Assembly (NCBI GenBank): GCA_016860985.1
Contig: BOKM01000001.1
Location: 789,857-853,856 of the forward strand
DNA: 64,000 bases
DNA from: Patescibacteria group bacterium
Lineage (GTDB): Bacteria > Patescibacteriota > Dojkabacteria > GCA-002793355
Direction of reading: 5' to 3'
In this document: one piece after another, positions 1 to 64,000 of the stretch
Layout: each line of letters begins with the position of its first letter
Numbering within the stretch: the first letter of the stretch is position 1
Translations under genes and position numbers: made by a program
The notes under the pieces: generated by a model
The model's database searches: none
Seen by the model: the letters and a program-made list of their open reading frames with translations, nothing else
What the model was told of the DNA's origin: nothing

Positions 1-88
1 TATCCGCAAGACCAAAAGAAAAGCAGGTATCTAAAAGGGTGTATTCGGCGCTTCCTTGATTTCATTATCCTCAGTAATTGTATAAAAT

Positions 89-898
89 ATGACTATGTTG
101 TTTTGGATTCTACGAATTCTATTATTGTTTATATTGTTAGTCATCCTTGTTTGGGTCGCAGGTTACATTTATTCAAATGATTTTTCTGTTCAGACTAAGT
201 CTTTGAAAGATTTTAATAACCGCAAGATATTAGTCATCTTTCCACATGCTGATGATGAAGCACTTTCTGCTGGCGGGGTTTTATCAAAATTAGCAGGTAA
301 TGGTGCCAATTTACGTTGGATCATTTTAACAAAAGGTGAAAAGGGAACTCCAAATGGAGAAATAAATGAGAGTTTAAAGCAAATTAGAATTGATGAGTCA
401 CGTCATACAGCAGAAATACTACATGTTGATTCAGTAATCCAAGGTGATTTTCCTGATGGGGGTCTGAACTCAGCTGACAAAAAATTAAACCAATATATTG
501 AACAGCAGATTGATGATTTTAAGCCTGATCTTGTTTTAACATACGATTTATCAGGGTTATATGGTCATCCAGATCACATAGCTGCTTCCGAGATAACTAC
601 TCGCATTATCTCCAATAGACCCAAAACACAATTGTGGTATGTATCTTTTCCAAAAAGAATATTAGCAACTATCACTTTGCCGACACATATGGCAGAAGAT
701 GTTAACTTTATGAATCGGCGAATGAATCCAACTCACAAGATATGGGTTGGATTAAGAGGTATTTGGAATAAAATTCGAATTTCTTATGTTTATGAAAGCC
801 AAGGAGGCTCATCCTCAAAAAATATGCCAGTAAAATTTATTCCTTTTTGGTTTTATATTTCGCTAACCCCATTCGAGTACTTTTATGAGGTTAAATAA
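89..898 (+). CDS. PIG-L/LmbE family N-acetylglucosaminyl deacetylase-like protein with N-terminal TM helix
   Basis: Motifs HADDEALSAGG and GHPDH (metal-binding His/Asp of the PIG-L fold); hydrophobic N-terminus. Confidence 0.7.
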   Translation: MTMLFWILRILLLFILLVILVWVAGYIYSNDFSVQTKSLKDFNNRKILVIFPHADDEALSAGGVLSKLAGNGANLRWIILTKGEKGTPNGEINESLKQIRIDESRHTAEILHVDSVIQGDFPDGGLNSADKKLNQYIEQQIDDFKPDLVLTYDLSGLYGHPDHIAASEITTRIISNRPKTQLWYVSFPKRILATITLPTHMAEDVNFMNRRMNPTHKIWVGLRGIWNKIRISYVYESQGGSSSKNMPVKFIPFWFYISLTPFEYFYEVK

Positions 899-1172
899 TT
901 ATTTCTTCAAAGTAATGCTCGTTATTTCTTCTTTTGTTTTAGGAGTTATTTCAGCCTTCTTATACGAATCGTTAGCAGGGATAATTGGTAAAAACATATT
1001 TAACAAAGAGGCATTAGTGATCTATGGATATAAGCTACATCACAGTCTGTATGGAGTCTTATTTTTAGCTTTAGCCTATGTCAACAGAAATGTATTTTTA
1101 GCTGGCTTTGGACTTGGAATTATTACGCAGCATACACTTACAGATGGTTTCAGATTTATTCAAAAAATGTGA
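885..1172 (+). CDS. small integral membrane protein (2-3 TM), hypothetical
   Basis: 95 aa, hydrophobic helices; overlaps stop of upstream gene by 14 nt (operon-like). Confidence 0.4.
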   Translation: MRLNNYFFKVMLVISSFVLGVISAFLYESLAGIIGKNIFNKEALVIYGYKLHHSLYGVLFLALAYVNRNVFLAGFGLGIITQHTLTDGFRFIQKM

Positions 1173-1317
1173 ATTTTCATTTCCTACCGGTAGGTAATGG
1201 ATATTTTTGATTTAGCTCGATAGTACGGTATTTTATATTTTTCTTTTACCCTCTTATTCCTTATATATAAGGGAGAGGAATGATACAATCATTCCAAACT
1301 GCCCCAGCTTAACTACT

Positions 1318-2091
1318 ATGGACAGCCAATTACTACCAACAGCACAACTAGACATTCTCCAATATCTCTATAGATTCCGTTTCTTAAATAGCTCACAACT
1401 TCAACGACTACTAACTCACAGCAACATCCGTCTAACAAATTACCATCTTAAAAATCTCATCACACACAACTACATCGGTAAACACTACTCACGATCTTTA
1501 GGACTAGCCAACCTACCAGCCGTTTATTATCTATCATCTCAAAGTATCAAAGTTTTATCAGACAGTCCGAATTTTGATAAACGAGCACTGAAACGTATTT
1601 ACCGAGAGAAAATAAGATCCCAGCAGTTTATAGCTCACTGCTCATTTGTTGCCGAGTACTTCCTCTATTTACGAGGTGAATCAGAAAAATCAAAACATGC
1701 ACTCCATTTTTTCACTAAAACCGATCTTCTTGCTCACCCGTACCTAATACACCCATTGCCAGACGCCTACTTTGCCAGAGTCGGTAATAAAAAGGAAACC
1801 AAACGATACTTTGTGGAAGTGGTCGAGGACAGCTCTCCGCGTTTTGCTCTACGCAAACGAATAGAACAATATTGTGACTACATTGATGATGGCAAATTCA
1901 CAGAAGCCACTGGCCATGATTTTCCAACCCTTCTATTTATCTGCCCAGGTTACGCCAGTTTGATCTACCTTAAAAAACATATTGCCCGCATATATGAAGA
2001 AACCTCACTTGATCAAATAGAAATTTATATCGCCACCAAAGAACAAGCTTTTGCTGGTAGTTGGGAAAAGATAGAGGCAGAAGAAGACTAG
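1318..2091 (+). CDS. replication-relaxation (Replic_Relax) family protein
   Basis: N-terminal LDILQYLYRFRFLNSSQLQRLL wHTH typical of the plasmid/ICE replication-relaxation family; preceded by 14-bp perfect palindrome CCTTATATATAAGG and -10-like TGATACAAT. Confidence 0.55.
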   Translation: MDSQLLPTAQLDILQYLYRFRFLNSSQLQRLLTHSNIRLTNYHLKNLITHNYIGKHYSRSLGLANLPAVYYLSSQSIKVLSDSPNFDKRALKRIYREKIRSQQFIAHCSFVAEYFLYLRGESEKSKHALHFFTKTDLLAHPYLIHPLPDAYFARVGNKKETKRYFVEVVEDSSPRFALRKRIEQYCDYIDDGKFTEATGHDFPTLLFICPGYASLIYLKKHIARIYEETSLDQIEIYIATKEQAFAGSWEKIEAEED

Positions 2092-2589
2092 CTACGGCAT
2101 GAAGAAATAGTTATATTCATCAAATGGAAAATGCCCAGCGGGTTTGTTCAAGAGGAGATCAGCCAACTCCCACGCTGTCATATTTTCCGATATTCTATAT
2201 TCTGCATTCGTATCGATTGTGCCGTCTTTGCCGACTTTGATAGCCTTGTCGCTTGGCGTGGTGTCCTTAGTGTGTTCTAGAGCGTACCTAAAAGCTTTTT
2301 CATCTCTCACAAAGCCGTAATAGAAAAGATTTCCTATAAGAGCGTCGAGTGTAACTTCTGTACTAATTCTTAAATCTGCTGTTCCGTCTACACCTGGCTT
2401 CGATCTAATTTGCTCTGCTTCGGCAACTGGCATATGCAGGCGTTCGATAAAATAGTCTTCTACCTTTTTGGCTGATTCCCAATCTTTGCCTGGAGCCTTA
2501 AAATTTTCTTCATTGTGTTTCGTGAAGAAATAATACACAAAACCACCAACCAATATGAGAATTACTAAAGCAATAAATTTCCTGCCCAT
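2092..2589 (-). CDS. membrane-anchored hypothetical protein
   Basis: N-terminal TM helix, no recognisable catalytic motif. Confidence 0.35.
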   Translation of the reverse strand: MGRKFIALVILILVGGFVYYFFTKHNEENFKAPGKDWESAKKVEDYFIERLHMPVAEAEQIRSKPGVDGTADLRISTEVTLDALIGNLFYYGFVRDEKAFRYALEHTKDTTPSDKAIKVGKDGTIDTNAEYRISENMTAWELADLLLNKPAGHFPFDEYNYFFMP

Positions 2590-2621
2590 AAACTCATTAT
2601 AGAACAGTAGGGCAAACGTTT

Positions 2622-2981
2622 TTAGAGTTTTTTAACAACTTCACCAATATCAACTAAATTGGCTTTACCTAAATCAACATCTGTTCCTCTGACGCTATTT
2701 CCACTCATCCCAACTGTTTTAACACGTGGAGCGTGTTCTCTGATTGCTCTTAAGACTGATTGGCCATCGTGTCCATCAGAATCATATTCGTTGAGGTTTC
2801 CGTCGATTACCGCCACATCCACACTCAATTCACCAAGGCGTTTAACTAATCGTAATGCGTCCGGGAGATTTGTTGCGCATGCAACAATGGTGTGTCCAGC
2901 TTCCTCAAGAAATTCCTTGAGAAAACTCTGATAATCCTTATTATCTTCTGCTATAAATACTCTTGCTTTTTCTGGTGACAT
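2622..2981 (-). CDS. stand-alone response-regulator receiver (CheY-like REC) domain protein
   Basis: VFIAEDN acidic pair and VAVIDGNL phospho-Asp region. ORF track starts at 3002, but a strong SD (AAAGGAG) precedes the internal ATG at 2981 (MSPEKARVF...), so 2981 is the likelier start. Confidence 0.55.
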   Translation of the reverse strand: MSPEKARVFIAEDNKDYQSFLKEFLEEAGHTIVACATNLPDALRLVKRLGELSVDVAVIDGNLNEYDSDGHDGQSVLRAIREHAPRVKTVGMSGNSVRGTDVDLGKANLVDIGEVVKKL

Positions 2982-3087
2982 ACTTCTCCTTTTTCGTTCC
3001 ATTTGGAACCATTAAGGAGGTAAGTTACTCTCTCTCTCTCTCAAAGTCAAGCTTTGATTGCTAGAACAAGCTAATTCAGGAGACAAG

Positions 3088-3119
3088 AGCAGCCTCAATG
3101 GTTAATCCTTGAGGCTGCT
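3088..3119. terminator. 11-bp perfect-stem hairpin (AGCAGCCTCAA-N10-TTGAGGCTGCT) with flanking A/T runs
   Basis: Direct reading; overlaps the stop of 3102..3323(-); a (CT)6 microsatellite lies just beyond at 3031-3043. Confidence 0.4.
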
Positions 3120-3323
3120 AATTGAAAAAAAATACCTGCGGTTATAGTAATAATCGAGTTCTTTTCGTCCTTCCTCCGTTTGTCTGAACTCATAAAATAG
3201 TCGTGCCCCTTTATCGCTTAAGAGTGGGACAAACTCGGGTAAGTCGTTTAGCGGGACTTTGCGAAACTCCTGCAATCGTAAATCTACTGTGTAGCCTTTA
3301 AAAACTGGTAATCTTCTGATCAT
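3102..3323 (-). CDS. hypothetical protein (73 aa)
   Basis: ORF only; its 3' end overlaps an 11-bp-stem hairpin (3088-3119). Confidence 0.3.
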   Translation of the reverse strand: MIRRLPVFKGYTVDLRLQEFRKVPLNDLPEFVPLLSDKGARLFYEFRQTEEGRKELDYYYNRRYFFSISSLKD

Positions 3324-3382
3324 ATATTTTCCTTTCTTGGATACCCATCCGCGGGGTTGGGGCCCCGCGGTGGATACAATAT

Positions 3383-3697
3383 TTATAATTTTGCTTTGGG
3401 TACGACCTCACTAATTCTCTTCTCATCAAAATATAAATCACGCTCAATCCCTACGCCAAAGTTGCCGCGGTAGCTTTCGAGTTCATCTAGAGAGAAAGAA
3501 CCCCATTCATCGTTCCAATCCCCAAAGATGGAAACGAAGCCGAAAAACTCTCTTGATGCTGGATCGTACTCGGTGGCGTACCACGTACCCGCGCCTGTCG
3601 GGTTGAAGAACTTGGCAACCACTATGGGATCGCTGCTGTCCTCCTGTCTGCCTAGCTTGGCGAATCTGACTAAAAGTTCCTTGGTTAATAGTTTCAT
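3383..3697 (-). CDS. DUF2958 domain protein (family common on plasmids/ICEs, often near anti-restriction genes)
   Basis: MKLLTKELL...DPIVVAKFFNPTGAGTWYATEYDP matches the DUF2958 N-terminal signature. Confidence 0.6.
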   Translation of the reverse strand: MKLLTKELLVRFAKLGRQEDSSDPIVVAKFFNPTGAGTWYATEYDPASREFFGFVSIFGDWNDEWGSFSLDELESYRGNFGVGIERDLYFDEKRISEVVPKAKL

Positions 3698-3742
3698 AAT
3701 TTCTCACCTCCTTCTTTTGGCTCTTCCCGAAAATTAATAGTT

Positions 3743-3764
3743 GGGAAGTATGGCCATACTTCCC
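3743..3764. promoter_or_regulatory. 22-bp perfect palindrome GGGAAGTATGG|CCATACTTCCC between divergent genes (operator candidate)
   Basis: Direct reading; lies between the DUF2958 operon start and the 3907 gene. Confidence 0.45.
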
Positions 3765-3906
3765 ATACTTGGGTGATTTTTTAGCGGGGTGAATTTTGCA
3801 AGGGCAAACGAAGTGCAGTTTATTGGAGCGAAGCGGAAACCCTTGCGAAATGAGGGGTAAGACCCCTGAAATTGAATCTATAAGACTTATAGTGTAAAAT
3901 CCCCGC

Positions 3907-5223
3907 ATGGCTAGACCAGAAAGCATTACAGGTTTAATTCCCGGCTTAAACAAGGGTTTTGAGGAGCTTAATGACGCTCAACACGCTTTTGATACTGAGG
4001 CACAACTAGAGCCTGGTAGAATTCTCTGGTTTGATAAGACATATGGTGCAAGCCGAGATGGAAAACGTGCTCGAGCATTACTTCAAGCGGCTACCCTAGA
4101 ACCTGAAACGTTATTCCGCGGTGCCCCCCCCAGTACGTTAATTGAGACAACTTCAACTGGCGCAAGAACAGTAAATATTCCATGGAAAGATTGGGGTGGT
4201 GATGCTTATTTAAATCTCAAGGGTATCGGAGCAATAACTTTTGGACAAACAAAAGAAGCAACAGAGCACTTAAACTGGCAAATCCACAAACGACGCGCAG
4301 TAGGCTGGAATGGCGTTGCAGGTAGAGAAATTGTATCTCAAGCAGATCAAGAAGCCGCTACTTTTCAGCATTTAGTTAAACATAATCCCGAATTAGAATG
4401 GGATATTAATGCACCTATTTGGCGTCCAATAGCTATAGCGGCAGGAAAAGGACATATTGCCGCACTACAAGACCCATATTTCGATACAGGAAAATATGGA
4501 ATAGAGCAATCTGCTGTAAGTGCTCGAAGGCTACCTTATACAAAGCATAGATTGGATGAATATGTGGAGTTTCATAACCCTACTCCCGATTCTTTAGAAG
4601 GACTAAGGAAGCTTGATTCGCTATGGAATCATCAGGACACTTCACATACTTTTATTAGAGCTGCTGAAAGACTTGGTAAAGCGTACAAGATATTTAAGCA
4701 GGCTGACGTGTTTCATATGCAAGCTTTTACACTTGCTAGGTACAAAGAAGGTTCGGCTGCTTGGATGAACTTTAACAACATAGCGATTGACGGGTCTGTT
4801 GGGGATTTAGACTGTGGTCAAAAAGTAGATCCTGAATCTAGCTATGTTTGGTGGCAAATGCGTGAAGCATTTGGTAGTGCTCTTATGTATTTAATGTTCA
4901 CTCACCGAATGAAGCCAAAATTATTAAACGATAAATCTTTCCTAAATAAATTCTTCGCAAGTTGGAGAGAAGGAATAGGAAGTGACTATGTGGAGCAATT
5001 AAAATGGGAATTTGACAACAAAGGAACTTTTGAGGACGTAACCAATGGTATTGAAACATTTGCCCGTTGGTTTAGCTCTCCAGCTGACACGCGCCCCGAT
5101 GGTTCTCGCGATACACTCGGGTGGCAAAATTACTTAGGTCATAAAACAAAAGATATATGGACGGCTTCTGCTAATGAAGTCGTCAAAGCAGTAAGAAAAA
5201 ATCGATCTTCTGTAGGTATTTAG
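3907..5223 (+). CDS. hypothetical protein (438 aa, soluble), noticeably GC-richer than its neighbours
   Basis: Long ORF with no recognised motifs; contains a C8 homopolymer near 4125-4132; followed by a clean rho-independent terminator. Confidence 0.45.
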   Translation: MARPESITGLIPGLNKGFEELNDAQHAFDTEAQLEPGRILWFDKTYGASRDGKRARALLQAATLEPETLFRGAPPSTLIETTSTGARTVNIPWKDWGGDAYLNLKGIGAITFGQTKEATEHLNWQIHKRRAVGWNGVAGREIVSQADQEAATFQHLVKHNPELEWDINAPIWRPIAIAAGKGHIAALQDPYFDTGKYGIEQSAVSARRLPYTKHRLDEYVEFHNPTPDSLEGLRKLDSLWNHQDTSHTFIRAAERLGKAYKIFKQADVFHMQAFTLARYKEGSAAWMNFNNIAIDGSVGDLDCGQKVDPESSYVWWQMREAFGSALMYLMFTHRMKPKLLNDKSFLNKFFASWREGIGSDYVEQLKWEFDNKGTFEDVTNGIETFARWFSSPADTRPDGSRDTLGWQNYLGHKTKDIWTASANEVVKAVRKNRSSVGI

Positions 5224-5304
5224 TATTATCGTGTCGGTCTGACGATCCATCTTCTTGACTTTCCGTCTGGTTAGGATAATAATTCCCTCAAGTTCAACAG
5301 AGCT

Positions 5305-5328
5305 GCCCCTCCGGATAGGGGCTTTTTT
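5305..5328 (+). terminator. rho-independent terminator (GCCCCT-CCGGAT-AGGGGC + T6)
   Basis: 6-bp GC stem, 6-nt loop, TTTTTT run directly after the 3907..5223 stop. Confidence 0.7.
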
Positions 5329-5381
5329 GTAACCAGACCTGCCTAATATTTATAAATTAGTAATTTATATGGAGGTAGGTT

Positions 5382-5717
5382 ATGAATAAAAAGATTATTA
5401 TCTTCTCATCAGTCGCCATTACGGCACTAACTTTTGCTTCACCAGTCTTTGCCGCTTCGGGTGATGTCACCAAAATCGAAACGTTCATTAAGAGTGTCAT
5501 CCAAGTACTCGTAACACTTGCTGGACTAATTTCTGCCGGATTTTTTGTCTGGGGAGGCGTTGGCTACATTACTAGCTCAGGCAACCCAGAAACTCTTGAT
5601 CGCTCCAAAAAAACAATTTTGTATTCAGCTATCGGGCTCGCGGTTGTGCTTGGTGCTTTCGTGCTGACAAATATTGTTTCAGATCTGGCAACTGGAGCAT
5701 TTGGCGCGGCTCAGTAA
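5382..5717 (+). CDS. VirB2/TrbC-like T4SS pilin
   Basis: Signal peptide ending VFA-AS followed by two hydrophobic helices (111 aa), the classic VirB2/TrbC topology; GGAGGT SD; first gene of a compact T4SS operon. Confidence 0.6.
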   Translation: MNKKIIIFSSVAITALTFASPVFAASGDVTKIETFIKSVIQVLVTLAGLISAGFFVWGGVGYITSSGNPETLDRSKKTILYSAIGLAVVLGAFVLTNIVSDLATGAFGAAQ

Positions 5718-5745
5718 GTCGGCCAATATTGGAATATGAACAAAT

Positions 5746-6825
5746 ATGAAATTATTAGTATTGGTAGCAACCATACTCATAGCTCTCTTCACTCCAACGC
5801 TTGCGTATGCTTCAACTAGCGCGCCTACGGAGGTGACAGCGTTTACCAATGACGCACTTTCAATAGTTACACTTATCTCGGCCGCAGCAGCGGTCTTTTT
5901 TTTAATTCGAGGTGGCTATATCTATATTACTTCAAGTGGGAAACCTGATGCACTTGAAGAGGCAAAGAAAACCATTCGCAACTCATTACTTGGGCTTGTT
6001 ATAGTCCTAGCATCGAGCGGATTAATTTCACTTTTGTCTGGTGCGCTCGTAGGGGAAACTGGAAGCACCAATGTCACAACCCTGCCTATTACTCAGATAG
6101 AAAGTGTGGCTCCAAGCGATGGACTCACTCAAGTGCTGATCGATGCAGTCAACGGCTTTATCCAAAACATTGTTGAGAGTTCCACTAAACCAATAGTTGA
6201 TGGCATTATGACTTTTCTTTCAACCACTCCGTCGCTTCTTGAGAATGCTTCAATTGTTAAATTCTGGCTAATCATGCTCGGGATTACCGATACACTGTTT
6301 GTGCTGGTTGTGGCACTTTTAGGCCTTCAGTTTATGAGTGCTTCCACCTTTGGATTTGAAGAGATTGAATTTAAACATTTACTTCCTCGAATTGGGCTAG
6401 CCTTCTTAGGAGCAAATGTTTCGCTATTCTTGGCTGACTATGCCATCAAAGCTAGCAATGCTTTGGTTTCTGGTGTCATTTCCGCTACTGGAGGACTAAA
6501 TCACGCATGGATTAGTAATGCCGTTACTATCTCAAGTATTACTAACGGTACTGCACCATTTATTATCCTAATTTTCCTACTCATATTTTTGATTGTGGCG
6601 ATTGTGCTACTTCTGATGTATATCAGTCGCTTGATTGTGATCTCACTTGGTGCCGTGCTTTCGCCCTTTATTTTTCTCCTATCAGCAATTCCCAAAACTG
6701 CCGATTTTGCCGAAATGGCAGTTAAAGGATATTTCGTTTCAGTTTTTATGATCTTTGTGCATGTGGTCACGATTCAACTGGCTGGTACTTTTTTAACGCT
6801 TCCAGAGCAAACAAATAATTACTGA
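5746..6825 (+). CDS. VirB2-like N-terminal module fused to a VirB6/TrbL-like polytopic membrane domain
   Basis: N-terminal 100 aa repeat the pilin architecture; C-terminal about 250 aa has at least 5 TM helices. The reading frame continues in-frame past the TGA at 6823-6825 for 68 more codons, to 7030. Confidence 0.5.
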   Translation: MKLLVLVATILIALFTPTLAYASTSAPTEVTAFTNDALSIVTLISAAAAVFFLIRGGYIYITSSGKPDALEEAKKTIRNSLLGLVIVLASSGLISLLSGALVGETGSTNVTTLPITQIESVAPSDGLTQVLIDAVNGFIQNIVESSTKPIVDGIMTFLSTTPSLLENASIVKFWLIMLGITDTLFVLVVALLGLQFMSASTFGFEEIEFKHLLPRIGLAFLGANVSLFLADYAIKASNALVSGVISATGGLNHAWISNAVTISSITNGTAPFIILIFLLIFLIVAIVLLLMYISRLIVISLGAVLSPFIFLLSAIPKTADFAEMAVKGYFVSVFMIFVHVVTIQLAGTFLTLPEQTNNY

Positions 6826-7030
6826 TCTCGGTAGCAGTTGCAATTGGGCTTCTTTTAACCCTACTCAAAATCCCTTCATTCATGATGCAGCTCATCTTAT
6901 TCTCCCGTAGTGTTGGAGCAGTTCGCCACGTTGGGAGTCAAATTACCAATGTGCTTAGTACTGATTCAAGCGCCTCAGCATCATCAAAGGCTGCCAGGTC
7001 GGTTACAACGCCCAGAAAGACCGTACATCT

Positions 7031-7504
7031 ATGAGAACTACAATTATTCCAGCACAAATAACGACTGTTGAGGACAAGATCGCCGGATCACTTAACATGA
7101 CCCAAATCTTGATCCTCATGTTTCCGGTTCTTTGGACTGCGCTCATCTACATTTTGTTTGCGCCTGCCATGAAACTTGTACCCTACAAACTAGGACTCAT
7201 TGGTGTTGTGATCATGATCTGCTTGATTCTAGTTATTCGAATAAAAGACAAAATAGTAGCTGAGTGGCTTGGAGTGGTACTCAGGTATCAATTCCGTCCG
7301 AAGTACTGGCTTTATAACAAAAACGATACAACCAATCGCATTATTGATATTCCTGACATCCCAGATATTGCCGTTATTAAAAGAAAAACAACAAAGAAAG
7401 CATCTAGTGATCAAAAGACCGAAATAAATATTTCTGACCTTGTTCGTCTCGAGCAATTAATCGACTCAGGCAAGGTAGCCGTTCGTTATCAAATGAAAAA
7501 TTAA
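7031..7504 (+). CDS. VirB3/PrgI-like small T4SS membrane protein
   Basis: Two N-terminal TM helices then a hydrophilic tail; sits immediately upstream of VirB4, as VirB3 does. Confidence 0.4.
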   Translation: MRTTIIPAQITTVEDKIAGSLNMTQILILMFPVLWTALIYILFAPAMKLVPYKLGLIGVVIMICLILVIRIKDKIVAEWLGVVLRYQFRPKYWLYNKNDTTNRIIDIPDIPDIAVIKRKTTKKASSDQKTEINISDLVRLEQLIDSGKVAVRYQMKN

Positions 7505-7508
7505 AACT

Positions 7509-8126
7509 ATGAGTATTTTTAGCAAATCTAAAAAATCTAGTAGCCGTCAACAAATCCAGATTAAAGAAGTCGTGGATAATATCCTCGTTCTGCCTAATAA
7601 CGAATATCGGCAAATCCTTGAAACTTCATCAGTCAATTTTGAGCTCAAGAGTGAAGAAGAACAGGATGTGATTATCGATAGCTTTCAAAACTTCTTAAAC
7701 TCACTTCCGCGTGAAATCCAAATACTCGTTCGTGTAAGGGAAGTCGATATTGATCGCTACGTCGAAGATATTGGCAAAACTAAAGATAAAGAAACTATTC
7801 CTGCCTACAAAAAGCAGATTGAGGGCTATTGCTCATTCGTTAAAAAACTTGTTTCAGGTAACAAAATCCTTTCGAGGCGTTTCTACATTGTCATTCCTTA
7901 CAAACACACTGAGCGTCATCAGGACATGAAACTCATCAAAGAACACTTGAACCTTGAGAAGGACATTATTATTAAAGGTTTGGAGAGAATGCAGATGAAA
8001 GCCCGAAGCATAACAGGTCTTGAAATTCTCAATTTATTTTATGGCTTCTACAACCCGGAAAGTTTGAAAACTCAGGCAATTACAAAGGAAACTGTCGAAG
8101 CCTTACTAAAAAACAACTATGTTTAA
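7509..8126 (+). CDS. VirB4-family ATPase, N-terminal fragment (split gene)
   Basis: VLPNNEYRQILETSSVNFELKSEEEQDVII resembles the N-terminal region of Gram-positive VirB4/TraE homologues; 205 + 599 aa = full VirB4 length. Confidence 0.5.
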   Translation: MSIFSKSKKSSSRQQIQIKEVVDNILVLPNNEYRQILETSSVNFELKSEEEQDVIIDSFQNFLNSLPREIQILVRVREVDIDRYVEDIGKTKDKETIPAYKKQIEGYCSFVKKLVSGNKILSRRFYIVIPYKHTERHQDMKLIKEHLNLEKDIIIKGLERMQMKARSITGLEILNLFYGFYNPESLKTQAITKETVEALLKNNYV

Positions 8127-9918
8127 TTTAAAGAAAAAAATCACTAGCCTCAAACCAATTAAAGCGTGGCAAAAGAAGCGCAAGCTCAAGGCCATGACAA
8201 ATCAGGCCGTTAAAATTGCTTTTGGCACGCAAGATCAAGTGGATTTAATCTCTTACGCAGGACTCAAAGAAGAGTCTAGCTATTTGCAGATAAACGACCG
8301 ATTCGTCAGAACTATGTTTGTCTCGGGATACCCTTATGTGGCTTCAACTGGTTGGCTTAATAACCTGATTAACTTTAATCATGATATTGATATCAGCTAC
8401 CACATCGAACAAGTTGATCCTTTAACCGCCCTGCCCAAACTGATTAGAAAAATAACTGAACTAGAATCCACAAAGCGCACCATGCTCAAAGAAGGCAAGG
8501 TTATCGGGAGCGAGATTACTGATCCTCTTGAATCTGCTATGGAGCTTAAAGACAAAATCCAGCGGGGCATGGAGAAGCTGTTCCAAATCTCAATCTATAT
8601 GACGATTGGTGCGGAATCACTCATTGAGCTAAATAAAGTCACTAAACTTTTAGAAACTGTCATGCAGACGAGACTCTTCTACATCAAGCCTGCCACTTTT
8701 CAGCAGATCGAAGGCTTGCAGTCCATTCTCCCCAGAGCTGAGAATAAATTAGCTCAAAAACGTAACCTTGATAGCTCAAGCGCTGCCCTTACTTTTCCTT
8801 TCGTCTCATCTGAACTCGTCCAAGAGTCAGGTATTCTCTATGGCATCAACAAATCCAATAACTCACTGGTGATCATCGACCGCTACTCCTTAAATAATGC
8901 TAACTCGATTATTTTTGCACAATCTGGATCGGGTAAAAGTTATACCGCCAAGGTCGAAATCCTCCGCCACCTCATGCAAGGCACCAAAGTCATCATTATC
9001 GACCCTGAGCGCGAATACAAACAGTTGGCGGCCAGTGTTGGTGGAACATATATCAAACTCTCAGCCACTTCCAAAGAGAAAATTAATCCGTTTCAATTTT
9101 CCCAGCACTCGGTAACGCAAGAGAATAATTTATCTGAACACATTCAGGATTTAACCGAGCTCATTTCCCTCATGGTTGGCTCACTCACCTCAGAGGAGCG
9201 GGCATCGGTTGATCGCGCTCTGCTTCTCACCTACAAAGAGGCCAAGTTAACGCCTCGCAAAAATGCCAAAAAACAAAAAGAAGTTGAATATCCACTACTT
9301 AAGGATTTCTACAAAAACCTCAAAGCCATGAAGCATAAGGATTTATGTGACAGACTTGAGAGATTTGTAAAAGGGTCGCTATCAACCGTCTTTGATTCTC
9401 AAACAAATATTCAATTGGATAACCGCCTGATTGTCTTTGACATTAAAGACTTAAACGAATCCATTAGATCAATCATGATGATGGTGGTGGCCAACTTCGT
9501 AAATAATGAGGTTAAACAAAATCCCCAGAAGCGAATGCTCGTTATTGATGAGGGATGGATACTTCTCCAAGAGCCAGAGAGTGCGAGGTTTATCTCTGGA
9601 TTAGTTCGTCGTGCCAGAAAATATTATCTGGGTGTCACGATTACCTCCCAACAAGCCAACGACTTTCTTAACCAAGACTACGGCAAGGCCATTGCTAGTC
9701 AGTCGTCTCTCCGAATCCTGATGCGCCAAGATACGACCACCATCAAAAAAGTGGCTGATGAGTTCCATTTATCTGCATATGAACAACACTATCTGCTAAC
9801 CTGTGATCGGGGTGAGGCTTTAATTATTGCTGATCAAAACCATGTTGCAGTGAAAATTGTGGCCTCAGAGCAAGAGCATCCACTTCTGACTACTGATCCC
9901 CGGGAAGTCTATATCTAG
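8119..9918 (+). CDS. virB4: VirB4/TraE-family T4SS ATPase (C-terminal about 600 aa)
   Basis: GYPYVASTGWLNNL motif, Walker A AQSGSGKSY, Walker B VIDEGW, conserved C-terminal region. Confidence 0.8.
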   Translation: MFNLKKKITSLKPIKAWQKKRKLKAMTNQAVKIAFGTQDQVDLISYAGLKEESSYLQINDRFVRTMFVSGYPYVASTGWLNNLINFNHDIDISYHIEQVDPLTALPKLIRKITELESTKRTMLKEGKVIGSEITDPLESAMELKDKIQRGMEKLFQISIYMTIGAESLIELNKVTKLLETVMQTRLFYIKPATFQQIEGLQSILPRAENKLAQKRNLDSSSAALTFPFVSSELVQESGILYGINKSNNSLVIIDRYSLNNANSIIFAQSGSGKSYTAKVEILRHLMQGTKVIIIDPEREYKQLAASVGGTYIKLSATSKEKINPFQFSQHSVTQENNLSEHIQDLTELISLMVGSLTSEERASVDRALLLTYKEAKLTPRKNAKKQKEVEYPLLKDFYKNLKAMKHKDLCDRLERFVKGSLSTVFDSQTNIQLDNRLIVFDIKDLNESIRSIMMMVVANFVNNEVKQNPQKRMLVIDEGWILLQEPESARFISGLVRRARKYYLGVTITSQQANDFLNQDYGKAIASQSSLRILMRQDTTTIKKVADEFHLSAYEQHYLLTCDRGEALIIADQNHVAVKIVASEQEHPLLTTDPREVYI

Positions 9919-9920
9919 CT

Positions 9921-10535
9921 ATGAATCCAAAGCTAGTACTTACACTCTGGTCGTTTCGCAAAGAACTTAAATTCGTCCTCCTCGCATTCTTCACTATCCT
10001 CATGCTCCCTGTCATTGCGGTCATTCTACTGACTCAGGTGGGTATAAATATAATCTCTGACAAACTCGTAGATCAAAATGCCACAACTCAGGCCATTCAG
10101 ATCAAAGATCCAACCACTGGTGAGGTAGTAACGGAAATAAACCCCACCGTTGTCTGGCCAACTAAAGGGATAATTACTCTGGAATTTGCACAATCGAGTA
10201 TGTATCAGGTCTTTCACACTGGCATTGATCTCGCCAGCAAGCTTGATGAACCAGTGAATCCTGCTATGGACGGCACTGTTATTTACGCGGGAGAGATATT
10301 CTGGGGTTATGGCAAGCACGTCATTATTGACCACGGCAATAATGTGATGACCATCTATGCCCACCTAAACAAGATTTATGTCTTTAAAGGCCAAAAGGTG
10401 ACCACCAGCGACGTAATCGGTGGCCAAGGTCAAACTGGCTGGGCAACGGGAGTGCATCTTCACTTTCAGGTGAATGTATATGGCATACCAGTGAATCCAA
10501 GGGTGTTTTTAGATAATAAAACCGCTGCTAAGTAG
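9921..10535 (+). CDS. M23 (LytM-type) metallopeptidase with N-terminal TM; T4SS-associated cell-wall hydrolase candidate
   Basis: HTGIDLA ... IDHG ... TIYAHL ... GVHLHFQ M23 signature; start 3 nt after the VirB4 stop. Confidence 0.75.
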   Translation: MNPKLVLTLWSFRKELKFVLLAFFTILMLPVIAVILLTQVGINIISDKLVDQNATTQAIQIKDPTTGEVVTEINPTVVWPTKGIITLEFAQSSMYQVFHTGIDLASKLDEPVNPAMDGTVIYAGEIFWGYGKHVIIDHGNNVMTIYAHLNKIYVFKGQKVTTSDVIGGQGQTGWATGVHLHFQVNVYGIPVNPRVFLDNKTAAK

Positions 10536-10594
10536 AAGCATTTTATTTCGTAACGTACTATAATGATTAAGTACGAATTAGTATCAAAAGTACC

Positions 10595-10777
10595 ATGGTC
10601 ATGGAAGAACTATTAACATTAAAAGAGGCTGCAAATGTCCTCAAAGTACACCCAAACACCTTGAGGGATTGGGATAAAAAAGGGATACTTAAAGCTGTTC
10701 GGATTGGTATCAAAAAAAGCTTAAGATACCGAAAAGAAGATATAGAAAAATTTATTAGTCACAAAAACGGTAAATAA
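10595..10777 (+). CDS. small HTH DNA-binding protein (excisionase/MerR-like HTH_17)
   Basis: LTLKEAANVLKVHPNTLRDWDKKGILKAVRIG is a typical HTH_17 pattern; first gene of the RM operon. Confidence 0.55.
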   Translation: MVMEELLTLKEAANVLKVHPNTLRDWDKKGILKAVRIGIKKSLRYRKEDIEKFISHKNGK

Positions 10778-10779
10778 CT

Positions 10780-12363
10780 ATGACAAATAACAATCAAAAC
10801 ACTACTAAAGAGCAAGAGCGAGCCGAGCTTCACCGAGCCATTTGGCAAATCGCCAATGACTTACGCGGTAGTGTGGATGGTTGGGATTTCAAATCTTACG
10901 TGTTAGGAATGCTTTTTTATCGTTTCATTAGTGAAAACTTGACTAGCTATATCAATGCCGATGAACGACGATCTGGTAAAAAAGATTTTGATTATGCCAA
11001 ACTAACAGATAAAGAGGCAGAATTTGGAAGAACGGACACGGTAAAAGAAAAAGGCTTCTATATCTTGCCGAGCGAACTGTTTATTAACGTTTGCAAAAAT
11101 GCCAGAAATGACAAAAATCTTAACGAAACTCTATCAAAAGTTTTTACCAACATTGAAAACTCTGCAAAGGGATCAGTAAGTGAAGATGATCTTAAAGGTT
11201 TATTTGCCGATTTGGACGTTAATTCTAGCAAGCTTGGAAACACCGTAGAGCATCGCAATCAAAAACTAGTGAAGATTGTTGAGGCTATTGGTAATCTTCG
11301 CCTTGGTAATTACTCTGACAATACAATCGATGCTTTCGGTGATGCCTATGAGTTCTTAATGACCATGTACGCCTCTAACGCAGGTAAATCTGGAGGAGAA
11401 TTCTATACTCCTCAGGAAGTTAGTGAATTACTCGCGGAGATTACTACTGTTGGCAAGAAAGAAGTTAACAAGGTGTACGACCCTGCCTGTGGATCTGGCT
11501 CGCTCCTTCTAAAATTTGCGAAAGTTTTGGGAAGAGAAAATGTTCGTCAAGGTTTCTTTGGTCAAGAAATTAATCTCACTACCTACAATCTTTGTCGTAT
11601 CAACATGTTTCTACACGACATTAACTACAACAATTTTGACGTAGCTCTTGGCGACACACTTATTGATCCTAAACATTGGGATGATGAGCCATTCGATGCG
11701 ATTGTTTCCAATCCTCCCTATTCGATTAGATGGGAAGGTGATGCTAATCCACTTCTGATCAATGATCCTAGATTCTCACCTGCTGGAGTTTTGGCACCAA
11801 AGAGTAAGGCTGACTTGGCCTTTACAATGCATATGCTTTCGTGGCTTTCTACTAGTGGCACGGCTGCAATAGTCGAATTTCCCGGCGTTCTTTATCGAGG
11901 CGGTGCAGAACAGAAAATTAGAAAGTATTTAATTGACAACAACTATGTGGATACAGTGATTCAACTTCCACCAGATTTATTTTTTGGTACGACTATTGCC
12001 ACCTGTATTATCGTGCTAAAGAAAAGCAAAAAAGATAACAAAATTCTATTCATTGATGCATCGGCCGAGTTTGTTCGTAATGGTAATAAAAATAAATTAA
12101 GTGAAACAAATAGACTCAAAATCTTAGAAGCTTTTACATCTCGATCTGATGCAGAGTATTTCGCCAAGCTAGTTGATAGTAAAGATATCGCAATTAATGA
12201 TTACAACATTGCTGTATCAAGTTATGTAACTGCAGAGGACACTCGTGAAGAAATAAACATCACCGAGCTAAATGCAAAGATTAGCCAAATAGTGTCTAGA
12301 CAATCTGAGTTAAGAAAAGCGATCGATGAAATTGTTGAGGATATTGAAGGTGAAAACACATGA
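10780..12363 (+). CDS. hsdM: Type I restriction-modification N6-adenine DNA methyltransferase subunit HsdM
   Basis: GEFYTPQEV motif, SGS AdoMet motif, NPPY catalytic motif (SNPPYSIRW). Confidence 0.9.
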   Translation: MTNNNQNTTKEQERAELHRAIWQIANDLRGSVDGWDFKSYVLGMLFYRFISENLTSYINADERRSGKKDFDYAKLTDKEAEFGRTDTVKEKGFYILPSELFINVCKNARNDKNLNETLSKVFTNIENSAKGSVSEDDLKGLFADLDVNSSKLGNTVEHRNQKLVKIVEAIGNLRLGNYSDNTIDAFGDAYEFLMTMYASNAGKSGGEFYTPQEVSELLAEITTVGKKEVNKVYDPACGSGSLLLKFAKVLGRENVRQGFFGQEINLTTYNLCRINMFLHDINYNNFDVALGDTLIDPKHWDDEPFDAIVSNPPYSIRWEGDANPLLINDPRFSPAGVLAPKSKADLAFTMHMLSWLSTSGTAAIVEFPGVLYRGGAEQKIRKYLIDNNYVDTVIQLPPDLFFGTTIATCIIVLKKSKKDNKILFIDASAEFVRNGNKNKLSETNRLKILEAFTSRSDAEYFAKLVDSKDIAINDYNIAVSSYVTAEDTREEINITELNAKISQIVSRQSELRKAIDEIVEDIEGENT

Positions 12364-14561
12364 CGGACTTAAAGTTAGACATAAAATTAGAAAATTGTTA
12401 TGGGATTAAGAAGCTTGATCATAAGTTTGATTTTTCAAAATGTCATACCTTTGTAATTTATGCTCCAAACGGTGTGATGAAAACATCCTTTGCAAACACT
12501 TTTAAAGACCTTGCCAGTGCCAAAGTACCCTGTGATCGCATCGACGATTCTCTAACACCGATTTGTGAGGTTTTAGATTGTAGTCAAAATACACAGCCTC
12601 AACCTGAATCAATTTGTGTTATTGAACCATATAACGAGAAAGCATTTGACTCTGAGGGGAAGGTGCTTACACTTCTGGCTAACGAAGAAGTTAGAAAAGA
12701 ATATCTTGGTATCTATTCAGAGTTAGATAAGGAAAAACAGTCATTAATTAAAACTCTTAAAAAAGTTTCAAAAAGTAATAACTGTGAGGCGGAATTAGTT
12801 TCGACTTTCTCAACAAGCAAGGAAAACATTTTTGAAGTTTTACTTAAAATAGTAGATGATTCGCGAAAGTCTACAGAAAAATATGATTTCAAATATAACG
12901 TAGTTTTCGACCCGGCAGGAAAAGTTAAGGATTTTCTAAATGAAAATAAAGAACTTTTTACCCAATACTGTGATAAGTACAATGATTTAATCAGTCATTC
13001 TGACTTTTTCGCCAAAAGTGGCGAAACTGTTTTTGGTACATCGGAGGCAAAAAGTCTTAGTGACTCAGTAAAAGGCAACGAGTTCTTTTCTGCTGGACAC
13101 GGATTAAATATAAAAAAATACGGTAGCATTGGTGACAATAAACGATTCAACGAGATAGTAGACGAAGAAATACAGAAGATATTTAACGATAAAGACCTAA
13201 AAGGTATTTTTGACAAAGTTGAGAAAAAGCTTAATGCAAATCAAACCCTTTCCGACTTCAAAAAATTGATAGAGAAAAATCCGGCACTTGTAGTGAAGCT
13301 TGCAGATTACGAACAGTTTAGGAAAGATGCATGGTTCAGCTTTCTCGGTCAAATTATTAATGAGTTGGATAAATTAGTTGCTTTATACATTAGTAAAAAA
13401 ACAGAGATTGAAGATCTTATTAAAAAGGCGAATGAACAACAGTCGAAGTGGGAGGATGCCATTCAAGAATTCAGCGATCGATTCTTCAATATGCCATTTT
13501 CCCTGAGCATAGAAAATAAATCAGACGCAATTCTGAACACACAAACACCAACAATCTCCTTTAAATTTAAAGGGAAGCCCGTCGACAGAAAGAAGATGAT
13601 TGACGTTTTGAGTCAAGGTGAAAAAAGGGCGTTTTATATATTAAATGTGATTTTTGAAGTTAAGTCACGCCAACTTAGTGGTACAAAAACGCTATTTATT
13701 ATCGATGATATAGCAGATTCATTCGACTACAAGAATAAATACGCTATCGTAGAGTATTTGCATGATATTTCCAGAGATCCAAACTTTTACTCTATAGTGA
13801 TGACCCATAACTTTGATCTGTTTCGGACACTTCAATCCCGAGTGTTACAAAATAATAAATGGACTAATTCGCTCATAGCTGAAAAGGTGGCTGATGAGAT
13901 TCGTTTAGTTGATGCTGGAAGTAAAAATATTACTGATCCTTTCTCTTTGTGGAAAAGGGACGTTCACAGTAACGAAAAATACCTTATTGCTTCGATTCCT
14001 TTTGTTCGCAATTTAATCGAATATAAAGATAGTCAAAATATCAGCTATCGTCTATTAACTCACGCACTTCACCAAAAAATGGCAGACCCCGTAAATAGTA
14101 TTAAAGCAACAGACGATATTTCTATAAGTGACTTGGAGCCTATTTTTTTAAGTGTTTTGTCAATCTCGCCTTTTACATATACAGACACATCTAAAAAAAT
14201 TATTGATATTATCGACAAATTGACTACAGATATTGTCAGTGCAGCAGACTCGGATTCAATAGTACTTGAGGATAAAATAATTCTGGCAATTGGATCTAGA
14301 TTGAAAGCTGAAAAATATATGTGGTCTAAGGTAACAGATCAGTCTGAAATTTCTGGAAATCAAACAGGATTATTATTTCGAAGATTTAAAGATGAATTTG
14401 CTAGTGACCAAAGCTACAAAGACAAAATTCGAATACTTGAAAATGTCAACATTATGACTCCAGAAAACATACACCTGAACTCTTTTATGTACGAGCCGAT
14501 CTTAGATATGTCGATAGACGAGTTAAAGCATTTATATGGTGAGGTCAGTAAATTAAATTAA
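12360..14561 (+). CDS. ABC/SMC-type ATPase with degenerate Walker A and long coiled-coil insert (PrrC/RloC- or OLD/PARIS-like topology), embedded in the Type I RM operon
   Basis: N-terminus LDIKLENCYGIKKLDHKFDFSKCHTFVIYAPNGVMKTS parallels the SbcC/Rad50/OLD N-terminus (GPNGSGKST replaced by APNGVMKTS); about 300 aa coiled-coil; ABC signature-like LSQGEKRAF; Walker B LFIIDDI; H-loop-like THN; about 250-aa C-terminal domain of unknown function; start overlaps the hsdM stop (ATGA). Confidence 0.5.
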   Translation: MTDLKLDIKLENCYGIKKLDHKFDFSKCHTFVIYAPNGVMKTSFANTFKDLASAKVPCDRIDDSLTPICEVLDCSQNTQPQPESICVIEPYNEKAFDSEGKVLTLLANEEVRKEYLGIYSELDKEKQSLIKTLKKVSKSNNCEAELVSTFSTSKENIFEVLLKIVDDSRKSTEKYDFKYNVVFDPAGKVKDFLNENKELFTQYCDKYNDLISHSDFFAKSGETVFGTSEAKSLSDSVKGNEFFSAGHGLNIKKYGSIGDNKRFNEIVDEEIQKIFNDKDLKGIFDKVEKKLNANQTLSDFKKLIEKNPALVVKLADYEQFRKDAWFSFLGQIINELDKLVALYISKKTEIEDLIKKANEQQSKWEDAIQEFSDRFFNMPFSLSIENKSDAILNTQTPTISFKFKGKPVDRKKMIDVLSQGEKRAFYILNVIFEVKSRQLSGTKTLFIIDDIADSFDYKNKYAIVEYLHDISRDPNFYSIVMTHNFDLFRTLQSRVLQNNKWTNSLIAEKVADEIRLVDAGSKNITDPFSLWKRDVHSNEKYLIASIPFVRNLIEYKDSQNISYRLLTHALHQKMADPVNSIKATDDISISDLEPIFLSVLSISPFTYTDTSKKIIDIIDKLTTDIVSAADSDSIVLEDKIILAIGSRLKAEKYMWSKVTDQSEISGNQTGLLFRRFKDEFASDQSYKDKIRILENVNIMTPENIHLNSFMYEPILDMSIDELKHLYGEVSKLN

Positions 14562-14567
14562 GCAAAT

Positions 14568-15764
14568 ATGACTAAGCATCAAAGCAGAATAGACCAATTA
14601 ATCACAGAGCTCTGTCGAAATGGCGTGGAATTTAAAGAGTTAGGTGAATTAGGTTATTTTTATGGAGGTCTAACAGGAAAAAGCAAAGAAGATTTTAGTA
14701 ACGGTACGTCAAAATATGTTTCCTATATGAATGTGTATTCAAACATATCTGTAAATATCGAGATTGAGGACTTTGTAAAACTAAATTCCGATGAAAAACA
14801 GAATGCAATTGAATATGGTGATATTTTATTCACTGGTTCATCTGAAACCCCTGATGAATGTGGAATGTCTTCCGTACTGACGACAAAATTATCAGAACCG
14901 TTATATCTAAACAGTTTTTGTTTTGGTTTTCGACTTAACGATGTATCTTTATTTAATCCTGAATTTCTCAAACATCTTTTTAGAGGCAATTATGTCAGAA
15001 AACAGATTGCTAATACCGCAAGTGGCGTTACACGATTTAATGTATCAAAAAAACGTTTTGCAAAAATAAAAATTCCTGTTCCACCACTTGAAATCCAAGA
15101 TGAAATTGTAAATATTCTTAATAAGTTTACAGAGCTAGAATCAGAGCTAGAATCAGAGCTAGAAGCGAGAGTAGAACAGTATGAGTACTATAGAGAAAAT
15201 CTGCTGGATTATAATGCCAATGTTGAACATAAAACTCTTGGTGATTCTTTTTCTATGTTAGCGGGCCATTTCATTTCGGCGAACAATATATCAAATAATC
15301 AAGATGATATTAATCAATATCCCTGCTTCGGTGGCAACGGATTTCGTGGTTATGTGAGCAAAAAAAGTCATGAAGGGAGATATGTGTTGATTGGTAGGCA
15401 GGGTGCTCTTTGTGGGAATACAAAACGTGTTGATGGCAAATTTTATGCGACTGAGCACGCAATTGTGGTTACTCCTAAAAACGACATAGATATTAATTGG
15501 GCATTTCATATGCTGACATATATGAATCTCAACAAATATGCATCAAAATCAGCTCAGCCAGGTCTCGCTGTTGGAAATCTTGAAAAAGTAATGATTAAAG
15601 TACCAAAATTGAGTGAGCAAAGAAGAATTGCGTCAATACTGGATAAATTTGATTCTCTAGTTAATGACATTACAATCGGCCTACCAGCCGAACTTAATGC
15701 CAGACATCAACAATACGAGTATTATCGAAATAAATTGCTAACATTTAAAGAATATGTCGGATAA
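14568..15764 (+). CDS. hsdS: Type I RM specificity subunit HsdS (two target-recognition domains)
   Basis: Two TRDs separated by central conserved helix (LESELESELEARVEQYEYYRENLL) and C-terminal repeat of the same helix (ARHQQYEYYRNKLL). Confidence 0.85.
   Translation: MTKHQSRIDQLITELCRNGVEFKELGELGYFYGGLTGKSKEDFSNGTSKYVSYMNVYSNISVNIEIEDFVKLNSDEKQNAIEYGDILFTGSSETPDECGMSSVLTTKLSEPLYLNSFCFGFRLNDVSLFNPEFLKHLFRGNYVRKQIANTASGVTRFNVSKKRFAKIKIPVPPLEIQDEIVNILNKFTELESELESELEARVEQYEYYRENLLDYNANVEHKTLGDSFSMLAGHFISANNISNNQDDINQYPCFGGNGFRGYVSKKSHEGRYVLIGRQGALCGNTKRVDGKFYATEHAIVVTPKNDIDINWAFHMLTYMNLNKYASKSAQPGLAVGNLEKVMIKVPKLSEQRRIASILDKFDSLVNDITIGLPAELNARHQQYEYYRNKLLTFKEYVG
15132..15167 (+). repeat. 12-bp tandem repeat (GAGCTAGAATCA x2 plus one imperfect copy) inside the hsdS central conserved region
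   Basis: Direct reading; encodes (ELES)2-ELEA. Confidence 0.8.
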
Positions 15765-18700
15765 CAAACATACATACTACAACATGGTCGCGCAAGGCTC
15801 AGAGAGCACTGTGGTGGCTGAATATACTCGAGATGCAAATATGGTACGCGACGTTGGCTACCAAAGTGAGAATGATCTTGAGCAAACATTCATTAAACAA
15901 CTTCAATCTCAGGCATACGAATACGTTTCTATAAAATCCGAAGCAGATTTAATAGCAAATCTTAGACGACAACTAGAGAAGCTTAATAACTATTCCTTCA
16001 GTGATGGTGAGTGGGAAAAGTTTTTCGTTAGCACACTAGCTAACCCTAATCAAAGCATTGTCGAAAAAACCATCACTATTCAAGAAGATTACATTAAGAA
16101 CCTCACTCGCGATGATGGATCAATCAAGAACATTTATCTCATCAAAAAAGACAATATTCACGATAATTTTTTGCAGGTTATTAATCAGTATGCGACTGAG
16201 GATGGGCAACGCTCTAACCGTTACGATGTCACTGTCTTAGTCAATGGCCTCCCATTGGTTCATATTGAACTAAAACGCCGTGGAGTCGCCATTCAGGAAG
16301 CTTTCAACCAGATAAATAGGTATAACCGTGAGAGTTTTTGGGCTTCATCTGGACTCTTCGAATATGTGCAGATTTTTATCATCTCAAACGGTACTCATAC
16401 CAAGTACTACAGCAACACTACCCGCGCCCAGCATGTAAAAGATTCTAGTGAGGGTTCAGCCAAAGTAGGTAAGCGAACCAGTAACAGCTTTGAATTTACG
16501 AGTTGGTGGGCAGATGCTACTAATCGCCCAATTACCGATCTAATGGACTTTGCCAAAACCTTTTTTGCCAAACACACCATTCTCAATATCCTGACTCGCT
16601 ACTGTGTATTTACCACCGATAAGTTGCTTTTGGTGATGCGCCCATACCAAATTGTGGCTACTGAAAGGATTCTAAATAGGATCGAGGTCAGTACCAATTA
16701 TAAAAAAATGGGAACTGTCGAGGCTGGCGGATATATCTGGCATACCACTGGATCAGGAAAAACACTTACCAGCTTTAAAACCGCCCAGTTAGTCAGCAAG
16801 CTTATTGATATTGAAAAAGTAATCTTTGTGGTAGATCGTAAAGATCTGGACTATCAGACCATGCGTGAGTACGACAAATTTGAGAAAGGGGCGGCTAACA
16901 GCAATACCAGCACCGCGATTCTTACGAAACAACTAAGTGATCCAAATGCTCGAATCATAGTCACTACAATCCAGAAACTTGATCGATTTATTAGTCGCAA
17001 TGGTCAGCATGCTATTTTTGATGGTCATGTAGTGCTCATTTTTGACGAATGTCATCGTTCTCAATTTGGCGATATGCATGCCGCCATAACCAAAGCATTC
17101 AATAATTATCACCTGTTTGGATTTACCGGCACGCCAATCTTTGCCATCAACTCTTCATCAGGAGGTCGTCCCGACTTTAAAACCACAGAGCAAGCGTTTG
17201 GTGAAAAGCTTCACACCTACACCATAGTCGATGCTATTGCAGATAAGAATGTTTTACCGTTTAAAGTTGACTACATTTCTACGGTTCGTGAAGCCGAGGA
17301 TATTGAAGATAAAAAAGTGAATGATATCGACCGCGAAGCTATCCTCTCAGCGCCTGAGCGAATATCAAATATTGTCAAATACATTCGTGAACATTTCGAT
17401 CAAAAAACGAAGAGAAATAGTTACTACAAAATAAAAGATCGTCGCCTGGCAGGATTTAACTCAATATTTGCAGTTGCTTCCATTGATGTCGCTAAGAAAT
17501 ATTATTCGGAGTTTAAGAAGCAATTAGAAGGTCTCCCAAGCGACAAACAACTCAAAGTAGCCACTATTTATAGTTTTGGTGTGAACGATGAAGATCTTGA
17601 TGGAATGATCGATGAGAACTCAGAAGATACTGCAGGCCTTGATGTGAGCTCACGCGATTTTTTGGAGAGCGCAATTTCCGACTACAACAGGATGTTTGGG
17701 ACTTCCTACGATACCTCATCCGACAAGTTCCAAAACTACTACAAAGATGTGAGTGAGCGAGTTAAAAACCGAGAAATAGATATCTTGATTGTGGTAAACA
17801 TGTTTTTAACAGGATTTGATGCAACTACGCTCAATACACTTTGGGTCGATAAGAATTTGAGGCTACATGGTCTTCTTCAAGCTTTCTCCCGCACCAATCG
17901 AATACTTAACAGCGTAAAAACGTTCGGTAATATTGTGTGCTTCCGCAACCTAGAAAAGGCTACCAATGAGTCGATCGCCTTGTTTGGTGATAAAGAAGCC
18001 AGTGGTATCGTGTTATTGAAAGCTTATGACGACTACTATCACGGATATAAGGATGGAGATAAGGAAGTCCGTGGCTATGAAAGCTTAGTTAAGGAATTAC
18101 TAGAGAGATTCCCTGTTGGTGAGCGAATACTCGGAGAACAGAACCAAAAAGATTTCGTAAAGTTATATGGAGCAATTTTGCGAGTCCGTAATATATTGTC
18201 TACCTTTGACGAATTTGCTGGTAACGAAATACTAAGCGATCGCGACGTACAGGATTATCACAGTGCCTATATCGATATTTACAATGAATTCCGTAAGTCT
18301 AAAAAAGAAGAAAAGGAAAATGTTAATGAAGATGTAATTTTTGAAATGGAGCTTATCAAGCAAGTCGATATAAATATCGACTATATTCTTGGATTGATTA
18401 AGAAATATCATGAGGATCACACTAAGAACAAAGAATTATTGCTCGATATTAACAAGGCAATTGATTCAAGCGTTGAGCTTCGTAACAAGAAAGATTTAAT
18501 CAACCAGTTTATTGCCTCATTGGATATTCATTCGGTCGTTGATGATGATTGGCAAAAATTTATTGAAGGCAAGAAGGTTGAAGAACTCGAGTCCATAATT
18601 GAATCAGAAGGATTGGATCACGATGCAACATACACCTTTATCAAAAACGCATTCCGTAATGGAAACGTAACAACAACTGGTACTGCAATTACAAATATTT

Positions 18701-18813
18701 TACCTCCTGTATCCCGCTTTTCCCCGACTGGTGAGCGAACAAAAAAGCGTGAGAGTGTGATTGATAAATTGACTAGATTTTTTGAAAGATTTTTCAACAT
18801 ATCTAGTTCTTAA
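15754..18813 (+). CDS. hsdR: Type I RM restriction subunit HsdR (SF2 helicase/endonuclease)
   Basis: Walker A TGSGKT, DECH box (IFDECHRSQFG), helicase C-terminal motifs, 1019 aa; start overlaps the hsdS end. Confidence 0.9.
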   Translation: MSDNKHTYYNMVAQGSESTVVAEYTRDANMVRDVGYQSENDLEQTFIKQLQSQAYEYVSIKSEADLIANLRRQLEKLNNYSFSDGEWEKFFVSTLANPNQSIVEKTITIQEDYIKNLTRDDGSIKNIYLIKKDNIHDNFLQVINQYATEDGQRSNRYDVTVLVNGLPLVHIELKRRGVAIQEAFNQINRYNRESFWASSGLFEYVQIFIISNGTHTKYYSNTTRAQHVKDSSEGSAKVGKRTSNSFEFTSWWADATNRPITDLMDFAKTFFAKHTILNILTRYCVFTTDKLLLVMRPYQIVATERILNRIEVSTNYKKMGTVEAGGYIWHTTGSGKTLTSFKTAQLVSKLIDIEKVIFVVDRKDLDYQTMREYDKFEKGAANSNTSTAILTKQLSDPNARIIVTTIQKLDRFISRNGQHAIFDGHVVLIFDECHRSQFGDMHAAITKAFNNYHLFGFTGTPIFAINSSSGGRPDFKTTEQAFGEKLHTYTIVDAIADKNVLPFKVDYISTVREAEDIEDKKVNDIDREAILSAPERISNIVKYIREHFDQKTKRNSYYKIKDRRLAGFNSIFAVASIDVAKKYYSEFKKQLEGLPSDKQLKVATIYSFGVNDEDLDGMIDENSEDTAGLDVSSRDFLESAISDYNRMFGTSYDTSSDKFQNYYKDVSERVKNREIDILIVVNMFLTGFDATTLNTLWVDKNLRLHGLLQAFSRTNRILNSVKTFGNIVCFRNLEKATNESIALFGDKEASGIVLLKAYDDYYHGYKDGDKEVRGYESLVKELLERFPVGERILGEQNQKDFVKLYGAILRVRNILSTFDEFAGNEILSDRDVQDYHSAYIDIYNEFRKSKKEEKENVNEDVIFEMELIKQVDINIDYILGLIKKYHEDHTKNKELLLDINKAIDSSVELRNKKDLINQFIASLDIHSVVDDDWQKFIEGKKVEELESIIESEGLDHDATYTFIKNAFRNGNVTTTGTAITNILPPVSRFSPTGERTKKRESVIDKLTRFFERFFNISSS

Positions 18814-18822
18814 GGAGAATAT

Positions 18823-20082
18823 ATGAAAAAAATTAAAGTTAGCATTCAAGATGAAAATACACTCATCCTCCTTGAGGATGCCCAAAAAGGCGATCTCATC
18901 GATCTCAAATCTATTCATGAGGCTGATATTGATAAATCTTCAATTGAGTCACTCATCAAATCTATCAAAACCTCGGAATTTAATGCCCAGCTCGAAGCTG
19001 CGAAGCAAAATATTGCTAAACAGAAGGAGCTAGAGGCTGAGATTAAAACAAAGGATATCGTCACCAAAAAGAATGAAGAATTGGCAAAAAAAGATCAGGA
19101 AATTACTACTCTCAACACCAAAATCGAAGGAATAGCTAAACAAGTTGAATCCGATGCGAAAGTAAAGTTACTTGAGGAAAAACAAGCAATTGAGGAAACC
19201 TATCGACAAAAACTTACTGACAAAGATACAGAAATCCAAGAAATCAAACATCAGAAAGAGTTAAGCGAGCAAATATTGCAGGATAAACTCAAGGCAAGCG
19301 AGACATCACTTGTGTCTTTAAAAGAAATGCGATCCCGCATGAGCACCAAAATGATTGGAGAATCTCTTGAGGTTCATTGTGAAAATGAATTTAATAAACT
19401 CCGCCCGCTAGCTTTCCCAAGGGCTCAATTTGGTAAAGATAATGCTGTTTCATCATCTGGTTCAAAAGGTGATTATATTTATCGTGAGTACGACGACGAT
19501 GGCAACGAGATATTGACCATCATGTTTGAGATGAAGAATGAAGATGACTCGACGGCAACCAAGCACAAAAATAAAGACTTTTTTAAGGAACTAGATAAGG
19601 ATCGCCGTGAAAAGAATTGCGAGTATGCGGTTTTGGTGAGTTTACTGGAGAAAGACAACGAGTATTACGATGATATCGTCACCGTCTCTGACTATCCTTT
19701 GATGTACGCAATTCGCCCTCAACACTTTATTACGATTATCGGCTTTTTGCGCCAAGGGAATCTAAAATCACAGGAGTTGCAGAGAAAAATTCAAATTCTC
19801 AAGAATCAAAACATTGATGTAACCAACTTTGAGGCCAACATGAACGCTTTTAAAGATGCGTTCTCAAGAAATTATAACCTTGCGTCAGACCAATTTAGTA
19901 AAGCCATCGAAGAAATTGATAAAACAATTGATCACCTGAATAAGGTAAAAGAAAACTTACTTAAATCTGATAATAATTTGAGATTAGCCAATAACAAAGC
20001 GTCAGAACTTACAGTTAAAAGATTGACAGCGAATAGCCCTAGTGTGGCAAAGGCTTTTGAGGAAAGTGATAAACAACAATAA
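18823..20082 (+). CDS. coiled-coil protein with C-terminal PD-(D/E)xK nuclease-like domain (DUF2130-like)
   Basis: About 170 aa of coiled-coil, then GDYIYREYDDDGNEILTIMFEMKNE, which fits a D...ExK restriction-endonuclease fold. Confidence 0.4.
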   Translation: MKKIKVSIQDENTLILLEDAQKGDLIDLKSIHEADIDKSSIESLIKSIKTSEFNAQLEAAKQNIAKQKELEAEIKTKDIVTKKNEELAKKDQEITTLNTKIEGIAKQVESDAKVKLLEEKQAIEETYRQKLTDKDTEIQEIKHQKELSEQILQDKLKASETSLVSLKEMRSRMSTKMIGESLEVHCENEFNKLRPLAFPRAQFGKDNAVSSSGSKGDYIYREYDDDGNEILTIMFEMKNEDDSTATKHKNKDFFKELDKDRREKNCEYAVLVSLLEKDNEYYDDIVTVSDYPLMYAIRPQHFITIIGFLRQGNLKSQELQRKIQILKNQNIDVTNFEANMNAFKDAFSRNYNLASDQFSKAIEEIDKTIDHLNKVKENLLKSDNNLRLANNKASELTVKRLTANSPSVAKAFEESDKQQ

Positions 20083-20084
20083 AT

Positions 20085-20858
20085 ATGATTCAAAATTCAT
20101 TTAAATCCATTGCAATCAAGATAATCACCGAAGCTGGCAAACCCCTCCATTATCGAGAGATTACTAGGATAGCAACTGAACAGGGATTGCTCAAAACAGA
20201 TGGTAAAACTCCATGGGCAACCATGAACGCTCAGCTTTCAATGGATATTGTTAACAATGGCGAAAATTCTCAATTTTATAGAGCTCAGCCAGGATATTTT
20301 GGCTTACGAGAGCTTGGAGTCACTACTACATCAACGATTAAAAAATCATTAACCTATGTTGTAGCCAAGCATAAAGTAACTGATTCTCTCAATACCAAGC
20401 AAAAAGGTGATATTGCGGAAGCTAGAGTTGCAGAATTGCTCACACTCTACGGTGATGAGGGCTTAAGCTGTTACCGCCCAATTAGTGATGATGAGGGTAT
20501 CGATATTATCGCTAAGCGTCGTGAAAAACTTGAAGTCGCATATATCCAAGTCAAATCCAGTTACGGATATAAAGATCGAGGTTTTGTTTCCTCGGTTAGA
20601 GAAAAGCAAATTGTCAACAAAGAACGTATGATTTTAGTTTTTGTTTATTTTGACCTCTCAGAAGGCGATTTATTTGACCAAGTATTTTGTATCCCCGCCC
20701 CAGACTTCTTGCAACTGACTGCAAATGAAGATAAAAAGCCCGGGGAGCGTGTCTTCACTGTTGGGCTACGTAACCCTGATAAATCTAAATATGCTGAGTT
20801 TATGATCGAGAAGCGAGAGCTTGCGAATCGAATTATTGAAATTATGGATAAACTGTAA
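20085..20858 (+). CDS. HARE-HTH domain fused to Mrr-like PD-(D/E)xK restriction-endonuclease catalytic domain
   Basis: N-terminus SIAIKIITEAGKPLHYREITRIATEQGLLKTDGKTPWATMNAQLSMDI matches HARE-HTH; C-terminus DDEGIDIIAKR ... AYIQVKS matches the Mrr_cat GDGGIDG ... QCK motifs. Confidence 0.6.
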   Translation: MIQNSFKSIAIKIITEAGKPLHYREITRIATEQGLLKTDGKTPWATMNAQLSMDIVNNGENSQFYRAQPGYFGLRELGVTTTSTIKKSLTYVVAKHKVTDSLNTKQKGDIAEARVAELLTLYGDEGLSCYRPISDDEGIDIIAKRREKLEVAYIQVKSSYGYKDRGFVSSVREKQIVNKERMILVFVYFDLSEGDLFDQVFCIPAPDFLQLTANEDKKPGERVFTVGLRNPDKSKYAEFMIEKRELANRIIEIMDKL

Positions 20859-20860
20859 AT

Positions 20861-21694
20861 ATGAAATTATTAATAATTGGCGCTACTTCATATATCGGAT
20901 CACGCCTAGTTTTCGATCTACAAGACGAAAATGGTGTTGTGGGCACATACCATTCAAACAATACAATTTCACCAAATTTTATCCATGTAGATATTAGGGA
21001 CAGGCAATCTATTGATAAATTGGTCGCTGACGTTAATCCAGAGGTGGTTGTGCATCTAGCAAACTACTCAAGCTCCAGGCAAATAAAAGGCAATGAGGTA
21101 GATTTTCCAAAACTAAATCTTGAAGCAACCATCAATATTGTTGAAGTGCTAAATAAATATGAGAAACCCTTAATATTCTTTTCTTCTATGGCTGCTACTA
21201 CAAAGCAGGATCTTTATGGAGAACTCAAAGCAAAATCTGAGGAAATCGTCAAAACGGTAAAAAAGGGATTTGCGATTGTCCGCCCATCTGCGGTGATCGG
21301 GCTTAGTCCGGTACAATCACATAACAAAATCACAGACAAAATCCTCTCCGTTATAAACGGCCAAACCCAGGAATTTGATAATTCATGGATATTACAGCCA
21401 ACCTACATCGGACACCTATCCCAGGTGATTGAACAGATCGTTTTAAAGGGAATCTGGAATGAAGAATTTAATATATTTACGGACTACCCAGTGACACAAT
21501 ATCAGATCGCAACTGATATTCTTCAGAAATTTGATCTGAAAGCCAACCCCATTGATACTGGAAGAGTTGTTCCTTTGGCTAAGATTGATGACCAAAAGAT
21601 GAAGCTATTTAAACTTTCGCCGGCGTCGTATAAAGAAATTATCGATCGGATAGTATCTGAACTTAAAAATCCATTACTATTCCAGATTAACTAA
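20861..21694 (+). CDS. NAD(P)-dependent SDR-family epimerase/reductase (RmlD-like)
   Basis: Rossmann IIGATSYIGSRL and catalytic YGELK (YxxxK). Confidence 0.6.
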   Translation: MKLLIIGATSYIGSRLVFDLQDENGVVGTYHSNNTISPNFIHVDIRDRQSIDKLVADVNPEVVVHLANYSSSRQIKGNEVDFPKLNLEATINIVEVLNKYEKPLIFFSSMAATTKQDLYGELKAKSEEIVKTVKKGFAIVRPSAVIGLSPVQSHNKITDKILSVINGQTQEFDNSWILQPTYIGHLSQVIEQIVLKGIWNEEFNIFTDYPVTQYQIATDILQKFDLKANPIDTGRVVPLAKIDDQKMKLFKLSPASYKEIIDRIVSELKNPLLFQIN

Positions 21695-21714
21695 GAAAAT
21701 TCTATAATCAAACT

Positions 21715-21918
21715 ATGGCACCGAATAAAATTGGCAAAAAACTAAAAGACGCACGAAAGAAGCTTGGCCTCAAGCAGTCTGATGTGGCTGAAAAAGCAGA
21801 TATCAGTGTCAATTATTATGCTCGCATTGAGCGTAATGAAGAAAATCCTACCTTAGAAACCTTGGAACGTGTATTGAAGGCACTGAAACTTAAATCCTCG
21901 GATGTACTCTCGTTTTAA
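21715..21918 (+). CDS. XRE-family (Cro/CI-type) HTH transcriptional regulator
   Basis: LKQSDVAEKADISVNYYARIERNEENPTLETLERVLKAL. Confidence 0.75.
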   Translation: MAPNKIGKKLKDARKKLGLKQSDVAEKADISVNYYARIERNEENPTLETLERVLKALKLKSSDVLSF

Positions 21919-22157
21919 TCCTTCTTAAGCTTGATCGGATCAATTTTCCCGGATTGTTCATCTTCTACAATTTTGTGAGCGGCCATGTGAGCCAAGGCAG
22001 CTTTTTCCTCAAGATGTTTGATTGCATCTTCTCTAGTGCATGGCAAGTTCTGAGTTTTCAGGAATCGAATGGTTGTCTCGATATCTGCCTCACTAATTTG
22101 ATAACCTGAATTCTGTGTCATATGGTCGAAGTATAGCATTTTATATGTATCTCCCAA
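21915..22157 (-). CDS. hypothetical 80-aa protein, last gene of the minus-strand PLD module
   Basis: Start overlaps the PLD-gene stop by 17 nt. Confidence 0.3.
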   Translation of the reverse strand: MGDTYKMLYFDHMTQNSGYQISEADIETTIRFLKTQNLPCTREDAIKHLEEKAALAHMAAHKIVEDEQSGKIDPIKLKKD

Positions 22158-22587
22158 AATTCAAAAAATTAAACATATCTACGGCGAAGCCGCCGCCATC
22201 CAGGCGGCGCATAATTTCCCTGCTTTTTACTTGTGACAGGATATTCAAACTGCCTTCCCAAAGTATCTTTCGGTCAATTATTGCCAGTTTTCGGTGATGG
22301 TTGCCGACACAAAGAAAAACTTGAATTCCCAGGGCTTCTAGAGCCTCTATTTCGCTCTCGGATTGGACTTCGTAGCCGTCACTGTGATCATTTGGATCGC
22401 GAGTGATGATATAGACTTTAATTCCCTTGGAGTAGGCTCGCCTTAGACTTGGCCAGAGCATTTTCATTCGGCTTGAGGTGATAAATGGACTTTCGATGAT
22501 TATTTCTTCTGTAGCTTGGTCTAGATCCCTCAAGAAGGCTTTATAAAACGACTTTTCATCATGGAGTGCGGAGCTATAGTTATTCAT
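22141..22587 (-). CDS. single-HKD phospholipase-D-family nuclease (Nuc-like)
   Basis: HKD motif GNHHRKLAIIDRKILWEGSLNI (HxK(x)4D ... GSxN); 148 aa like dimeric Nuc endonucleases. Confidence 0.7.
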   Translation of the reverse strand: MNNYSSALHDEKSFYKAFLRDLDQATEEIIIESPFITSSRMKMLWPSLRRAYSKGIKVYIITRDPNDHSDGYEVQSESEIEALEALGIQVFLCVGNHHRKLAIIDRKILWEGSLNILSQVKSREIMRRLDGGGFAVDMFNFLNFGRYI

Positions 22588-23359
22588 GGCTCACCTCCAT
22601 ATTATCAATAAATACGATCTGACCATCTACCTCTTTGATCCCGAGTTCATCCAGTTTATAATACGTCCTTATAACACTGTCGAATAAGGGTTCCACCTGT
22701 GAGACAGTGAGCTCGTATTTTGCGTACCCCGAATTCTTGCCTTGTTTAATGTCATGGTAAAGCTGACCCAAACAAGTCGAAAGTTTTCCACTGTTTGAGG
22801 CTGGTCCAATAACTAGTACCAATGGCGCATTTGTTTCAATAAACTCATCTTTTTCGTACCCTAGTGGACCCACAGCAGCTTTAGGGTCTGGGTATCCGTC
22901 GATTATGTATCTATATGCAACTTGAACTTGCGAATCGCGTAACTTTGTTGCAAACGAACTAAGTTCGGAGGTAACATCACGAACCATATTAATAGCGACC
23001 GAAAATTTTACTGGAAAGGTTTCCTGGTACTCTTTCATTATTCGCCAAATAGCATCGAGATATGCCTCGTTATGATTATTAAGCATTCTATTGTTTTGAA
23101 TATCTTCGGCATTCACGCAGAACAGCAACTCGTATGGGGTGTTGATATTTTTTACAATTTCGGGCTTCACACTTGGATTGAACCCAGGCAAAACTCGTTG
23201 TGCGTGGGGGTCGTAAAGAAATTTGCCACCAATTTCGAGATACAGAGTGCCTCCTTTAAACTTCTCTAAACGTTTAGTTAAAGCCTCTTGCTGTAGCATT
23301 AGGTATTTCTGGTTGTCAAAACCAAGTTCTTTGTGTTCGATTATTTCCGTTGAGTTCAT
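22580..23359 (-). CDS. hypothetical 259-aa protein, first gene of the PLD module
   Basis: ORF with stop overlapping the PLD start; Rx4H (RMLNNH) HEPN-like motif present but not diagnostic. Confidence 0.35.
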   Translation of the reverse strand: MNSTEIIEHKELGFDNQKYLMLQQEALTKRLEKFKGGTLYLEIGGKFLYDPHAQRVLPGFNPSVKPEIVKNINTPYELLFCVNAEDIQNNRMLNNHNEAYLDAIWRIMKEYQETFPVKFSVAINMVRDVTSELSSFATKLRDSQVQVAYRYIIDGYPDPKAAVGPLGYEKDEFIETNAPLVLVIGPASNSGKLSTCLGQLYHDIKQGKNSGYAKYELTVSQVEPLFDSVIRTYYKLDELGIKEVDGQIVFIDNMEVSHE

Positions 23360-23373
23360 CTCACAATCATACT

Positions 23374-24435
23374 CTACGCCTCGAGTATTTGTGAATAATT
23401 CCCAAAAAGCATTACTACTCTATCTATTCCGAGGGCATTGCCGCTGCAGGCAGGTAGTCCGTGTTTTAGTGCGTCAACAAACTCCCAATCATAGGGATAA
23501 TTAGTCTTGTTCTTTGCTTCTTCGATTTTCGCAATTTCTCTTTCGAATGCTGCTTTTTGCAGATTTGGATCTGTGTTCTCTGTATAAGTATCGCAAATTT
23601 CAAGCCCTGCAATCATTACCTCAAAACGCTCTGCCCATACATTTCCTTTCACTTTTTCCCCGTTTTTTGGCTTTGCCAAAGGAGAAAGCTCGTGTGGGTA
23701 ATCGTAAAGAATAACTGGTTTAGTTGGGTCAAGTTCTGGTTCTATATAGGTAAGAAGGATTTGGTTAAACAATTCTTCCCATGTCGTGTTAGCCGTTACC
23801 GTAATGCCGAGTTCTGGCCTATTTGCCAGTATTTCTCCGAATTGTTTCACAGAAAAAGCACCAGTAGACTCATCCCACGTTTGCTCCAAATCAATGGATG
23901 TAAATTGCTTGAACGCTTCGTTGATGCTCAGACGAAGCCAGGGAGTTGAGAGAGTTACGGTATGTTCTCCAAATGGGATTGTTCCTTTTGGAGCAAACTC
24001 AGCTGCCAAGGCGGTAAATAACTCTTCTGTTGTTTGCATCACATTCTCGTAGTTGCTACCCTGTTCGTACCACTCAAGCATTGAAAACTCACTTAAGTGT
24101 TTGCCTGAGAGCGGCTCACCATTTCGAAAGCTTCTGGTAATGGCAAAATTGCTTCCAAAACCTGCTGCAAGTAACTTCTTTTGAAATGCCTCAGGTGAAG
24201 TCATCAGGTACTTCTTTTGCTCAATTTTACCTTCTAGCCCGATACGTTTTTCGGTGGTCTCAAATATATCGAGATAAGATTCAGGGATTAACGCGTTGTT
24301 CAGAATGGGAGGTTCAACTTCGAGTAAACCCTTTTCAGCAAAAAAACGTCGGATTACGGATATGATATTCAGTTTTAACAAATACTGCGCTTTAAACTCT
24401 GGCGAGTTTATGATTGAGGAAAAAAACGTTTGCAT
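23374..24435 (-). CDS. epmA: EF-P-(R)-beta-lysine ligase EpmA (GenX/PoxA, truncated class II LysRS paralogue)
   Basis: Class II aaRS motif 2 FRNGEP and motif 3 GNALGIDRVVML; about 350 aa; adjacent to efp. Confidence 0.75.
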   Translation of the reverse strand: MQTFFSSIINSPEFKAQYLLKLNIISVIRRFFAEKGLLEVEPPILNNALIPESYLDIFETTEKRIGLEGKIEQKKYLMTSPEAFQKKLLAAGFGSNFAITRSFRNGEPLSGKHLSEFSMLEWYEQGSNYENVMQTTEELFTALAAEFAPKGTIPFGEHTVTLSTPWLRLSINEAFKQFTSIDLEQTWDESTGAFSVKQFGEILANRPELGITVTANTTWEELFNQILLTYIEPELDPTKPVILYDYPHELSPLAKPKNGEKVKGNVWAERFEVMIAGLEICDTYTENTDPNLQKAAFEREIAKIEEAKNKTNYPYDWEFVDALKHGLPACSGNALGIDRVVMLFGNYSQILEA

Positions 24436-24451
24436 TATTGATGTTGCAAAC

Positions 24452-25015
24452 TTATTCTGTTGCTCTACCTTGATAAGTTCCGTAATACGGATCTACCTTA
24501 ATTTTTTCACCAATGTCGACAAATAATGGAACTTGAACCGTTGCTCCGGTTTCGAGTACTGCTTCTTTGGTTGCGTTTGTAGCGGTATTGCCACGAACAG
24601 CTGGAGAAGTTTCGGTTACTTCGAGAGTTACCTGTGCGGGGAACTTAATTGAGATTGGTTGTTCGTTATAGATAATAAGAATGTAGTCGCTACCAGCCTT
24701 CATGTATTGCAAGTAGGTGTCAATCAAGCTGTTTGCCAAAGTAAATTGCTCGTAGGTGTCAGGGTCCATGAAGGTAGAGTTGTTTGTGTCGCTAAAAAGG
24801 AATTGCATTGTTTTAAAATTGACGTCTAGTTCTTCCACTCTTTCGCCTGATTTGAAGGTAAAGGGAATTACTCGGTTTGTGTTAAGGTTCTTCATCTTTA
24901 CGCGGGTAAAAGCGGAACCTTTTCCTGGTGAGTAAAACTCTGCATCGGTAATATAGTATGGCTCATTATTAAACATGATAAACATGTTCTTTTTAATGTT
25001 GTCTGTTTGTGCCAT
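24452..25015 (-). CDS. efp: translation elongation factor P
   Basis: N-terminal KOW-like domain with the modified-lysine loop SPGKGSAF; 187 aa. Confidence 0.9.
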   Translation of the reverse strand: MAQTDNIKKNMFIMFNNEPYYITDAEFYSPGKGSAFTRVKMKNLNTNRVIPFTFKSGERVEELDVNFKTMQFLFSDTNNSTFMDPDTYEQFTLANSLIDTYLQYMKAGSDYILIIYNEQPISIKFPAQVTLEVTETSPAVRGNTATNATKEAVLETGATVQVPLFVDIGEKIKVDPYYGTYQGRATE

Positions 25016-25074
25016 GAAAGTATGTGTTAATTTGGTTTTCTTTGCGAATTATAGCACAGAATTGGGCTGATTGG

Positions 25075-27186
25075 TTACCTTCGTTTTGATGATTTTGCAG
25101 CAGTTTGTTGTGGGAGTTTTTGGGGAAGCTGAATAAAGAAGGTTGTTCCCTCTCCTACTTTACTTGTAAACCATACTTTCCCACCATGTGCGTCTACTAC
25201 CTTTTTGGCGATAAATAATCCGATTCCGGTACCATCTGGTCGGACAAGCTTTGCATTATCAAGTCGAGAAAAACGCTTAAAAATATGATCAGCTTTTTCA
25301 GGTGGAATGCCAATTCCAGTATCGGCAACAGAGATAAGTACCCTTTGGTCATCGCTTGAGAGTGAAACGGTTACACTACCTTTGGGGGTATAGGCAATGG
25401 CGTTATCGATGAGGTTGAGTACGGCCTCAAATACTTTGGTTTGGTCAATGGAGAGGAGTACTTTTCGTTTTGGAAGGTTTGTTTCTAATAGTAATCCTTT
25501 ATCTGATGCCTTTTTGTGAAGTTCTATCGCAGCATTCTTTACAAGTTGTAACACGTCTGTGTCTGTTCTGTTAATTACCAAACGTGCTTGCTCGATTCGA
25601 GAGGCATTAAGAATATCTTCTACGATGTTATTGAGTTGGTCAGTATTTCTAAGTACACGTTCAAGGGAACTTAACAACTCGGAAGGAACTTGACCAAGAT
25701 CTCCACTCATAATCATTGAAAGGTAGCCACGAATAACAGATATAGGCGTTCTAAGTTGATGACTAGCCATAGAAATGAAATCGCTTTTTGCTTTATCGAG
25801 CTCGCGAAGTTTTGCGTTTGCGTTAACTAGCTTTTTGGTTTGTTGCGTTACTTTTTTCTGCAAAATAGAATTGAAGTTGTTGGTTTGTTCAAGCAGTGTT
25901 CGTTCAGCAAGAGTAACTTTTAATTTTTCGACAATGAATGAAACTGCGTCAATTTCTTGCTTGGTATAAGCTATTTGTCCGCTCTTTTCGTACATAATAA
26001 GCGGAATGTCGTCTGAAATTCTGACTAATATTCCATATCCTGCCTGATTCATATAGGTATGTTGTTTGGTTGTTGGTTGCAATTCTTGAAGTAGATAGAG
26101 CTTGCCTACCAAAAATGAATTTTTCTGCAAAACTTCGCTGAGTTCTGAGTCATTTACCATAAAAGCACGAAGTTTTGGAACCTCGTTAGTAATAATTTCG
26201 ACTGCACGTTTGAGAAATTCTTGTAAGGGCAAATCTTGAGTTCGCAATAAGTCTATTTGCCGCGAAATTTCCTCTACCTTAATTTTCTCTGCTGCCAAAA
26301 TGCTTCCTACAAACGTTCCAATTGTCTTTTGAATTCCTTTGATATTAACGGCAACAATAAGTGCAAAGACTAAATCGATAAAGATGTTGAGTGGGTCGTA
26401 GAACGAAAGGTTAAGAATTCTGATTTCAAACGAACGTATCAAAAAGATGACTAAGTAAAAGAAGGCAGAAAGCACAACAACTTCCATTATCTTTGATACA
26501 AAAGTGCCAATGTCAAAGAGTCGGTGGTATAAAATCGCCTGTGTAGTAAAGTAAAAGAGAAACAGCGTGCTTACCGGCCCAAAAGTCGCGAATATATCAA
26601 GCCCGAGCATCGGGAGCACCATATTGGTCAGTAGCGCACCTGCGGCAGATAAACCAAAGCCAGTAAGTAGATACTTTAATCGAAGTTGATCGAGCCCTTG
26701 CGACTTTCTGAAACGTTTATACATTGAGCCAAGTAGGTAGAAAATTCCACCAGCAAGGTAGATAAAGTAAATGGTGTATTGGTACCCATATGAGTAAACG
26801 TACTGTCCTCCACTTGTTCGTGTGACGCCAGTAATAAAAGCGTTTCCAAGTAATGCAACATTTAGGAAAATGAACCCTGCAAGCGCAAAGAACATGAAAA
26901 TTGATTGTTTGTAATTCTTTGATGTGCTGGGAAAGTTTGAGATAAAGCCATACAGTGAGAGAGGGAGAAATGTGGGCCCTATAAAGGCAAATCGCGCGAG
27001 CATAACTCTATGCGCATCTGTAGGCGAAAATTCAAGAAAAGAGAGTGGAACAATCCACAGTACCGTAATGAGCGAAATAAGAAAATAGAAAAAGGAAGCG
27101 GGCTCTTTACGAGCACGTAGCAATGTAGTTAACCCCAAAAAAAGGTTTAAAATTCCTACAACACTAATAACTGCAACAGCAATCAT
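25075..27186 (-). CDS. sensor histidine kinase with polytopic (about 7 TM) N-terminal sensor domain
   Basis: H-box ASHQLRTPISVIRGY; HATPase_c N, G1 (DTGIGIPPE) and G2 (GTGIGL) boxes. Confidence 0.85.
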   Translation of the reverse strand: MIAVAVISVVGILNLFLGLTTLLRARKEPASFFYFLISLITVLWIVPLSFLEFSPTDAHRVMLARFAFIGPTFLPLSLYGFISNFPSTSKNYKQSIFMFFALAGFIFLNVALLGNAFITGVTRTSGGQYVYSYGYQYTIYFIYLAGGIFYLLGSMYKRFRKSQGLDQLRLKYLLTGFGLSAAGALLTNMVLPMLGLDIFATFGPVSTLFLFYFTTQAILYHRLFDIGTFVSKIMEVVVLSAFFYLVIFLIRSFEIRILNLSFYDPLNIFIDLVFALIVAVNIKGIQKTIGTFVGSILAAEKIKVEEISRQIDLLRTQDLPLQEFLKRAVEIITNEVPKLRAFMVNDSELSEVLQKNSFLVGKLYLLQELQPTTKQHTYMNQAGYGILVRISDDIPLIMYEKSGQIAYTKQEIDAVSFIVEKLKVTLAERTLLEQTNNFNSILQKKVTQQTKKLVNANAKLRELDKAKSDFISMASHQLRTPISVIRGYLSMIMSGDLGQVPSELLSSLERVLRNTDQLNNIVEDILNASRIEQARLVINRTDTDVLQLVKNAAIELHKKASDKGLLLETNLPKRKVLLSIDQTKVFEAVLNLIDNAIAYTPKGSVTVSLSSDDQRVLISVADTGIGIPPEKADHIFKRFSRLDNAKLVRPDGTGIGLFIAKKVVDAHGGKVWFTSKVGEGTTFFIQLPQKLPQQTAAKSSKRR

Positions 27187-28721
27187 GAGGTCTTTTGCTT
27201 CGATTTATTGAAGTAAACGTGCTTAATCTTCCGTCTGTTTTCTGCAAATAATTCGTCGCCATTTTCGTGGAGCATCAATTTTGGAGAAAGTGATGCGGGA
27301 TTATTCTCATAACTCTCGCGATAATCTCTATTTACCGAAGAAAGGTGTGCGGCAAGATGTTTCTCTGTTGCTTCGAGTGTTTGAGCAGAAATCGTATTCG
27401 ATTTTTTCTGTGAGGTTAATTCTATATGTACGGTGAAACGCATTGCCTGGTTTTGGTCGTAGGTTGTGTCAAGATAGTAGGAATGGACAAATGAGGCGAG
27501 TGGAGAGCTAAACAGTCCGTGCTGCACATCTGCGGGGTAAATATTTGCTCCGTCGAGTGAAACCGTTCCGTCGCTTCGACCATAAACGATAACAAGTGGT
27601 AGTTTCATGGCCCTGGCAAGGTACTTCTTTCTCTCCTGATCGGTCAAAAGTGCTGCTGCTTGTTGGAAAGTGAGTAACTGCCCTGAGTCTTGCAAATTGT
27701 ATCGAATCTTTGGTGAAACGGTGTGTTGACTAATAAGTGTGTAAATCAATTCTCCTTTTTCGTTTCTCTCTATGTAGTAGATAAGTGGGTTATATTGGCC
27801 AATAAACAAAGGAACTCGATCATCTCCGAGAACTTGCTGCCTGAGCGCTGGGTCGTTTGTTAATTTTTTTCTTAATGTGATTGTAAGGTCGGTCTCGAAA
27901 GCAACGCCAATATCGATGTCTGATGCACCATATGCGGAATATACTTCTCCTTGCGAGCCTTTAATTTTCTCTCGCATAAAGTCGCGCCATCCTTCGGAAA
28001 AGCCTTCGCCACCAGTCACCAAGTTAACGCGATAATCAGACCAGTTAAGTCCCTGCTCTTCTCCGTAGTCGATAATCTCTTTTGTAAAAGGTGGATATCC
28101 GCAGATTATATATTCATTATCTCTTCCGAGCGTTTTTATGGTGTCGATGACATTCTCTTTACTGGTTCCAATCGCTTTCACAAGTGTGCTGTGCTGCGCG
28201 ATAAAAGCGAACTTAATGCCGGTTGCCCAGGGGCCATTGGACCAGCAGTTTAGAACTACGACATTCCTTTTGTGAAACGCGTTAAAGGTGTATTCAAGTG
28301 CAAACGTGATGAGTCGATTGAGCTTTACCTCTTCTTTAAACGATCGAATCCACATTGTTGCTTTGCCCGTACTTCCGGCTGATTCATCGATATTTCCAGA
28401 AAATGGAAGTTGTCCGTCGAGCAATCGTGAAAGTAAAGGGAAAGTCTGGATATAGTTTGATTTGGTTGTGAGCGGCAGTTTTTGGAAATCTTTTACGCTT
28501 TTTACAGTGGTGAGTTCAGCTCCATTTATTTTTAAAAATTTTGCATACGCAGGTACTTTTGGACCAATAGCTCGAACATATACGGCAGCTTTAAGTCTGC
28601 CGAGCATCGTAAATACTGCTGGAGGTGTATGCGTGACGGCGAACTTTAACACATACGGATTTATCATCAGAAGGGTCTCGAAGGTTTCGAGTAGCGTAAG
28701 GAGCAGCGTATACATAAGCAT
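27183..28721 (-). CDS. PaaK/CapK/F390-synthetase-like adenylate-forming enzyme (ANL superfamily)
   Basis: LPLTTKSNY and ESAGSTGKATMW (SSGTTGKPT-type AMP-binding P-loop) match phenylacetate-CoA ligase family; start/stop overlap with the flanking RR and HK genes. Confidence 0.7.
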   Translation of the reverse strand: MLMYTLLLTLLETFETLLMINPYVLKFAVTHTPPAVFTMLGRLKAAVYVRAIGPKVPAYAKFLKINGAELTTVKSVKDFQKLPLTTKSNYIQTFPLLSRLLDGQLPFSGNIDESAGSTGKATMWIRSFKEEVKLNRLITFALEYTFNAFHKRNVVVLNCWSNGPWATGIKFAFIAQHSTLVKAIGTSKENVIDTIKTLGRDNEYIICGYPPFTKEIIDYGEEQGLNWSDYRVNLVTGGEGFSEGWRDFMREKIKGSQGEVYSAYGASDIDIGVAFETDLTITLRKKLTNDPALRQQVLGDDRVPLFIGQYNPLIYYIERNEKGELIYTLISQHTVSPKIRYNLQDSGQLLTFQQAAALLTDQERKKYLARAMKLPLVIVYGRSDGTVSLDGANIYPADVQHGLFSSPLASFVHSYYLDTTYDQNQAMRFTVHIELTSQKKSNTISAQTLEATEKHLAAHLSSVNRDYRESYENNPASLSPKLMLHENGDELFAENRRKIKHVYFNKSKQKTS

Positions 28722-29276
28722 TTAGCCGAAAAGCAATTTCTTTTTTATATCGTCAAACTCTTGTTGAGTAATCACGCCTTCGTCTAAAAGCTTTTTGTAG
28801 CGCTCAAGCTTTTCTGCAATTATTTCGTCTTTATCTTTATCGGGAACTGAAGGCTTTACAGCTGCCTCGCTACCCTCTCGTGGTGTTTGGGTGAGCCCGA
28901 GCAATTCTTTGATCTTTGCAACTACCATTGTAGGAGTTGTGTTTGCTTTGACCATATATTCGGTCGCTCCAAGCGCCTTTGCTTCGCGGATATTTTCATA
29001 TTGACCAAGGTTGGAGAGTACAATAATAATTGCATCGATTTTTGAGTTGTTTTTGAGGGCTTTTAACACTTCAAAGCCATTCATATTTGGCATGAGGATG
29101 TCGAGAAGTATTAGCTGTGGGTGAACTTCGACTGCCTTTAAAATGCCTTGTTCGCCGTCACTAGCCGTTTCTACCCGAAAACCCTCTAGTGAGAGTTTTA
29201 GCCGATACATTTCGACTAAGTCTTGGTTATCTTCAATAATAAGGACGGTTGGTATTGTCTGTTTGGCGGTAGCCAT
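28722..29276 (-). CDS. response regulator: REC domain plus C-terminal SHOCT-like domain, no DNA-binding output
   Basis: VLIIEDN, LILLDILMP phospho-Asp site; C-terminus LERYKKLLDEGVITQQEFDDIKKKLL is SHOCT-like. Confidence 0.7.
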   Translation of the reverse strand: MATAKQTIPTVLIIEDNQDLVEMYRLKLSLEGFRVETASDGEQGILKAVEVHPQLILLDILMPNMNGFEVLKALKNNSKIDAIIIVLSNLGQYENIREAKALGATEYMVKANTTPTMVVAKIKELLGLTQTPREGSEAAVKPSVPDKDKDEIIAEKLERYKKLLDEGVITQQEFDDIKKKLLFG

Positions 29277-29524
29277 ACTCCATAATAGTGTATTAACTAG
29301 ATTAAACGATTATGAAGGATTTTTAGTGAGAAGTAAAGGAGGAATAGTTATAGAAAACGAAAGAAGGGAGAGGTGAGATTTTTTAGTATGGAAAATTTGA
29401 AAAAAAGGAGACAACTGTGAAGCAGAGAGAGATTTTATAAAGAATGGGGCATTTGATTCGTCTTGCGACAATTCAAAAATTTCTTCATAAACTCTTTCTG
29501 CCTCACAGCCGGTTGCGACTGCGC

Positions 29525-29755
29525 TTATTCGTTGGCTTTGGGGGCCCGCGAAAATTGCTTGCGCAAGTCGGAAAGGTTGGTGGTGATGGTAGTACCCAGG
29601 CTCTTGACGAAATCCTGTTCCAACACCCAATTGATGATGGTTGCGACGACCGCGGCGATGAGAACAAGGACGAGTCCCTGCCAAATCTTCCGCAGAAGTG
29701 AAGCCTTCCACCAATTTTTCAAACCCTTCAAAACGTTGTTTTCTTTCATGGCCAT
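29525..29755 (-). CDS. small (76 aa) single-TM membrane protein
   Basis: AAGGAG SD upstream of ATGGCCATG; one TM helix; lies in a locally GC-rich patch where all six frames are open. Confidence 0.4.
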   Translation of the reverse strand: MAMKENNVLKGLKNWWKASLLRKIWQGLVLVLIAAVVATIINWVLEQDFVKSLGTTITTNLSDLRKQFSRAPKANE

Positions 29756-30040
29756 GTCTCCTTTTTACAAAATGGTTTACTTGCAACGAACTAGGTGATC
29801 CCCAAATGTTAGGAACCTTCTAATTCGTTGCAAGTTGTCTTCAAGGAGTTTGTCCATGAATAAGTCAACGAGCTTTCTTCTCGAGCCCTAAGGCATCGAA
29901 AATAATATTGGTATTATAGGGTATTTAAAAAATCTTGTCAAGGGCTATAGGTCAAGGGAGAATTTCGGGGCAGGGAAATGATATACAAAAGTGCCAAGGT
30001 GGCGGGTATTTCTGTATATACTTCTCCTGCCCCGAAACGC

Positions 30041-30211
30041 TCATTGTGGAATTCTTCCGTTTAAGGAAAGTGACCAAATAACGAAGATTACAATAGCAAG
30101 GATTACCAGGCAGACGGTTATAAACACCATCCAGTGGAATGGGTGTACCTTGCTTGCTTCTCCGTCAAATATCATTTCCAAAACGCGGAAGAAAATTTCC
30201 ATGGGATCCAT
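30041..30211 (-). CDS. unannotated small membrane protein (56 aa), below the ORF-track cutoff
   Basis: Perfect SD (GAAAGGAGGTCCGAT-ATG); MDPMEIFFRVLEMIFDGEASKVHPFHWMVFITVCLVILAIVIFVIWSLSLNGRIPQ with one TM; followed by a GC-rich inverted repeat. Confidence 0.5.
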   Translation of the reverse strand: MDPMEIFFRVLEMIFDGEASKVHPFHWMVFITVCLVILAIVIFVIWSLSLNGRIPQ

Positions 30212-30371
30212 ATCGGACCTCCTTTCTTCTATTGGAATAGCAAAAGCCCCTTAAATAAGGAAATTTTTACTACTCCAACAGAAGAAGCTAATTCAATGAG
30301 CGCTTCTGAAAAAGCAAATAGTTGCATCCCTCAGAATACGTATTATAGGATACTATGGCGCTTCTTGGCAA

Positions 30372-31523
30372 CTACTCTACTGCCTGAATAAAAGCTGCTG
30401 CTGCGATCTCGACACTCCATTTTGCCGCGATATCCAGCGTTTTTTCTCGTAATTTTGCTTCCTCGCCCTTCTTTTTCAGTAACTCCTCTACTTCGGCAAA
30501 GGCTTTTGCGAGGGTGATTCCTTGGTTATTCTTAAGTAGAAACCGTTTGTCAATTTTGTTGACGAGTTCCTTTGCTCCAACATTCGGAGAAACAAGCGAA
30601 ACAGTACCTCTGCAGGCTGCTTCGGTAACCACAACACACCATGGATCTTTTTCAGAAGGCACCACATGAACGGTCATCTCGGTAAAGTATGCCGTCTTTT
30701 CGTCCTCTGTCGTTGCGTAGTGTACTACTTTGACTCGGGCATCTTGCTTGGCAAGAGCTTCAAGCGCTGGTCTCAAGGGGCCAGTTCCTACAAATAGAAA
30801 TCGTGCAGCAGGGTTTTTGTAATAATGAATTGCGTGCATAAATTCAATAAGCCCTTTTCTTTTTGACATGTACCCCAAGAAGCCGAATGTGAGGGGGGCG
30901 TTCTTTTTTCGCTTTTCTCCGGCTGATGCTGCGAACTCAGCTATTTCGTCTTGTGTGTAGGTTGCCTGCAAAGTACGAACAATTTTTTGACCTGCTAGTG
31001 GAATTCCAAGCGAAGCAAGATATTCATTTGTCATTGCGGAGAACGAGATAACGGTATCAACATTTGCTGCAAGAAGAAACGTAAAGGTCTTTTTGTAGAG
31101 ATCTTTTATCGAGCTGTCGCTGCCTTTTGGTAAGATATGTTCTTCCCATAGTAGGCGGTTTTTTCGTGGCACAATCGGGTTTAGGTGCCGAGCAATCCGG
31201 AGCATTGTAAAGTTGGTAGGAAGATTGTCGAGGTAAACTACTTTAGTATTTGGAGTAACAATCTCTTTGAGTTTTCGTAAGTTCTTCACCCACACAACTT
31301 GCTTGAGCGGTCCGACTTTTAATAGTCTTGTATTCTCCATTTGCAGTGAGGTGTAATTTTTGGTTGGTGCAAACGCTGCTTCGGTCCATTCTCTCCCTTC
31401 TTCTTGTGGTTTCTGCAAATATACGACGGTAAGTGTTATTTTTTTTGCAATTTCGGTAAAGAGTTTGTGACGGTAAGGGCTAAAATAGTTCTGAAAAATG
31501 ACCATTGTAGGTGTATTCTTCAT
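30372..31523 (-). CDS. GT4 (GT-B fold) glycosyltransferase
   Basis: C-terminal GT4 signature region EAACRGTVSLVSPNVGAKELV. Confidence 0.7.
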   Translation of the reverse strand: MKNTPTMVIFQNYFSPYRHKLFTEIAKKITLTVVYLQKPQEEGREWTEAAFAPTKNYTSLQMENTRLLKVGPLKQVVWVKNLRKLKEIVTPNTKVVYLDNLPTNFTMLRIARHLNPIVPRKNRLLWEEHILPKGSDSSIKDLYKKTFTFLLAANVDTVISFSAMTNEYLASLGIPLAGQKIVRTLQATYTQDEIAEFAASAGEKRKKNAPLTFGFLGYMSKRKGLIEFMHAIHYYKNPAARFLFVGTGPLRPALEALAKQDARVKVVHYATTEDEKTAYFTEMTVHVVPSEKDPWCVVVTEAACRGTVSLVSPNVGAKELVNKIDKRFLLKNNQGITLAKAFAEVEELLKKKGEEAKLREKTLDIAAKWSVEIAAAAFIQAVE

Positions 31524-32749
31524 TTCTCCATGTTTTTTGGCTTATGTGATTGTGTGTAGTCCATAATCGCGTCTATTGTTTCCTGGGCGGTTTTACCCCA
31601 GGTGAACGTACGCGCATGTGCGGCTGCTTTTTCGAGGTGTTCTTTCGGTATTCTTTTTTTGGCAGCTTGGTAAAGGAGAGGTTCTGCAGTTTCTGGCTTA
31701 TGAGGGTCGGCAAGGAGTGCATATGCTCCGACCATTTCTTGTACTGCTCCGATATTTGCGCTAATTACGGGTACTCCAAGAGACATGATTTCAATTTCTG
31801 GTAGTCCGCAGCCTTCAATGTATGAGAGTCTAAAAAGACCGAGCGAATGGACCGCATACCAAGGGAGATCTTCGTCTGGGATAATGGGCATAAGTACAAT
31901 GTTTTCGAGAATTCCCTCTTGCTTTGCGAGAGTAATGATACGTTTTTCGTCTTTTATTCCACCTGAAAATACAAGTTTTGTGTGGTTAGTATCTTCGTGC
32001 TTTCTGATAAAAGTTGCAAAAGCTTTGATAATACCCGGAATATTTTTGTTGTAATCATACCCTGCAAAATACAGGAAGTAGGGTTCTCTCATGGGTGCGG
32101 GGCGAAGAAGATGAGGCTTGGGACTGACATGCTCAAAAACGTTCCCTAATAGAATTGTTGCAATATCTTCTTTTCTTCCGACATATTGGCCGACCGCGTT
32201 TGTTGTGTCTGAAGAGTTGGTAACAATCAAATCGCTTTTCTTTAGTTCCTTCATGTATTGCTGGTATTCAATCCTTAAAAGTGGGTCGATTATAGGATTT
32301 TTGCCAAAGCGTTGGGTTTTAAGAGGTGCAAAATCGTGAACCATAGTTACTGTATAACTGGCATTTTTGCTGGTTAGTATTTGATGGCGTGGGAGAAAAT
32401 ATACCGTTGGTTCTTTTATTTGTGCGAAAAAGGCATCAGCTTTTGGAACTGCGGAGAATTTATAATAAAAGTATTTGAGTAAATTTCGTTTTTCAACCTT
32501 TGGGGTGATTGCAACATAATTTGTTTGTGGGTACTTATTCTGAAAGATTTCTCTAAAATCTGGGGTCGCCCCACCTAACACCGTTATTGCAGAAAAAGCC
32601 TGGTGAAGTTGCTCATCATTTTCTTCCCATCTTCGAAGAATTGCGTCATAAACTTCCATTGTGTAACGCCCAACTCCTCGACCTCGGTGCGAATCTTGTA
32701 ACGGAAAGCCGTTTAACACAAGATGTTTTGGCGCTCGTAAATCCAGCAT
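31520..32749 (-). CDS. GT4 (GT-B fold) glycosyltransferase
   Basis: E-x7-E region IEGCGLPEIEIMSLGVPVI. Confidence 0.7.
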   Translation of the reverse strand: MLDLRAPKHLVLNGFPLQDSHRGRGVGRYTMEVYDAILRRWEENDEQLHQAFSAITVLGGATPDFREIFQNKYPQTNYVAITPKVEKRNLLKYFYYKFSAVPKADAFFAQIKEPTVYFLPRHQILTSKNASYTVTMVHDFAPLKTQRFGKNPIIDPLLRIEYQQYMKELKKSDLIVTNSSDTTNAVGQYVGRKEDIATILLGNVFEHVSPKPHLLRPAPMREPYFLYFAGYDYNKNIPGIIKAFATFIRKHEDTNHTKLVFSGGIKDEKRIITLAKQEGILENIVLMPIIPDEDLPWYAVHSLGLFRLSYIEGCGLPEIEIMSLGVPVISANIGAVQEMVGAYALLADPHKPETAEPLLYQAAKKRIPKEHLEKAAAHARTFTWGKTAQETIDAIMDYTQSHKPKNMEK

Positions 32750-32752
32750 GGT

Positions 32753-34099
32753 CTATTGTAGCAGGTCAGTATCGATTTCTGCAGCAATTTTTTCACCCTC
32801 GCGTATCGCGTAGTTTGTTCCTCTGTCTTCGGGGAATATCTGCGCAAAGTTTGCGGTGTACGTGTTTGGAAAATCAGTTTTGTACGGTGGAATCTTTGAT
32901 TCATAATTGGTGTCAACAACGTGTTGTGCATGGGAAAACGTAAACAGTTGCTGTTCATGAATTTTTGTGCGATCGAATGCTGGAAATATTTTTTCTAAGT
33001 AATTAAACCACTCTGTTTGTATCTCTTCTTTCGAGGTGCTTTTGTTTAAGTAGCGATGAGATTGTGGCACATACACGCCAATGTAATACACGTGCTGGTT
33101 GTTATACCATTCAGAAGGTACAAGGTTTGTATGCTGTAAAAAGACTAAAAATGGCGAGTCTTGGTCGATAATGTTATGCCAATAATAGCGGGAAAGTGAT
33201 TGTTCAGACGAGAAAGCGAGAACAACTGCCCCAAGGTACTCAATGTTTGGCATATTTGCTTCGGAGGGCTTTGCTAAAAGTGATTGAAATGCCTGATAAG
33301 GGATAGTCGAAAGAAGTGCATCAAATTGTTCTTTACCCTTTTGACTTGTAACCCAAATCTCTTTTCCTTCGTACTCGATTGTGCTTATTGTGCTTGATTT
33401 TCGGACGACATCCTCAGTAGGTTTACCAACTAGTGTTGCTATTTTTTCTGCTAAAGTGATGGCGATTGAAAGAAACCCACCCTTTGGGTATGCAAGTAAT
33501 TCTTTTTCAAAAATACTTTTTCTTGAGTTTGCTCGAATATGAATCCTTGCCCAAAGCCACGCCATAGAAACTTTTGAAGAGTACTCAGCGAATTTTCCTT
33601 GTAATAGTGGTCCCCATATCTTTGACATAACTTGCTTGCCAGACCACATAGTCATCCATTCTTTGGCCGTTTTATTTGCAAGCGTACGCCAATTTTTGAA
33701 CTTTTGTAGAAAAAATAACACTGCACCTGCTCGAACTCTGTCGAGAAACGGCAACGGTTTGTAAAACAGAAGATCTTTTGCTCCATTAAACGGGAATAGG
33801 TCAAATGAATTTCGATTGTTTTTTACAGCCATACCCACTTTACTTTCAAACCATTCAAGAGGGGCTTCTAGTTCTTTGGCAATTGATAGTATCGACGTAT
33901 CTGTTTTAAAGAGGTGGTGGTATGCTTTTTCAAGCGGCGCTCCTTCTATGGTAAAGCCACCCGCAAGTCCGCCAATATCGGAAGATTTTTCAAATATTAC
34001 GACTTCGTGTCCTTTTTGCGCTAGGCGGTACCCCGCTGCAAGGCCAGTAAACCCAGCCCCTATAATTGCAACTCTCTTTTTAGTTACTGGGGTTGTCAT
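32753..34099 (-). CDS. FAD/NAD(P)-binding oxidoreductase (amine-oxidase / phytoene-desaturase superfamily; possibly sugar-modifying)
   Basis: N-terminal dinucleotide-binding VAIIGAGFTGLAAGYRLAQKGHEVVIFE. Confidence 0.65.
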   Translation of the reverse strand: MTTPVTKKRVAIIGAGFTGLAAGYRLAQKGHEVVIFEKSSDIGGLAGGFTIEGAPLEKAYHHLFKTDTSILSIAKELEAPLEWFESKVGMAVKNNRNSFDLFPFNGAKDLLFYKPLPFLDRVRAGAVLFFLQKFKNWRTLANKTAKEWMTMWSGKQVMSKIWGPLLQGKFAEYSSKVSMAWLWARIHIRANSRKSIFEKELLAYPKGGFLSIAITLAEKIATLVGKPTEDVVRKSSTISTIEYEGKEIWVTSQKGKEQFDALLSTIPYQAFQSLLAKPSEANMPNIEYLGAVVLAFSSEQSLSRYYWHNIIDQDSPFLVFLQHTNLVPSEWYNNQHVYYIGVYVPQSHRYLNKSTSKEEIQTEWFNYLEKIFPAFDRTKIHEQQLFTFSHAQHVVDTNYESKIPPYKTDFPNTYTANFAQIFPEDRGTNYAIREGEKIAAEIDTDLLQ

Positions 34100-34102
34100 T
34101 GT

Positions 34103-35023
34103 TTATGTCGAATGGGTAAGCAGTTTTTTTACGATATAGAGAGGCCTTCCCTGAACTTGTTGGTAGGTTCTGCCAATGTATTGCCCAACGGTTGCAAGCG
34201 ACACGAGAAGTACGCCAGTAAGGATGGTTGCATAGCTTAACGCAGTTACAAGCGTAGTTGAGGTAATAAGACCGATAATCACACCAATCATCCCTGCAAA
34301 GGCAAGCAAAGTACCAGAAGTCCCAATAAGCATTATTGGGGCAAGCGAAAATCCGGTAAAGGCGTCTTCTGCCAGCTTGAGCATTTTCTTTATTGAGTAT
34401 CCGGACTTTCCACTCTTACGCTCTTCTCTATCAAATAAAACGGCAGTTTGCGTAAAACCAACATAACTTACGAGGCCACGAATAAAACGGTGACGTTCTG
34501 GAAATTGCCGGAGTACATCTGCGACTTGTCGGGATATTAGCCTAAAATCTCCGGTGTCTTCCGGGATTTTAATATCAGCAAACTTTCTAAGAATTCGGTA
34601 AAACCAATATGCAGTAAACTTTTTCATGAACGAATCTTTTCGTGTTCGGCGTTTGGCGTATACCACATCATTTCCCTTTTCCCACTCTTTAATAAGCTCC
34701 AAACAAACACTCGGTGGATCTTGTAGGTCTGCATCTATGAAAATAATTGCATCGCCAGTCGCGTGATCTAACCCTGCAGTAATCGCCATCTGGTGGCCAA
34801 AATTTCGTGAAAAAGATAGCACGCGCACATCTTTATCTGTAGCAAAAAGCTCTTCTAGGAGTTTTTGAGAGTTGTCTTTACTACCATCGTTTACAAATAC
34901 AAATTCACATAAATAGTTCTGTTCAACTTCTTTTCTGAGTTTGGTGATTTCGTCATAAAGTGCGGGGATATTTGTTTCTTCGTTATAGATTGGGATTACC
35001 CACGAAATTCGTTTTTTCGTCAT
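34103..35023 (-). CDS. GT2 polyprenyl-phosphate sugar synthase (GtrB/DPM1/ArnC-like) with C-terminal TM helices
   Basis: SWVIPIYNEE, VNDGSKDNS, DADLQDPP GT2 motifs plus 2 C-terminal TM helices. Confidence 0.8.
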   Translation of the reverse strand: MTKKRISWVIPIYNEETNIPALYDEITKLRKEVEQNYLCEFVFVNDGSKDNSQKLLEELFATDKDVRVLSFSRNFGHQMAITAGLDHATGDAIIFIDADLQDPPSVCLELIKEWEKGNDVVYAKRRTRKDSFMKKFTAYWFYRILRKFADIKIPEDTGDFRLISRQVADVLRQFPERHRFIRGLVSYVGFTQTAVLFDREERKSGKSGYSIKKMLKLAEDAFTGFSLAPIMLIGTSGTLLAFAGMIGVIIGLITSTTLVTALSYATILTGVLLVSLATVGQYIGRTYQQVQGRPLYIVKKLLTHST

Positions 35024-35079
35024 ATTCGAATTATACCGAGGTCAGTGCACTATAACAAGGCAGAAAATGCTACAATAAA

Positions 35080-35862
35080 TTGATGCAGCGAAAAAAACTT
35101 TCTGACAAAGCTTCTCAAAAAACAACAAATGCTTCTGAAGCTTTAATAAAGCTGCTTTGCGTATTGGACGATATTTTCGACGGGCGCGTAGGTGGAAGAA
35201 AAATCCGCCATACTTTTTGGAAAGATTTAGTAAACGCGATTCTCACAAATGATGTTGCAACTGTAGCTGACTTGAATATGTTCATAAAAGAGGATGCAGA
35301 ACTGCCAAAAATTCGTCGAACATTTAAAGACTACGAATTAGAGAATGGGACACTTACCGCTCTTCTTGGGAGTTCACCCTCTGTGGCTTCTTTATTGCAT
35401 ACAGCTCTCTCTCTTTCTGCCTTTGCACAGCACGAAGATTTGCAGACTGATGTCATTACGCTTGGAGCATTTATGGTAAAAAAGAAGGAAGTGCAAGATT
35501 TGGTTACCTGTGTACGGCTTCTTCAGCAAAAAAAGAGGGTTCTTCCGCAATATTTTACTGCTTTTTCAACATTGCGAGATATGTGCCAAACCTATTCACT
35601 TGCAGGGTCACTTCGTTCCCTTCCAAACGTTACTCTTTCAATGACAGAAGGTGATTCAGATTTCAAAGAGATTGTTACTTCTCTTTCTCGATACTCGGTT
35701 TATAACGACGTTTTTGCGCTTGAAAAAGATACACATACAAGTCTGCAAGAGGTTATTGAAGATATTCTGGACATTTTTAAAGATTACTCCAAAGGAAAAC
35801 TCCGTGTTAATGCGTTAAAGAAACTCCCTTCAGTAGTAGAACTAGTGGTTGCCTCGCTATAG
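35080..35862 (+). CDS. hypothetical protein
   Basis: ORF only. Confidence 0.35.
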   Translation: MMQRKKLSDKASQKTTNASEALIKLLCVLDDIFDGRVGGRKIRHTFWKDLVNAILTNDVATVADLNMFIKEDAELPKIRRTFKDYELENGTLTALLGSSPSVASLLHTALSLSAFAQHEDLQTDVITLGAFMVKKKEVQDLVTCVRLLQQKKRVLPQYFTAFSTLRDMCQTYSLAGSLRSLPNVTLSMTEGDSDFKEIVTSLSRYSVYNDVFALEKDTHTSLQEVIEDILDIFKDYSKGKLRVNALKKLPSVVELVVASL

Positions 35863-35863
35863 C

Positions 35864-36970
35864 TTACGGAAGTGCTGGGTCTGTGGGGTTAAACACTTTA
35901 CTGACTGCGGGAGTACCAGTTGTGTCCGCAACTCCAACGATCATTGTCGCTTTTGGTTCCGAAGGAGGAAGTGGTGGTAATACTGTCGGTGTCTGTTTTG
36001 CTGTATCTTGAAGCTGTGGTGGGGCAACTGTTGTTACGGCTGGCTGAGGCGGAACTGCTGTCGGAGTAGCTATTGGAGCCTGCGCTTGTGGTAAAGGTGG
36101 GAGTGTTGTTGCGTTTGTTGGTTGACTTGGTGTTACTGGTTCTACCGCAACTTGTTGCTGCATTTGTTCCGTATTCGAACTGGTGGCTGGCATATCTACT
36201 GGAGGTTGCGCTGATACTGGTGCGGATGCAACTGAGGGCACAGTTACGACTTCTGGGAGTGGTGCGGGCATTGTCGATTCAGGAGTTGGGGGCGCCGGTG
36301 CTGTGGTAATCGGTGTTACCTCTGCAACAACAGGGGCAATCACTTCTGAAACTGCACTTGTTGTGGTATTTGGTTGTACCGGGGCGGGTGTTGCCGCTGC
36401 TTGCACAGTTGTATCTGGTGCAGTTGGTGTTTGTGCCGTAGGAGCAGCAACTTGCGCAACTATTTTTGCCGGATCAGGTTTTAAAGTTTGATAGGGATAA
36501 TCGTTATTGAGTGTTTGCTTCATAACTTCTGTATGAATTGTGTCTGGAGTAACATAATCATGAAGGGTCCTTTTTCTGTCAGAAGTATCCGCTAACAGAT
36601 CTTGTGGAGAGCCGGTTTGACTGGTAGTTGGTGCAGGAGTTTGGGTGTTTGCTACAGGAGTTGGAGCTGGTGGAGTTGTAGTCGAAGGAGCTGGAGTGGT
36701 CGGAATAGTCGGTTGAGGAGCTGTTGCTGCGACGTTTGGATCTATCGGCGTTTCAACTTTTTTCTCTGTTTCTTTTGCTGTTTTTGGTGCTGGTCCACCT
36801 AGTACCCACATAATTGCCCATCTCAGTAAAACAAGAAAGACAAGAAGAAGTGAGAGTCCGATAATCCAGATGACTTGTTTTTCGGTAATATCTCTTCCAC
36901 CCAATGATACGACGGCTTTGTCACTTTGTGTCATATCAACGAGCTTAAACCAAAAATCTGTGGGGTTCAT
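35864..36970 (-). CDS. membrane-anchored Pro/Thr/Ala-rich low-complexity protein
   Basis: N-terminal TM, then P/T/A-rich repeats such as PAPTPVANTQTPAPTT; antisense ORFs here are compositional artefacts. Confidence 0.5.
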   Translation of the reverse strand: MNPTDFWFKLVDMTQSDKAVVSLGGRDITEKQVIWIIGLSLLLVFLVLLRWAIMWVLGGPAPKTAKETEKKVETPIDPNVAATAPQPTIPTTPAPSTTTPPAPTPVANTQTPAPTTSQTGSPQDLLADTSDRKRTLHDYVTPDTIHTEVMKQTLNNDYPYQTLKPDPAKIVAQVAAPTAQTPTAPDTTVQAAATPAPVQPNTTTSAVSEVIAPVVAEVTPITTAPAPPTPESTMPAPLPEVVTVPSVASAPVSAQPPVDMPATSSNTEQMQQQVAVEPVTPSQPTNATTLPPLPQAQAPIATPTAVPPQPAVTTVAPPQLQDTAKQTPTVLPPLPPSEPKATMIVGVADTTGTPAVSKVFNPTDPALP

Positions 36971-37066
36971 ATAGGCAGCACTGCAATATTAGCTATCTAG
37001 TATAGCAGATACCCTATCTCTGCGCAGGTGTCACACTTTGTCCTTAAGTGCGTTATATAATGAGGG

Positions 37067-37615
37067 ATGAACAATTCTGACTTGATTGCCCTCTGCATTC
37101 GCATGCAAAACGGCGATCAGTCGGCCTTTGAAACACTCTACACTACTTGTTATGTGCCTTTGTTTCGGTTCGTTTACGGAATAACTGGCGGGAATCGTGA
37201 CGAGGCAGAAGATATAACGCAACAAGCTTTTTTGCGCGTAGGAAAGGCCATTAGCACGTTTAAAACCCATGAAGGGAATTTTGTTGGGTGGCTCTACTCT
37301 ATTGCACGTCATCTTGTATATGACCAAGCAAGAAGGAATAAACGCCTTATTGTCTTTAATGAGTCACACGAAGAAGTGCCTGCAGAAACAGATGCTCCTG
37401 AAGCAGTTGTGTTACAGAAGGAACAGGCTACACTACTAAACTCTGCGCTTAGCGCACTCTCGCTTCATGAACAGGAGTTGCTTTTGCTTAGATATTGGAA
37501 CGATTTTGATGCAAAGCAAATCTCGCTTATCGTAGGAAAAACTCATGTCGCCGTTAGAAAAGAATTAAGCAGGGCTTTACAAAAATTAAGAAGAAAAATA
37601 AATGAACAAAGTTAA
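37067..37615 (+). CDS. ECF-type RNA polymerase sigma-70 family factor
   Basis: Region 2 (FLRVGKAISTF ... WLYSIARHLVYD) and region 4 HTH (LLLLRYWNDFDAKQISLIVGKTHVAVRKEL). Confidence 0.8.
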   Translation: MNNSDLIALCIRMQNGDQSAFETLYTTCYVPLFRFVYGITGGNRDEAEDITQQAFLRVGKAISTFKTHEGNFVGWLYSIARHLVYDQARRNKRLIVFNESHEEVPAETDAPEAVVLQKEQATLLNSALSALSLHEQELLLLRYWNDFDAKQISLIVGKTHVAVRKELSRALQKLRRKINEQS

Positions 37616-38102
37616 ATCATCAAAAATAAGGGAGCTCTTTCGGGCCTCGATGCCGAATGACCTGCCAAATGAGGACCGCGCATTTGAAGTACTTCAGAAC
37701 TTCTCTCGAACAATTGTCACACAACGTGGTAAAGTTCGTATATTAGATAAACTCAAACAGATATTAGGTATGGACACAAAAGGAATCACAATGGCGCTAA
37801 AACTTGCAGCCTTTATTACTGTAATAACACTTGTAGCTGTAATCGCTCGTGGTGCGGGGGTACTGGATACTAAAAAACCAGACGAACAAGCACAAGTTAC
37901 CCCAACACCAACTGTTACGCCTTCGATAACTGTTCTTCCAACTCAAATTGCAACAAAAGAAGATATTGATGCATTCTCCTCTGAACTGGAAGAAACGGTA
38001 AAGGAACTAGAATCTCTTGATGCAGAACTTGCAGAACTCGAAAAATCCTTCTCTTCAACCGAGATTGATACATTAAGTAAAGAATTAGATTCATTAAATT
38101 AA
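37602..38102 (+). CDS. putative anti-sigma factor-like single-TM protein with coiled-coil C-terminus
   Basis: Overlaps the sigma gene by 14 nt; TM helix LAAFITVITLVAVIA; position typical of an anti-sigma factor. Confidence 0.4.
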   Translation: MNKVKSSKIRELFRASMPNDLPNEDRAFEVLQNFSRTIVTQRGKVRILDKLKQILGMDTKGITMALKLAAFITVITLVAVIARGAGVLDTKKPDEQAQVTPTPTVTPSITVLPTQIATKEDIDAFSSELEETVKELESLDAELAELEKSFSSTEIDTLSKELDSLN

Positions 38103-38119
38103 TTAACCAAATTATTATT

Positions 38120-38881
38120 ATGAAAAAACAAATACTTATTGTCGCGAGTGCAGTGGTATTCTCCCTCACCCCGATATCAATCGTTCATGCCCAGGATTCG
38201 ACACCAACTCCGACCACAACAGTATCAGTAACACCTACACCAACAAGAGCCAGAGCACAAAATCAGTTCCAAGAAAGGATCGATGCGGCAAAAGCGGCTT
38301 CACTTGAGAAGGCAAAGACAATCGCTCTCAATATTTTTGATAAGCATTTTTTGAACAAATTGAACGAATTGAGAGCCAAGGTTTCCGCAAACACAATGAT
38401 TGGTGATGAGGCAAAACAAGCGATGCTCGCCAAAATTGATCAAGAACTTACATGGTTTACTGAAAAGAAAAATGCAGTTTCTGCTGCCACTACAATTCCT
38501 GCAATTCGAACAATCGTAAAAGATGCACGTGTTCGCTTCTTACAATTAGGAAAAGAACTGAGAAGGCTCCATATTGCAAAAGGATTTGTAACTTCACTTG
38601 AAAAAGTTATTACCAATATTGAAAAGAATATCCTCCCGAAAGTCGAAGAAAAACTAAATGAGCTTTCGGCAAAAGGTGTGGATATCACTGCCGAAAACGC
38701 TTTACTTGCAAAAGCAAAAACAGAACTAGCAGCTGCAAAAACAGAACTGGCAGAGATCAGAAATAGTACAACCTACGAGATCGCCAAAAAGAATTATGAC
38801 GAAGCGAAAGAGCATTTAAAGAATGTGCGAGTAGTTTTGCGCCAAATTCTTGAAAACCTAAAAGCAAAGATCTCGGTTTAA
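38120..38881 (+). CDS. secreted coiled-coil protein
   Basis: Signal peptide ending VHA-QD; heptad-rich. Confidence 0.4.
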   Translation: MKKQILIVASAVVFSLTPISIVHAQDSTPTPTTTVSVTPTPTRARAQNQFQERIDAAKAASLEKAKTIALNIFDKHFLNKLNELRAKVSANTMIGDEAKQAMLAKIDQELTWFTEKKNAVSAATTIPAIRTIVKDARVRFLQLGKELRRLHIAKGFVTSLEKVITNIEKNILPKVEEKLNELSAKGVDITAENALLAKAKTELAAAKTELAEIRNSTTYEIAKKNYDEAKEHLKNVRVVLRQILENLKAKISV

Positions 38882-39041
38882 TAATCGTTCCTTCTCGTAA
38901 AGCCGCATTTTTTTGTCGCGTGAAAACCCAACCGCTAGATAGCGGGTTGTAAGTTTCCTTGGCGGAATGCGTAGCTATATAGTGCCCAGTAGAACGTAAG
39001 CTTTGCTTGTGGCGTAGTCTCAAACGCGTAAAACGGGGAAT

Positions 39042-40529
39042 TTATGACTTGACGCGTCCCATTTGCGGGAAGAACACGGTTTGTCGCATCGGTTTGTCGA
39101 CCATGAAAGAGAAAAGTCTTTCTCCCATACCAAAGCCTGTTGTTGGTGGCATGCCGTATTCCAACATTTCGACAAAATCGTAGTCAATCATCTGTGCTTC
39201 GCTATCGCCGGCGTCGCGCATTGCTTGTTGTTTAAGGAATCGGTCTAGTTGGTCTGGTGGGTCGATAAGCTCGGTGTAGCCGTTTCCTAATTCACTACCG
39301 GCAATAATTACATGGAATCGTTCGGTAACCGTTGGGTTCGCGTCGCTCACTCGTGCGAGTGGTGAGACAATGGTTGGTTCGTTAATCAAAAAGACTGGAC
39401 CTGCCATGCCTACGCGGATCTGCTTCCATAATAAATCAGAGAGTCGCTCGCGGTTCGCATTCTCTTCAAATCGCGCTTTCCGCTCGCTCAAACAATTCTT
39501 CATCTCCTGTTCTGTTGCCTTTAATACGTTGATCCCAAGGTTCTTTTCTATTGTTTCAACGTAATCTATGAACTCCCATTCTTTGTCAAAATCTACTTCG
39601 TGCCCTCGCATAGAGAAAGTCGATTTGTTAAAGACAGTTTTTGCAATATATCGGTACATATTCTTGACGAGTTCCATATTGTCCCAGTAATTTGCGTATG
39701 CCCAATAGAACTCCATGTTCCAAAACTCTTGCAAATGCTCGTCGTCAATTCCTTCATTTCTAAAGTTTGGTCCAATTTCGAATACTTTTTCGTAGCCACC
39801 ACCAATGAGTCTTTTAAGATGCAGTTCTGGCGAGATTCGTAGATAGAAGTCTTCGTCTAGTGCGTTGTGGTGAGTGGTAAAGGGGTTTGCATCAGCTCCA
39901 CCCGTGGTTTCTTCCATAATTGGCGTTATTACTTCGGTAAATCCTTCTCCAATCATGAAATCTCTAATCGCTTTCCAGAAAAGTGATTTTTTCATAAACA
40001 TATCGCGAAGATCACTATCGGTCACTAAATCAAGGTAACGCTTACGAAGTTTTGTTTCTGTATCTTGTAGCCCGTGGAATTTTTCAGGCATTGGACGAAC
40101 TGACTTTGAAAGAATTGTGTACGAAGTTACCATAACGGAGATCTCCCCTGTTTTGGTTTTACCAACGGTGCCTACTGCTTGGACGTAATCTCCGATATCA
40201 AGAAGATTCATTTGGTCGTATGTAAGCGGCTTATTGGAAAATTTTGGACTACTCTGCTCTACCGTTACGTCTGATTCTTTAAAAAATAACTGAATACGTT
40301 CTGATTCGTCTTGGATGGTGGCAAACGCTATTTTACCGATGTTTCTAAGAAGAAAGATTTTTCCGACAACGGTAACCTGCTGCCCTTCTACCTTTTCGTA
40401 ACTAGACTTGATTTCAGCTGCCTTGTGGGTCCTGAAAGTATCGGCTTTTGCGGAAACATAAGGACTAACCCCAAGTTCCCGAAGTGTTTGGATTTTTTGA
40501 ATCCTTGTTTGGCGTATATCGTCTAGCAT
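39042..40529 (-). CDS. lysS: lysyl-tRNA synthetase (class II)
   Basis: OB-fold N-terminus, motif 2 GPNFRNEGIDDEHLQEFWNMEFYWAY, motif 3 region; 495 aa. Confidence 0.9.
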   Translation of the reverse strand: MLDDIRQTRIQKIQTLRELGVSPYVSAKADTFRTHKAAEIKSSYEKVEGQQVTVVGKIFLLRNIGKIAFATIQDESERIQLFFKESDVTVEQSSPKFSNKPLTYDQMNLLDIGDYVQAVGTVGKTKTGEISVMVTSYTILSKSVRPMPEKFHGLQDTETKLRKRYLDLVTDSDLRDMFMKKSLFWKAIRDFMIGEGFTEVITPIMEETTGGADANPFTTHHNALDEDFYLRISPELHLKRLIGGGYEKVFEIGPNFRNEGIDDEHLQEFWNMEFYWAYANYWDNMELVKNMYRYIAKTVFNKSTFSMRGHEVDFDKEWEFIDYVETIEKNLGINVLKATEQEMKNCLSERKARFEENANRERLSDLLWKQIRVGMAGPVFLINEPTIVSPLARVSDANPTVTERFHVIIAGSELGNGYTELIDPPDQLDRFLKQQAMRDAGDSEAQMIDYDFVEMLEYGMPPTTGFGMGERLFSFMVDKPMRQTVFFPQMGRVKS

Positions 40530-41448
40530 GAGGGATTATAGCCCAAATTGGGTGCTAAGACTAGACATTCCGATTTTTAAGGAGTATAATTACTATAAGA
40601 TGGCACCAAAATCAAATAAAAACAAAACCACCCCACCCGCCCACATCGGAAGAATGGAGCTTGCCCAGATTGAAAAATTGTCTCCGAAAGCTGCGGTAAG
40701 TGAGGTCATGAGACATGAAATTGTTCGATCTACTTCAGAGTTGGTTTTTGCGGCACTTGCTGATGTAGCAATCGATGGTTCACAAAAATTAACGACCAAA
40801 TTTGTCCCAGAACCAGTAAAAACACCACTTCGTGTTGGATTAGAACTAGCCGAAGCAAAATTTGAGCACGAAAAAGCAGATGAACAAGGTGCAGAACATG
40901 ATGAAAATATGAAGCTTGTAATTGGCAAAATGCTCGGAATGTACAAGCAAACCTTGGAGGATCATAAAGAGGATAAAGACTTTGATGTGAAAAAACTAAA
41001 GCGAAGTATGAGAAAACTTCAATACCTTGATGCTTGGTATCATAACGATGTCAAAAGACTCGACTTTATGAAAGATACGTGGAAGCCCGTTACCGCTGCA
41101 GTCAATTGGTTAATTACAATGGCTGATAAACAAGTTATTCAAAAAATCAAAAAAGCGGCACTTGAGGTAGGCGATTGGCTTCCGTTAGCTTGTCCAGAAT
41201 CAATAATGGAAGTATATCGAATTTCGCAGGCAAAAATTGTTATGGACCTCTTTAATGAGCATCCTGATGTTACAAAAGAAGAAGAGATTCATTTCCCTGT
41301 AAGCTTGTTTAAAGATATGTATGAGTTGCAACGCTTGAGGATTAAAGCCATGGCAAAGAGTTTTTCTCTTACAGGTATGGCAGAAGCTTATGCAAAACAG
41401 GCACCAAAAACAACGAAAAAGTGGTCAGCCGCGCCAGCAGCTGCATAG
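40528..41448 (+). CDS. hypothetical protein (true start probably the internal MAPKSNK)
   Basis: ORF; TATAAT box 8 nt upstream of the internal ATG suggests a leaderless transcript. Confidence 0.35.
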   Translation: MRDYSPNWVLRLDIPIFKEYNYYKMAPKSNKNKTTPPAHIGRMELAQIEKLSPKAAVSEVMRHEIVRSTSELVFAALADVAIDGSQKLTTKFVPEPVKTPLRVGLELAEAKFEHEKADEQGAEHDENMKLVIGKMLGMYKQTLEDHKEDKDFDVKKLKRSMRKLQYLDAWYHNDVKRLDFMKDTWKPVTAAVNWLITMADKQVIQKIKKAALEVGDWLPLACPESIMEVYRISQAKIVMDLFNEHPDVTKEEEIHFPVSLFKDMYELQRLRIKAMAKSFSLTGMAEAYAKQAPKTTKKWSAAPAAA

Positions 41449-41739
41449 AGATAGTATATTGACAGTCCCATAGTATTTTGTTATAATTCTATACTGCTCT
41501 TTAACATAGGTATCTCTCCCAAACTTCAGAAGAAAATGTGTGGCGTCCTTGAAGATTCTTTCAAGAACTCTTCCATTCTCTTTTGCATGAGCAAAGAGAA
41601 TAGCTCGTTAAAGATATAGTGTGGCCTTTTTTCCTTTCTTTGTTCAGTTTTCGCAATTGATCTGCTTTCATGTCGTAAGGCGGATGGAGTGCGAAAATTG
41701 TGGCAAAATTGACCTTAAGGTCAGAAAGGAGAAACACCA

Positions 41740-41924
41740 TGGATTCTATCCTGAGCGCAATTTGGCAACTACTGGTTCGGCTCTGGAAAGGCTTTTGGAA
41801 GATCATTCGGCGCATACTCGGTGTGTTATTTACCTTGTTTGTGCTTGCTCTCCTCAAGTTCCTTTTCGAAGTCGGGATAATCCTGTGGCTAGTTAAATTG
41901 CTTCTGCTGAACGATGGTGGATAG
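41740..41924 (+). CDS. small (61 aa) membrane protein
   Basis: GAAAGGAGAAACACC-ATG SD; two hydrophobic helices; three overlapping ORFs in the ORF track collapse onto this one. Confidence 0.4.
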
Positions 41925-42310
41925 CCACACATGCTGGGCGGCGATAGACTGAGAAGATTTTTTGAACCTCCGTTCACTCTTCTCTTTCTCTCCCCGCCCA
42001 GCAATTCCACCTTTCATCTAGAAAATGAAAGTTTCTATTCATTAGAGATTTTCATGTTTTAGATGCGTAAGCTCTAGAACAGATCGTTAAAAACTGTTTG
42101 ATCGTTTGCGGATGAATGGCTGCCTTCGGGTAAGCGCTCTCTAAGAACATAAATCAAACAACCGGTGAAGAAAGAGATATTTGGGAAGGTGCTTTTCTCC
42201 ACGTATTGAGTTGCAAAGTAATTTGCGATTGACCACGTGGAGTAAAGTCACAACGCGAAAGCGTTCCCGGCCCGTTAGGGTAATAGTGACCATTTGAAAC
42301 TCGTCAACCA

Positions 42311-42991
42311 ATGGAGGTTACGATGAAGAAATACAAGTACGTGTTCGTAGTCGGATTGGTGTTCTCCTTGCTGGTGTCAGCATGCTCCCTCGGGGCATCG
42401 CAGACTCCTGCTGAAGCGACACCCACTGCAATGGAGGCCCCCGCAACGGCGCCTGTCAGTGAGACCGCAAGTGTTGCGAATGGTTCACCGATTGAGGGGG
42501 CTCCGTCCGAAAGCTATCTGCAAAACCTGCAGGCGGCTGACACGGTAGAGTTGCTTTCCCCCAATCAGATTTTCCGGCGGGCAGATGATGAGAATGGGGT
42601 GTTCCACTGGGTCCTGGCTTCAGGCGGTCTCTACGACTTGCCCGTTTGCCATCAGGTCCCCCCCATCGAGGATTACTGTGCCAAGAAGACCTGGCGGTAC
42701 TTCCTCATCGACAATGGCTATCTTGCTGGACCAGGCGCGGGGACTGCACATTTGAATACCTTCACGGATATTCAAGCGTTGCTGACCGCACAGGGCTACG
42801 AGCCAGACGATATTGTGAAGGTCTTACACTCCCCCTTCCTCCACGCAACGGGATTCAATCCCCTGCATCCTGGAGAAGGACGGGTCAAAGTGTCAGACTT
42901 AAGCAAGTTGTCGGGCTCCGGCTTTGTCTTCACGTTCGCCATGGATGAAACAATCCCTCTCTGGGACCCATCTATTAACTACGGCGAGTGA
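42311..42991 (+). CDS. lipoprotein of unknown function, in a GC-rich patch
   Basis: Lipobox LLVSAC-S; local GC about 55 percent against an AT-rich background. Confidence 0.5.
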   Translation: MEVTMKKYKYVFVVGLVFSLLVSACSLGASQTPAEATPTAMEAPATAPVSETASVANGSPIEGAPSESYLQNLQAADTVELLSPNQIFRRADDENGVFHWVLASGGLYDLPVCHQVPPIEDYCAKKTWRYFLIDNGYLAGPGAGTAHLNTFTDIQALLTAQGYEPDDIVKVLHSPFLHATGFNPLHPGEGRVKVSDLSKLSGSGFVFTFAMDETIPLWDPSINYGE

Positions 42992-43101
42992 AGGCTGTTT
43001 CCATCAAGGTTCCTCTGCGTCGAGTTTTTTCTCTACTCTTAACCGGATCTCCGGACATTGCAAAACAGTGTCCGGAGTGAACCTTTTTTCTTTTCAAAAA
43101 T

Positions 43102-45684
43102 TTGCCGTACAATCCTATTATGAAAGCAGTACTTCGTTTACTTCCGCTATTTGTCTTTCTTTTTGCCGTTCTATTCGCATTTATTGGAATTCAGAATCTT
43201 CCGCTTGGTATGCACTATGACCAAATGAGGTACATTGTTGCTCCTGAGCAACAAATACTTGGTCTGTTTTCGCGTTTTTCACTCAGAGAAACGGTAGCGA
43301 ATCTTTTGTTACTTGGATATCAATCGGCAATAGTTGCAGAATATGCAAGATTTGTTAATAATCCACAGCTTTTATTGCTTATACCTCGTATTGTTACGGC
43401 TATCTTTTTCGTGCTTTCCTCAATGGTATGGTATTCAATAACCCGGGAACTCGATTTGTCCGCAAAAGCGAGAGCATTTTTTACCGTTGTATTACTAACC
43501 GGCGGACTGTTCCTCGTATACTCAAAATTCCTTCCCATGCTTGGTGCTTATTTATTTTTTATTTCGATGTTCTGGTACTTCCTTATCAGATACGAAAATA
43601 CCAATTTTAGTACATCGCATCTCATCTTGGCTGGAGTATTCGCTGTATTTTCTCTCTATACTCATGCGATGGCAGTCTTTGTCGTTGGATTTTCACTGAT
43701 AGCATGGTTTTCAAAATACATATTTGTAAAGTCAAAAAGAATCATTTTACTCAACAACTTGCCCAAAAAAGAGTGGCTCATTTTTGCTATAGCGCTTTTT
43801 TCATTGCTGCTTTTTCCTCTCTTTTCTACACTTGTAACTCCAGACCCAAATATTAGTGGTAAAGATGAGTTTACGATTTTTTACTTGCTAAAGCACGGAG
43901 AGTTTAAATATGCTGCAGAGACAGCAGGAATAAGACTCGTCACATATGTGAATCCTCAATTTCTCGTAGCTGGTGGTCCAATGGCTGGAGCCAGCACCTC
44001 AACTGATCTCTATACAACCGCTAATATCAAGAATCCAGAAGCAAATGCGTTTCTGTTAACAAATATCTCTCCCTTCGGGTATGTGACACTCGCACTATTT
44101 CTCGCTTTTCCTTTTTATATACTATCGAATAAATCAGTTGCGGCTTCTTTTTGGAGATTCCTTGTGCTTGTATACCTACTTTCTGCGATTATTCCAAACT
44201 TTGATAACCCATCACTTGCTCGATTACTTCCACTCTACCTCCTCATTCCACTCGGGCTTGCCATAATTTGGGATGAAGTTGAGAGAGAAAAAAAGCTAAA
44301 ACGGAATATTCTTACAGCATTACTTTTGATATTGTTGATTGCCTCTTCTGCGGGAAATTTATTTGCAGTTTATGGTTTTCCCTATAAAAAAAGTGATTCG
44401 AAAAAATTCGATACTCTTATAGTACAAGCCCTTCCCTTCATGCTCGGAAACGAACTCGCGAGTAAGGAAGTTGTTTTAGATAACAAGGCGTGGAATAGTC
44501 AGAATACATTACAGTATCTCTTCTCTCCTTATATAGTTGAAAATACAATCAAGGCAAATGGGATAGAGACAATCTCTTCAGAAATCCTATCAAAACGGAC
44601 TGTATTTACCAACGCTTTTCCTAACAACGAAATAACAAGGGAAAGAAAAGTATTATCTTTTAGCAATGAATTCTCTTCAGATTCTTTGTATGTTGTTTAT
44701 GATTCAGCGATAAATGCATGTCGGGCATACCCAACATCCCAAACTGTTTACATCGAGAAAACGGTAACGCCACAATTTAAAGGTAACGAAGAGTTTTTGC
44801 AGGTTGGATATGAATACCGAGAATCGATAGACAAGAACTGGCTGAGAGTTAACGACAGGAAGACCGCAGAATATGCATTTATATCCCCAACAAAAGATGA
44901 CTTACTGAAGTTGCCTATGCTTACTGAAAAAGTATTAAATGATAGTGATTTTGTTGTGAGCAATAATGGAAAAAGGAAAAATGACCATAATTATGAATTT
45001 ACAATTAAACAACAGCCTGAATCGTTAGTCGTTTATTTCAGACAAATTCCAAAAGGAACCTTCAGAACAACATTTACTGTCAGAACAAATGATACTGCGA
45101 CTTTTGATGCTGTACTTCTTGACGGTGCTGATTCCCGATTGCCATATATAGATCAAAAAATCGGAAATGCTTACAGTTATGTGTTTTCTGTAACTGATAC
45201 CTCAGATGTTCGTTTGATATTGGGTGGATATTTTACGAGCTATTTACTAGATAGTGAGAAGCATTTCGGAACACTCTCCGTGGAGAATACGAAACTTTTT
45301 ACAATTTCAAATGAAGTTCTTGTTAATGTCCCTCGAGCTAACCTGCCTGGTGAAGCAAAGTCACCACTCACTGTATCCTTAGCAAAGAAGTCAAATAGTT
45401 ATGAAATATCTGCCCCTGATTCATCTCTTGGTGATGATATGATTGTATCCTGTCCAATCCTCTATTCCCCTTGGATTAACGTGAAAACCTCAAGTGGAGA
45501 GATTGAAAATCCAATTCGGGTAAATGGTAATGGTGTTGGTGTGCACGTTTCAAGCGGAGAAACTGCGTCACTTGAGTTTTCGTTTCCCCTTGGGTTTATG
45601 TTGTTGGGAGGGTTGTATGTCACTATGCTTATGACACATACATTCCTTATCGCGATTCGCCCACTACCTCAGAATAGAGACTAA
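43102..45684 (+). CDS. large polytopic membrane protein with about 450-aa extracytoplasmic C-terminal domain (GT-C fold / ArnT-PMT-like candidate)
   Basis: About 12 N-terminal TM helices and extended loops; located in a glycosyltransferase cluster. Confidence 0.4.
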   Translation: MPYNPIMKAVLRLLPLFVFLFAVLFAFIGIQNLPLGMHYDQMRYIVAPEQQILGLFSRFSLRETVANLLLLGYQSAIVAEYARFVNNPQLLLLIPRIVTAIFFVLSSMVWYSITRELDLSAKARAFFTVVLLTGGLFLVYSKFLPMLGAYLFFISMFWYFLIRYENTNFSTSHLILAGVFAVFSLYTHAMAVFVVGFSLIAWFSKYIFVKSKRIILLNNLPKKEWLIFAIALFSLLLFPLFSTLVTPDPNISGKDEFTIFYLLKHGEFKYAAETAGIRLVTYVNPQFLVAGGPMAGASTSTDLYTTANIKNPEANAFLLTNISPFGYVTLALFLAFPFYILSNKSVAASFWRFLVLVYLLSAIIPNFDNPSLARLLPLYLLIPLGLAIIWDEVEREKKLKRNILTALLLILLIASSAGNLFAVYGFPYKKSDSKKFDTLIVQALPFMLGNELASKEVVLDNKAWNSQNTLQYLFSPYIVENTIKANGIETISSEILSKRTVFTNAFPNNEITRERKVLSFSNEFSSDSLYVVYDSAINACRAYPTSQTVYIEKTVTPQFKGNEEFLQVGYEYRESIDKNWLRVNDRKTAEYAFISPTKDDLLKLPMLTEKVLNDSDFVVSNNGKRKNDHNYEFTIKQQPESLVVYFRQIPKGTFRTTFTVRTNDTATFDAVLLDGADSRLPYIDQKIGNAYSYVFSVTDTSDVRLILGGYFTSYLLDSEKHFGTLSVENTKLFTISNEVLVNVPRANLPGEAKSPLTVSLAKKSNSYEISAPDSSLGDDMIVSCPILYSPWINVKTSSGEIENPIRVNGNGVGVHVSSGETASLEFSFPLGFMLLGGLYVTMLMTHTFLIAIRPLPQNRD

Positions 45685-46981
45685 GATATTGTTGTGCGAT
45701 AGTATCTACGCTGTACTGATTGATATTTGGGTATAGTTCTTTTTTTCTCAGAAAGGCAGCTTGAATTGCCGTATGAATGCTATCAACTTCAGTATTAGTA
45801 ACATAAATAGCAGATTTACCACCGAGGTACCTAAATATGGGTATATCCGCAAGAATGAGGGGGAGTCGTGCTTGCATCGCTTCAATTATGGTTATACCAA
45901 AAGATTCAGCTTTAGAAAGTGAAATAAATGCATCTGCGGCTGCAAATGCTAAACCTTTTTCTTTTCCAACGAGTTGTCCGACAAAATAGACTTTTGTTTT
46001 ATCATTTAAATATGACTTAACTGTGTTTTTTGCTTCGTTAAGATAAGGACCGTCACCTGCAATAACGAGCACATATTCTCTACCGTAGTTCTTGTCAGAA
46101 AGTATGGCGTCTAGTAAATAATGTATCCCTTTCTCCTTACTTACGCGACCAATGGATAATAGAATTTTCTTGTTCTCCGAAATTCCGTTCAGCTTTTTCC
46201 AGCTTGTAATCTCGTCTTCTCCTTGTGGGAATATGAGTGTTTCTACAGCTGGGGGGATTATCGAAACGTTCTTTCCGAAAAGACTCTTAAAAATCTCTGT
46301 TTCGAGTACAATTTTGTTCGCCTGATTTATACTTATTTTCCCAAGTGTTAGGTCATAAAATGTCGTTATCCACCGTGGGAAGTTTGGCGTACCATTATAC
46401 TGGGGAGAGAATATAATCGGTGCTTTAATCGCGGAAGAAAGCTTTCTAAGTGCGGGAATCCAACTAGTCGAATACCCATAGGTAAAGGTGTGAATGAGGT
46501 CGTATTTTTTTGTTAAATCCTTCATAAAAATGAGTGGATAAACAATTGTTAGTGCATCTTTTCCAAACAATCTAATAGCTTGAAGGCGAATGACACGCAC
46601 GTTGTTTATCCTCTCCTCTCCTTGGTCGTAGGTATCAGAACTATTTGTATCTTTAAAAAATGAACAATATACCGTTACTGAATGTCCACAATTAACAAGA
46701 AATTCAGCGAATTGTTTTAGAAAAGATTCATTCCCTCCAATTGCAGGGTAATATCTGTTTGTTATTAACGCAATATTCACTCTTGTAGAAATATCAGCTG
46801 AATGGTACATTCTATCATGAAATTCGATTATGGTGTGGTTACGCCCTTTCCAAACAATGAAAAGCGTAAGCAAGGAGGAGCAGCGCGGTTTATTAAGCAG
46901 ATTGTTCAACATTTTGAAGGAATACGAGGAAAAATTTATTCGGAGCAACTCCCAGATGAAAGAATTGAGGTCCTCGATCAC
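45647..46981 (-). CDS. GT4 glycosyltransferase (likely true start near 46810, MYHSADISTRVNIALIT)
   Basis: GT4 N-terminal ALITNRYYPAIGGNE and C-terminal EAMQARLPLILADIP; the longest ORF overextends into the divergent gene. Confidence 0.7.
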   Translation of the reverse strand: MIEDLNSFIWELLRINFSSYSFKMLNNLLNKPRCSSLLTLFIVWKGRNHTIIEFHDRMYHSADISTRVNIALITNRYYPAIGGNESFLKQFAEFLVNCGHSVTVYCSFFKDTNSSDTYDQGEERINNVRVIRLQAIRLFGKDALTIVYPLIFMKDLTKKYDLIHTFTYGYSTSWIPALRKLSSAIKAPIIFSPQYNGTPNFPRWITTFYDLTLGKISINQANKIVLETEIFKSLFGKNVSIIPPAVETLIFPQGEDEITSWKKLNGISENKKILLSIGRVSKEKGIHYLLDAILSDKNYGREYVLVIAGDGPYLNEAKNTVKSYLNDKTKVYFVGQLVGKEKGLAFAAADAFISLSKAESFGITIIEAMQARLPLILADIPIFRYLGGKSAIYVTNTEVDSIHTAIQAAFLRKKELYPNINQYSVDTIAQQYLSLYSEVVGESR

Positions 46982-48004
46982 TACGAAGTTGTTCCGAGTT
47001 GGAAAAAATCGGGATTTGCACCCTTTAAAGAGGTAATAGAAGATATTGATCGAGAAAAAATTTCAAAACTATTAGTAAATTTTGAGTTCGGAGCATACGG
47101 CGGTATTGTTGGGATTATTTGGCTCCTGTTCTTCTACCTTGGCTTGCGAATAAAGAGAGTGAGAATTGTAACGATTTTCCATCCTGCGGTGCTTACTTAT
47201 GCTGAAATGGTCGGAATAGCGGACCACTTAGGGAAAAACAAGCATTCTCTGTCACTCTTTATTTATGCGATTGGCATGAGATTCTATGCACTATTACTAA
47301 GTTTACTTTCAAGCAAAATCGTCACATTTGAAGAGGAATTCGGCCAGAGGTTAGAACGTCTTGGGGTTCCAAAGAAAAAAATTTCGGTTATTCCGCACCA
47401 AATTTATGGAAAGGCATCACAAAGCACTTTTCCGAAGGGAAAGCTATCATTATTGTTCTTTGGCTTCTTGGTACCTTACAAAGGTTTAGACCTTTTGCTC
47501 GATGCGTATGGATGTGTAGATAAGCAAAAAATTTCTCTCACCGTTGTTGGAGGGAAGAGTCCAAATGCAATGAATGATTCTTACTACGATTACATTACCA
47601 AAAGGATGGCACATGAGGAGGTCGATTACGTTGATTATGTACCAGATGATGAGATTCCAAAATATTTTAGAAATGCTCATCTCCTAATTCTACCGTATAA
47701 AAATCTTATGGCTTCGAGCGGTCCTCTCGCTTGGGCAATCGGTGAAGGGCGTCCCTTTTTGATGTCATCAAACCTTAAGGCATATCTTCAGAATGTGGAT
47801 TTTATAGAAGCGATGAAATTTAATAAGGTCAGCTCAAACGATATTTTGTTCGAATTTGATTCAAATAGTCTGGCGAAAAAACTTGATTTTTACGCTGATA
47901 ATAGGGAAAAGCTTGAGGCGCTTCAGGATGTGTCGTTTAAGTTGCAGGTGTTTCGTTCATCAGAGTTAACTGCGCGCAGGTATAAGCAGTTATTGTTTTC
48001 TTAG
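46802..48004 (+). CDS. GT4-like glycosyltransferase
   Basis: LLFFGFLVPYKGLDLLLDAY ... LTVVGG C-terminal GT-B signature. Confidence 0.6.
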   Translation: MVHSIMKFDYGVVTPFPNNEKRKQGGAARFIKQIVQHFEGIRGKIYSEQLPDERIEVLDHYEVVPSWKKSGFAPFKEVIEDIDREKISKLLVNFEFGAYGGIVGIIWLLFFYLGLRIKRVRIVTIFHPAVLTYAEMVGIADHLGKNKHSLSLFIYAIGMRFYALLLSLLSSKIVTFEEEFGQRLERLGVPKKKISVIPHQIYGKASQSTFPKGKLSLLFFGFLVPYKGLDLLLDAYGCVDKQKISLTVVGGKSPNAMNDSYYDYITKRMAHEEVDYVDYVPDDEIPKYFRNAHLLILPYKNLMASSGPLAWAIGEGRPFLMSSNLKAYLQNVDFIEAMKFNKVSSNDILFEFDSNSLAKKLDFYADNREKLEALQDVSFKLQVFRSSELTARRYKQLLFS

Positions 48005-49564
48005 ATAGACGGTAAAGTAGTCCTTTTCTGCATACAGCTCGTACGTAGTTGTAATACAATTCGGTATAGGAAAGTCTTGATATTTTTCGATGACAAGGTA
48101 GTCGATTTCTGCTTTGCAAGGATCTTTACTTAGGTCTTTGTATCTCTTTGTGTCTTTGCCTGCAGATGCGCCGTCTAATATATGGGCTCTCGTCATGTAG
48201 ACGACGAGAGATGAGCCATAGTATCCCCATGGATAGCGACGAAAATAAGTGGTTTGTGGTTCAGGTATCACAAGCACGGTGGATTGAGCGCTTAGGTCTG
48301 AGTAAAAAAGCTCGTAGGATTTTGGAATATTGTGTGCACTGAATCCACTTGCCAATTTCCCTGTATACCAGGGAAAGGCCGTAAATGCTAATACTGTCGT
48401 CAGGGCAACGGCAAGAAGAGGTTTATTGAAAATGCGCGTCACAGTCAGGCTTCCAAGTATTAGCGTGGGAACCCATAGGAGAAGCCATAATTTTGTTGAT
48501 GCTGACCTAAAAAGTACTCCGACAACTGGAATATTGAGTAGTAATGATATACCAAACGTACTGAGAAGCATTGACGCAACAATTAACAAAATCCCCCACT
48601 TCTTCTCAAATTTTAGGTTCGTTGCTATATATGTCAATAAGAGAAATACCTGGACAATAATGAGATAGATATTGTTTCTAAATGTATGAGCCCAAGGTAG
48701 AAGATAGTTTGTTTTTTCATCAAAGAGCGCAAGCCAGCCCGTTGCAAATCGTAATGCGTTTGTGATTGAAGCATTTTGCAATTCACTTCGCTGTAAATCC
48801 GTAGTAAGTTGTGACATTATGGGGGATTGGTTTAATTCTACAAGATGGTGGTAGAGCTCAGTAGTTACAGTGACCCGATTTGATGTCAGTAATATTCCAG
48901 CTTGCAGCAATAATAGAAATATAACATTCAGGTATAGGCTCTTTTTGATTATATTTTTTGCCTGCATTGGTGTCTGCAGAATTGCGAGGAAAGTGCAGAG
49001 TATTACTCCTACTCCATAAACTACTATGTTAACAGCTGACGAAAACAGCATGGGTACGAGAATCACTGAGAATAATGCGATTTCGGTGGCACTTCGTTTC
49101 TCTGTGGGTGGCCGCAGAAATTCTTGGATTATAAAAGGTGCTGCAGTAAACATACTCATAAACATGAGCTCATGTGTAGAAAAAACCCACAAAGGTATAA
49201 GGCTGCCGAAAAAAATGAACACAAATGCAAAAACACTGACCTTTCCTGGGTACATCTTATTCACTAAACAATACCAACCTAGTAGGGAAATGAATAAGTA
49301 ACCATAAACGTACAGCGTGGATATCAATGAAGCAGAAAATCCCACAACTCGTAACAAGTAAAACCACCAAGCAAAAAGCAACGGTCCAAACCCAAAGAAA
49401 TTTTGGCTATGTTTGATTTGTTCTAGAATTGGAGAGATTCCCCAAAAAGGAGATAAGTTGTCGATTCCGACATAGACATTGCCTAGTTTGTGATTGATTC
49501 CACCAAAAAAAAGAGTGATTACAATAAATATAACCCAAGGATGCTTTTTCAGGTATGCAAACAT
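47990..49564 (-). CDS. polytopic membrane protein (GT-C fold glycosyltransferase/polymerase candidate)
   Basis: At least 10 TM helices; immediately follows a DPM1-like GT2 in the same orientation (GtrB-GtrC-like arrangement). Confidence 0.4.
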   Translation of the reverse strand: MFAYLKKHPWVIFIVITLFFGGINHKLGNVYVGIDNLSPFWGISPILEQIKHSQNFFGFGPLLFAWWFYLLRVVGFSASLISTLYVYGYLFISLLGWYCLVNKMYPGKVSVFAFVFIFFGSLIPLWVFSTHELMFMSMFTAAPFIIQEFLRPPTEKRSATEIALFSVILVPMLFSSAVNIVVYGVGVILCTFLAILQTPMQAKNIIKKSLYLNVIFLLLLQAGILLTSNRVTVTTELYHHLVELNQSPIMSQLTTDLQRSELQNASITNALRFATGWLALFDEKTNYLLPWAHTFRNNIYLIIVQVFLLLTYIATNLKFEKKWGILLIVASMLLSTFGISLLLNIPVVGVLFRSASTKLWLLLWVPTLILGSLTVTRIFNKPLLAVALTTVLAFTAFPWYTGKLASGFSAHNIPKSYELFYSDLSAQSTVLVIPEPQTTYFRRYPWGYYGSSLVVYMTRAHILDGASAGKDTKRYKDLSKDPCKAEIDYLVIEKYQDFPIPNCITTTYELYAEKDYFTVYLRKQ

Positions 49565-49572
49565 ACCCTATC

Positions 49573-50331
49573 TTATTGCTTTGGTGTACTAAGTGCAACC
49601 AACGGTCTCTTTACATACTGCCCAATTGCCAATGTCCATACTTCACGAACAATTTCGTAACCACTCTTAAAGAACGATAAATGGCTTCCCGCTTGTTGTG
49701 ACCACTCGATTGGCGACTCGAGAATACGCATGTTGTTGTTTCTAAGTGCAAGAATCATATTGGTATCACATGCCCACCCAAAGGTAATAACTTCAGGAAG
49801 CATGGCAAGCACTGCCTCTTTTGTAAACAGTTTTAGCCCACCTTGTGTGTCTTTAAAAGGTACGCCAAAGAGAGTTCTAATAGTTGTGTTGAAGAGACGG
49901 CTAAAAATCTTTCGTTTCCATGGAAGTTCACCAACAAGTACACTGTTTTTTGCATAACGGTTCGCAATAACTGCGTCAGCTTTATTTACAACAATTTTTC
50001 GGTACATTTTCATGACCTCTTGCGCGTTGTAAGAGCCGTCTGCATCGGTAAATCCAATAATTTTCCCCTTTGCTTTTCGTAGACCGAAAACAACAGCACG
50101 TCCTTTTGATTCGGTTGTGCCAATATCGAATACACGAATTTCGTCGGTCTTAAGAATGCTCCTTATCGTTTGTAAGGTGTCAACTGTTCGATCAGTCGTG
50201 TTATTTACCACAACAATAATTTCGAACTTTTTTGAACCGAACCGACGATGAAGTGCGGCGTAGTATTCAAGAAGAGGAAGAATAATCCTCTTCTCCTCGT
50301 TTTTGGCGGGGATAACCAAAGAGAACTTCAT
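49573..50331 (-). CDS. GT2 dolichyl/undecaprenyl-phosphate sugar synthase-like glycosyltransferase (DPM1-like, soluble)
   Basis: MKFSLVIPAKNEEKRI, VVNNTTDRT, DADGS GT2 motifs. Confidence 0.75.
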   Translation of the reverse strand: MKFSLVIPAKNEEKRIILPLLEYYAALHRRFGSKKFEIIVVVNNTTDRTVDTLQTIRSILKTDEIRVFDIGTTESKGRAVVFGLRKAKGKIIGFTDADGSYNAQEVMKMYRKIVVNKADAVIANRYAKNSVLVGELPWKRKIFSRLFNTTIRTLFGVPFKDTQGGLKLFTKEAVLAMLPEVITFGWACDTNMILALRNNNMRILESPIEWSQQAGSHLSFFKSGYEIVREVWTLAIGQYVKRPLVALSTPKQ

Positions 50332-50344
50332 GATTGAAGTACGA

Positions 50345-50587
50345 TTAGTTTACTAAGCCTTTTGTGAATTTTGCTTGAATTGCTTTTGAAGCGCTGGTAA
50401 GAAGAATACCGGCACCGTACATCCCTGCACCAAGCACTAAAGAGGTATCAAGATTGATACCCGTGTCGGTTGGGTTGTGGTATGGACTTGGGGTTCCTTG
50501 TCCATCAGCAAGTACAAGTTGGAAGCCGATTACCATTGCCATTACAGCAAAAGCAACGACTAACTTTTTAGTTGCAGTGTTTTTCAT
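50345..50587 (-). CDS. small two-TM membrane protein
   Basis: 80 aa, hydrophobic. Confidence 0.35.
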   Translation of the reverse strand: MKNTATKKLVVAFAVMAMVIGFQLVLADGQGTPSPYHNPTDTGINLDTSLVLGAGMYGAGILLTSASKAIQAKFTKGLVN

Positions 50588-50634
50588 GCGAATATTATAC
50601 TATAGGTCAGAAGTATTTGCAATACTCTATCTCT

Positions 50635-50663
50635 TTGCGGAAAACGTGGAGATATACTATAAT
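50635..50663 (+). promoter_or_regulatory. sigma70-like promoter (TTGCGG-17-TATAAT) placed so that the transcript of 50669 would be leaderless or nearly so
   Basis: Direct reading; the -10 box ends 5 nt before the ATG. Confidence 0.4.
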
Positions 50664-50668
50664 CTGGC

Positions 50669-51565
50669 ATGAAAATATTCAAACTTTTCTTACTTTCTGC
50701 GCTTGCGCTATTTGTCGGTTTCCTATTGGAATCTCCAGTTTCCGCACAAACAAACGTAAGTTGTAATCCAAACAATTATATTCAAAAAAGCTACGTCGAA
50801 GTGAAGTCAAAACCAAATACAGAGCTTCGTTTATATCATAAAAGTGGTTTCCCAACGAAAATAGTTATCAAAAAGGGCTCCACAGTCGTCTCTACAGTTA
50901 AAATTCCAATGAACTCGGACGAGAAAAAACTTTGGGATGCGCGTCCACCTACCGCAACTGCGGAAACTTACCGTTACGAATTTTACAGATGCAATGTGAA
51001 TTTTTCGACTTGCGGTACTTTTCCTCGATGGATGCCTTCTAATGTAGGAGCTCATGCTGGGACCTGTGGTACAGGATGTGTTGTGGACAGTTTTCCATAC
51101 AACGTTATATCAATCACGGGGCTTGACGACGGAAGTCGCGGAGAAACAGGTGTTGACTTGAGTGAAAGTGGGAATACTTTATTTAGTTATTCGTCCAGAA
51201 AAAAGAATACTGTAGACACGGCTGTGTCTTGTTGGAATGATAATCTAGGCACCGATACAGATTTTAACGACGGCGCTACATACTGGGCATATAAGGCAGT
51301 TACCCCGACTTCTACCCCAACGCCTACTCCAACGGCTACGCCAACACCAACCGCTACTCCGACCCCAACGCCAACAGCAACCCCAACGGCGACCCCGACA
51401 CCGACGGTAACACCAACCCGAACTCCGACAGTTACACATACTCCAGAAGACACAGGCTTTGCGGATGACGTGCTTCTCTACATTGGTGGTGCACTCTACG
51501 TCATTGGTGTGGTAGCTTTTATGGGAGCACGTGTACTCTCAACCAAAAAATACGGGCGAAGGTAA
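50669..51565 (+). CDS. secreted surface protein: signal peptide, Cys-containing globular domain, (Thr-Pro)n linker, C-terminal hydrophobic anchor with basic tail
   Basis: SP ending VSA-QT; TPTPTPTATPTP linker; C-terminus HTPEDTG + 20 hydrophobic residues + KKYGRR resembles a cell-wall sorting signal; a sortase gene is next. Confidence 0.5.
   Translation: MKIFKLFLLSALALFVGFLLESPVSAQTNVSCNPNNYIQKSYVEVKSKPNTELRLYHKSGFPTKIVIKKGSTVVSTVKIPMNSDEKKLWDARPPTATAETYRYEFYRCNVNFSTCGTFPRWMPSNVGAHAGTCGTGCVVDSFPYNVISITGLDDGSRGETGVDLSESGNTLFSYSSRKKNTVDTAVSCWNDNLGTDTDFNDGATYWAYKAVTPTSTPTPTPTATPTPTATPTPTPTATPTATPTPTVTPTRTPTVTHTPEDTGFADDVLLYIGGALYVIGVVAFMGARVLSTKKYGRR
51301..51440 (+). repeat. (ACN-CCN)n Thr-Pro coding microsatellite-like repeat
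   Basis: Direct reading; about 23 Thr/Ala-Pro dipeptide units. Confidence 0.8.
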
Positions 51566-51622
51566 ACTCGTATACATTGCTGAAACAATGTAACACTTGG
51601 TTTGAATTTAGTATAATCAGGT

Positions 51623-52330
51623 ATGCCGTTTGAAATTGTCCAGCAACAACGTACTCTAAAGGACCTTTCCTTTATTCTCTCGTACGTCGGCTTTTTGCTA
51701 ATAACGGCAGGGACGATTCTACTTTTGATTCCTGCCCTCCCGTGGGTTTATTACCGAATAAATGTTGAAGCCACCTCCGACGAAGTTGAAACGCTTACTG
51801 GTTTTATCGGTATTGGTACGATCGTTGGTCCCACACCAACTTTAAAACCTGGACAGACAGTTGTTCCAACTCCAACAGTTACAAAACCACCAAAACCTAC
51901 GTTTAAACTACCTGATTTTGACCCTACCCTCCCGTCAGATAATACGCTTAGAATACCCAAAATTGGGGTAAATGCAGTGTTGCAAGAAGGAACAGATTCT
52001 AAAAAGGCACTGTATCGTGGCGTTTGGCGTGTACCTGAATTTGGCACTCCACTAAAAAATGACAATTCAATTATTCTGGCTGCCCACAGATACGGTTATA
52101 TCGAGTGGTCTTCTACGTTTCGTAAAACCAACTCGTTTGCAAATCTTCCAAATCTAAAAGAAGGTGATACGTTCCAGATCATTTGGAACCAAAGGGCCTT
52201 CGTTTACAAAATCTATAAAATGGAGGAAAGTACTCAACTCTCAGATTACAATGCTGATGTAATCCTCTATACCTGTAAACACCTCAAATCACCGATAAGA
52301 ATTGTTGCCTACGCACAGCGAATTTCATAA
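51623..52330 (+). CDS. sortase-family transpeptidase
   Basis: N-terminal TM; catalytic His in LAAHR, Cys in ILYTC, Arg in SPIRIV. Confidence 0.75.
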   Translation: MPFEIVQQQRTLKDLSFILSYVGFLLITAGTILLLIPALPWVYYRINVEATSDEVETLTGFIGIGTIVGPTPTLKPGQTVVPTPTVTKPPKPTFKLPDFDPTLPSDNTLRIPKIGVNAVLQEGTDSKKALYRGVWRVPEFGTPLKNDNSIILAAHRYGYIEWSSTFRKTNSFANLPNLKEGDTFQIIWNQRAFVYKIYKMEESTQLSDYNADVILYTCKHLKSPIRIVAYAQRIS

Positions 52331-52365
52331 TTGCATTTTTCTAGCTAACTCTTGTATACTGAACC

Positions 52366-53553
52366 ATGAGGCTACGTAAGCGTACGATTATTATTATCTT
52401 TGTTCTTATACTTCTTACTTGTGGCGTTGGTGGTGGAATGTGGCTAAGTGGCGAGATGAATGCTGCGTGGAATAATCCAAAAACGTGGGGAGCAGAGAGT
52501 AAAGTTATACTTCCAACTGAAGCAGTCAATCTTAAAGTTGTTAACCAATTAACCGATATCACGGGTACCAATAAAAAGCAATTCGAATTCGAAACTGAGT
52601 ATTGTTACCTCTATGCGATCGAACCTGCCATGGATGATCAAAGCGCTACACTAAAGTGTAGTTTGCTGCCAATGTACTATATTGATCGAGCAAAAGAAGT
52701 ACCTAACGATTGGCAAGAAAAGTCAGATATACAGTTGATTGTACATAGAAATGACAAAGAGCCGGTTGCTTTTCTTGGTAGACAGGACTTGTCGTTTGAT
52801 TCCGTGCGAAGCCTTGGAACAGATAAATACCCAGTTAAGATGAAAATTGTGGGTGAATATACTTACCCAGAAGAAACACTAAGTGCCAAACTGCAACACT
52901 ACCTTACAACCAGAACTGGCGCGAAGCAATCGGTTTCTGCTGAAGTCACCGAATTTTCGGTTGAAAGGCTTGATAATCCATACCCTCCAAAAGTTAAAGA
53001 ATATGCAAAAAATTGGCTCACAGAGGTTAAGAAGTCACTCACCGATAAATATGTGCAGCAATCACTCATTAAAAAAGAATCGACAGAATTTTTACGCACA
53101 GCACATGGATTGTTTAACCAATTTAGAGTGAGATGTACGAAACTCGAGACCTGTGTAGAAGAATACGAAACAAACCCTGCGAGCAATTTCGCATTTATGT
53201 TATATGGTGCCGAAAGATGGAATCGTGACTTGTTTTTGAGTAGTGTAAAAGCGATGAAAGCAGATCTGTTTCCCTTCACAGGAGCTGTGGAACGGCCAAA
53301 CCCTGCTGATTATGAATCTGAAGATTCTTCCCCTTGGAAAGTATTTTCTGCATACGAGTTCCCTGTTTGCCCTGTAAACGATTTGATTACCGGTAAAAAG
53401 AGCGAAAGTTTCAAAATACTTGAGACCTACCTTTCCAAAGAAAAAGCTTTTGAGAATTCACCGCTTAGTTTAAGCGAACTTACGACACTACTCTCAACTG
53501 AGCAGTACAGTTATAAGTTCTTAACACAAGAACGAACTGCGAATGGTGCGTGA
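52366..53553 (+). CDS. secreted/membrane-anchored hypothetical protein
   Basis: N-terminal TM/signal, no known motifs. Confidence 0.4.
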   Translation: MRLRKRTIIIIFVLILLTCGVGGGMWLSGEMNAAWNNPKTWGAESKVILPTEAVNLKVVNQLTDITGTNKKQFEFETEYCYLYAIEPAMDDQSATLKCSLLPMYYIDRAKEVPNDWQEKSDIQLIVHRNDKEPVAFLGRQDLSFDSVRSLGTDKYPVKMKIVGEYTYPEETLSAKLQHYLTTRTGAKQSVSAEVTEFSVERLDNPYPPKVKEYAKNWLTEVKKSLTDKYVQQSLIKKESTEFLRTAHGLFNQFRVRCTKLETCVEEYETNPASNFAFMLYGAERWNRDLFLSSVKAMKADLFPFTGAVERPNPADYESEDSSPWKVFSAYEFPVCPVNDLITGKKSESFKILETYLSKEKAFENSPLSLSELTTLLSTEQYSYKFLTQERTANGA

Positions 53554-53598
53554 GAAGTTGAAAAGATATTCGCAATTAACGAGGCCTGTGAGCGATCA

Positions 53599-53898
53599 AT
53601 GGAAGGTGAAACACAAGCTCATCTTGAGTTACGGAAAAAGGTGATTGGTGCCTTTTACGCAATGCTTTCGCAGTACATTGGTAAAGAAGTAACGGGAACA
53701 ACAGAGAATCTAGAAGAGCTTATTTACGAGGGGAATGCATATTCGCCTTATACTAACCGCTTCCTTTCAGATTATGATGTATCTCGTTTTCGGGAAACGG
53801 GAATCCAAACAAACGAAGAAGCTGCCAAAGTATATACGGAATGGAAGTCAGTTCTGGCCAGTTACATAATTCTCTACTTGTATGATGCACGTGAATAA
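53599..53898 (+). CDS. hypothetical protein (99 aa)
   Basis: ORF only. Confidence 0.3.
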   Translation: MEGETQAHLELRKKVIGAFYAMLSQYIGKEVTGTTENLEELIYEGNAYSPYTNRFLSDYDVSRFRETGIQTNEEAAKVYTEWKSVLASYIILYLYDARE

Positions 53899-56800
53899 GA
53901 AATTTTTTGCTTTATTGTTTGTTATTGGTGTTTTTCTTTCTTCGATTCTCTTTAGTGTAGTGTCCCCTGTGTCTGCTCTTGAGTGTAAGAAATACGGTTC
54001 TGTATGTGGTTTTACGGGGTGGTCTTCTAATCCAAAACCTTGTAGCCAAGGCGATAGCGGAGCAAAATATCTCTGTTGTTTTTGGACAAACTACCCTGGA
54101 ACAAACTGTGCCTCAGTTGGACCAAGCAAATGCGCATGTGGTAACTCTTACTACGTGTGTGGAGGTGGAGGTGGCGGCGGTGGCGGGAATCCTACACCAA
54201 CACCATGTTCTTGTTCTCCACGTGGTTGTAATCCGGGTAGGCCAACTACAAAGTTTATGACTACTTCGGTTGGCAATGGAACAGGTAAATCATGTAACGA
54301 CCCCTGTAACCCAAGCACGTACAATTGTGATCCGGTAAGTGTAAATACTAAACCCTCATGTTCAATCGCGCCAGCATCAATTTCTATGACAAGAGAGGAT
54401 AATCCTCGCCAAATCAACTTCACCGCAGTCGATGCTGATTATGGTGATACAGTGCAAATTACAAAGGTTAAGGTCGTTGATACTGCGGGTAACCTAAAGT
54501 CGTGTGTTAATGTAAACACACTCGGAGGTGGCGGTATAGAAAATTTGACGGTCAAAGCCGGCTCGAATAACGCCGGAGCAACTTCTCAAACCACGGGACT
54601 ACTTGTTGATGCTCGATCTGCTCATGGAGTATACGATAACGTTGGAGGGCAATCGATTTGTAGTGGTTTTATTGATATTGAAATTCGCGATGTAGACTCT
54701 GATGGTGGTGGACCTGATGTCTCTGATTTTGCCTCTTGCCGAGTTGCAATTTCGGTTACTAATCAAGCACCTACACTTTCTGATGTCAAAATAATTGACC
54801 AAGATGTAATGACCACCGTTCGGGATTCAGGGAATAATGGTAACTTACTCGATGGGCGTGGCCAGGTAAATATGGGGTCTCCTCTTACGACGCAATCTAA
54901 AGCAAGGGCTTCTGTATGTGCAGAACCACTCGCTATTCTCGATCCAATAAAATGCCCAGGTGGTGGAGAAAGATACGAAGCAGGTATGAGCTCCCGTCGC
55001 AATCCTATTCAGGTGGAGTTTACGGTAAAAGACGCAAATGGTTTAGACGATATTTTACAAGCAGGGCTCTGGATTCAACGTACCGCGCAAGACGCAAATG
55101 ATATTGCCTTACCACTTGCGAATGTGGGGAGTAAGATTCGTAACAGTATTCAGGTGATGTATTCCGAAAAGCGAGATGAGCAAGTAGTAGCTGGAGTTAA
55201 TCGATGGAATCTTGTCTCTCGTGCTTGTCTTACTCCTCCATGTGGTCCAACGAGCTTGCAGTCGAGTTCGAACCAAATCTTTTCTGCGCTTGCACACATT
55301 CCAGCGTTAGGTGCCTATGTCGGGCAAAATGGAGTTATTAAGCACGGAGATACGCAATGGGCAAGTCAAAAAAGTTGGCATAGCGAGGGCTTTCCTGACT
55401 GTTTGTTTAAACCTTCAGGTTGTGCAAATACCAATGTTCCTGATAATGCAAAGACACAAGCAACGGCAGCGGTAAATACACTGGCTAATTATGAATGGGC
55501 AGTTGCTGCAGACCAAAATCATCTGATTTGTTTTGCAAATAATTCTCTCGTCCCTTCAGTTATCACTTCTTCTATTCCGACCACATGTCCTGTTACATGT
55601 GCTGCCTGTGCAAAAAAGGAGGGAGTTGAGTTGGTTGCGGGTGACCCAACGGCGATGCGCTTTAAGTTTGGAATCTACTTTAACGATTTAGATGGCGGAC
55701 AAGGCATGCCCGAAGGCTCGTACTCAATATTTGTTAGCGCACTAGATAAGGTTGCAGCGCCTCTCTACAGTGTTACTGGCAAAGGAGCGGATGGTTGGCT
55801 AAAGTTCAACCGGAATGGTGCCCCTTGCACTGGAGCAAATTGTGCTGCGGGAACTGGCTTTACTCTTCTATATGACTCTACTCCACCGTCAATTGATTCG
55901 AATATTGGGTGGACTTCTACTTCTGGTACTGTAGAAGCAAATGTGAAATTCACCGATGGTAGCGGTTCAGGTATTGGTGGAGTAACCAATATGTTTATGG
56001 TCCGACAAGAGATGTTAGACGGTGAGCCTTTGGGAGATCGCCAATGGGCAACGAATAGCAATGGGCAGCCCTTTAACGGTATGAACGAACGGCAAAACCT
56101 CGCTTCCTCTGCTGTTACGTATAAATTAGTGGGAACTGGATTACAAGGCGGTGAAGACATTGTAACAGGGCTTTGTGCCTACGATCGTGCGGGGAATATG
56201 ACGTGTGGAAGAAACGGAACACCGTATGTCTTTCTTGCTCCATGGCTTAAGACCTCATACGGAGATATCTTTAGTGCCAAAGGCGGAGCCACACCATTTG
56301 CACAAACTCTACCCAATAATGACGCTACTGTAAAAGACAACACACGCAATCTGTATGCACCCTTTACAGAACAAATGTTTACAGTTGGAACAGGATTACT
56401 CATGACTGGCGGTGTATCAGGGCAAGGGATTGGAATCTCGGGTGGATACGTGATCAATCCAACTACCAATGCCCAGATTGGGTTTAAGAATTATTATCGT
56501 ACAGGTGCTTCTTCTTATAATGTTTTTGGGCATACACCATTCTTAGTGGGAAATGAATTTGAAAGACTACGTGCAATTGGTATTTCTAACTGTTCTTACC
56601 TTAATACGATTAACAATACGAACTGCCAAACAAATGGTTCTATCGATTCGATCGGAGCAGCTCCGTACAACATGATTTATGTCGAAAGTGCAACCGTCAC
56701 CAACTTAATCTGTAAAAATGCGAACGTAATCTTTGTAACTGGCGCATTGACAGTTAACGGTAGTATAACGAAGGATACGACAACCCAAAGTGGGTGTATG

Positions 56801-57199
56801 TTTGTTTTTGGACCTTCGGCCTCGCTTACCATTAATGATACTCCAAGCGATATTCGAACCCCAGCAGGTGATGGAAAGGGACAACCAAACCCAGACAAAT
56901 TTGAAGCTGCAGTTGTAGCTATGAATGGTGCAACGGTTCAAACAACCAAAGGTGCTCGAGGCGCAACTACAAAGAGTACCGATAGACTCGAATTCCGAGG
57001 GTGGGTATACAGCGCAAATACAACGCCAATCTTTAAACGAGATTTGGCACCGGTTGATAACAAACGATATCCTGCAGAATGGATAATCTATGATGCATCA
57101 CTTCTTGATGTGTTGCGTCCGATTGTAGGTATTGAAAAAACGGTTGATTTGTTGTGCGGTACTACAACACACCCACTTTGTGGTAATACGACAAACTAA
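53882..57199 (+). CDS. very large (1105 aa) secreted Cys/Gly/Asn-rich protein (adhesin/surface-protein candidate)
   Basis: Signal peptide VSA-LE; Cys-rich N-terminus; in-frame G9 run; no catalytic motifs. Confidence 0.5.
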   Translation: MMHVNKKFFALLFVIGVFLSSILFSVVSPVSALECKKYGSVCGFTGWSSNPKPCSQGDSGAKYLCCFWTNYPGTNCASVGPSKCACGNSYYVCGGGGGGGGGNPTPTPCSCSPRGCNPGRPTTKFMTTSVGNGTGKSCNDPCNPSTYNCDPVSVNTKPSCSIAPASISMTREDNPRQINFTAVDADYGDTVQITKVKVVDTAGNLKSCVNVNTLGGGGIENLTVKAGSNNAGATSQTTGLLVDARSAHGVYDNVGGQSICSGFIDIEIRDVDSDGGGPDVSDFASCRVAISVTNQAPTLSDVKIIDQDVMTTVRDSGNNGNLLDGRGQVNMGSPLTTQSKARASVCAEPLAILDPIKCPGGGERYEAGMSSRRNPIQVEFTVKDANGLDDILQAGLWIQRTAQDANDIALPLANVGSKIRNSIQVMYSEKRDEQVVAGVNRWNLVSRACLTPPCGPTSLQSSSNQIFSALAHIPALGAYVGQNGVIKHGDTQWASQKSWHSEGFPDCLFKPSGCANTNVPDNAKTQATAAVNTLANYEWAVAADQNHLICFANNSLVPSVITSSIPTTCPVTCAACAKKEGVELVAGDPTAMRFKFGIYFNDLDGGQGMPEGSYSIFVSALDKVAAPLYSVTGKGADGWLKFNRNGAPCTGANCAAGTGFTLLYDSTPPSIDSNIGWTSTSGTVEANVKFTDGSGSGIGGVTNMFMVRQEMLDGEPLGDRQWATNSNGQPFNGMNERQNLASSAVTYKLVGTGLQGGEDIVTGLCAYDRAGNMTCGRNGTPYVFLAPWLKTSYGDIFSAKGGATPFAQTLPNNDATVKDNTRNLYAPFTEQMFTVGTGLLMTGGVSGQGIGISGGYVINPTTNAQIGFKNYYRTGASSYNVFGHTPFLVGNEFERLRAIGISNCSYLNTINNTNCQTNGSIDSIGAAPYNMIYVESATVTNLICKNANVIFVTGALTVNGSITKDTTTQSGCMFVFGPSASLTINDTPSDIRTPAGDGKGQPNPDKFEAAVVAMNGATVQTTKGARGATTKSTDRLEFRGWVYSANTTPIFKRDLAPVDNKRYPAEWIIYDASLLDVLRPIVGIEKTVDLLCGTTTHPLCGNTTN

Positions 57200-57231
57200 C
57201 GACTTTCATTTTTACAGGGTACAATACGAGT

Positions 57232-60200
57232 ATGGTAGATTTATCAACACTCAATAACGCTCAAAGAGAAGCGGTCGAAACACTTGATGGTCCCTTACTG
57301 ATTGTTGCGGGGCCTGGTACTGGAAAAACAACAGTGTTGACGTACCGAATTGCACATATCCTCTCTTCTACCGATACAAAACCAGAATCTATTCTCGCAA
57401 TGACTTTTACAGAAGCCGGCGTGTTTGCAATGAGGCGTAAATTGTACGAGCTCATTGGCGCAACTGCCTACAACGTAGAAATTACAACTATTCACGGGTT
57501 TTGCAATGCAGTGATTCAAGAGTTCGGCGAATACTTTACCCACCTTCAAGGGTTTACAGCAGTTACAGACATTGAGCAGATTAAGTTCATGCAAGAAATA
57601 TTGGAAGATGTTGCTTTTGCACAACTAGCACCGGTTCAAGCAAAAGATACTAATATTCCTGCCTTGAGAGGAATCGTTTCTACTATGAAGCGCGAGTATA
57701 TTACAAACGAGAAGTTCCAAGAAGCAATCGCGTATGAAGTGCAACAACTTGAATCGATGGAAAAGTATGTAACACGTGGGGCGAACAAAGGTAAAAAAAT
57801 CCGAGAAGAATATCATCAGCAAGAAAAAAAGATTGCAAAATTCAAAGAAGTACTCCTCTTTTTTGAGGCGTACCAACAAATGCTCCATAAAAAGAAGCGT
57901 TACGATTACGAAGATATGATTCTTTTTGTACTTGAAGAGTTGAAAAAAAACGACGAACTAAGAGCCACTTTACAGGAGAAATATCAATACTTAATGATGG
58001 ATGAGTATCAAGACACTAATGATGCGCAAAACACCCTCCTCTTTACGCTTGCGGAGTACTGGGGGGCGGAAGCCAACATCTTTGCTGTTGGTGACGATGA
58101 TCAAGCAATATTTCGATTTCAAGGAGCATCTGTCAAGAATATTGTTGATTATTTAGGAAAGTATCCGCATGCAAAGGTCATTACGCTTATTGATAACTAT
58201 CGCTCTCAGCAAAAGGTCCTTGATGCCTCTCGCGATTTTATTCGTACAAACACAAAATCATTAGAAAAGACGCTCGGTACAATCGATAAATCACTTAAGT
58301 CGCATGCCCTTCACCCAACACGTAAAGTTCGTTTAGCCAAGTTTCATCGTGGCGAAGCGGAAAATCTATTTGTGGCAGATAAAATTAGGCAACTCGCAGG
58401 TAAAGACAAAAAATACGAGAATATTGCAGTGCTTGTAAGAAACAATGCTGATATGGATCCTCTTGTCGATATGTTGCAACGAAAGCGAATACCGTACGTT
58501 CGGCGTGCAGGCGATAACGCTCTCGAGAGTATGTATGTAAAGCAGTTACTCGATATGGTTAAATTGGTGACTGTTATTGGAACAAACGAAGTTAATGACC
58601 TTCTTCTTGTTAAGATTCTGCATTTTCCCTACTTGGAGATTCCTAAACTCGATTTGTTGAAAATCGGACGTGCATACCCTGAAAAGCGCATCTCTACTCT
58701 TTGGGAATATATTGCAGGTGGTGATAAAAATATTGATTTCTCTGAACTTGGCATAACATCAACGGGGAAAGAAAAGATTCTTGCCTTTTTTGACAAGGTG
58801 GTAACGTGGTATACCCTCTCCTATCGTGAACCGCTTGCAAAAATGTTGGAGCTGTTCATGCATGAGTCAGGATTGTTAAACTTTGTTCTTGCAGAAAAGC
58901 ATAAGATTAAGCACCTTAACTCACTCAATTCCTTTTTTGCCGAAGTAAAAGCGCTCAATATTAGTGAGCCCGATATGACACTAACCGAGTTCCTGCAGTC
59001 TATTGAGCTTATGTATCAGTTCAATATTGCTATAAATGAAAAAGATCTTGGTGTGCAAGAAAAAGGGGTTCAATTGATGACTGCGCATTCGTCAAAAGGG
59101 CTTGAATTTGATTATGTATTTATTCCTCAGCTTATTCACGGAAAGTGGGACAATAAAACAGTCCGACGCGGGTTAGGGTTACCAAGTATGCTAGAAGGTG
59201 GAGAGGATAAACTAGATGCGTTAGAAGAAGATAGAAGGCTACTTTATGTTGCACTTACCCGTGCAAGAAAGAAAGTGTACGTGAGCTATGCTGATGTCTA
59301 TGCTTCACGTTTTGGTAAAGATTCTGAAGCTCATAAATCACAATTTATTGATGAGATTCCAAAGCATCATATATACAGATTGAAGGTAAAAAAATATACA
59401 CAACTGGTGCAAGAACATGTGGCGGAATTACTTGCGGCACGGCCTTACAACACAGTTTACATCAATTCGGTCGACGAAAGAGATGTGATTAAAAGCATTG
59501 TCAATCGTTTTGATTTGCACCCAACGGGGCTTAATAACTACCTCGCCTGCCCTATGCAATTCCTACTCGGCAATTTACTTCGAATTCCATCTGCAATTAC
59601 TCCGGCACTTGCTTATGGAAATGCCTATCATGAGGCGTTAGAAAAGCTATATAGGAATATAAAGGTAGAAGGGAAACCTTTAGAGTATGCGTCGTTCTAC
59701 TCCTTGTTTGAAGAAAAATTGATGAGATATCCGCTCCGTACATCGCAAAAGCTCAAGCTGCTTGAAAAAGGAAAGAAAAATCTTCAGCTCTACTACACGC
59801 ACTATGAAAATGATTTTCCAGTACCAGTTAAAACCGAGCATAAACTACTTGGAGTAATTTCGGGTGCACGATTAAAGGGGCGTGTCGACAGAATTGACTA
59901 CCTTGACAAGGAGCGAAAGCAATTAAAAGTGATTGATTATAAGACCGGGAAGCCAATAGGTGTGAATGCTTTTAAAGGGCTACGTCCCTCTGGTGTGTTT
60001 AACAAATATGACTATGAGAAAGCAAAGGCGCAACGATATTACAATCAACTCCTTTTTTATAAAGTTGTGGCAGATTTAGACTGGTGGGTTACGAGTAATA
60101 ATGCCGAAGTTGTAGAAGGTTCACTCTTTTTTGTAGACCCAGACCACGAGCAATTTCTAGAGCGTTCTGTGGTATATCAGCCAGAAGAAGTTGAAGAGAT

Positions 60201-60312
60201 GAAAGATTTGATTATTACAACCTGGAACAAAATTCAGAATTTGGAGTTTCCTCGAGTTCATGGACCGCAAGATAAATGTGAGTACTGTGCAATCGGTGAG
60301 CAAAATGAGTAG
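57232..60312 (+). CDS. UvrD/PcrA-family SF1 helicase fused to C-terminal RecB-family PD-(D/E)xK nuclease with Cys cluster (AddA/Cas4-like)
   Basis: Walker A AGPGTGKTT, motif II MDEYQDTN, motif IV DNYRSQ; C-terminal VIDYKTGKP nuclease motif and CEYC cysteines. Confidence 0.75.
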   Translation: MVDLSTLNNAQREAVETLDGPLLIVAGPGTGKTTVLTYRIAHILSSTDTKPESILAMTFTEAGVFAMRRKLYELIGATAYNVEITTIHGFCNAVIQEFGEYFTHLQGFTAVTDIEQIKFMQEILEDVAFAQLAPVQAKDTNIPALRGIVSTMKREYITNEKFQEAIAYEVQQLESMEKYVTRGANKGKKIREEYHQQEKKIAKFKEVLLFFEAYQQMLHKKKRYDYEDMILFVLEELKKNDELRATLQEKYQYLMMDEYQDTNDAQNTLLFTLAEYWGAEANIFAVGDDDQAIFRFQGASVKNIVDYLGKYPHAKVITLIDNYRSQQKVLDASRDFIRTNTKSLEKTLGTIDKSLKSHALHPTRKVRLAKFHRGEAENLFVADKIRQLAGKDKKYENIAVLVRNNADMDPLVDMLQRKRIPYVRRAGDNALESMYVKQLLDMVKLVTVIGTNEVNDLLLVKILHFPYLEIPKLDLLKIGRAYPEKRISTLWEYIAGGDKNIDFSELGITSTGKEKILAFFDKVVTWYTLSYREPLAKMLELFMHESGLLNFVLAEKHKIKHLNSLNSFFAEVKALNISEPDMTLTEFLQSIELMYQFNIAINEKDLGVQEKGVQLMTAHSSKGLEFDYVFIPQLIHGKWDNKTVRRGLGLPSMLEGGEDKLDALEEDRRLLYVALTRARKKVYVSYADVYASRFGKDSEAHKSQFIDEIPKHHIYRLKVKKYTQLVQEHVAELLAARPYNTVYINSVDERDVIKSIVNRFDLHPTGLNNYLACPMQFLLGNLLRIPSAITPALAYGNAYHEALEKLYRNIKVEGKPLEYASFYSLFEEKLMRYPLRTSQKLKLLEKGKKNLQLYYTHYENDFPVPVKTEHKLLGVISGARLKGRVDRIDYLDKERKQLKVIDYKTGKPIGVNAFKGLRPSGVFNKYDYEKAKAQRYYNQLLFYKVVADLDWWVTSNNAEVVEGSLFFVDPDHEQFLERSVVYQPEEVEEMKDLIITTWNKIQNLEFPRVHGPQDKCEYCAIGEQNE

Positions 60313-60317
60313 CATTT

Positions 60318-61451
60318 ATGCTACTATGTGTCATGATGAACGAAGCGGAACAAACAGCACAGCCAATGCAAAATGGCCAACAAGTTGTATATCAGGTAGT
60401 CGAGCGTAAAAAATCTCCTTGGAGAGCATTTTGGCTCCTTCTTACTGCTTTCTTTCTTGTGTGTGGATTGTGTGGAATTGTACCAATTGTGCTTCTCAGC
60501 ATGACTGATTCTACTGGAACAGCATCTGTAAACACAGGGGAATATCAATTCGTTCGAGGAAAAGAAGAGAGTAAAAATGAACTCCTTGCAATTTATATCG
60601 ATCAACCAATTCTTACCTCTTCCCAAGAATATTCTGATGATGTGCTCTCTTCTCTGCTTGTTGGGCAGTATGTCTTTGGGTACGAAATCAAAGATGAACT
60701 AATGAAAGCAGCCACAGAAGAGTCGGTAAAAGGTGTGGTGTTCTTTATTAACTCTCCGGGAGGAACTATTGTTGGTGCACGAGCTATTGCAGACGGAGTA
60801 TCTTACTATCGCGAAATGACAGGAAAACCAGTGTATGCTTATGTCGAAGATATGGCAGCATCTGGGGCGTACTGGGCAGCTGCCTCAGCAGATAAAATCT
60901 ACGCCGAAAAAGGGAGCTTAACAGGCAGTATTGGAGTCATTTTTGGCCCATTTGAGTATTACGATAAATTAGTAACTCTTGGTGGGGTTGGGACCGCAAA
61001 TGGTATATCAATCAATTATATTACTGGTGGAAAGTATAAAGACCTTGGTAATCCGACTCGCAAAATTACTACCGAAGAGCTTGCAATTTTGCAAAAAGGA
61101 ATTGACTCCGAATATAAAGGGTTTACTGAATATGTATCGCAACGAAGGAGTATCCCTGTCGATACAATAACTAATGATATTAAAGCACTCGTGTATGGTG
61201 CCGAAGAAGCACGTTCGTATGGACTAGTTGATGAAATTGGTAATCGAGAAGATGTGCTCAAAGCGCTTTCTACTGCAGCCGGTGTGGGAGACGATTACAA
61301 ACTTGTAAAAATCGGTACGCAAACATCGTTATTTGGATCTTTGTTTGCAAAAATAACGGCACCAAACTATTCAGTATCCGATGCTCCTGCTCGTCAGTGT
61401 GCTTTGTGTGGAAGACCATTGTATTTTTACGGAAACCCACTAGATTACTAA
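60318..61451 (+). CDS. sppA: signal peptide peptidase SppA (S49 family, 36K type)
   Basis: N-terminal TM; S49 motifs MAASGAYWAAASADKIYAEKGSLTGSIGV. Confidence 0.75.
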   Translation: MLLCVMMNEAEQTAQPMQNGQQVVYQVVERKKSPWRAFWLLLTAFFLVCGLCGIVPIVLLSMTDSTGTASVNTGEYQFVRGKEESKNELLAIYIDQPILTSSQEYSDDVLSSLLVGQYVFGYEIKDELMKAATEESVKGVVFFINSPGGTIVGARAIADGVSYYREMTGKPVYAYVEDMAASGAYWAAASADKIYAEKGSLTGSIGVIFGPFEYYDKLVTLGGVGTANGISINYITGGKYKDLGNPTRKITTEELAILQKGIDSEYKGFTEYVSQRRSIPVDTITNDIKALVYGAEEARSYGLVDEIGNREDVLKALSTAAGVGDDYKLVKIGTQTSLFGSLFAKITAPNYSVSDAPARQCALCGRPLYFYGNPLDY

Positions 61452-61456
61452 AAAGT

Positions 61457-62101
61457 ATGAACGGAATGGCGCCATTGCAGGATATTTCTGAAGAAGAACT
61501 CTCTTTGCGGCACGCAGCGTTAAAACAAATCAAAGATGATTTACTCACTAATTCTGCTGCCCCTTTGTGGGAATACCGAAAAACGAACAATTTTCACCCA
61601 GTTATTGGTGAAGGTTCGCATGCAGCCAAGATAATGTTTGTTGGCGAAGCTCCCGGTGAAAACGAAGCAAAACAAGGGAGACCGTTTTGCGGGGCAGCGG
61701 GTAAATTCCTTGATGTGTTGTTGGAGCATTTAAGACTTGATAGAAAGCAGGTGTATATTACGAACATTGTTAAAGATAGACCGCCAAATAACAGAGATCC
61801 GCTTCCTCAGGAAATAGATTTTTATAGTGGGTATCTTGATAAACAGATTGAAATCATCAAGCCTACTTGCGTGGTTACGTTAGGTAGATTCTCAATGGGA
61901 TATTTACTTCCCAAGTGTGGTTTGGAGTCAGAGCTTACGGCCATAAGTAAACTACACGGTAAGTGTTTTAATGGGGTATTTGGTGACCAATCTCTTTCTA
62001 TTGTCACGCTGTATCACCCCGCGGTTGCACTCTATAACGGATCAATGCGACAAGTACTCCTGAAAGATGCTGAAGTATTGCTTACTCTCTTATCGAGTTG
62101 A
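61457..62101 (+). CDS. family 4 uracil-DNA glycosylase (longest ORF starts at 61397 and overlaps sppA; the internal ATG at 61457 is the likelier start)
   Basis: GEAPGENEAKQGRPFCGAAGKFL family-4 UDG motif. Confidence 0.75.
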   Translation: MNGMAPLQDISEEELSLRHAALKQIKDDLLTNSAAPLWEYRKTNNFHPVIGEGSHAAKIMFVGEAPGENEAKQGRPFCGAAGKFLDVLLEHLRLDRKQVYITNIVKDRPPNNRDPLPQEIDFYSGYLDKQIEIIKPTCVVTLGRFSMGYLLPKCGLESELTAISKLHGKCFNGVFGDQSLSIVTLYHPAVALYNGSMRQVLLKDAEVLLTLLSS

Positions 62102-62134
62102 GCACTATCATAGATACTGTGCTACCATACCCTT

Positions 62135-63205
62135 ATGACAACTGCACTTATCATCATTATTTTTGTACTATTAGCGGTACTTGCCTACTTACTTTCCCGA
62201 GTCACCACTCTATCGACGAAAAACAACGAAATCCAAAAGGTTTTGGAAGAAAACATTCGTACTCTCGATGATCGTATAGAAAGGCGTTTGAACGACGTTA
62301 AAGAACATGTTTCTTTGCGGGTAAATGAAAATCTTCGATTTAGCCAATCTTCTACGAAAGAAGTGAATGATCGTTTATCAACTGCAAGCAAAGTTATCGG
62401 AGATTTGCGTGAACGCATTACTGCCTTTGAAGAAGGTTCAAAAAAGATTACCGATTTGGGAAAAAGTATTGGGGATTTAACCAATGTATTTAAAGCTCAA
62501 AAAATGAGAGGTGGTTGGGGTGAAGAATCGCTGGAATCACTCCTTATCGAGTTCATGCCAAAAGATGTGCTCGAATTCCAGTATAAATATCGAACAGGCG
62601 ACGTAATTGTTGATGCAATTGTCAAATTTAATGACTCCTTCTTACCCATAGACTCAAAGTTCCCACTTGAAAATTTTATACGTTTAAACGAAGCAAAAAC
62701 CGACGAAGAAAAAACAGCGATTAAAAAAGCACTCAAGAAAGATATCGAAAAGCACGTAAACGATATTGCTTCTAAGTATATATCCAAAGAAGATAAGTCT
62801 CTTGATGTGGCATTTATGTATATTCCTGCAGAAAACATTTATTACGAAACGGTCATTCGTGATGATGAAGATCTCAACATTAAGCGATACTGTTTCGACA
62901 AACATGTGGTCCCAGTTTCTCCAAGTACGTTGTATGCTTATATCCAAATTGTGCTTCTGGGTATGAAGGGCATGCAAGTCAGTAAAAAGGCAAAAGAGAT
63001 ATTAGACTCGATTAAAACAATGGAAGCTGAATACGGGCGGGTTTTGGAATCGTACGCGGTAATTGGAAACCATCTTACTCATGCCCAACAAAAATATGCA
63101 GAAACCGATAAGTATCTTTCAAAGTTTGGAAACAGATTGCAGGGTACAATTGCTATTACCGATGTCGATTCAGATAATACTACTGGTCTTCCCAGTGCGA
63201 GCTAA
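62135..63205 (+). CDS. rmuC: DNA recombination protein RmuC-like
   Basis: N-terminal TM, long coiled-coil, C-terminal LDVAFMYIPAENIYYETV matching the RmuC core. Confidence 0.55.
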   Translation: MTTALIIIIFVLLAVLAYLLSRVTTLSTKNNEIQKVLEENIRTLDDRIERRLNDVKEHVSLRVNENLRFSQSSTKEVNDRLSTASKVIGDLRERITAFEEGSKKITDLGKSIGDLTNVFKAQKMRGGWGEESLESLLIEFMPKDVLEFQYKYRTGDVIVDAIVKFNDSFLPIDSKFPLENFIRLNEAKTDEEKTAIKKALKKDIEKHVNDIASKYISKEDKSLDVAFMYIPAENIYYETVIRDDEDLNIKRYCFDKHVVPVSPSTLYAYIQIVLLGMKGMQVSKKAKEILDSIKTMEAEYGRVLESYAVIGNHLTHAQQKYAETDKYLSKFGNRLQGTIAITDVDSDNTTGLPSAS

Positions 63206-63590
63206 GCACATTTAAATAAAGATCAAACAAATCTGTGTTGCTCATTTCTGGATGTCGATCTTCTGCTCCATGTCTAAGGATTACTAATCCACTTCCATTT
63301 AGAGTTATAAGCGCTTCGGTGTAGATGTCAAGTGCACTTTCTGCCCCAAATGCTCGGTGATGATGCGAACGAAAATTCATTAAGTCTGCATTGCTATCAA
63401 ACGCAAGAAACCCAATAGCAGAAGTCGTTAGGCGGTATGTTTGCCAACCTTCAAAATCGAGGGCGGGATTTACTCCTTCAATCTGAGGCTGAGAGTCTGC
63501 CATGGCCATAACGGTAACCGGATCCTCGTCACTAAAGATTTTTATCTTCATTCCCTCAAAGGTTCGTTCTATAAATCCTTTTGCTTCCAT
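63180..63590 (-). CDS. hypothetical protein (136 aa)
   Basis: ORF only; a C-terminal RHG tripeptide is not in a position consistent with histidine phosphatases. Confidence 0.3.
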   Translation of the reverse strand: MEAKGFIERTFEGMKIKIFSDEDPVTVMAMADSQPQIEGVNPALDFEGWQTYRLTTSAIGFLAFDSNADLMNFRSHHHRAFGAESALDIYTEALITLNGSGLVILRHGAEDRHPEMSNTDLFDLYLNVLSSHWEDQ

Positions 63591-63628
63591 TCTCGTTTTT
63601 TTTATTTAGGTACGGTATTATACCCTTA

Positions 63629-64000
63629 ATGAAGACTGCCCTCGAACTATTTTTGCTTACGCGCATCCCCGAGGGTTTTCATGTTGTAAAAAAAGTACTT
63701 GATATTACGCAAGAACAGCGTGATCCTGACAGCATAGCAGACGATTTTATCCGATTTTTGTTTATAGATTTTCATGTCATACAGGAAAGAGGCAAGTACT
63801 TACTTCACTCGACAAGTTGGAGATTTGAGGACCCTAGAAGCATAATTCTTACGTACTTGGCATATTCTGACCGTTTTTCTTTTGCTCACTTATCGCCCTA
63901 TCGACTTCTAGATACCGAATTGCACATCGAGCATTCGACAAATCCAGAAAAACCTAGGCCCTCGAATATTAGTGAGAAGGCAGTTGTTTCGCACGGAATA
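63629..64000 (+). CDS. hypothetical protein, 5' partial at window edge (at least 124 aa, runs off the end)
   Basis: Open frame from ATG 63629 to the window end; absent from the ORF track presumably because it has no in-window stop. Confidence 0.3.
   Translation, partial: MKTALELFLLTRIPEGFHVVKKVLDITQEQRDPDSIADDFIRFLFIDFHVIQERGKYLLHSTSWRFEDPRSIILTYLAYSDRFSFAHLSPYRLLDTELHIEHSTNPEKPRPSNISEKAVVSHGI

Follow-up and report, generated by a model that had tools for sequence, protein, structure and literature searches.

A 27.3-kb insertion in a patescibacterial genome, a probable integrative conjugative element

The type IV secretion systems (T4SSs) of Patescibacteria have been described as chromosomal, mostly without a relaxase and usually distant from their coupling protein (T4CP), and TrsD is their commonest component (Quinonero-Coronel et al., 2025; PMC12102498). 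In the same study they were considered to be probably co-opted for non-conjugative roles. In Saccharibacteria, epibiotic growth depends on a T4SS homologous to the one described here but does not require the coupling protein (PMC12102498; PMC12857230), which makes a non-conjugative role plausible. Among the Firmicutes, integrative conjugative elements (ICEs) that combine a single large serine integrase with an MPF_FATA T4SS include the Tn1549/Tn5252-type elements found in rumA and the C. difficile elements CTn2 and CTn5. The window (the whole 64,000-nucleotide stretch of DNA that was analysed) contains a T4SS within an insertion whose integrase, coupling protein and candidate relaxase, together with the T4SS itself, make up the gene set of an ICE.

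An insertion absent from a near-identical strain

In L084, a strain that is almost identical, the site is empty and an intact 357-aa DUF1846 gene stands between the same neighbours. When its sequence was aligned with the flanks in the window (98.2% and 99.6% identity, 6-bp overlap), the insert measured 27,257 bp, with its ends, in window coordinates, at about -4542 (4.5 kb beyond the left edge) and at 22714. The window copy is an insertion that this strain lacks, and integration at this site is polymorphic. A GAGCTC core is common to both element ends. The host gene is split, with Pfam profile positions 2-204 on one side and 204-330 on the other, where the C-terminal 142 codons, beyond the left end, are fused in frame with the recombinase ORF (699-aa product). 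In the 90% cluster of the DUF1846 protein, 6/7 sequence variants are intact. The tetranucleotide profile of the element lies outside 200/200 host windows.

The preliminary description had delimited a block at 1318-10535 and read it as part of an integrated element, conjugative or mobilisable, that brought its own defence cargo and was either incomplete or extended upstream. The empty site bears out integration, and the right attachment site at 22709-22714 places the restriction-modification (R-M) island inside the element; the block itself was drawn far too short. The upstream extension is real: a large serine recombinase gene, with domains above Pfam cutoffs, lies at the left end just outside the window, followed by a 50-aa ORF and the gene for a VirD4-type coupling protein. 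Thus VirD4, which had been reported as lacking from the window, has its last 59 nucleotides there. The suspicion of missing genes did not hold, although the copy may be defective in another way (see below).

Forty-four codons at the right end prolong the recombinase reading frame through the attachment site. Among 10 distinct right ends, pN/pS of this frame was 0.08; the two alternative frames gave 0.79 and 2.52. These codons would join the recombinase only in an excised circle. Relatives of the element lie at tRNA-Glu in independent host contexts (L085, L109/110, L111 and L115), ARAGORN called a full tRNA-Glu across the junction in related elements, and antisense-tRNA tails end 84 of the 120 recombinase family representatives. 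Different right-end junctions were also found in metagenomes (at least nine). The usual target of the related elements is normally the 3' end of tRNA-Glu, and the DUF1846 site of the window copy is therefore atypical. Searches of JGI metagenome contigs and of IMG/VR gave no excised (attP) junction, and the family representatives include no 601-aa circular-form recombinase.

Table 1. Features of the element and its right flank, in window coordinates.
Feature	Position	Strand	Remarks
VirD4-type coupling protein, 3' end (869 aa whole)	1..59	+	remainder upstream of window
PIG-L family deacetylase	89-898	+	cargo slot 89..1172; Pfam PIG-L 105 bits
95-aa membrane protein	885-1172	+	cargo slot 89..1172
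Conserved non-coding region 5' of relaxase candidate	1176..1317	.	candidate oriT and/or promoter-operator
Replic_Relax (PF13814), candidate MOBC-type relaxase	1318..2091	+	Pfam 51.4 bits (cutoff 25.3), full-length
165-aa membrane-anchored protein	2092-2589	-	variable slot 2092..3323
Stand-alone response-regulator receiver	2622-3002	-	variable slot 2092..3323; Pfam Response_reg 39 bits
73-aa ORF	3102-3323	-	variable slot 2092..3323
DUF2958 protein	3383..3697	-	backbone gene; Pfam 69 bits
Conserved structured non-coding region	3715..3870	.	second oriT or regulatory candidate
438-aa soluble protein	3907..5223	+	variable slot; 27 cluster representatives in a set of 1.84 billion proteins
VirB2/TrbC-type pilin	5382..5717	+	Pfam T4SS_pilin 41 bits, TrbC 35 bits
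Pilin-TrbL/VirB6 fusion gene	5746..7034	+	truncated here; ORF 5746-6825 = 359 aa
PrgI/VirB3-like membrane protein	7031..7504	+	Pfam PrgI 24 bits, below cutoff 27; 2-3 TM helices
TrsD-like protein, VirB4 N-terminal domain as own gene, 205 aa	7509..8126	+	NF045971 positions 3-174; TrsD NF041427
VirB4 ATPase, CD1110 family (MPF_FATA type), 599 aa	8119..9918	+	NF045971 361.7 bits (cutoff 325)
M23 peptidase, membrane-anchored cell-wall hydrolase in VirB1 role	9921..10535	+	Pfam 100 bits; one TM anchor
HTH_17/excisionase-like DNA-binding protein	10595..10777	+	Pfam HTH_17 50 bits; PHROG excisionase families 4e-11
Defence cargo	10780..21694	+	type I R-M: hsdM 10780, hsdS 14568, hsdR 15754
PDC-S46 gene	12360-14561	+	inserted in type I R-M
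Defence cargo, 3' part		+	DUF2130 18823; HARE-HTH/PD-(D/E)XK nuclease 20085; RmlD-like reductase 20861
HTH_3 regulator	21715-21918	+	conserved right-end module 21715..22587; Pfam
74-aa ORF	21915-22139	-	right-end module
Single-HKD PLD-family nuclease	22141-22587	-	right-end module; Pfam
Element right end	22580..22714	-	attR core GAGCTC 22709-22714 + 44 recombinase-frame codons; junction mapped against empty site
Host DUF1846, N-terminal 215 codons	22715..23359	-	Pfam DUF1846 positions 2-204; gene disrupted

Backbone, transfer genes and cargo

The backbone begins with the recombinase, the 50-aa ORF, the coupling protein, Replic_Relax, DUF2958 and the T4SS operon, and continues after the M23 hydrolase with HTH_17, HTH_3, the 74-aa ORF and the PLD nuclease. 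The same backbone, with different cargo in fixed slots, was found in other CPR genomes, assigned by record title to Microgenomates-group lineages and WWE3, these host names being MAG labels of which some are clearly unreliable. Linkage of the T4SS to the integrase, the VirD4-type ATPase and the MOBC-family protein is kept across 65-98% identity of the recombinase and 79-99% of VirB4. For all backbone genes, those of the recombinase, coupling protein and Replic_Relax among them, dN/dS is 0.01-0.06 with dS near 1; these values, 0.01-0.02 for VirB4, indicate very strong purifying selection. DUF2958 is always paired with Replic_Relax (L085, L109-L112), HTH_17, at the start of the defence cargo slot, is kept 3' of M23 in L088 and L104, and PLDc lies downstream of the T4SS in 49 of the 65 loci with enough flank.

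The coupling protein matches TrwB_AAD_bind (40 bits, cutoff 20.5), TraG-D_C (26.4 bits, cutoff 22) and T4SS-DNA_transf (23.4 bits, cutoff 20.1) in Pfam; an identical copy is present on the 1.05-Mb source contig, and another sequence (L001) is 100% identical to window 1-10898. The Replic_Relax protein is a candidate MOBC-type relaxase on the basis of its Pfam family, PF13814 having been equated with the MobC superfamily (PMC5357655) and given a PD-(D/E)XK fold (PMC3424549). The preliminary statement that the window holds no relaxase is therefore doubtful. In an AF2 model (pLDDT 85.5), an N-terminal wHTH is followed by a C-terminal alpha-beta-beta-beta-alpha-beta domain that appears PD-(D/E)XK-like, and this predicted fold and the invariant acidic and basic residues fit the assignment to that superfamily. 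The invariant residues are D149, K162, R163, Y164 and E167; none stands out as the canonical (D/E)xK lysine. A PHROG family of 'replication initiation by nicking' matched at 4e-6, and NCBIfam, a PDB sequence search and tblastn against PLSDB gave no support for a relaxase.

Two non-coding regions may serve as oriT. In the region upstream of Replic_Relax, a palindrome (CCTACCGGTAGG) and a 30-nt motif (CCTCTTATTCCTTATATATAAGGGAGAGGA) are both invariant in nine elements whose coding DNA is just 69-89% identical to the window. In the second, a perfect palindrome of 24 nt (3742-3765) is followed by a stem of 11 bp (3793-3851) and then by a small hairpin (3852-3867). Symmetry of the palindrome is preserved through paired changes in two relatives (L027 and L024), and the hairpin shows U-A to C-G changes.

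In the T4SS operon, the order pilin, fusion, VirB3-like protein, VirB4 and M23 hydrolase given in the preliminary description stood, with the qualification that the VirB3-like protein matches PrgI below cutoff; its gene lies upstream of VirB4, as in a Paenibacillus MPF_FATA plasmid. Pfam also confirmed Replic_Relax and DUF2958 where they had been placed, ahead of the operon together with the gene for the 438-aa protein. The 359-aa fusion protein has an N-terminal pilin domain and then four to five more TM helices, and TrbL_4 was matched by 14/26 orthologues (best E 1.1e-9), so the pilin-VirB6 reading holds for the family. VirB4 does occupy two ORFs, as had been noted, but the split is no damage: the TrsD plus VirB4 form occurs in 77/80 related loci, and the pair spans the whole NF045971 profile, the 599-aa ORF covering positions 181-733 with P-loop_TraG and AAA_10 matches in Pfam. 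The best identity of VirB4 to plasmid homologues is at most 38%. The M23 gene is present in 79/80 loci, and no VirB8-like component was identified in the T4SS of the element. Other details had to be corrected. The operon, described as free of intergenic gaps above 30 nt, has 205 nt between 6825 and 7031, and the 438-aa gene, thought to be a GC-shifted orphan, has the GC content of the host (0.414), a tetranucleotide distance within the host null and 27 cluster representatives (Table 1). Its product matched nothing in Pfam, NCBIfam, PHROG or PADLOC.

Cargo varies across the related elements and includes R-M, DISARM-like systems, DGR, metal resistance and Shedu. Segment 62-1175 is missing in related elements and segment 2093-3159 in most of them; the slot of the 438-aa gene is occupied in relatives by metal resistance, DGR, an ABC transporter or Shedu instead. 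The defence cargo (GC 0.372, tetranucleotide profile deviant from the host) is replaced in L104 by a set of SNF2/PLD, an Eco57I-type MTase and PDDEXK.

Proposed transfer and the alternatives

The element, with its serine recombinase, coupling protein, candidate relaxase and T4SS, is best explained as an ICE, a reading that we hold to be probable. The recombinase would excise it as a circle, and thereby regain its native 44-residue C-terminus, with the PLD nuclease gene then behind it. Replic_Relax, as a MOBC-type enzyme of the PD-(D/E)XK kind, would nick at one of the two regions with invariant palindromes (1176-1317 or 3715-3870), and the coupling protein would pass the DNA to a monoderm-type T4SS, here with VirB2-like pilins. 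In the recipient, the recombinase would integrate the element at tRNA-Glu with exchange at a TC/GA dinucleotide; the window copy would have entered a secondary site within DUF1846.

A quite conceivable variant, somewhat short of an even chance, is that the family is conjugative and the window copy an immobilised remnant, which persists by vertical descent or mobilisation in trans. Alignment with relatives reveals a single-base gap, a 1-nt deletion near 6820, in the pilin-TrbL/VirB6 gene. It puts the final 70 codons (6822-7031) out of frame, and the 50-aa ORF at 6882-7034, which overlaps them, is the out-of-frame C-terminal remnant. The product is shortened to 359 aa, versus 416-507 aa in 63/66 related loci (all but three), so the window copy, minus the last 70 TrbL/VirB6 residues, may no longer be able to transfer itself. 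The deletion is present in only two assemblies, possibly from one data set, and a read-level error may therefore lie behind it. The insertion in DUF1846 also favours a remnant: tRNA genes are the target indicated by four verified relatives and by most of the family tails, and attP shares only GAGCTC with the DUF1846 attB. The recombinase, moreover, now carries 142 foreign residues. Against this, no other backbone gene is shortened, each having the same length as in the relatives, and ICEs at secondary sites can still excise, CTn5 being an example (PMC4701971).

It is unlikely that the element is an integrative island whose T4SS is cargo for an epibiotic lifestyle (attachment to, or exchange with, a host bacterium) and in which the coupling protein and Replic_Relax do other jobs, such as replication of the circle. 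Such a role would agree with the Saccharibacteria findings, with VirB2-type pilins, which are otherwise foreign to monoderm conjugation systems, with the extreme purifying selection on VirB4 (dN/dS 0.01) and with the annotation of some Replic_Relax family proteins as replication proteins. However, the integrase, the VirD4-type ATPase and the MOBC-family protein to which the T4SS is physically linked are under equally strong selection, strain L084 does without a T4SS at this locus, the host tolerates a truncated TrbL/VirB6 gene, and cargo turnover is a typical ICE trait.

That the T4SS is a core, vertically inherited episymbiont locus, merely island-like in appearance, which was the alternative named in the preliminary description, would suit the near-universal and reportedly chromosomal T4SSs of Patescibacteria but has a negligible probability, since a strain more than 98% identical lacks the element, and the split DUF1846 gene, the many different junctions, the foreign composition and the occurrence of two copies on single contigs in some genomes (e.g. 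L032/L043 and L047/L049) also contradict it.

Comparison with described systems

As in the Firmicutes ICEs, a serine integrase lies at one end with the attachment site within its gene, so that on integration the integrase and target genes exchange their 3' ends (PMC4701971). Secondary insertions within protein genes occur in both, and both have a VirD4-type coupling protein, a VirB4 of the CD1110 family accompanied by PrgI, and a cell-wall hydrolase encoded downstream. The element differs in its CPR host, its usual target (not a protein gene but the tRNA-Glu 3' end), the division of VirB4 into TrsD and VirB4, VirB2-type pilins of which one is fused to TrbL/VirB6, a hydrolase that is M23 instead of NlpC/P60 or transglycosylase, a relaxase candidate of MOBC type and a VirB4 remote from its plasmid homologues. 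Insertion at a tRNA 3' end recalls the Islander-type islands of tyrosine integrases; the tRNA stays intact because the element supplies its last bases. An integrase ORF that spans attP is also known from phage Mx8 and SSV (PMC4383910; PMC6070905). In contrast to those islands and to Mx8 and SSV, the element encodes a large serine recombinase.

The MOBC relaxases are said, in work of Francia and colleagues from 2013, to include TraX of pAD1 and MobC of CloDF13. The candidate resembles MOBC relaxases and PF13814 proteins in its full-length family match, in having an HTH followed by a restriction-endonuclease-like domain, and in the position of its gene beside the T4CP and conserved palindromes. 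It differs from them in showing no similarity to PLSDB plasmid proteins by tblastn and in having candidate catalytic residues assigned from conservation.

The T4SS itself resembles those of the Patescibacteria clade, with an array of VirB2-like pilins, PrgI, TrsD adjoining VirB4 (which is related to MPF_FATA), a peptidase directly downstream and a VirB8 that stays elusive (PMC12102498). The same likenesses extend to the system of Southlakia epibionticum, as far as it is portrayed in that study (Wang et al., 2023, via PMC12102498). The pilin-TrbL fusion corresponds to the VirB6 that was found to be 'scarce' in Microgenomatia (PMC12102498). In contrast to those systems, the T4SS described here is enclosed by mapped attachment sites; genes for a T4CP, a recombinase and a MOBC-family protein lie with it, and a sister strain lacks it. 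The published view that the patescibacterial T4SS is a fixture of the chromosome and has lost its part in conjugation is thus to be qualified.

Insertion, boundaries and composition of the element

The T4SS block is part of an integrated mobile element that brings a recombinase, a coupling protein and cargo of its own. The empty site was found on L084, a contig from another sample retrieved via the neighbouring synthetase-like protein, on which EF-P, an identical synthetase-like gene, an intact 357-aa DUF1846 gene, a VCA0040-like gene, FKBP, NUDIX and gyrA follow one another. Positions 1-8527 of L084 align to the right flank at 98.2% identity and positions 8522-13298 to the left flank at 99.6% (BLASTN). 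The two alignments overlap by 6 bp, GAGCTC, and this core is present at both element junctions. These flank alignments define an insert of 27,257 bp that begins 4,542 bp to the left of the window and ends at window position 22714, with attR at 22709-22714. The sequence to the left was read on L001, an overlapping public assembly retrieved via the window's first gene, which matches window 1-10898 at 100% identity and reaches 9.9 kb further left than the window. The insertion divides the DUF1846 gene, such that profile positions 2-204 fall on the window ORF 22580-23359 and positions 204-330 on the last 142 residues of the 699-aa recombinase ORF. For the 1.05-Mb contig from which the window comes, the records list a recombinase fusion and a coupling protein identical to those on L001. 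The DUF1846 protein is intact in six of seven sequence variants (90% cluster), one of them in an NCBI MAG whose EF-P is that of the window.

A discrete insert with mapped ends and presence/absence polymorphism is what is expected of an ICE. The preliminary description had proposed an integrated element carrying its own defence cargo, and this was borne out: because the mapped insert ends at 22714, the type I R-M island lies inside it as cargo. The genes that were then missing were recovered by extension upstream, as a VirD4-type coupling protein and a serine recombinase lie directly left of the window on L001. A core T4SS at a fixed locus, the opposing scenario of that description, is ruled out because L084 is an empty site with an intact DUF1846 gene. 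Prophage or plasmid origin was rejected, as capsid, terminase and replication-partition genes were all without match in profile scans.

The element has a GC content of 0.389 against 0.414-0.427 for the host, and a tetranucleotide L1 distance of 0.202 separates it from the host, compared with 0.043 +/- 0.003 for equal-size host windows. None of 200 host windows reaches this distance, and the compositional comparison suggested earlier thus marks the element as a whole as foreign. The deviation is strongest in the R-M slot (GC 0.372) and the PIG-L slot (GC 0.334). The 438-aa gene, earlier called a GC-shifted orphan, does not deviate from the host in composition.

In assemblies of related elements (the ends of L008 and L011, and contig ends of L088 and L085), breaks often fall precisely at the right attachment site or directly behind HTH_17, the latter being the start of the defence cargo slot. 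Such breaks are expected if populations are heterogeneous at these points.

Gene content and the T4SS operon

The gene list first drawn up for 1318-10535 was confirmed by an ORF map and Pfam scans. tRNA and Rfam scans of the window gave zero matches, and its conserved non-coding regions lie outside all curated RNA families.

Features of the element and its surroundings (window positions unless a contig is named)
Feature	Position	Strand	Remark
Backbone block	-4544..61
699-aa ORF	upstream of window, on L001 (serine recombinase part, L001 5370-7040)		Resolvase, Recombinase and Zn-ribbon domains
50-aa ORF	upstream of window, on L001		beside coupling protein gene
869-aa VirD4-type coupling protein	directly upstream of window, on L001		last 59 nt are window 1-59
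Backbone block	1176..2092
Replic_Relax	1318-2091	+	PF13814
Backbone block	3160..3870
DUF2958	3383-3697	-	Pfam
438-aa gene	3907-5223		no annotation
Backbone block	5238..10785
VirB2/TrbC pilin	5382-5717		Pfam
359-aa protein	5746-6825		N-terminal pilin domain, further TM helices
PrgI-like protein	7031-7504
205-aa ORF	7509-8126		TrsD match
VirB4-type ATPase, 599 aa	8119-9918
M23 peptidase	9921-10535		Pfam
HTH_17, type I R-M with inserted PDC-S46 gene, DUF2130, HARE-HTH nuclease	downstream of M23, in this order
RmlD-like gene, HTH_3 regulator, 74-aa ORF, small PLD-family nuclease	following, element right part
Backbone block	21701..22714
DUF1846 fragment, class II aminoacyl-tRNA synthetase-like, EF-P, histidine kinase, glycosyltransferases	from 22580	-	host-like genes
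tRNA-Glu overlap	L085 11668-11744		related element
tRNA-Glu overlap	L109/L110 5187-5263		related element
tRNA-Glu overlap	L111 5190-5264		related element
tRNA-Glu overlap	L115 11665-11739		related element

The VirB4 protein passes the cutoff of NCBIfam NF045971 (CD1110 family) with 361.7 against 325 bits, the match extending from profile position 181 to 733. Positions 3-174 of the same profile are covered by the 205-aa ORF, which also matches TrsD, described as the commonest T4SS component of Patescibacteria (PMC12102498). This two-ORF form of TrsD and VirB4 is found in 77 of 80 related loci, and the apparent split of VirB4 is a conserved arrangement and not a lesion. The PrgI-like protein scores 24 bits with Pfam PrgI, below the cutoff of 27, and its topology and position fit PrgI/VirB3. 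Two T4SS_pilin/TrbC genes were recognized by Pfam, and a VirB8-like gene was not found among the T4SS genes of the element.

The gene at 5746-6825 belongs to a family in which Pfam TrbL_4 matches 14 of 26 orthologues (best E 1.1e-9), which supports its reading as a putative pilin-VirB6/TrbL fusion; such a fusion may be the missing VirB6 of Microgenomatia. The 270-aa protein that precedes PrgI on a Paenibacillus MPF_FATA plasmid showed no similarity to this family in an hhalign comparison. A 1-nt deletion near 6820 changes ...QTNNSL... to ...QTNNY*, so that the protein has 359 aa in the window against 416-507 aa in 63 of 66 related loci, and the 50-aa ORF at 6882-7034 is an out-of-frame remnant of the same gene. 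Because of this truncation the operon contains a gap of 205 nt, where no intergenic gap above 30 nt had been noted before. The same deletion (window 6815-7034) is present in the Logan assembly L001 and is either a real mutation or a shared read error. VirB4, TrsD, the PrgI-like protein, the pilins and the hydrolase are intact; with TrbL/VirB6 truncated by the frameshift, the window copy may be defective.

A promoter-like site, TTGACT-17-AATAAT, followed by a GC-rich hairpin with a T-run, is located at 5255-5322, upstream of the first pilin gene, right where the conserved T4SS block begins. In the R-M island, a 733-aa SMC-like ATPase (12360-14561) is encoded between hsdM and hsdS and gives a full-length match of 782 bits to the PADLOC candidate defence family PDC-S46.

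Recombinase, target sites and the predicted excised form

The recombinase of the element matches Resolvase with 35.1 bits (cutoff 23.3) and Recombinase with 25.4 bits (cutoff 21.1), Zn_ribbon_recom scoring 17.2, below its cutoff; the element thus has a recombinase of its own, as an ICE does. Recombinases at least 90% identical to it are identical through ...LVPFG, followed by D or E and then by divergent tails such as GIRTRDLLDENQ. These tails are antisense translations of tRNA T-arms and occur in 84 of 120 representatives of the recombinase family, many of the others ending at contig ends. In four contexts (L085, L109/110, L111 and L115, contigs of related elements), the recombinase ORF overlaps the 3' end of a tRNA-Glu (UUC or CUC). 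A complete tRNA was called across the junction by ARAGORN in these contexts, and it follows that the element supplies the terminal bases of the tRNA.

The right-end 22-mer of the element is present in 13 JGI contigs with at least nine different flanks, most of which start with AC, ACCA or CC. All tails of the family diverge directly after GG(T) GA, and the junctions have just TC/GA and chance flanking identity in common. This is the short 2-bp crossover without long direct repeats that is expected of large serine recombinases. Exchange would probably take place at the TC/GA dinucleotide, and attP would imitate the 3' end of a tRNA (GAGCTCACCA). The window's own insertion site is read as a secondary one because GAGCTC is all that it has in common with attP and because a protein gene is disrupted. 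Serine-integrase ICEs of streptococci and clostridia are documented examples both of insertion at secondary sites and of att sites that lie within the integrase gene (PMC4701971). A 2015 survey stated that no serine-family integrase was known to have a tRNA gene as its target (PMC4383910); against this statement, the present family suggests that large serine recombinases can do so.

When the ends were joined in silico, giving the attP junction sequence ...GACAGTGAGCTCACCAAATGGGAC..., the recombinase frame ran on for 44 codons to a predicted protein of 601 aa, whereas in the integrated copy the ORF has 699 aa and is fused to the C-terminal part of DUF1846. The stop of the 601-aa frame overlaps the start codon of the PLD nuclease, and a GGAGGTG ribosome-binding site lies within the tail (22580-22714, minus strand). 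Among 10 distinct right ends, pN/pS of the tail is 0.08 in the recombinase frame versus 0.79 and 2.52 in the other two. Of the 17 variable sites, ten occupy the third position of a codon and none the second (binomial P = 0.027). Since the tail appears to be under coding constraint across attP, we infer from this indirect evidence that a circular form probably exists and is translated. The exact attP 26-mer had zero matches in JGI metagenome contigs and IMG/VR, a search by exact match in assembled contigs only, which cannot show absence of excision. With the 601-aa recombinase as query of a protein database, the tail was covered by none of the representatives, the members of the 90% clusters having been read in part.

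Element family, proposed transfer and relation to known systems

VirB4 homologues number in the thousands, and the module 5238-10535 is held by 80 species-representative genomes. Contexts collected via the recombinase, VirB4 and Replic_Relax proteins revealed one backbone in different host neighbourhoods, in the order recombinase, 50-aa ORF, coupling protein, Replic_Relax, small ORF, DUF2958, slot, T4SS, HTH_17, slot. The window's host proteins have almost zero genes in common with the flanks of the 80 related loci. In the window, the slots contain PIG-L, a response regulator, the 438-aa gene and the R-M set; in relatives they contain a DGR with an ABC transporter, heavy-metal resistance, a DISARM-like set, Shedu or a glyoxalase. 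A PLD nuclease lies downstream of the T4SS in 49 of the 65 loci with enough flank. The whole arrangement recurs over about 27.6 kb in a WWE3 genome, with VirB4 79% and the recombinase 65% identical to those of the window, and some genomes hold two copies on one contig.

Between species-level genomes (the window versus L003-L012), VirB4 is 97-99% identical in protein and 81-87% in DNA, with dN/dS of 0.01-0.02 at dS 1.0-1.7. Values of dN/dS are 0.01-0.03 for the recombinase, about 0.05 for the coupling protein and 0.04-0.07 for Replic_Relax and DUF2958. Recent horizontal transfer as the sole cause of the VirB4 identity was rejected, as DNA identity is just 81-87% and dS about 1. The signal is best read as long-term purifying selection together with a spread that would be older than was first apparent. 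The constraint on VirB4 is comparable to that on translation-apparatus genes.

Several further observations concern the relatives. Gene relationships are mosaic: the window pilin is 100% identical to that of L104 versus 90% to that of L003, and PrgI 76% to L003 versus 93% to L010. At 11840-14320 of L109-L111, a DGR (bAvd, reverse transcriptase and Lcl_C-type target) accompanies a large fn3 protein and an ABC transporter. Long heavy-metal and thiol-redox cassettes (HMA, P-type ATPases, DsbD, DsbA) occupy the slot of the 438-aa gene in the flanks of L112 and L115. On L116 (CAYOFQ010000001.1 403744-425516), a related recombinase and coupling-protein element with APH and AbiEii as cargo lies 420 kb from that genome's VirB4 locus, and its recombinase 3' end overlaps a YibE_F gene, not a tRNA; it may be a T4SS-less, mobilisable relative. 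Among the contigs L003-L082, many with CPR-type gene content, and single-contig genomes of about 1 Mb, are labelled uncultured Gammaproteobacteria, Pseudomonadales or Eubacteriales, and single ones are in MAGs labelled Anaerolineae, Methylococcaceae, Chitinophagales or Micrarchaeota. These odd labels are probably due to mislabelling or to mis-binning of a mobile element.

The coupling protein matches TrwB_AAD_bind, TraG-D_C and T4SS-DNA_transf, all above Pfam cutoffs, as a T4CP should, and the coupling-protein models of NCBIfam match it only below their cutoffs. The relaxase candidate is the Replic_Relax protein, which matches PF13814 with 51.4 bits (cutoff 25.3) over profile positions 1-186 of 191, that is, at full length. 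PF13814 is listed as the MobC relaxase superfamily (Coluzzi et al., PMC5357655) and has been placed in the PD-(D/E)XK fold (Steczkiewicz et al., PMC3424549). Comparison with NCBIfam, PDB sequences and PLSDB plasmids (tblastn) gave no useful match, and the assignment as a relaxase is for this reason one at the family level.

Two non-coding regions, 1176-1317 and 3715-3870, are far better conserved than neighbouring coding DNA and nearly invariant among elements that diverge by about 20% in the DNA of their genes. In the first, CCTACCGGTAGG occurs together with a near-palindrome of 30 nt that does not vary among nine elements. The second holds two stems, with a few compensatory changes, and a 24-nt perfect palindrome whose symmetry is kept via paired substitutions. 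Both are candidates for an oriT, an operator or a small RNA.

The best-supported reading, as yet unproven, is conjugative transfer of the element, or at least of its family, via this T4SS. The pointers to cell-to-cell transfer consist of the multiple insertion sites and of proteins found nearly unchanged in MAGs whose labels name different CPR lineages. The main alternative, that the T4SS is cargo for epibiosis on an integrative island, is possible. Patescibacteria T4SSs have been treated as chromosomal and probably no longer conjugative, on the grounds that relaxases are rarely nearby and that epibiotic growth of Saccharibacteria depends on their system (PMC12102498; PMC12857230), and a 2025 review repeats that these T4SSs are required for epibiotic growth (PMC12857230). 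Epibiosis cargo fits the tight linkage and co-conservation of the T4SS with the T4CP and MOBC genes less well than conjugation does. Tentatively, and with somewhat more doubt than confidence, we propose that the T4SS type with VirB2-like pilins and TrsD plus VirB4, near-universal in Patescibacteria and at present seen as co-opted for epibiosis, may in the Microgenomates group and WWE3 be the functional mating machinery of self-transmissible ICEs that form a large and ancient family, with an overlooked MOBC-like (Replic_Relax) relaxase and a large serine integrase that targets tRNA-Glu. If this is true, conjugation among ultrasmall CPR cells would be a major route of exchange for defence systems, metal-resistance genes and DGRs, and the "missing relaxase" argument against conjugation in Patescibacteria would fail for these lineages. 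The locus is a counter-example to the chromosomal, non-conjugative view, as the same kind of T4SS is carried by an element with a history of movement, whose ends were mapped and for which an empty site is known. Linked to it there are an integrase, a coupling protein and a MOBC-family protein, and strong purifying selection acts on all of these. The element also offers two candidate oriT regions and a recombinase with a defined attP, attB (tRNA-Glu) and secondary attB.

A literature search found no description of an ICE in Patescibacteria, and plasmids have rarely been linked to CPR bacteria (one study). Patescibacteria T4SSs are MPF_FATA-derived, with VirB2 pilin arrays, TrsD, PrgI and scarce VirB6 and VirB8 (Quinonero-Coronel et al. 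2025, PMC12102498). Their T4CP is usually far from virB4, and relaxases are few, MOBC being the most frequent class (58/109); integrases and element boundaries are not discussed there (PMC12102498). The present operon has the pilin array, a PrgI-like protein, TrsD and VirB4, and the downstream peptidase of this clade. The full-length PF13814 domain is shared with the MOBC superfamily. A Paenibacillus plasmid has a parallel gene order, VirD4-like, two small proteins, PrgI, VirB4 and cell-wall hydrolase. The closest plasmid VirB4 proteins are from MPF_FATA systems of Firmicutes and Actinobacteria, at no more than 38% identity. The CD1110-family VirB4 is also that of the MPF_FATA CD1110/CTn2 subclass, which has surface adhesins and no VirB2-type pilin, whereas the element has two pilin genes; these pilins are the departure that defines the Patescibacteria variant of MPF_FATA. 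The element is ordinary in kind, a serine-integrase ICE with a monoderm-type T4SS. New are its host and the pilin-bearing T4SS variant and, possibly, the tRNA target of its serine integrase.

Follow-up and report, generated by a model that had tools for sequence, protein, structure and literature searches.

A naturally split VirB4 probably encoded by two overlapping genes in a type IV secretion cassette of Patescibacteria

Background

In the plasmids pSK41 and pGO1 of Staphylococcus aureus (MPF_FATA, pGO1 subclass), a homologue of the VirB4 N-terminus of about 200 aa precedes a VirB4-like ATPase without that segment. Specifically, trsD of pSK41 (25886-26569, 227 aa) lies directly upstream of the VirB4-like trsE (26584-28602, 672 aa), and the same operon has genes for a VirB2-like protein (CagC) and a cell-wall hydrolase. 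According to the available part of a recent survey (PMC12102498, Microb Genom 2025), TrsD leads the type IV secretion components of Patescibacteria in abundance, with 1,664 copies adjoining virB4; it is described there as "remotely homologous to the N-terminal portion of VirB4" and is assigned no function. The same text mentions copies away from virB4 in Gracilibacteria, and a copy that is essential in Ca. Southlakia epibionticum, the sole Patescibacteria species tested genetically. The gene cluster that it describes, including the essential one of Ca. Southlakia epibionticum ML1, comprises TrsD, VirB4, PrgI/VirB3, VirB6 and VirB2-like pilins, with trsD and virB4 adjacent. By this account, the two-gene form is a normal, conserved and already published feature of Patescibacteria type IV secretion. 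We did not find pointed out, in the available part of that text, an exact complementarity with a shortened VirB4 or a conserved 8-nt overlap of the two genes.

Elsewhere, both parts reside on a single chain, as in the VirB4 proteins of monoderms (CD1110 family, NF045971; Mbov_0397 family, NF045975) and in TrwK/VirB4 of R388 (PDB 7o42, 7o43, 8rtb, 8rtd), which comes from a diderm system. In some MPF_T systems VirB3 and VirB4 are themselves fused, which shows that the VirB3/VirB4 module has evolutionarily fluid domain boundaries (PMC4027160). However, these fusions are the opposite of the event considered here, probably a fission, and the PrgI gene and the gene for the VirB4 N-terminal piece are separate at the locus that we describe.

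Results

We analysed a window of 64,000 nucleotides from a Patescibacteria genome (contig BOKM01000001.1, positions 789,857 to 853,856), which harbors a chromosomal type IV secretion cassette with the following features:

5382..5717, + strand: gene for a VirB2-like pilin of type IV secretion, 111 aa, which opens the conserved cassette (T4SS_pilin PF18895, E 1.8e-10; TrbC/VirB2, E 1.9e-8)
5746..6825, + strand: second protein with a pilin domain, 359 aa, its C-terminal part long and hydrophobic (Pfam T4SS_pilin, E 2.4e-9, residues 29-97)
7031..7504, + strand: PrgI/VirB3-like small membrane protein, 157 aa (Pfam PrgI PF12666, E 5.6e-5, 24 bits, just below the 27-bit cut-off)
7509..8126, + strand: ORF1, TrsD-like, a separate polypeptide of 205 aa equivalent to the initial ~175 residues of the N-terminal domain of VirB4 (NCBIfam matches, fold, dN/dS)
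8108..8113, + strand: A6 run in CTAAAAAACAAC, within the Lys-Asn codons AAA AAC; an incidental feature
8119..8126, + strand: 8-nt start/stop overlap ATGTTTAA, with the ATG of ORF2 inside the final codons of ORF1; proposed translational-coupling junction
8119..9918, + strand: ORF2, VirB4 ATPase without the first N-terminal subdomain, 599 aa (NF045971, Pfam, Walker motifs, dN/dS)
9921..10535, + strand: M23 peptidase, 204 aa, last gene of the cassette (Pfam Peptidase_M23, E 6e-29; same position in the syntenic locus L082)

The gene order of the cassette is identical in L082, and the block that can be aligned to orthologous loci spans 5242-10520, ending at about 10510-10520. The product of 5746..6825 is possibly VirB6/TrbL-like, and its counterpart in L082 has a weak TrbL_3 match. 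The place of the PrgI-like gene, immediately before the VirB4 pieces, is conserved, for instance in L082, and the M23 peptidase is probably the cell-wall hydrolase of the system. A tRNA scan of the window returned no tRNA genes. Nothing substantive distinguishes this cassette from the cluster described in the available part of PMC12102498, of which it is a further example. It likewise resembles the pSK41 operon in its VirB2-like and cell-wall hydrolase genes; however, that operon sits on a conjugative plasmid, which has a relaxase and a coupling protein.

The sequence-only reading had described ORFs of 205 and 599 aa overlapping by 8 nt, and the coordinates that we re-derived from the window sequence agree with this. 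Relative to ORF1, ORF2 is read in the +1 frame, and its ATG at 8119 stands 5 nt before the ORF1 stop codon (TAA, 8124-8126) within the shared ATGTTTAA. In silico, deletion of one A joins the two frames, as that reading had stated, into an open frame of 803 aa (...VEALLKTTMFNLKKK...). By eye, no Shine-Dalgarno-like motif is evident upstream of 8119. Short overlaps of adjacent genes (-4, -8, -11, -14) are common across the window.

By profile alignment, ORF1 and ORF2 are colinear with and complementary to the single-chain VirB4 proteins, which upholds the reading of the two ORFs as one VirB4. ORF1 covers positions 3-174 (E 4.6e-12) and ORF2 positions 181-733 of the 752-position model of CD1110-type VirB4 (NCBIfam NF045971), so that the whole model is covered and the chain is broken between positions 174 and 181. 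ORF2 scores 361.7 bits against this equivalog model, above its cut-off of 325. It consists of a Lys-rich N-terminal linker, the remaining N-terminal domain and a P-loop ATPase domain. Residues 256-565 match Pfam P-loop_TraG (E 2.8e-24), AAA_10 (E 3.9e-17) and DUF87, the ATPase domain also matches VirB4/TraC models, and the translation contains the Walker A motif AQSGSGKS and, from residue 473, the Walker B motif MLVIDE. As expected of a VirB4, the pair is flanked by type IV secretion genes (two T4SS_pilin genes, the PrgI-like gene and the M23 peptidase gene). However, the N-terminal and ATPase domains are not found on one chain of ~750-830 aa, the first ~175 model positions being on ORF1 in the other frame.

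ORF1 also matches positions 98-287 of the 894-position VirB4_plasma model (NCBIfam) and positions 12-200 of the 201-position TrsD/TraD model (NCBIfam NF041427; E 6.5e-7). Since its 29.4 bits are far under the curated cut-off of 200 bits of NF041427, and since it is only 24% identical to TrsD of pSK41 (E 6e-9), the kinship with staphylococcal TrsD is remote. As far as these scores go, ORF1 is a remote homologue and no member of the family by the NCBI criterion, and we call it TrsD-like. It resembles the TrsD family in being encoded on its own, as a protein of ~200 aa that is homologous to the N-terminus of VirB4, and in the place of its gene, immediately before that of a VirB4-like ATPase starting at the corresponding point. 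The alignments place the split between ORF1 and ORF2 where TrsD and TrsE of pSK41 are split: TrsE and ORF2 begin at the same alignment position, residue 14 of ORF2 aligning with residue 2 of TrsE, and both starts are Lys-rich. On the other hand, identity between the two pairs is only 24-26%, and the pSK41 genes are 14 nt apart whereas ORF1 and ORF2 overlap by 8 nt.

An AF2 model of ORF1 (pLDDT 86, pTM 0.72), built on an alignment without pSK41 TrsD, had R388 TrwK/VirB4 as all of its top 14 matches in the PDB (probability 1.00, E 1.6e-4 to 3e-3). The TM-scores are 0.4-0.57 at a sequence identity of 12-15%. This likeness to VirB4 in the PDB was detected solely by fold comparison; when the sequence profile of the ORF1 family was compared with PDB sequences, only chance matches came up (ribosomal protein S6, E ~0.1). 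A local Pfam scan of ORF1 was blank even at E<=10, whereas PF26593 (TraC-like) stands in the precomputed annotation of all the best 120 homologues listed; it is graded "weak" there for two fusion proteins treated below (P0196 and P0125). Many ORF1 homologues carry long Pro/Gln-rich tails, which are absent from VirB4.

We assembled 80 orthologous loci from Patescibacteria MAGs of many classes, 78 of which harbor both genes, with an ORF2 identity of 70-99%. An intact, separate ORF1 lies upstream of ORF2 in 75 of these 78 loci, with ORF2 in the +1 frame in 74 of the 75, and not one of the 78 has a fused ORF1-ORF2. The split is also common to loci in which ORF1 is merely 52-60% identical. The sequence-only reading had named a comparison of orthologous loci as a check, and the same two-ORF arrangement is what this comparison found. 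In 65 of the 77 orthologous pairs, the ORF2 frame has an ATG that precedes the stop codon of ORF1 by 5 nt (ATGNNTRR). In 11 of the remaining 12 the start codon lies within about 35 nt of the stop codon, as TAAtATG in L057/58, as ATGA in L071 and as overlaps of 11-35 nt in the rest; the twelfth (L080) has the 8-nt overlap too and was dropped by the matching filter. A downstream start that overlaps or abuts the upstream stop, as in coupled gene pairs, is accordingly conserved in nearly all 77 pairs.

Beyond these loci, no ORF2-like part was present in 148 of the top 150 representative clusters of ORF1 homologues at 50% identity, the other two being fused. In the 734-aa fused protein P0196, residues 1-187 align with ORF1 (33% identity) and residues 199-732 with ORF2 (53% identity), and the linker is about 11 residues, compared with about 50 in ORF1/ORF2. 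Its gene order is that of the window, and it is encoded on a 728-kb contig that is probably circular (the record name ends in '_c'). The second fused Patescibacteria relative, P0257, has 736 aa.

Both ORFs are under strong purifying selection: at a dS of 0.6-1.3, dN/dS is 0.015-0.037 for ORF1 and 0.009-0.021 for ORF2. Since pN/pS is 0.03 in codons 4-40 of ORF2, its translation starts at or near 8119. As for the origin of the cassette, the protein identity of 97-99% across MAGs of different class labels had raised the idea of a very recent horizontal transfer, which the dS of 0.6-1.3 rules out. Such values mean well-diverged DNA, and the high protein identity therefore reflects very strong purifying selection; an older transfer of the cassette is possible.

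Discussion

The sequence-only reading had left open whether the two ORFs are a natural two-piece VirB4, a site of programmed frameshifting, a sequencing or assembly indel, or a recent pseudogene. With an intact split in 75 of 78 loci and none fused, the first is what our analysis bears out: VirB4 is, with high confidence, naturally and anciently split into two adjacent genes, the TrsD-like ORF1 and the ATPase ORF2. We also lean, with less assurance, towards a particular history, in which an ancient fission at a domain linker was inherited by both the pGO1/pSK41 subclass and the Patescibacteria system, was occasionally reversed by re-fusion (P0196, P0257), and is held in place by the conserved 8-nt termination/re-initiation overlap.

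The pair is probably translationally coupled. ORF1 and ORF2 would be translated from one operon mRNA, and a ribosome terminating at the TAA of 8124-8126 would re-initiate at the ATG at 8119, 5 nt upstream, which would yield the two polypeptides in roughly equimolar amounts. These may then associate non-covalently and rebuild a VirB4-like ATPase, which could dock on the product of the preceding gene, the PrgI/VirB3-like membrane protein. One singleton metagenome contig of 1.5 kb, which we used as a lead only, encodes a PrgI-TrsD fusion (P0125), and a fusion of this kind would suggest that PrgI and TrsD interact. The A6 run has no part in the proposed mechanism.

The alternative that fares best, though we consider it improbable, is that ORF1 is an independent accessory protein, such as a regulator or adaptor, which merely resembles the VirB4 N-terminus and stands outside the ATPase function. 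In its favour are the Pro/Gln-rich tails of many homologues, and the available part of PMC12102498 treats TrsD as a separate component with copies away from virB4 in Gracilibacteria. However, ORF1 supplies exactly the segment that is missing from ORF2, natural single-chain relatives join both parts colinearly, and in nearly all loci the two genes adjoin and overlap.

Very unlikely is that programmed +1 frameshifting or transcriptional slippage makes some fused VirB4 besides or instead of the two pieces, either at the A6 run or, in the manner of prfB, at the GUU_UAA codon pair of the ORF1 stop. Such a shift is formally possible at AAA_A and at GUU_UAA: the ORF2 frame has a stop codon at 8107-8109, leaving a 14-nt stretch (8110-8123) in which a +1 shift gives the fusion, and the +1 frame relation is retained in most loci. 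However, A6 occurs in the 20 nt before the ATG in only 4 of the 65 orthologous junctions with the ATGNNTRR arrangement, the commonest longest A run there being 2. Since the codon before the ORF1 stop varies among seven codons (GTT 46, GCT 11, GTC 3, GTA 2, and also GCG, GCC and GCA), there is no conserved shift-prone P-site codon either. The geometry, moreover, differs in 11 of the 77 loci, including a junction without overlap (TAAtATG) and the ATGA overlap in the +2 frame (L071), and pSK41 has a 14-nt spacer and a +2 frame. Across the orthologues, we thus found no conserved shift-prone motif, whether prfB-like or for slippage, at the frame junction. What is retained instead is the ATG, as re-initiation predicts. 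An A6 run is also shorter than the runs usually required for efficient transcriptional slippage. Since runs of at least 6 bases number 91 for A and 64 for T in the window (GC 40.5%), the presence of A6 at 8108-8113 is no more than expected by chance, and the emphasis of the sequence-only reading on this homopolymer was misplaced. A minor fused isoform through a +1 shift at GUU_UAA has accordingly hardly any support.

We give next to no credence to an assembly indel, by which the true genome would have A5 or another 1-nt difference and encode a single VirB4 of ~803 aa. Removal of one A does fuse the frames, some platforms are error-prone at homopolymers, and two of the 78 loci (L009 and L078) have a further frameshift within ORF1, so some MAGs do contain errors or decayed genes. 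However, all the best 120 ORF1 homologues listed, from independent NCBI, JGI, ENA and Logan assemblies, are without exception 205 aa long; one of them is 100% identical, occurs on two contigs and is present in both NCBI and Logan. In the 75 loci with separate intact ORFs, moreover, the junction is mostly without a homopolymer, and each ORF shows conservation in its own frame, ORF1 in the five residues from A6 to the stop (...KNNYV*) and ORF2 at its N-terminus.

A recent pseudogenising frameshift of a once-intact VirB4 in the present lineage is just as implausible: single-chain fused relatives are known, but the dN/dS of ORF1 is nowhere near 1, the split is no sporadic, lineage-specific disruption but common to Patescibacteria classes, to loci with 52-60% ORF1 identity and, at the same position, to TrsD/TrsE of pSK41, the ATPase motifs of ORF2 are intact, and the TrsD homologue of Ca. 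Southlakia epibionticum is, in the available part of PMC12102498, essential.

Conclusions

A natural split of VirB4 into ORF1 and ORF2 bears mainly on annotation, in that neither pipelines nor human readers should flag this junction as a frameshift, a pseudogene or a recoding site, and the 205-aa "hypothetical protein" encoded upstream can be named as TrsD-like and as the N-terminal piece of VirB4. If the fission reading is true, TrsD, which is officially listed as "function unknown", would be the subdomain through which VirB4 docks on VirB3. The biology of type IV secretion gains a modest clarification: TrsD makes most sense as an ATPase subdomain that has become detached, which bears on the anchoring of the ATPase to the membrane complex in these epibiotic bacteria.

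The two open reading frames encode one VirB4

We re-read the junction between the upstream TrsD-like piece (ORF1) and the downstream VirB4 ATPase piece (ORF2), and found the coordinates, the overlap and the run of six A residues (A6) to be as the sequence-only reading had described them:

7509-8126: ORF1, 205 aa, stop codon TAA at 8124-8126
8108-8113: A6 run, ORF1 codons AAA AAC
8119-9918: ORF2, 599 aa; its frame is +1 to that of ORF1
8119-8121: ATG of ORF2, located 5 nt 5' of the ORF1 stop; the resulting 8-nt overlap is ATGTTTAA

The ORF2 frame has a TAA at 8107-8109, which would confine any frame change that could join the two proteins to 8110-8123; removal of one A had been said to fuse them, and its deletion in silico indeed gave an open frame of 803 aa.

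That ORF1 and ORF2 jointly make up a single VirB4, as claimed, is upheld by their placement on NCBIfam models, by Pfam domains and by the fold of ORF1. On the NCBIfam CD1110-type VirB4 model (752 positions), ORF1 covers 3-174 and ORF2 181-733, and ORF2 alone scores 361.7 bits against a curated cut-off of 325; ORF1 additionally matches the VirB4_plasma and VirB4_CagE models in their N-terminal parts. The P-loop ATPase domain (Pfam P-loop_TraG, AAA_10 and DUF87) lies on ORF2 residues 256-565, with the Walker A motif AQSGSGKS, read from the translation, and the Walker B motif MLVIDE. Using 37 diverse homologues as input, AlphaFold2 confidently modelled ORF1 (pLDDT 86, pTM 0.72) as an autonomously folding alpha/beta domain, whose best 14 PDB matches are all TrwK/VirB4 chains of plasmid R388 (probability 1.00, E 1.6e-4 to 3e-3); structures 8rtb and 8rtd are among the matches. 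The neighbourhood, by Pfam, fits a type IV secretion operon: a PrgI/VirB3-like gene lies directly 5' of the pair, an M23 peptidase gene directly 3', and there are two genes for VirB2-like pilins.

The split is conserved and both pieces are under selection

With ORF1 as query, 1,953 matches were obtained among 5.8 billion proteins; the best 120 are all exactly 205 aa long, with 95-100% identity, and stem from assemblies of NCBI, JGI, ENA and Logan. Scanning one genome per species, we found 80 loci with ORF2 relatives (70-99% identity), the majority labelled as Patescibacteria (CPR) of many classes, including Collier-, Gottesman-, Shapiro-, Davies-, Levy-, Roizman- and Woykebacteria, WWE3 and Saccharibacteria, although many of the 80 labels are evidently wrong (e.g. 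Pseudomonadales). Both genes were found in 78 loci, none of them fused. In 75 of these an intact, separate ORF1 lies directly 5' of ORF2; 74 have ORF2 in the +1 frame, and one has the +2 frame with an overlap of 4 nt. Among the 77 pairs in which the ORF1 end is complete, 65 have the ATG 5 nt 5' of the ORF1 stop, and in 11 of the other 12 start and stop are still near each other (TAAtATG in L057/58, ATGA in L071, and 11-35 nt of overlap in the others); the remaining one, L080, has the 8-nt overlap too and had been left out by the matching filter. The comparison of orthologous loci proposed as a check thus came out for the two-ORF layout, and a sequencing or assembly indel in the window is not borne out, given the uniform homologues from four sources. 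In two of the 78 loci an extra frameshift interrupts the ORF1 homologue, for which tblastn gives two segments in differing frames (L009, about 3750-3820; L078, about 3650-3690); this reflects either assembly errors in metagenome-assembled genomes or real decay in those lineages.

A pseudogenising frameshift fares no better. Against six close orthologues, whose synonymous divergence already reaches 0.6-1.3, dN/dS is 0.015-0.037 for ORF1 and 0.013-0.021 for ORF2 (0.021 for a seventh, L011, compared for ORF2 only), and we therefore rejected decay of either piece. Over the 40 codons with which ORF2 begins, immediately past the overlap, pN/pS is 0.03, which indicates translation in the ORF2 frame and makes 8119 a credible start.

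A slippery site for programmed frameshifting would require a conserved signal, and A6 occurs within 20 nt before the ATG in only 4 of the 65 junctions, where the commonest longest A run is 2 (23/65). The codon preceding the ORF1 stop also varies (GTT, GCT, GTC, GTA, GCG, GCC, GCA), so there is no conserved prfB-like shift-prone P-site codon, and this reading was rejected. Runs of at least 6 bases number 91 for A and 64 for T in the window (40.5% GC), so an A6 encoding Lys-Asn is nothing unusual, and the run at 8108-8113 is incidental. Wherever the ATG of an orthologous junction is off its usual position a start codon is near by, as re-initiation, not recoding, would predict.

The same division is known from Staphylococcus plasmid pSK41, where trsD (227 aa) lies 14 nt 5' of the VirB4-like trsE (672 aa). 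ORF1 aligns with pSK41 TrsD (E 6e-9, 24% identity) and ORF2 residue 14 pairs with TrsE residue 2 (E 2e-41), both proteins having a Lys-rich start, which places the split at the same point; ORF1 also matches positions 12-200 of the 201 of the NCBIfam TrsD/TraD model (E 6.5e-7, far under the cut-off). A Patescibacteria survey (PMC12102498) reports 2,272 TrsD homologues, 1,664 of them adjoining virB4, gives that of Ca. Southlakia epibionticum ML1 as listed essential, and describes TrsD as having no assigned function; the two-gene TrsD/VirB4 layout is therefore an already published feature of these genomes. A natural two-piece VirB4 is the only one of the four readings offered that is supported.

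Fused relatives and a proposed mechanism

Among 1.84 billion cluster representatives ORF1 has 2,057 matches, and only two of the best 150 carry an ORF2-like part, P0196 (734 aa) and P0257 (736 aa). P0196 aligns through residues 1-187 with ORF1 (33% identity) and through 199-732 with ORF2 (53%), with a linker of ~11 residues versus ~50 in the split form. It is encoded at 4001-6205 of locus L082, on a 728-kb contig that is probably circular, its record name ending in '_c', and the gene order is that of the window (pilin, pilin/TrbL-like, PrgI, VirB4, M23 peptidase); single-chain and two-chain forms thus both exist in this secretion-system lineage, a coexistence that supports the two pieces working as one protein. 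An 801-aa coupling-protein-like ATPase lies 3' of the M23 peptidase in L082; none was found among the scanned ORFs of the window.

In another protein, P0125 (357 aa; L083 322-1395), the N-terminus is PrgI/VirB3-like, with 38% identity to window 7031-7504, and is fused to a TrsD-like domain that has 49% identity to ORF1. This singleton from one 1.5-kb metagenome contig could be genuine or an artefact of assembly; it hints at contact between PrgI and TrsD, though its attestation is too weak for it to serve as evidence. Many of the standalone TrsD-like proteins, 260-490 aa long (P0161, P0171, P0175, P0258, P0260 and about 30 other representatives) bear a long, Pro/Gln/Thr-rich, low-complexity C-terminal tail beyond the ~200-aa domain, in the place of the linker to the remaining VirB4.

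ORF1 and ORF2 complement each other, are conserved and under selection, and lie tightly apposed. On the operon mRNA, termination at the TAA (8124-8126) would be followed by re-initiation at ATG 8119, that is, translational coupling, which agrees with the frequent -4, -8, -11 and -14 gene overlaps in the window and with the sequence ahead of 8119, where inspection by eye showed no Shine-Dalgarno-like motif. The ORF1 domain would then bind the remaining VirB4 N-terminal domain in ORF2, and also the PrgI/VirB3-like membrane protein, a proposal that follows the established anchoring of VirB4 to the membrane by VirB3 (stated in PMC12102498; R388 structures 8rtb and 8rtd).

Boundaries of the cassette and its surroundings

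The sole block aligning to the orthologous loci (66-87% nucleotide identity) is window 5242-10520 (~5.3 kb), which starts a little 5' of the first pilin gene, stops where the M23 peptidase gene ends, and has sharp, recurrent edges; in almost every locus the flanking 4 kb are unrelated. In the closest loci the cassette proteins are 97-99% identical despite dS of about 1 (dN/dS 0.01-0.04). Either the cassette is under exceptional constraint and has moved repeatedly, or Patescibacteria lineages have exchanged it. Around it lie:

1318-2091, + strand: 257-aa ORF, Pfam Replic_Relax PF13814 (E 1.8e-13, above cut-off), ~3 kb 5' of the cassette
3907-5223, + strand: 438-aa ORF immediately 5' of the cassette
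10595-18813, + strand: HTH_17/MerR-type gene, then a type I restriction-modification system
10780-12363, + strand: type I methylase subunit
12360-14561, + strand: 733-aa gene between the methylase and specificity genes, weak SMC_N match only
14568-15764, + strand: type I specificity subunit
15754-18813, + strand: type I restriction subunit
23374-24435, - strand: 353-aa class II (D/K/N-type) aminoacyl-tRNA synthetase homologue, catalytic core only
39042-40529, - strand: 495-aa homologue of the same class and type, with OB anticodon-binding domain

The 438-aa ORF has no Pfam match, and only L024 shows DNA similarity across its gene (window 4124-7326). Downstream, the cassette is adjoined by the HTH_17/MerR-type gene (60 aa, excisionase-like), and DUF2130 and HARE-HTH/PD-(D/E)XK genes follow the type I system; L013 has part of this region in common (5276-12350), and most loci do not. 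As it consists of the catalytic core alone, the 353-aa synthetase homologue may be a paralogue with another role. Since most Patescibacteria type IV secretion clusters are without a relaxase, according to PMC12102498, the relaxase-family gene near the cassette may be of interest.

Follow-up and report, generated by a model that had tools for sequence, protein, structure and literature searches.

Gene content and layout of the island

The island lies directly downstream of a type IV secretion gene cluster on a Patescibacteria (candidate phyla radiation) chromosome, in a stretch of 64,000 nucleotides that we refer to as the window. It consists of nine ORFs on the plus strand at positions 10595-21918 (Table 1). 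An earlier note on this DNA had described the same nine-gene, single-strand order, and the ORF listing reproduces its coordinates exactly, with junctions of -11 to +20 nt (in gene order +2, -4, +6, -11, +9, +2, +2 and +20 nt). The Logan DRR258781 source contig (204,776 bp) yields the same nine gene calls. The domain assignments of that note are all confirmed by Pfam, NCBIfam and PADLOC, and its three additional nucleases become two, nuclease folds being found among the added genes only in the DUF2130 and HARE-HTH proteins.

Table 1. Features of the island, with positions in the window and the matches that identify them.
Feature	Position	Strand	Identifying matches and remarks
Intergenic leader (59 nt)	10536..10594	+	Upstream of first gene; TATAAT at 10559-10564
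HTH_17 (excisionase/MerR-like) protein, 60 aa	10595..10777	+	Pfam HTH_17 E 4e-13; PADLOC mad1 E 1e-10
hsdM, Type I N6-adenine DNA methyltransferase	10780..12363	+	HsdM_N and N6_Mtase domains; TIGR00497 761 bits (cut-off 243)
SMC/Rad50-like ABC ATPase, 733 aa	12360..14561	+	Between hsdM and hsdS; weak SMC_N match; PADLOC PDC-S46 E 1.5e-235
hsdS, specificity subunit, two target-recognition domains	14568..15764	+	Two Methylase_S stretches E 3e-39; PADLOC Specificity_I E 6e-93
hsdR, Type IC (EcoR124-like) restriction/translocase subunit	15754..18813	+	HSDR_N, SWI2_SNF2, T1R_D3-like and EcoR124_C, all near full length
DUF2130 protein, N-terminal coiled-coil and C-terminal PD-(D/E)xK nuclease domain	18823..20082	+	PF09903 E 8e-75, 252 bits (cut-off 26.7)
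HARE-HTH (winged-helix) and PD-(D/E)xK nuclease	20085..20858	+	HARE-HTH PF05066 E 1e-18, 67.8 bits (cut-off 25.9)
Extended SDR (RmlD/epimerase-like), 277 aa	20861..21694	+	RmlD_sub_bind E 2e-18; motifs G7xxxxxG13, Y119xxxK123
XRE/HTH_3 protein, 67 aa	21715..21918	+	HTH_3 E 4e-16; PADLOC HTH_VI, capH and Control_protein E 3e-14 to 1e-9

The close spacing makes co-transcription of the nine genes plausible. Scans of the cluster returned promoters and terminators at the level expected by chance from shuffled sequence (37 promoters against 38.3 expected, and 11 terminators against 9.2), with no significant promoter excess in the consensus scan. Direct reading of the leader shows a 6-nt inverted repeat on either side of its TATAAT (CGTACT at 10554-10559 and AGTACG at 10570-10575), and positions 10540-10747 are 77% conserved with respect to a syntenic locus (L018); the hexamer and repeat are a possible promoter and operator. 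An Rfam search of the whole window found no RNA family, and no tRNA gene marking an integration site was found. The direct and inverted repeats found in a search of positions 9900-22700 were all short and at chance level, with neither att-like flanks nor an hsdS shufflon.

The earlier proposal of a Type I restriction-modification (RM) core stands, with hsdM, hsdS and hsdR each encoding the expected domains. The NPPY motif of HsdM is encoded at 11713-11724, and HsdR scores 573 bits against TIGR00348 (cut-off 285) and 1186 bits against the PADLOC REase_I model. Judged by this domain content, hsdM-hsdS-hsdR is an intact Type I RM system of family IC. The 60-aa HTH_17 protein is a putative transcriptional regulator heading the operon, and HTH_17 genes also come first in RM operons whose cores differ (L005, L008, L019, L021, L047, L066, L093, L106 and L187-189). 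Matches to mad1, mad2, mad5 and mad8 led us to consider a methylation-associated defence system (MADS), which was rejected on score cut-offs: MAD1 reaches 26 bits where 80 are required, MAD2 50 of 720 and MAD5 24 of 400.

The embedded PDC-S46 ATPase and its possible partner

The ABC ATPase that the earlier note had placed between hsdM and hsdS is indeed there, and it corresponds to PDC-S46, a candidate defence gene catalogued by PADLOC. The match is full length, with residues 5-732 of the protein aligned to positions 3-718 of the 719 in model PDLC05023. The ATPase carries a helical insert at approximately residues 100-375 and an uncharacterised all-alpha C-terminal domain at approximately residues 520-733. 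We looked for a nuclease domain in this protein and found none, and sequence searches of the C-terminal domain against Pfam and PDB gave no match. The family comprises at least 4509 proteins. Its member in one related locus (L011) matches the PADLOC model with an E-value of 1.4e-265 and is 45% identical to the window ATPase. On contigs from candidate phyla, PDC-S46 lies within, or is attached to, operons of Type I (L187-192) and of Type II (L139 and L193-197); plasmid copies mostly stand alone.

The anticodon nucleases PrrC and RloC are linked to Type I RM systems such as EcoprrI, and they share with the present locus an ABC-ATPase protein encoded inside a Type I hsd operon. By analogy, this position suggests a latent back-up effector. 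The identity as an anticodon nuclease of this type was nevertheless rejected, because no PrrC or RloC PADLOC model matches at E below 0.01 and searches of the C-terminal domain of the ATPase detected neither a HEPN nor an anticodon-nuclease domain. The window protein contains a possible Rx6H motif, the arginine of which is not conserved in the L011 homologue. PDC-S46 also differs from PrrC and RloC in being attached to Type II RM systems and in standing alone on plasmids, and masking by a Type I complex is therefore not a general requirement for the family. Because the C-terminal domain matches nothing and the family is listed only among candidates, an effector activity of PDC-S46 is a guess.

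The PDC families are described as the untested candidates of a 'guilt-by-embedding' study (Payne et al. bioRxiv 2024, 10.1101/2024.01.29.577857), and no paper naming PDC-S46 was found. The window resembles the cases of that study in having a single-gene ABC ATPase nested between RM genes, as does a relative of the locus (L111) in which a different, OLD/AriA-like ATPase occupies the slot between hsdM and hsdS. Two arrangements seen here are absent from the study text consulted, namely the attachment of PDC-S46 to Type II operons and its pairing with DUF2130.

This pairing raises the question of whether PDC-S46 and DUF2130 form an ABC-ATPase/nuclease pair, like those of Gabija, PARIS, Septu and HEC-02, that has been split by hsdS-hsdR, in which case the island would consist of an RM system, the pair and the HARE nuclease. 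PDC-S46 is followed at once by DUF2130 in L011, with a gap of approximately 25 nt, and again in L139, where the two genes lie between a Type II methyltransferase and its restriction endonuclease; L190 repeats the order hsdM-PDC-S46-hsdS-hsdR-DUF2130 of the window. DUF2130 also adjoins AAA_13 in L126 and L127 and a TrlF-family ATPase on the Lactococcus plasmid p275D, and a PDC-S46 homologue on a Pedobacter plasmid is followed by a DUF4365 nuclease. However, each gene often occurs without the other, PDC-S46 in L191-197 and on most plasmids, and DUF2130 in L018, L103-106, L111, L112 and L152. PADLOC, moreover, models PDC-S46 as a single-gene candidate. We consider a dedicated pair unlikely.

The genes behind hsdR

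The catalytic residues of the DUF2130 protein are intact (E183, D217 and E236-x-K238) and at least 95% conserved in 70 homologues. DUF2130 is listed within the PD-(D/E)xK superfamily (PMC3424549), and a superfamily catalogue was the only place in the literature where we found it. The earlier note would have counted its composite operon as refuted if homologues of the downstream genes never co-occurred with RM genes elsewhere. DUF2130 does co-occur with them, following an RM gene in the nearest clade only: the gene is directly 3' of an RM gene in six of the nine loci at 80% identity or more. An RM marker of any kind is present in approximately 14 of 80 DUF2130-centred loci, about half of these in the RM-linked clade, a count that serves as an internal control for the HARE nuclease. 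Outside the nearest clade, DUF2130 often adjoins transporters and metabolic genes, including aminotransferases. Because these more distant relatives have such neighbours, DUF2130 may have a housekeeping role in DNA processing and have been captured recently.

The link to restriction is much broader for the HARE-HTH nuclease, homologues of which co-occur with RM genes across RM types, and the refuting condition of the earlier note thus fails for both nucleases. An RM marker lies within 3 kb of the gene in 54 of 78 genome loci. Of the loci, 69 extend 1.5 kb or more upstream of the HARE gene, and in 35 of these the same-strand gene just before it is an RM component or, in two loci, DUF2130 behind RM genes. 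These components include Type I S or R, Type III res or mod, IIG, AlwI, a D12 methyltransferase and GmrSD-HNH, and the gap to the HARE gene is usually -14 to +23 nt. The counts are approximate, as related loci were annotated with home-made HMMs and a crude ORF caller; the HMMs failed to detect many genes of Type II and Type IV systems and many Type III Res genes, and 20 upstream neighbours that had been left unidentified were re-scanned with Pfam. The HARE gene usually closes a restriction operon (Type I, II, IIG, III or IV), and from this gene context we interpret it as a conserved add-on at the 3' end of such operons.

At the protein level, the nuclease domain gives a weak PDDEXK_5/Mrr_cat match (PDDEXK_5 24.2 bits, just under the 26.1 cut-off). 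In an AF2 model with a pLDDT of 78.5, it resembles SPARDA DREN, Hjc, DpnI, I-Ssp6803I and NhoI. Residues E112, E117, D140 and Q155-V-K157 are invariant. We found 632 homologues, and conservation is very high, at 62-98% across candidate-phyla lineages; no PADLOC model matches the protein. Fusions of HARE-HTH to endonucleases in the neighbourhoods of N6A RM systems are described in PMC4738411, which cites Aravind and Iyer 2012. Those fusions and the wH-nuclease Type IV enzymes (PMC11037411) share with the window protein an N-terminal HARE-HTH, a domain of restriction-endonuclease fold and adjoining RM systems with an N6-adenine methyltransferase. The present analysis adds the specific HARE family of 250-260 aa, its extreme conservation in candidate phyla and its fixed last-gene position in Type I, II, IIG, III and IV operons. 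The idea of a Type IV (modification-dependent) activity rests on the proposed, and unproven, role of HARE-HTH as a reader of modified bases.

Given its fold and distribution, the HARE nuclease, and perhaps DUF2130, could instead be selfish, in the manner of a free-standing homing endonuclease, or a housekeeping repair or recombination nuclease that hitch-hikes behind RM operons in mobile islands. The likeness to the homing endonuclease I-Ssp6803I and the Holliday-junction resolvase Hjc would fit, as would the unusually high identity of HARE across distant lineages, its gene-precise presence and absence, and the transporters and aminotransferases beside more distant DUF2130 relatives. A homing endonuclease needs a conserved target site, however, yet the genes upstream of HARE belong to unrelated RM types. 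The HARE junctions are operon-like and often overlap the upstream stop codon, its neighbours are overwhelmingly restriction genes, and comparative genomics had already put HARE-HTH-endonuclease fusions in RM contexts (PMC4738411). We regard a selfish or housekeeping origin as decidedly improbable.

The SDR was correctly described as RmlD-like with an intact YxxxK motif, as far as fold and motif go. Its identification as RmlD itself (dTDP-4-dehydrorhamnose reductase) was rejected because the protein reaches only 55 bits with TIGR01214, where 224 are required, which leaves a generic extended SDR. The gene is absent from the syntenic locus L018, where the HARE stop codon lies 9 nt from the XRE start, and homologues at 43-76% identity (74-76%, 53% and 43%) occur in non-RM contexts, never adjoining RM genes. 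Measured by co-occurrence with RM genes, the SDR thus drops out of the defence operon proposed earlier, and it is probably a lineage-specific passenger outside the defence function. This removes a tempting false lead, namely an embedded signalling or modification enzyme. The SDR is kept with its 2-nt and 20-nt junctions down to 88% nucleotide identity (L102), within the window's own shallow lineage, and given this retention it may have a local function.

The XRE protein at the 3' end of the cluster resembles an RM controller (C) protein or an antitoxin, judging from its PADLOC matches, including that to Control_protein (E 1e-9). An XRE gene lies directly 3' of HARE in L018, and in five loci labelled Legionella (L057, L068, L072, L073 and L085) XRE genes lie divergently upstream of HARE. 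The XRE protein possibly regulates the HARE nuclease.

Module exchange and proposed function

Comparison of related loci indicates that the parts of the island are exchanged separately. L011 is 98.6% identical to positions 18822-21765 of the window, which cover DUF2130, HARE, SDR and the start of XRE, up to the end of that locus. The identity begins 1 nt before the ATG of DUF2130, and upstream of it lie an unrelated hsdR-hsdM-hsdS and then PDC-S46. In L018, both flanks and the HTH_17, DUF2130, HARE and XRE genes are syntenic at approximately 75% nucleotide identity; hsdMSR is different from that of the window and has no embedded ATPase. L111 has hsdM, hsdR and DUF2130 in common with the window (78% nucleotide identity), with an AAA_15 ATPase (OLD/AriA-like) between hsdM and hsdS and a serine recombinase in place of HARE. 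The idea of a composite built as one fixed system thus gives way, because the RM core, the embedded ATPase and the tail genes are swapped as cassettes at gene boundaries. On these comparisons, we read the cluster as a mosaic of independently mobile modules rather than one integrated machine: HTH_17 with the Type IC hsdM-hsdS-hsdR, PDC-S46, DUF2130, and the HARE nuclease followed by XRE.

The opposite reading is that all nine genes form one integrated defence system, in which the added nucleases and the SDR act jointly with the Type I complex, the SDR by producing or altering a nucleotide, a sugar or a signal. It would account for the tight spacing of nine genes on one strand. The full order hsdR-DUF2130-HARE-SDR-XRE is also kept in L102, and partial adjacencies (hsdR-DUF2130-HARE and HARE-SDR-XRE) recur at 99.9-100% in the short contigs L002 and L003. 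Against this, modules are swapped independently at gene boundaries in L011, L018, L111, L139 and L190, the SDR is missing from one syntenic relative and has homologues in non-RM contexts, and PDC-S46 and HARE are also found with systems of Types II, III and IV, which have nothing in common with the Type I enzyme of the window. A single integrated system is, in our assessment, very improbable.

The best explanation, and in our judgement a likely one, is a modular, restriction-centred defence island with a passenger SDR. In this model, the 59-nt leader would contain a promoter under the control of the HTH_17 protein, and transcription would run through the closely packed genes to give a single transcript or a few. 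Self DNA would be methylated, and unmethylated incoming DNA cut, by the Type I enzyme. PDC-S46 would be an autonomous second-line sensor-effector of the ABC-ATPase defence class that rides in RM operons and, on sensing infection or interference with restriction, would probably cause growth arrest or nucleic-acid damage via its conserved C-terminal domain. The HARE-HTH nuclease would be a regulated enzyme that deals with DNA which has escaped the cognate RM system, acting in a Type IV-like manner or in some other way that does not depend on sequence; its expression would be coupled to the RM operon and possibly to XRE. DUF2130 would be a further nuclease add-on, possibly a partner of PDC-S46, and the SDR a recently inserted metabolic gene that is merely co-located.

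A bolder version of this modular model, which we think quite unlikely, holds that in candidate phyla the HARE nuclease with XRE, DUF2130 and PDC-S46 are portable 'plug-in' effectors that work with any attached RM system, for example by acting on DNA bound or translocated by a Type I, III or IIG enzyme or by firing when that enzyme is blocked. If so, RM operons would be general docking and expression platforms for second-line nucleases, and DUF2130 and the HARE nuclease would represent two new, experimentally unrecognised defence families. The locus offers a clean natural example of how the restriction operons of small-genome, phage-exposed candidate-phyla bacteria are built from interchangeable parts, and it nominates three genes as candidates for defence: PDC-S46, the restriction-linked DUF2130 clade, and the HARE-HTH nuclease, which is highly conserved and encoded behind restriction operons of Types I, II, III and IV.

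A Type I RM system to which exchangeable defence genes have been added is an arrangement of an already known kind. In the immigration control region of E. coli K-12, mcrBC-hsdSMR-mrr, a Type I RM system likewise lies beside separate Mrr-like or Type IV nucleases, giving layered restriction. That region consists of separate transcription units without embedded genes, whereas the window genes are all on one strand with junctions of at most 20 nt. [quoted passage not shown] RptR is a 79-aa non-classical helical repressor restricted to Gammaproteobacteria, whereas the first gene of the window encodes a 60-aa HTH_17 protein, and the two are likened here by description. The embedded modules also differ in kind and position, with an ABC ATPase between the M and S genes in the window and DarTG2 between S and R in RRDM.

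Gene content and spacing

The earlier note described the cluster as an 11-kb composite defense operon built around a Type I RM system. ORF calls bear out its nine same-strand ORFs, which overlap or lie no more than 20 nt apart (5' to 3', +2, −4, +6, −11, +9, +2, +2 and +20 nt), and Pfam, NCBIfam and PADLOC bear out the domain assigned to each gene. Identical gene calls are found on the 204,776-bp source contig (Logan assembly of DRR258781). Promoter and terminator consensus scans gave results at chance level, so co-transcription is suggested by gene spacing alone, and searches of the window and cluster region detected neither a tRNA gene nor an Rfam family, nor any repeats of note. Named homologues belong to Patescibacteria, Pacebacteria, Roizmanbacteria and related candidate-phyla lineages.

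By sequence, the RM genes have all of the characteristics of a Type IC system, and the cluster also contains, by the same kind of evidence, members of the PDC-S46, DUF2130 and HARE-HTH-nuclease families. Sequence criteria place none of its proteins in PrrC/RloC, MADS or RmlD.

Features of the RM-centered cluster and its flanks
Feature	Position	Strand	Basis or details
Type IV secretion cluster	1318-10535		
HTH_17	10595-10777	+	Pfam/NCBIfam/PADLOC
hsdM	10780-12363	+	TIGR00497, 761 bits
ABC-type ATPase (PDC-S46)	12360-14561	+	Pfam/NCBIfam/PADLOC
hsdS	14568-15764	+	two Methylase_S domains
hsdR, EcoR124-type	15754-18813	+	TIGR00348, 573 bits
DUF2130	18823-20082	+	Pfam/NCBIfam/PADLOC
HARE-HTH, also weak PDDEXK_5/Mrr_cat match	20085-20858	+	Pfam/NCBIfam/PADLOC
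Extended SDR	20861-21694	+	Pfam/NCBIfam/PADLOC; G7xxxxxG13, Y119xxxK123
XRE HTH	21715-21918	+	Pfam/NCBIfam/PADLOC
74-80-aa ORF	21915-22157	-	overlaps the XRE stop codon
148-aa PLD-family nuclease	22141-22587	-	PADLOC MkoC, E 5e-15; DrmC, E 3e-6
259-aa ORF	22580-23359	-	Pfam DUF1846 N-terminal-domain model

Exchange of units among related contigs

Comparison with three related contigs (L011, L018 and L111) shows units exchanged at gene boundaries. Over positions 18822-21765 of the window, L011 has 98.6% identity; the stretch takes in DUF2130, HARE, the SDR and the beginning of XRE and reaches the end of the locus. The match sets in 1 nt ahead of the DUF2130 start codon; further upstream there is no DNA similarity, and L011 carries another Type I system, arranged hsdR-hsdM-hsdS, and after it a 720-aa protein with 45% identity to the window ATPase. 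Synteny between L018 and the window extends over five segments at ∼75% nucleotide identity: the flank with VirB4/M23, the HTH_17 region, DUF2130 together with HARE, the XRE gene, and the flank with PLD. L018 has an unrelated hsdM-hsdS-hsdR set with no embedded ATPase. L111 and the window have hsdM, hsdR and DUF2130 in common at 78% nucleotide identity, but in L111 the hsdM-hsdS slot (L111:2245-3711) holds a 488-aa AAA_15/AAA_21 ATPase, Old/AriA/GajA-like in PADLOC, instead of PDC-S46, and a serine recombinase follows DUF2130. The L111 comparison shows the hsdM-hsdS junction to be an exchange hotspot for ABC-ATPase defense genes. From the three comparisons, the units of exchange are HTH_17 with the RM core, the embedded ATPase, DUF2130, HARE (with XRE) and the SDR. 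The GC content is 0.32-0.36 at 12-16 kb, over PDC-S46 and hsdS, compared with ∼0.40-0.44 in the surrounding genes, which is compatible with recent acquisition of those cassettes.

The composite-operon interpretation stands in part: the island is RM-centered, its modules are exchanged independently, and the SDR is best read as a passenger insertion. Its family is small (33 proteins found), and it adjoins HARE only in the window's shallow lineage (the window, L003, L011 and L102). Homologues of 74-76% identity have PNPase and a sugar-nucleotidyl transferase as neighbors or are surrounded by miscellaneous genes, and those of 53% and 43% identity are in housekeeping neighborhoods. The gene is missing from the syntenic L018, where 9 nt separate the HARE stop codon from the XRE start. 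A local role for the SDR is conceivable. Identity as RmlD was rejected because the score fell far below the equivalog cut-off.

The PrrC/EcoprrI locus and the E. coli immigration control region have architectures that parallel that of the cluster. So does the EPEC island rptR-hsdM-darTG2-hsdS-hsdR, where the first ORF is a small repressor and embedding takes place at a recombination hotspot (PMC12255303). A further parallel is the concept of embedded defense ('guilt-by-embedding'; 10.1101/2024.01.29.577857). The locus is a modular RM-centered defense island of a known type; its value lies in three untested candidate defense genes and clear natural evidence of cassette exchange, and the reductase contributes nothing to that value.

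Several MAG records (L018, L022, L025, L028, L029, L031 and L034) are labeled 'uncultured Gammaproteobacteria' or 'Pseudomonadales'; their loci share synteny or high similarity with the window locus, and these taxonomic labels look unreliable.

The embedded ATPase and the two nuclease genes

The window ATPase matches the PADLOC model PDC-S46 from end to end (E 1.5e-235). According to the 'guilt-by-embedding' study (10.1101/2024.01.29.577857), the PDC families are roughly 145 candidates released with it; PDC-S46 has at least 4509 members, and our literature search found no mention of the name. The AlphaFold model (pLDDT 84) has an SMC/Rad50/RecF-like ABC head, whose fold neighbors include the defense ATPases PtuA and the retron ATPases, along with an inserted helical region and a C-terminal domain that is all-alpha. 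The C-terminal domain carries an invariant TPxNIHxNSFMYEPIxD motif and matched no Pfam family or PDB sequence.

On candidate-phyla contigs, PDC-S46 is attached to a restriction operon every time: as HTH_17-hsdM-PDC-S46-hsdS-hsdR(-DUF2130) in L187-190, and as hsdM-RhuM-PDC-S46-hsdS-hsdR in the oral contigs L191-192; in L139 a Type II MTase and REase flank it, and in L193-197 it follows a DpnII-type operon. Its plasmid-borne copies, from Proteobacteria, Firmicutes, Bacteroidota and Leptospira, are mostly solitary, at times adjoining other nucleases. Together, these two settings argue that PDC-S46 is an autonomous module riding in RM operons and not a Type I subunit. A PrrC/RloC-type identity was rejected because no anticodon-nuclease domain was found. 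The homologue on a Providencia plasmid (L185, NZ_CP097292.1) lies in the leading region near tra genes and adjoins an antirestriction gene and an ORF labeled 'type I RM subunit M', which is truncated.

The HARE nuclease has 632 detected homologues, many of them 62-98% identical across differing candidate-phyla lineages. Its model (pLDDT 78.5) has an N-terminal winged-helix domain and a PD-(D/E)xK domain resembling the SPARDA DREN domain, Hjc, DpnI, I-Ssp6803I and NhoI; residues E112, E117, D140 and Q155-x-K157 are invariant. Neighborhoods were annotated for 78 genome loci, first with home-made HMMs and afterwards with Pfam. An RM marker lies within 3 kb of the HARE gene in 54 of the 78, compared with any RM marker in ∼14 of 80 DUF2130-centered control loci. 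Where enough upstream sequence was present (69 loci), the preceding same-strand gene is in 35 cases an RM component or, in two of these, an RM-trailing DUF2130. The RM components directly 5' of HARE are Type I hsdS/hsdR, Type III res/mod, Type IIG fusions, AlwI, D12 methylase and GmrSD-HNH, usually at a gap of −14 to +23 nt. HARE-bearing RM operons repeatedly have an HTH_17 gene at their 5' end, and HARE repeatedly has an XRE gene beside it, immediately 3' in L018 and upstream in divergent orientation in five Legionella-labeled loci. Comparative genomics had earlier put HARE-HTH-endonuclease fusions in N6-adenine RM neighborhoods, as stated in PMC4738411, citing Aravind and Iyer 2012.

A ∼500-aa protein is encoded immediately 3' of HARE in four loci (L009:10771-12252, L025:10758-12281, L028:6019-7542 and L093:10434-11921); it has DUF8370/DUF8371 domains and a PADLOC PDC-M36A match in L009 and weak Cas4-like matches in L025 and L093.

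DUF2130 has been placed in the PD-(D/E)xK superfamily (PMC3424549), and the catalytic residues E183, D217 and E236-x-K238 are intact in the window protein. Its RM linkage varies by clade: at 80% identity or above, 6 of 9 loci have an RM gene directly 5', against none of 26 at 60-79% and none of 21 under 60%. In the 60-79% class, DUF2130 is often followed by a GmrSD_N-HNH nuclease (L126, L127, L131, L132, L139 and L141; also L065). The DUF2130 genes directly 5' of GmrSD_N (DUF262)-HNH stand at about 67-71% identity, with an AAA_13 ATPase upstream in L126 and L127, and the combination may be an unrecognized two- or three-gene candidate defense cassette. DUF2130 lies directly 3' of PDC-S46 in L011 and L139, which keeps open the idea of an ATPase-nuclease pair. 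More distant relatives adjoin an ABC transporter (78% identity) or P-type ATPases and an aminotransferase (∼50% identity). On Lactococcus lactis plasmid p275D (L099, NZ_CP016702.1), DUF2130 precedes a TrlF-family AAA-like ATPase and neighbors a Type II RM system with a PLD endonuclease and two C5 methylases. Close by, a stray rfbC sugar-nucleotide gene recalls the window SDR, probably by coincidence.

Genomic surroundings

The type IV secretion cluster upstream comprises a Replic_Relax relaxase, two T4SS pilins, PrgI, a VirB4/TraG-like ATPase and an M23 peptidase. Possibly the RM island is the cargo of an integrative conjugative element; no ends of such an element were found. The secretion cluster is conjugation-like and directly 5' of the island. 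Related RM-HARE loci (L004, L005 and L009) also adjoin TraG/VirD4-like, FtsK, ParA or integrase genes.

On the opposite strand 3' of the cluster are the PLD nuclease, which converges on the cluster, the DUF1846 N-terminal ORF, an EpmA-like tRNA-synthetase paralogue and EF-P. The PLD nuclease gene and the 74-80-aa ORF are both kept in the syntenic L018, and the region 21915-22587 may hold one more island nuclease, beyond 10595-21918. The 259-aa ORF covers only approximately the first 204 of 333 positions of the DUF1846 model; the gene is either truncated or a candidate-phyla version that is naturally short.
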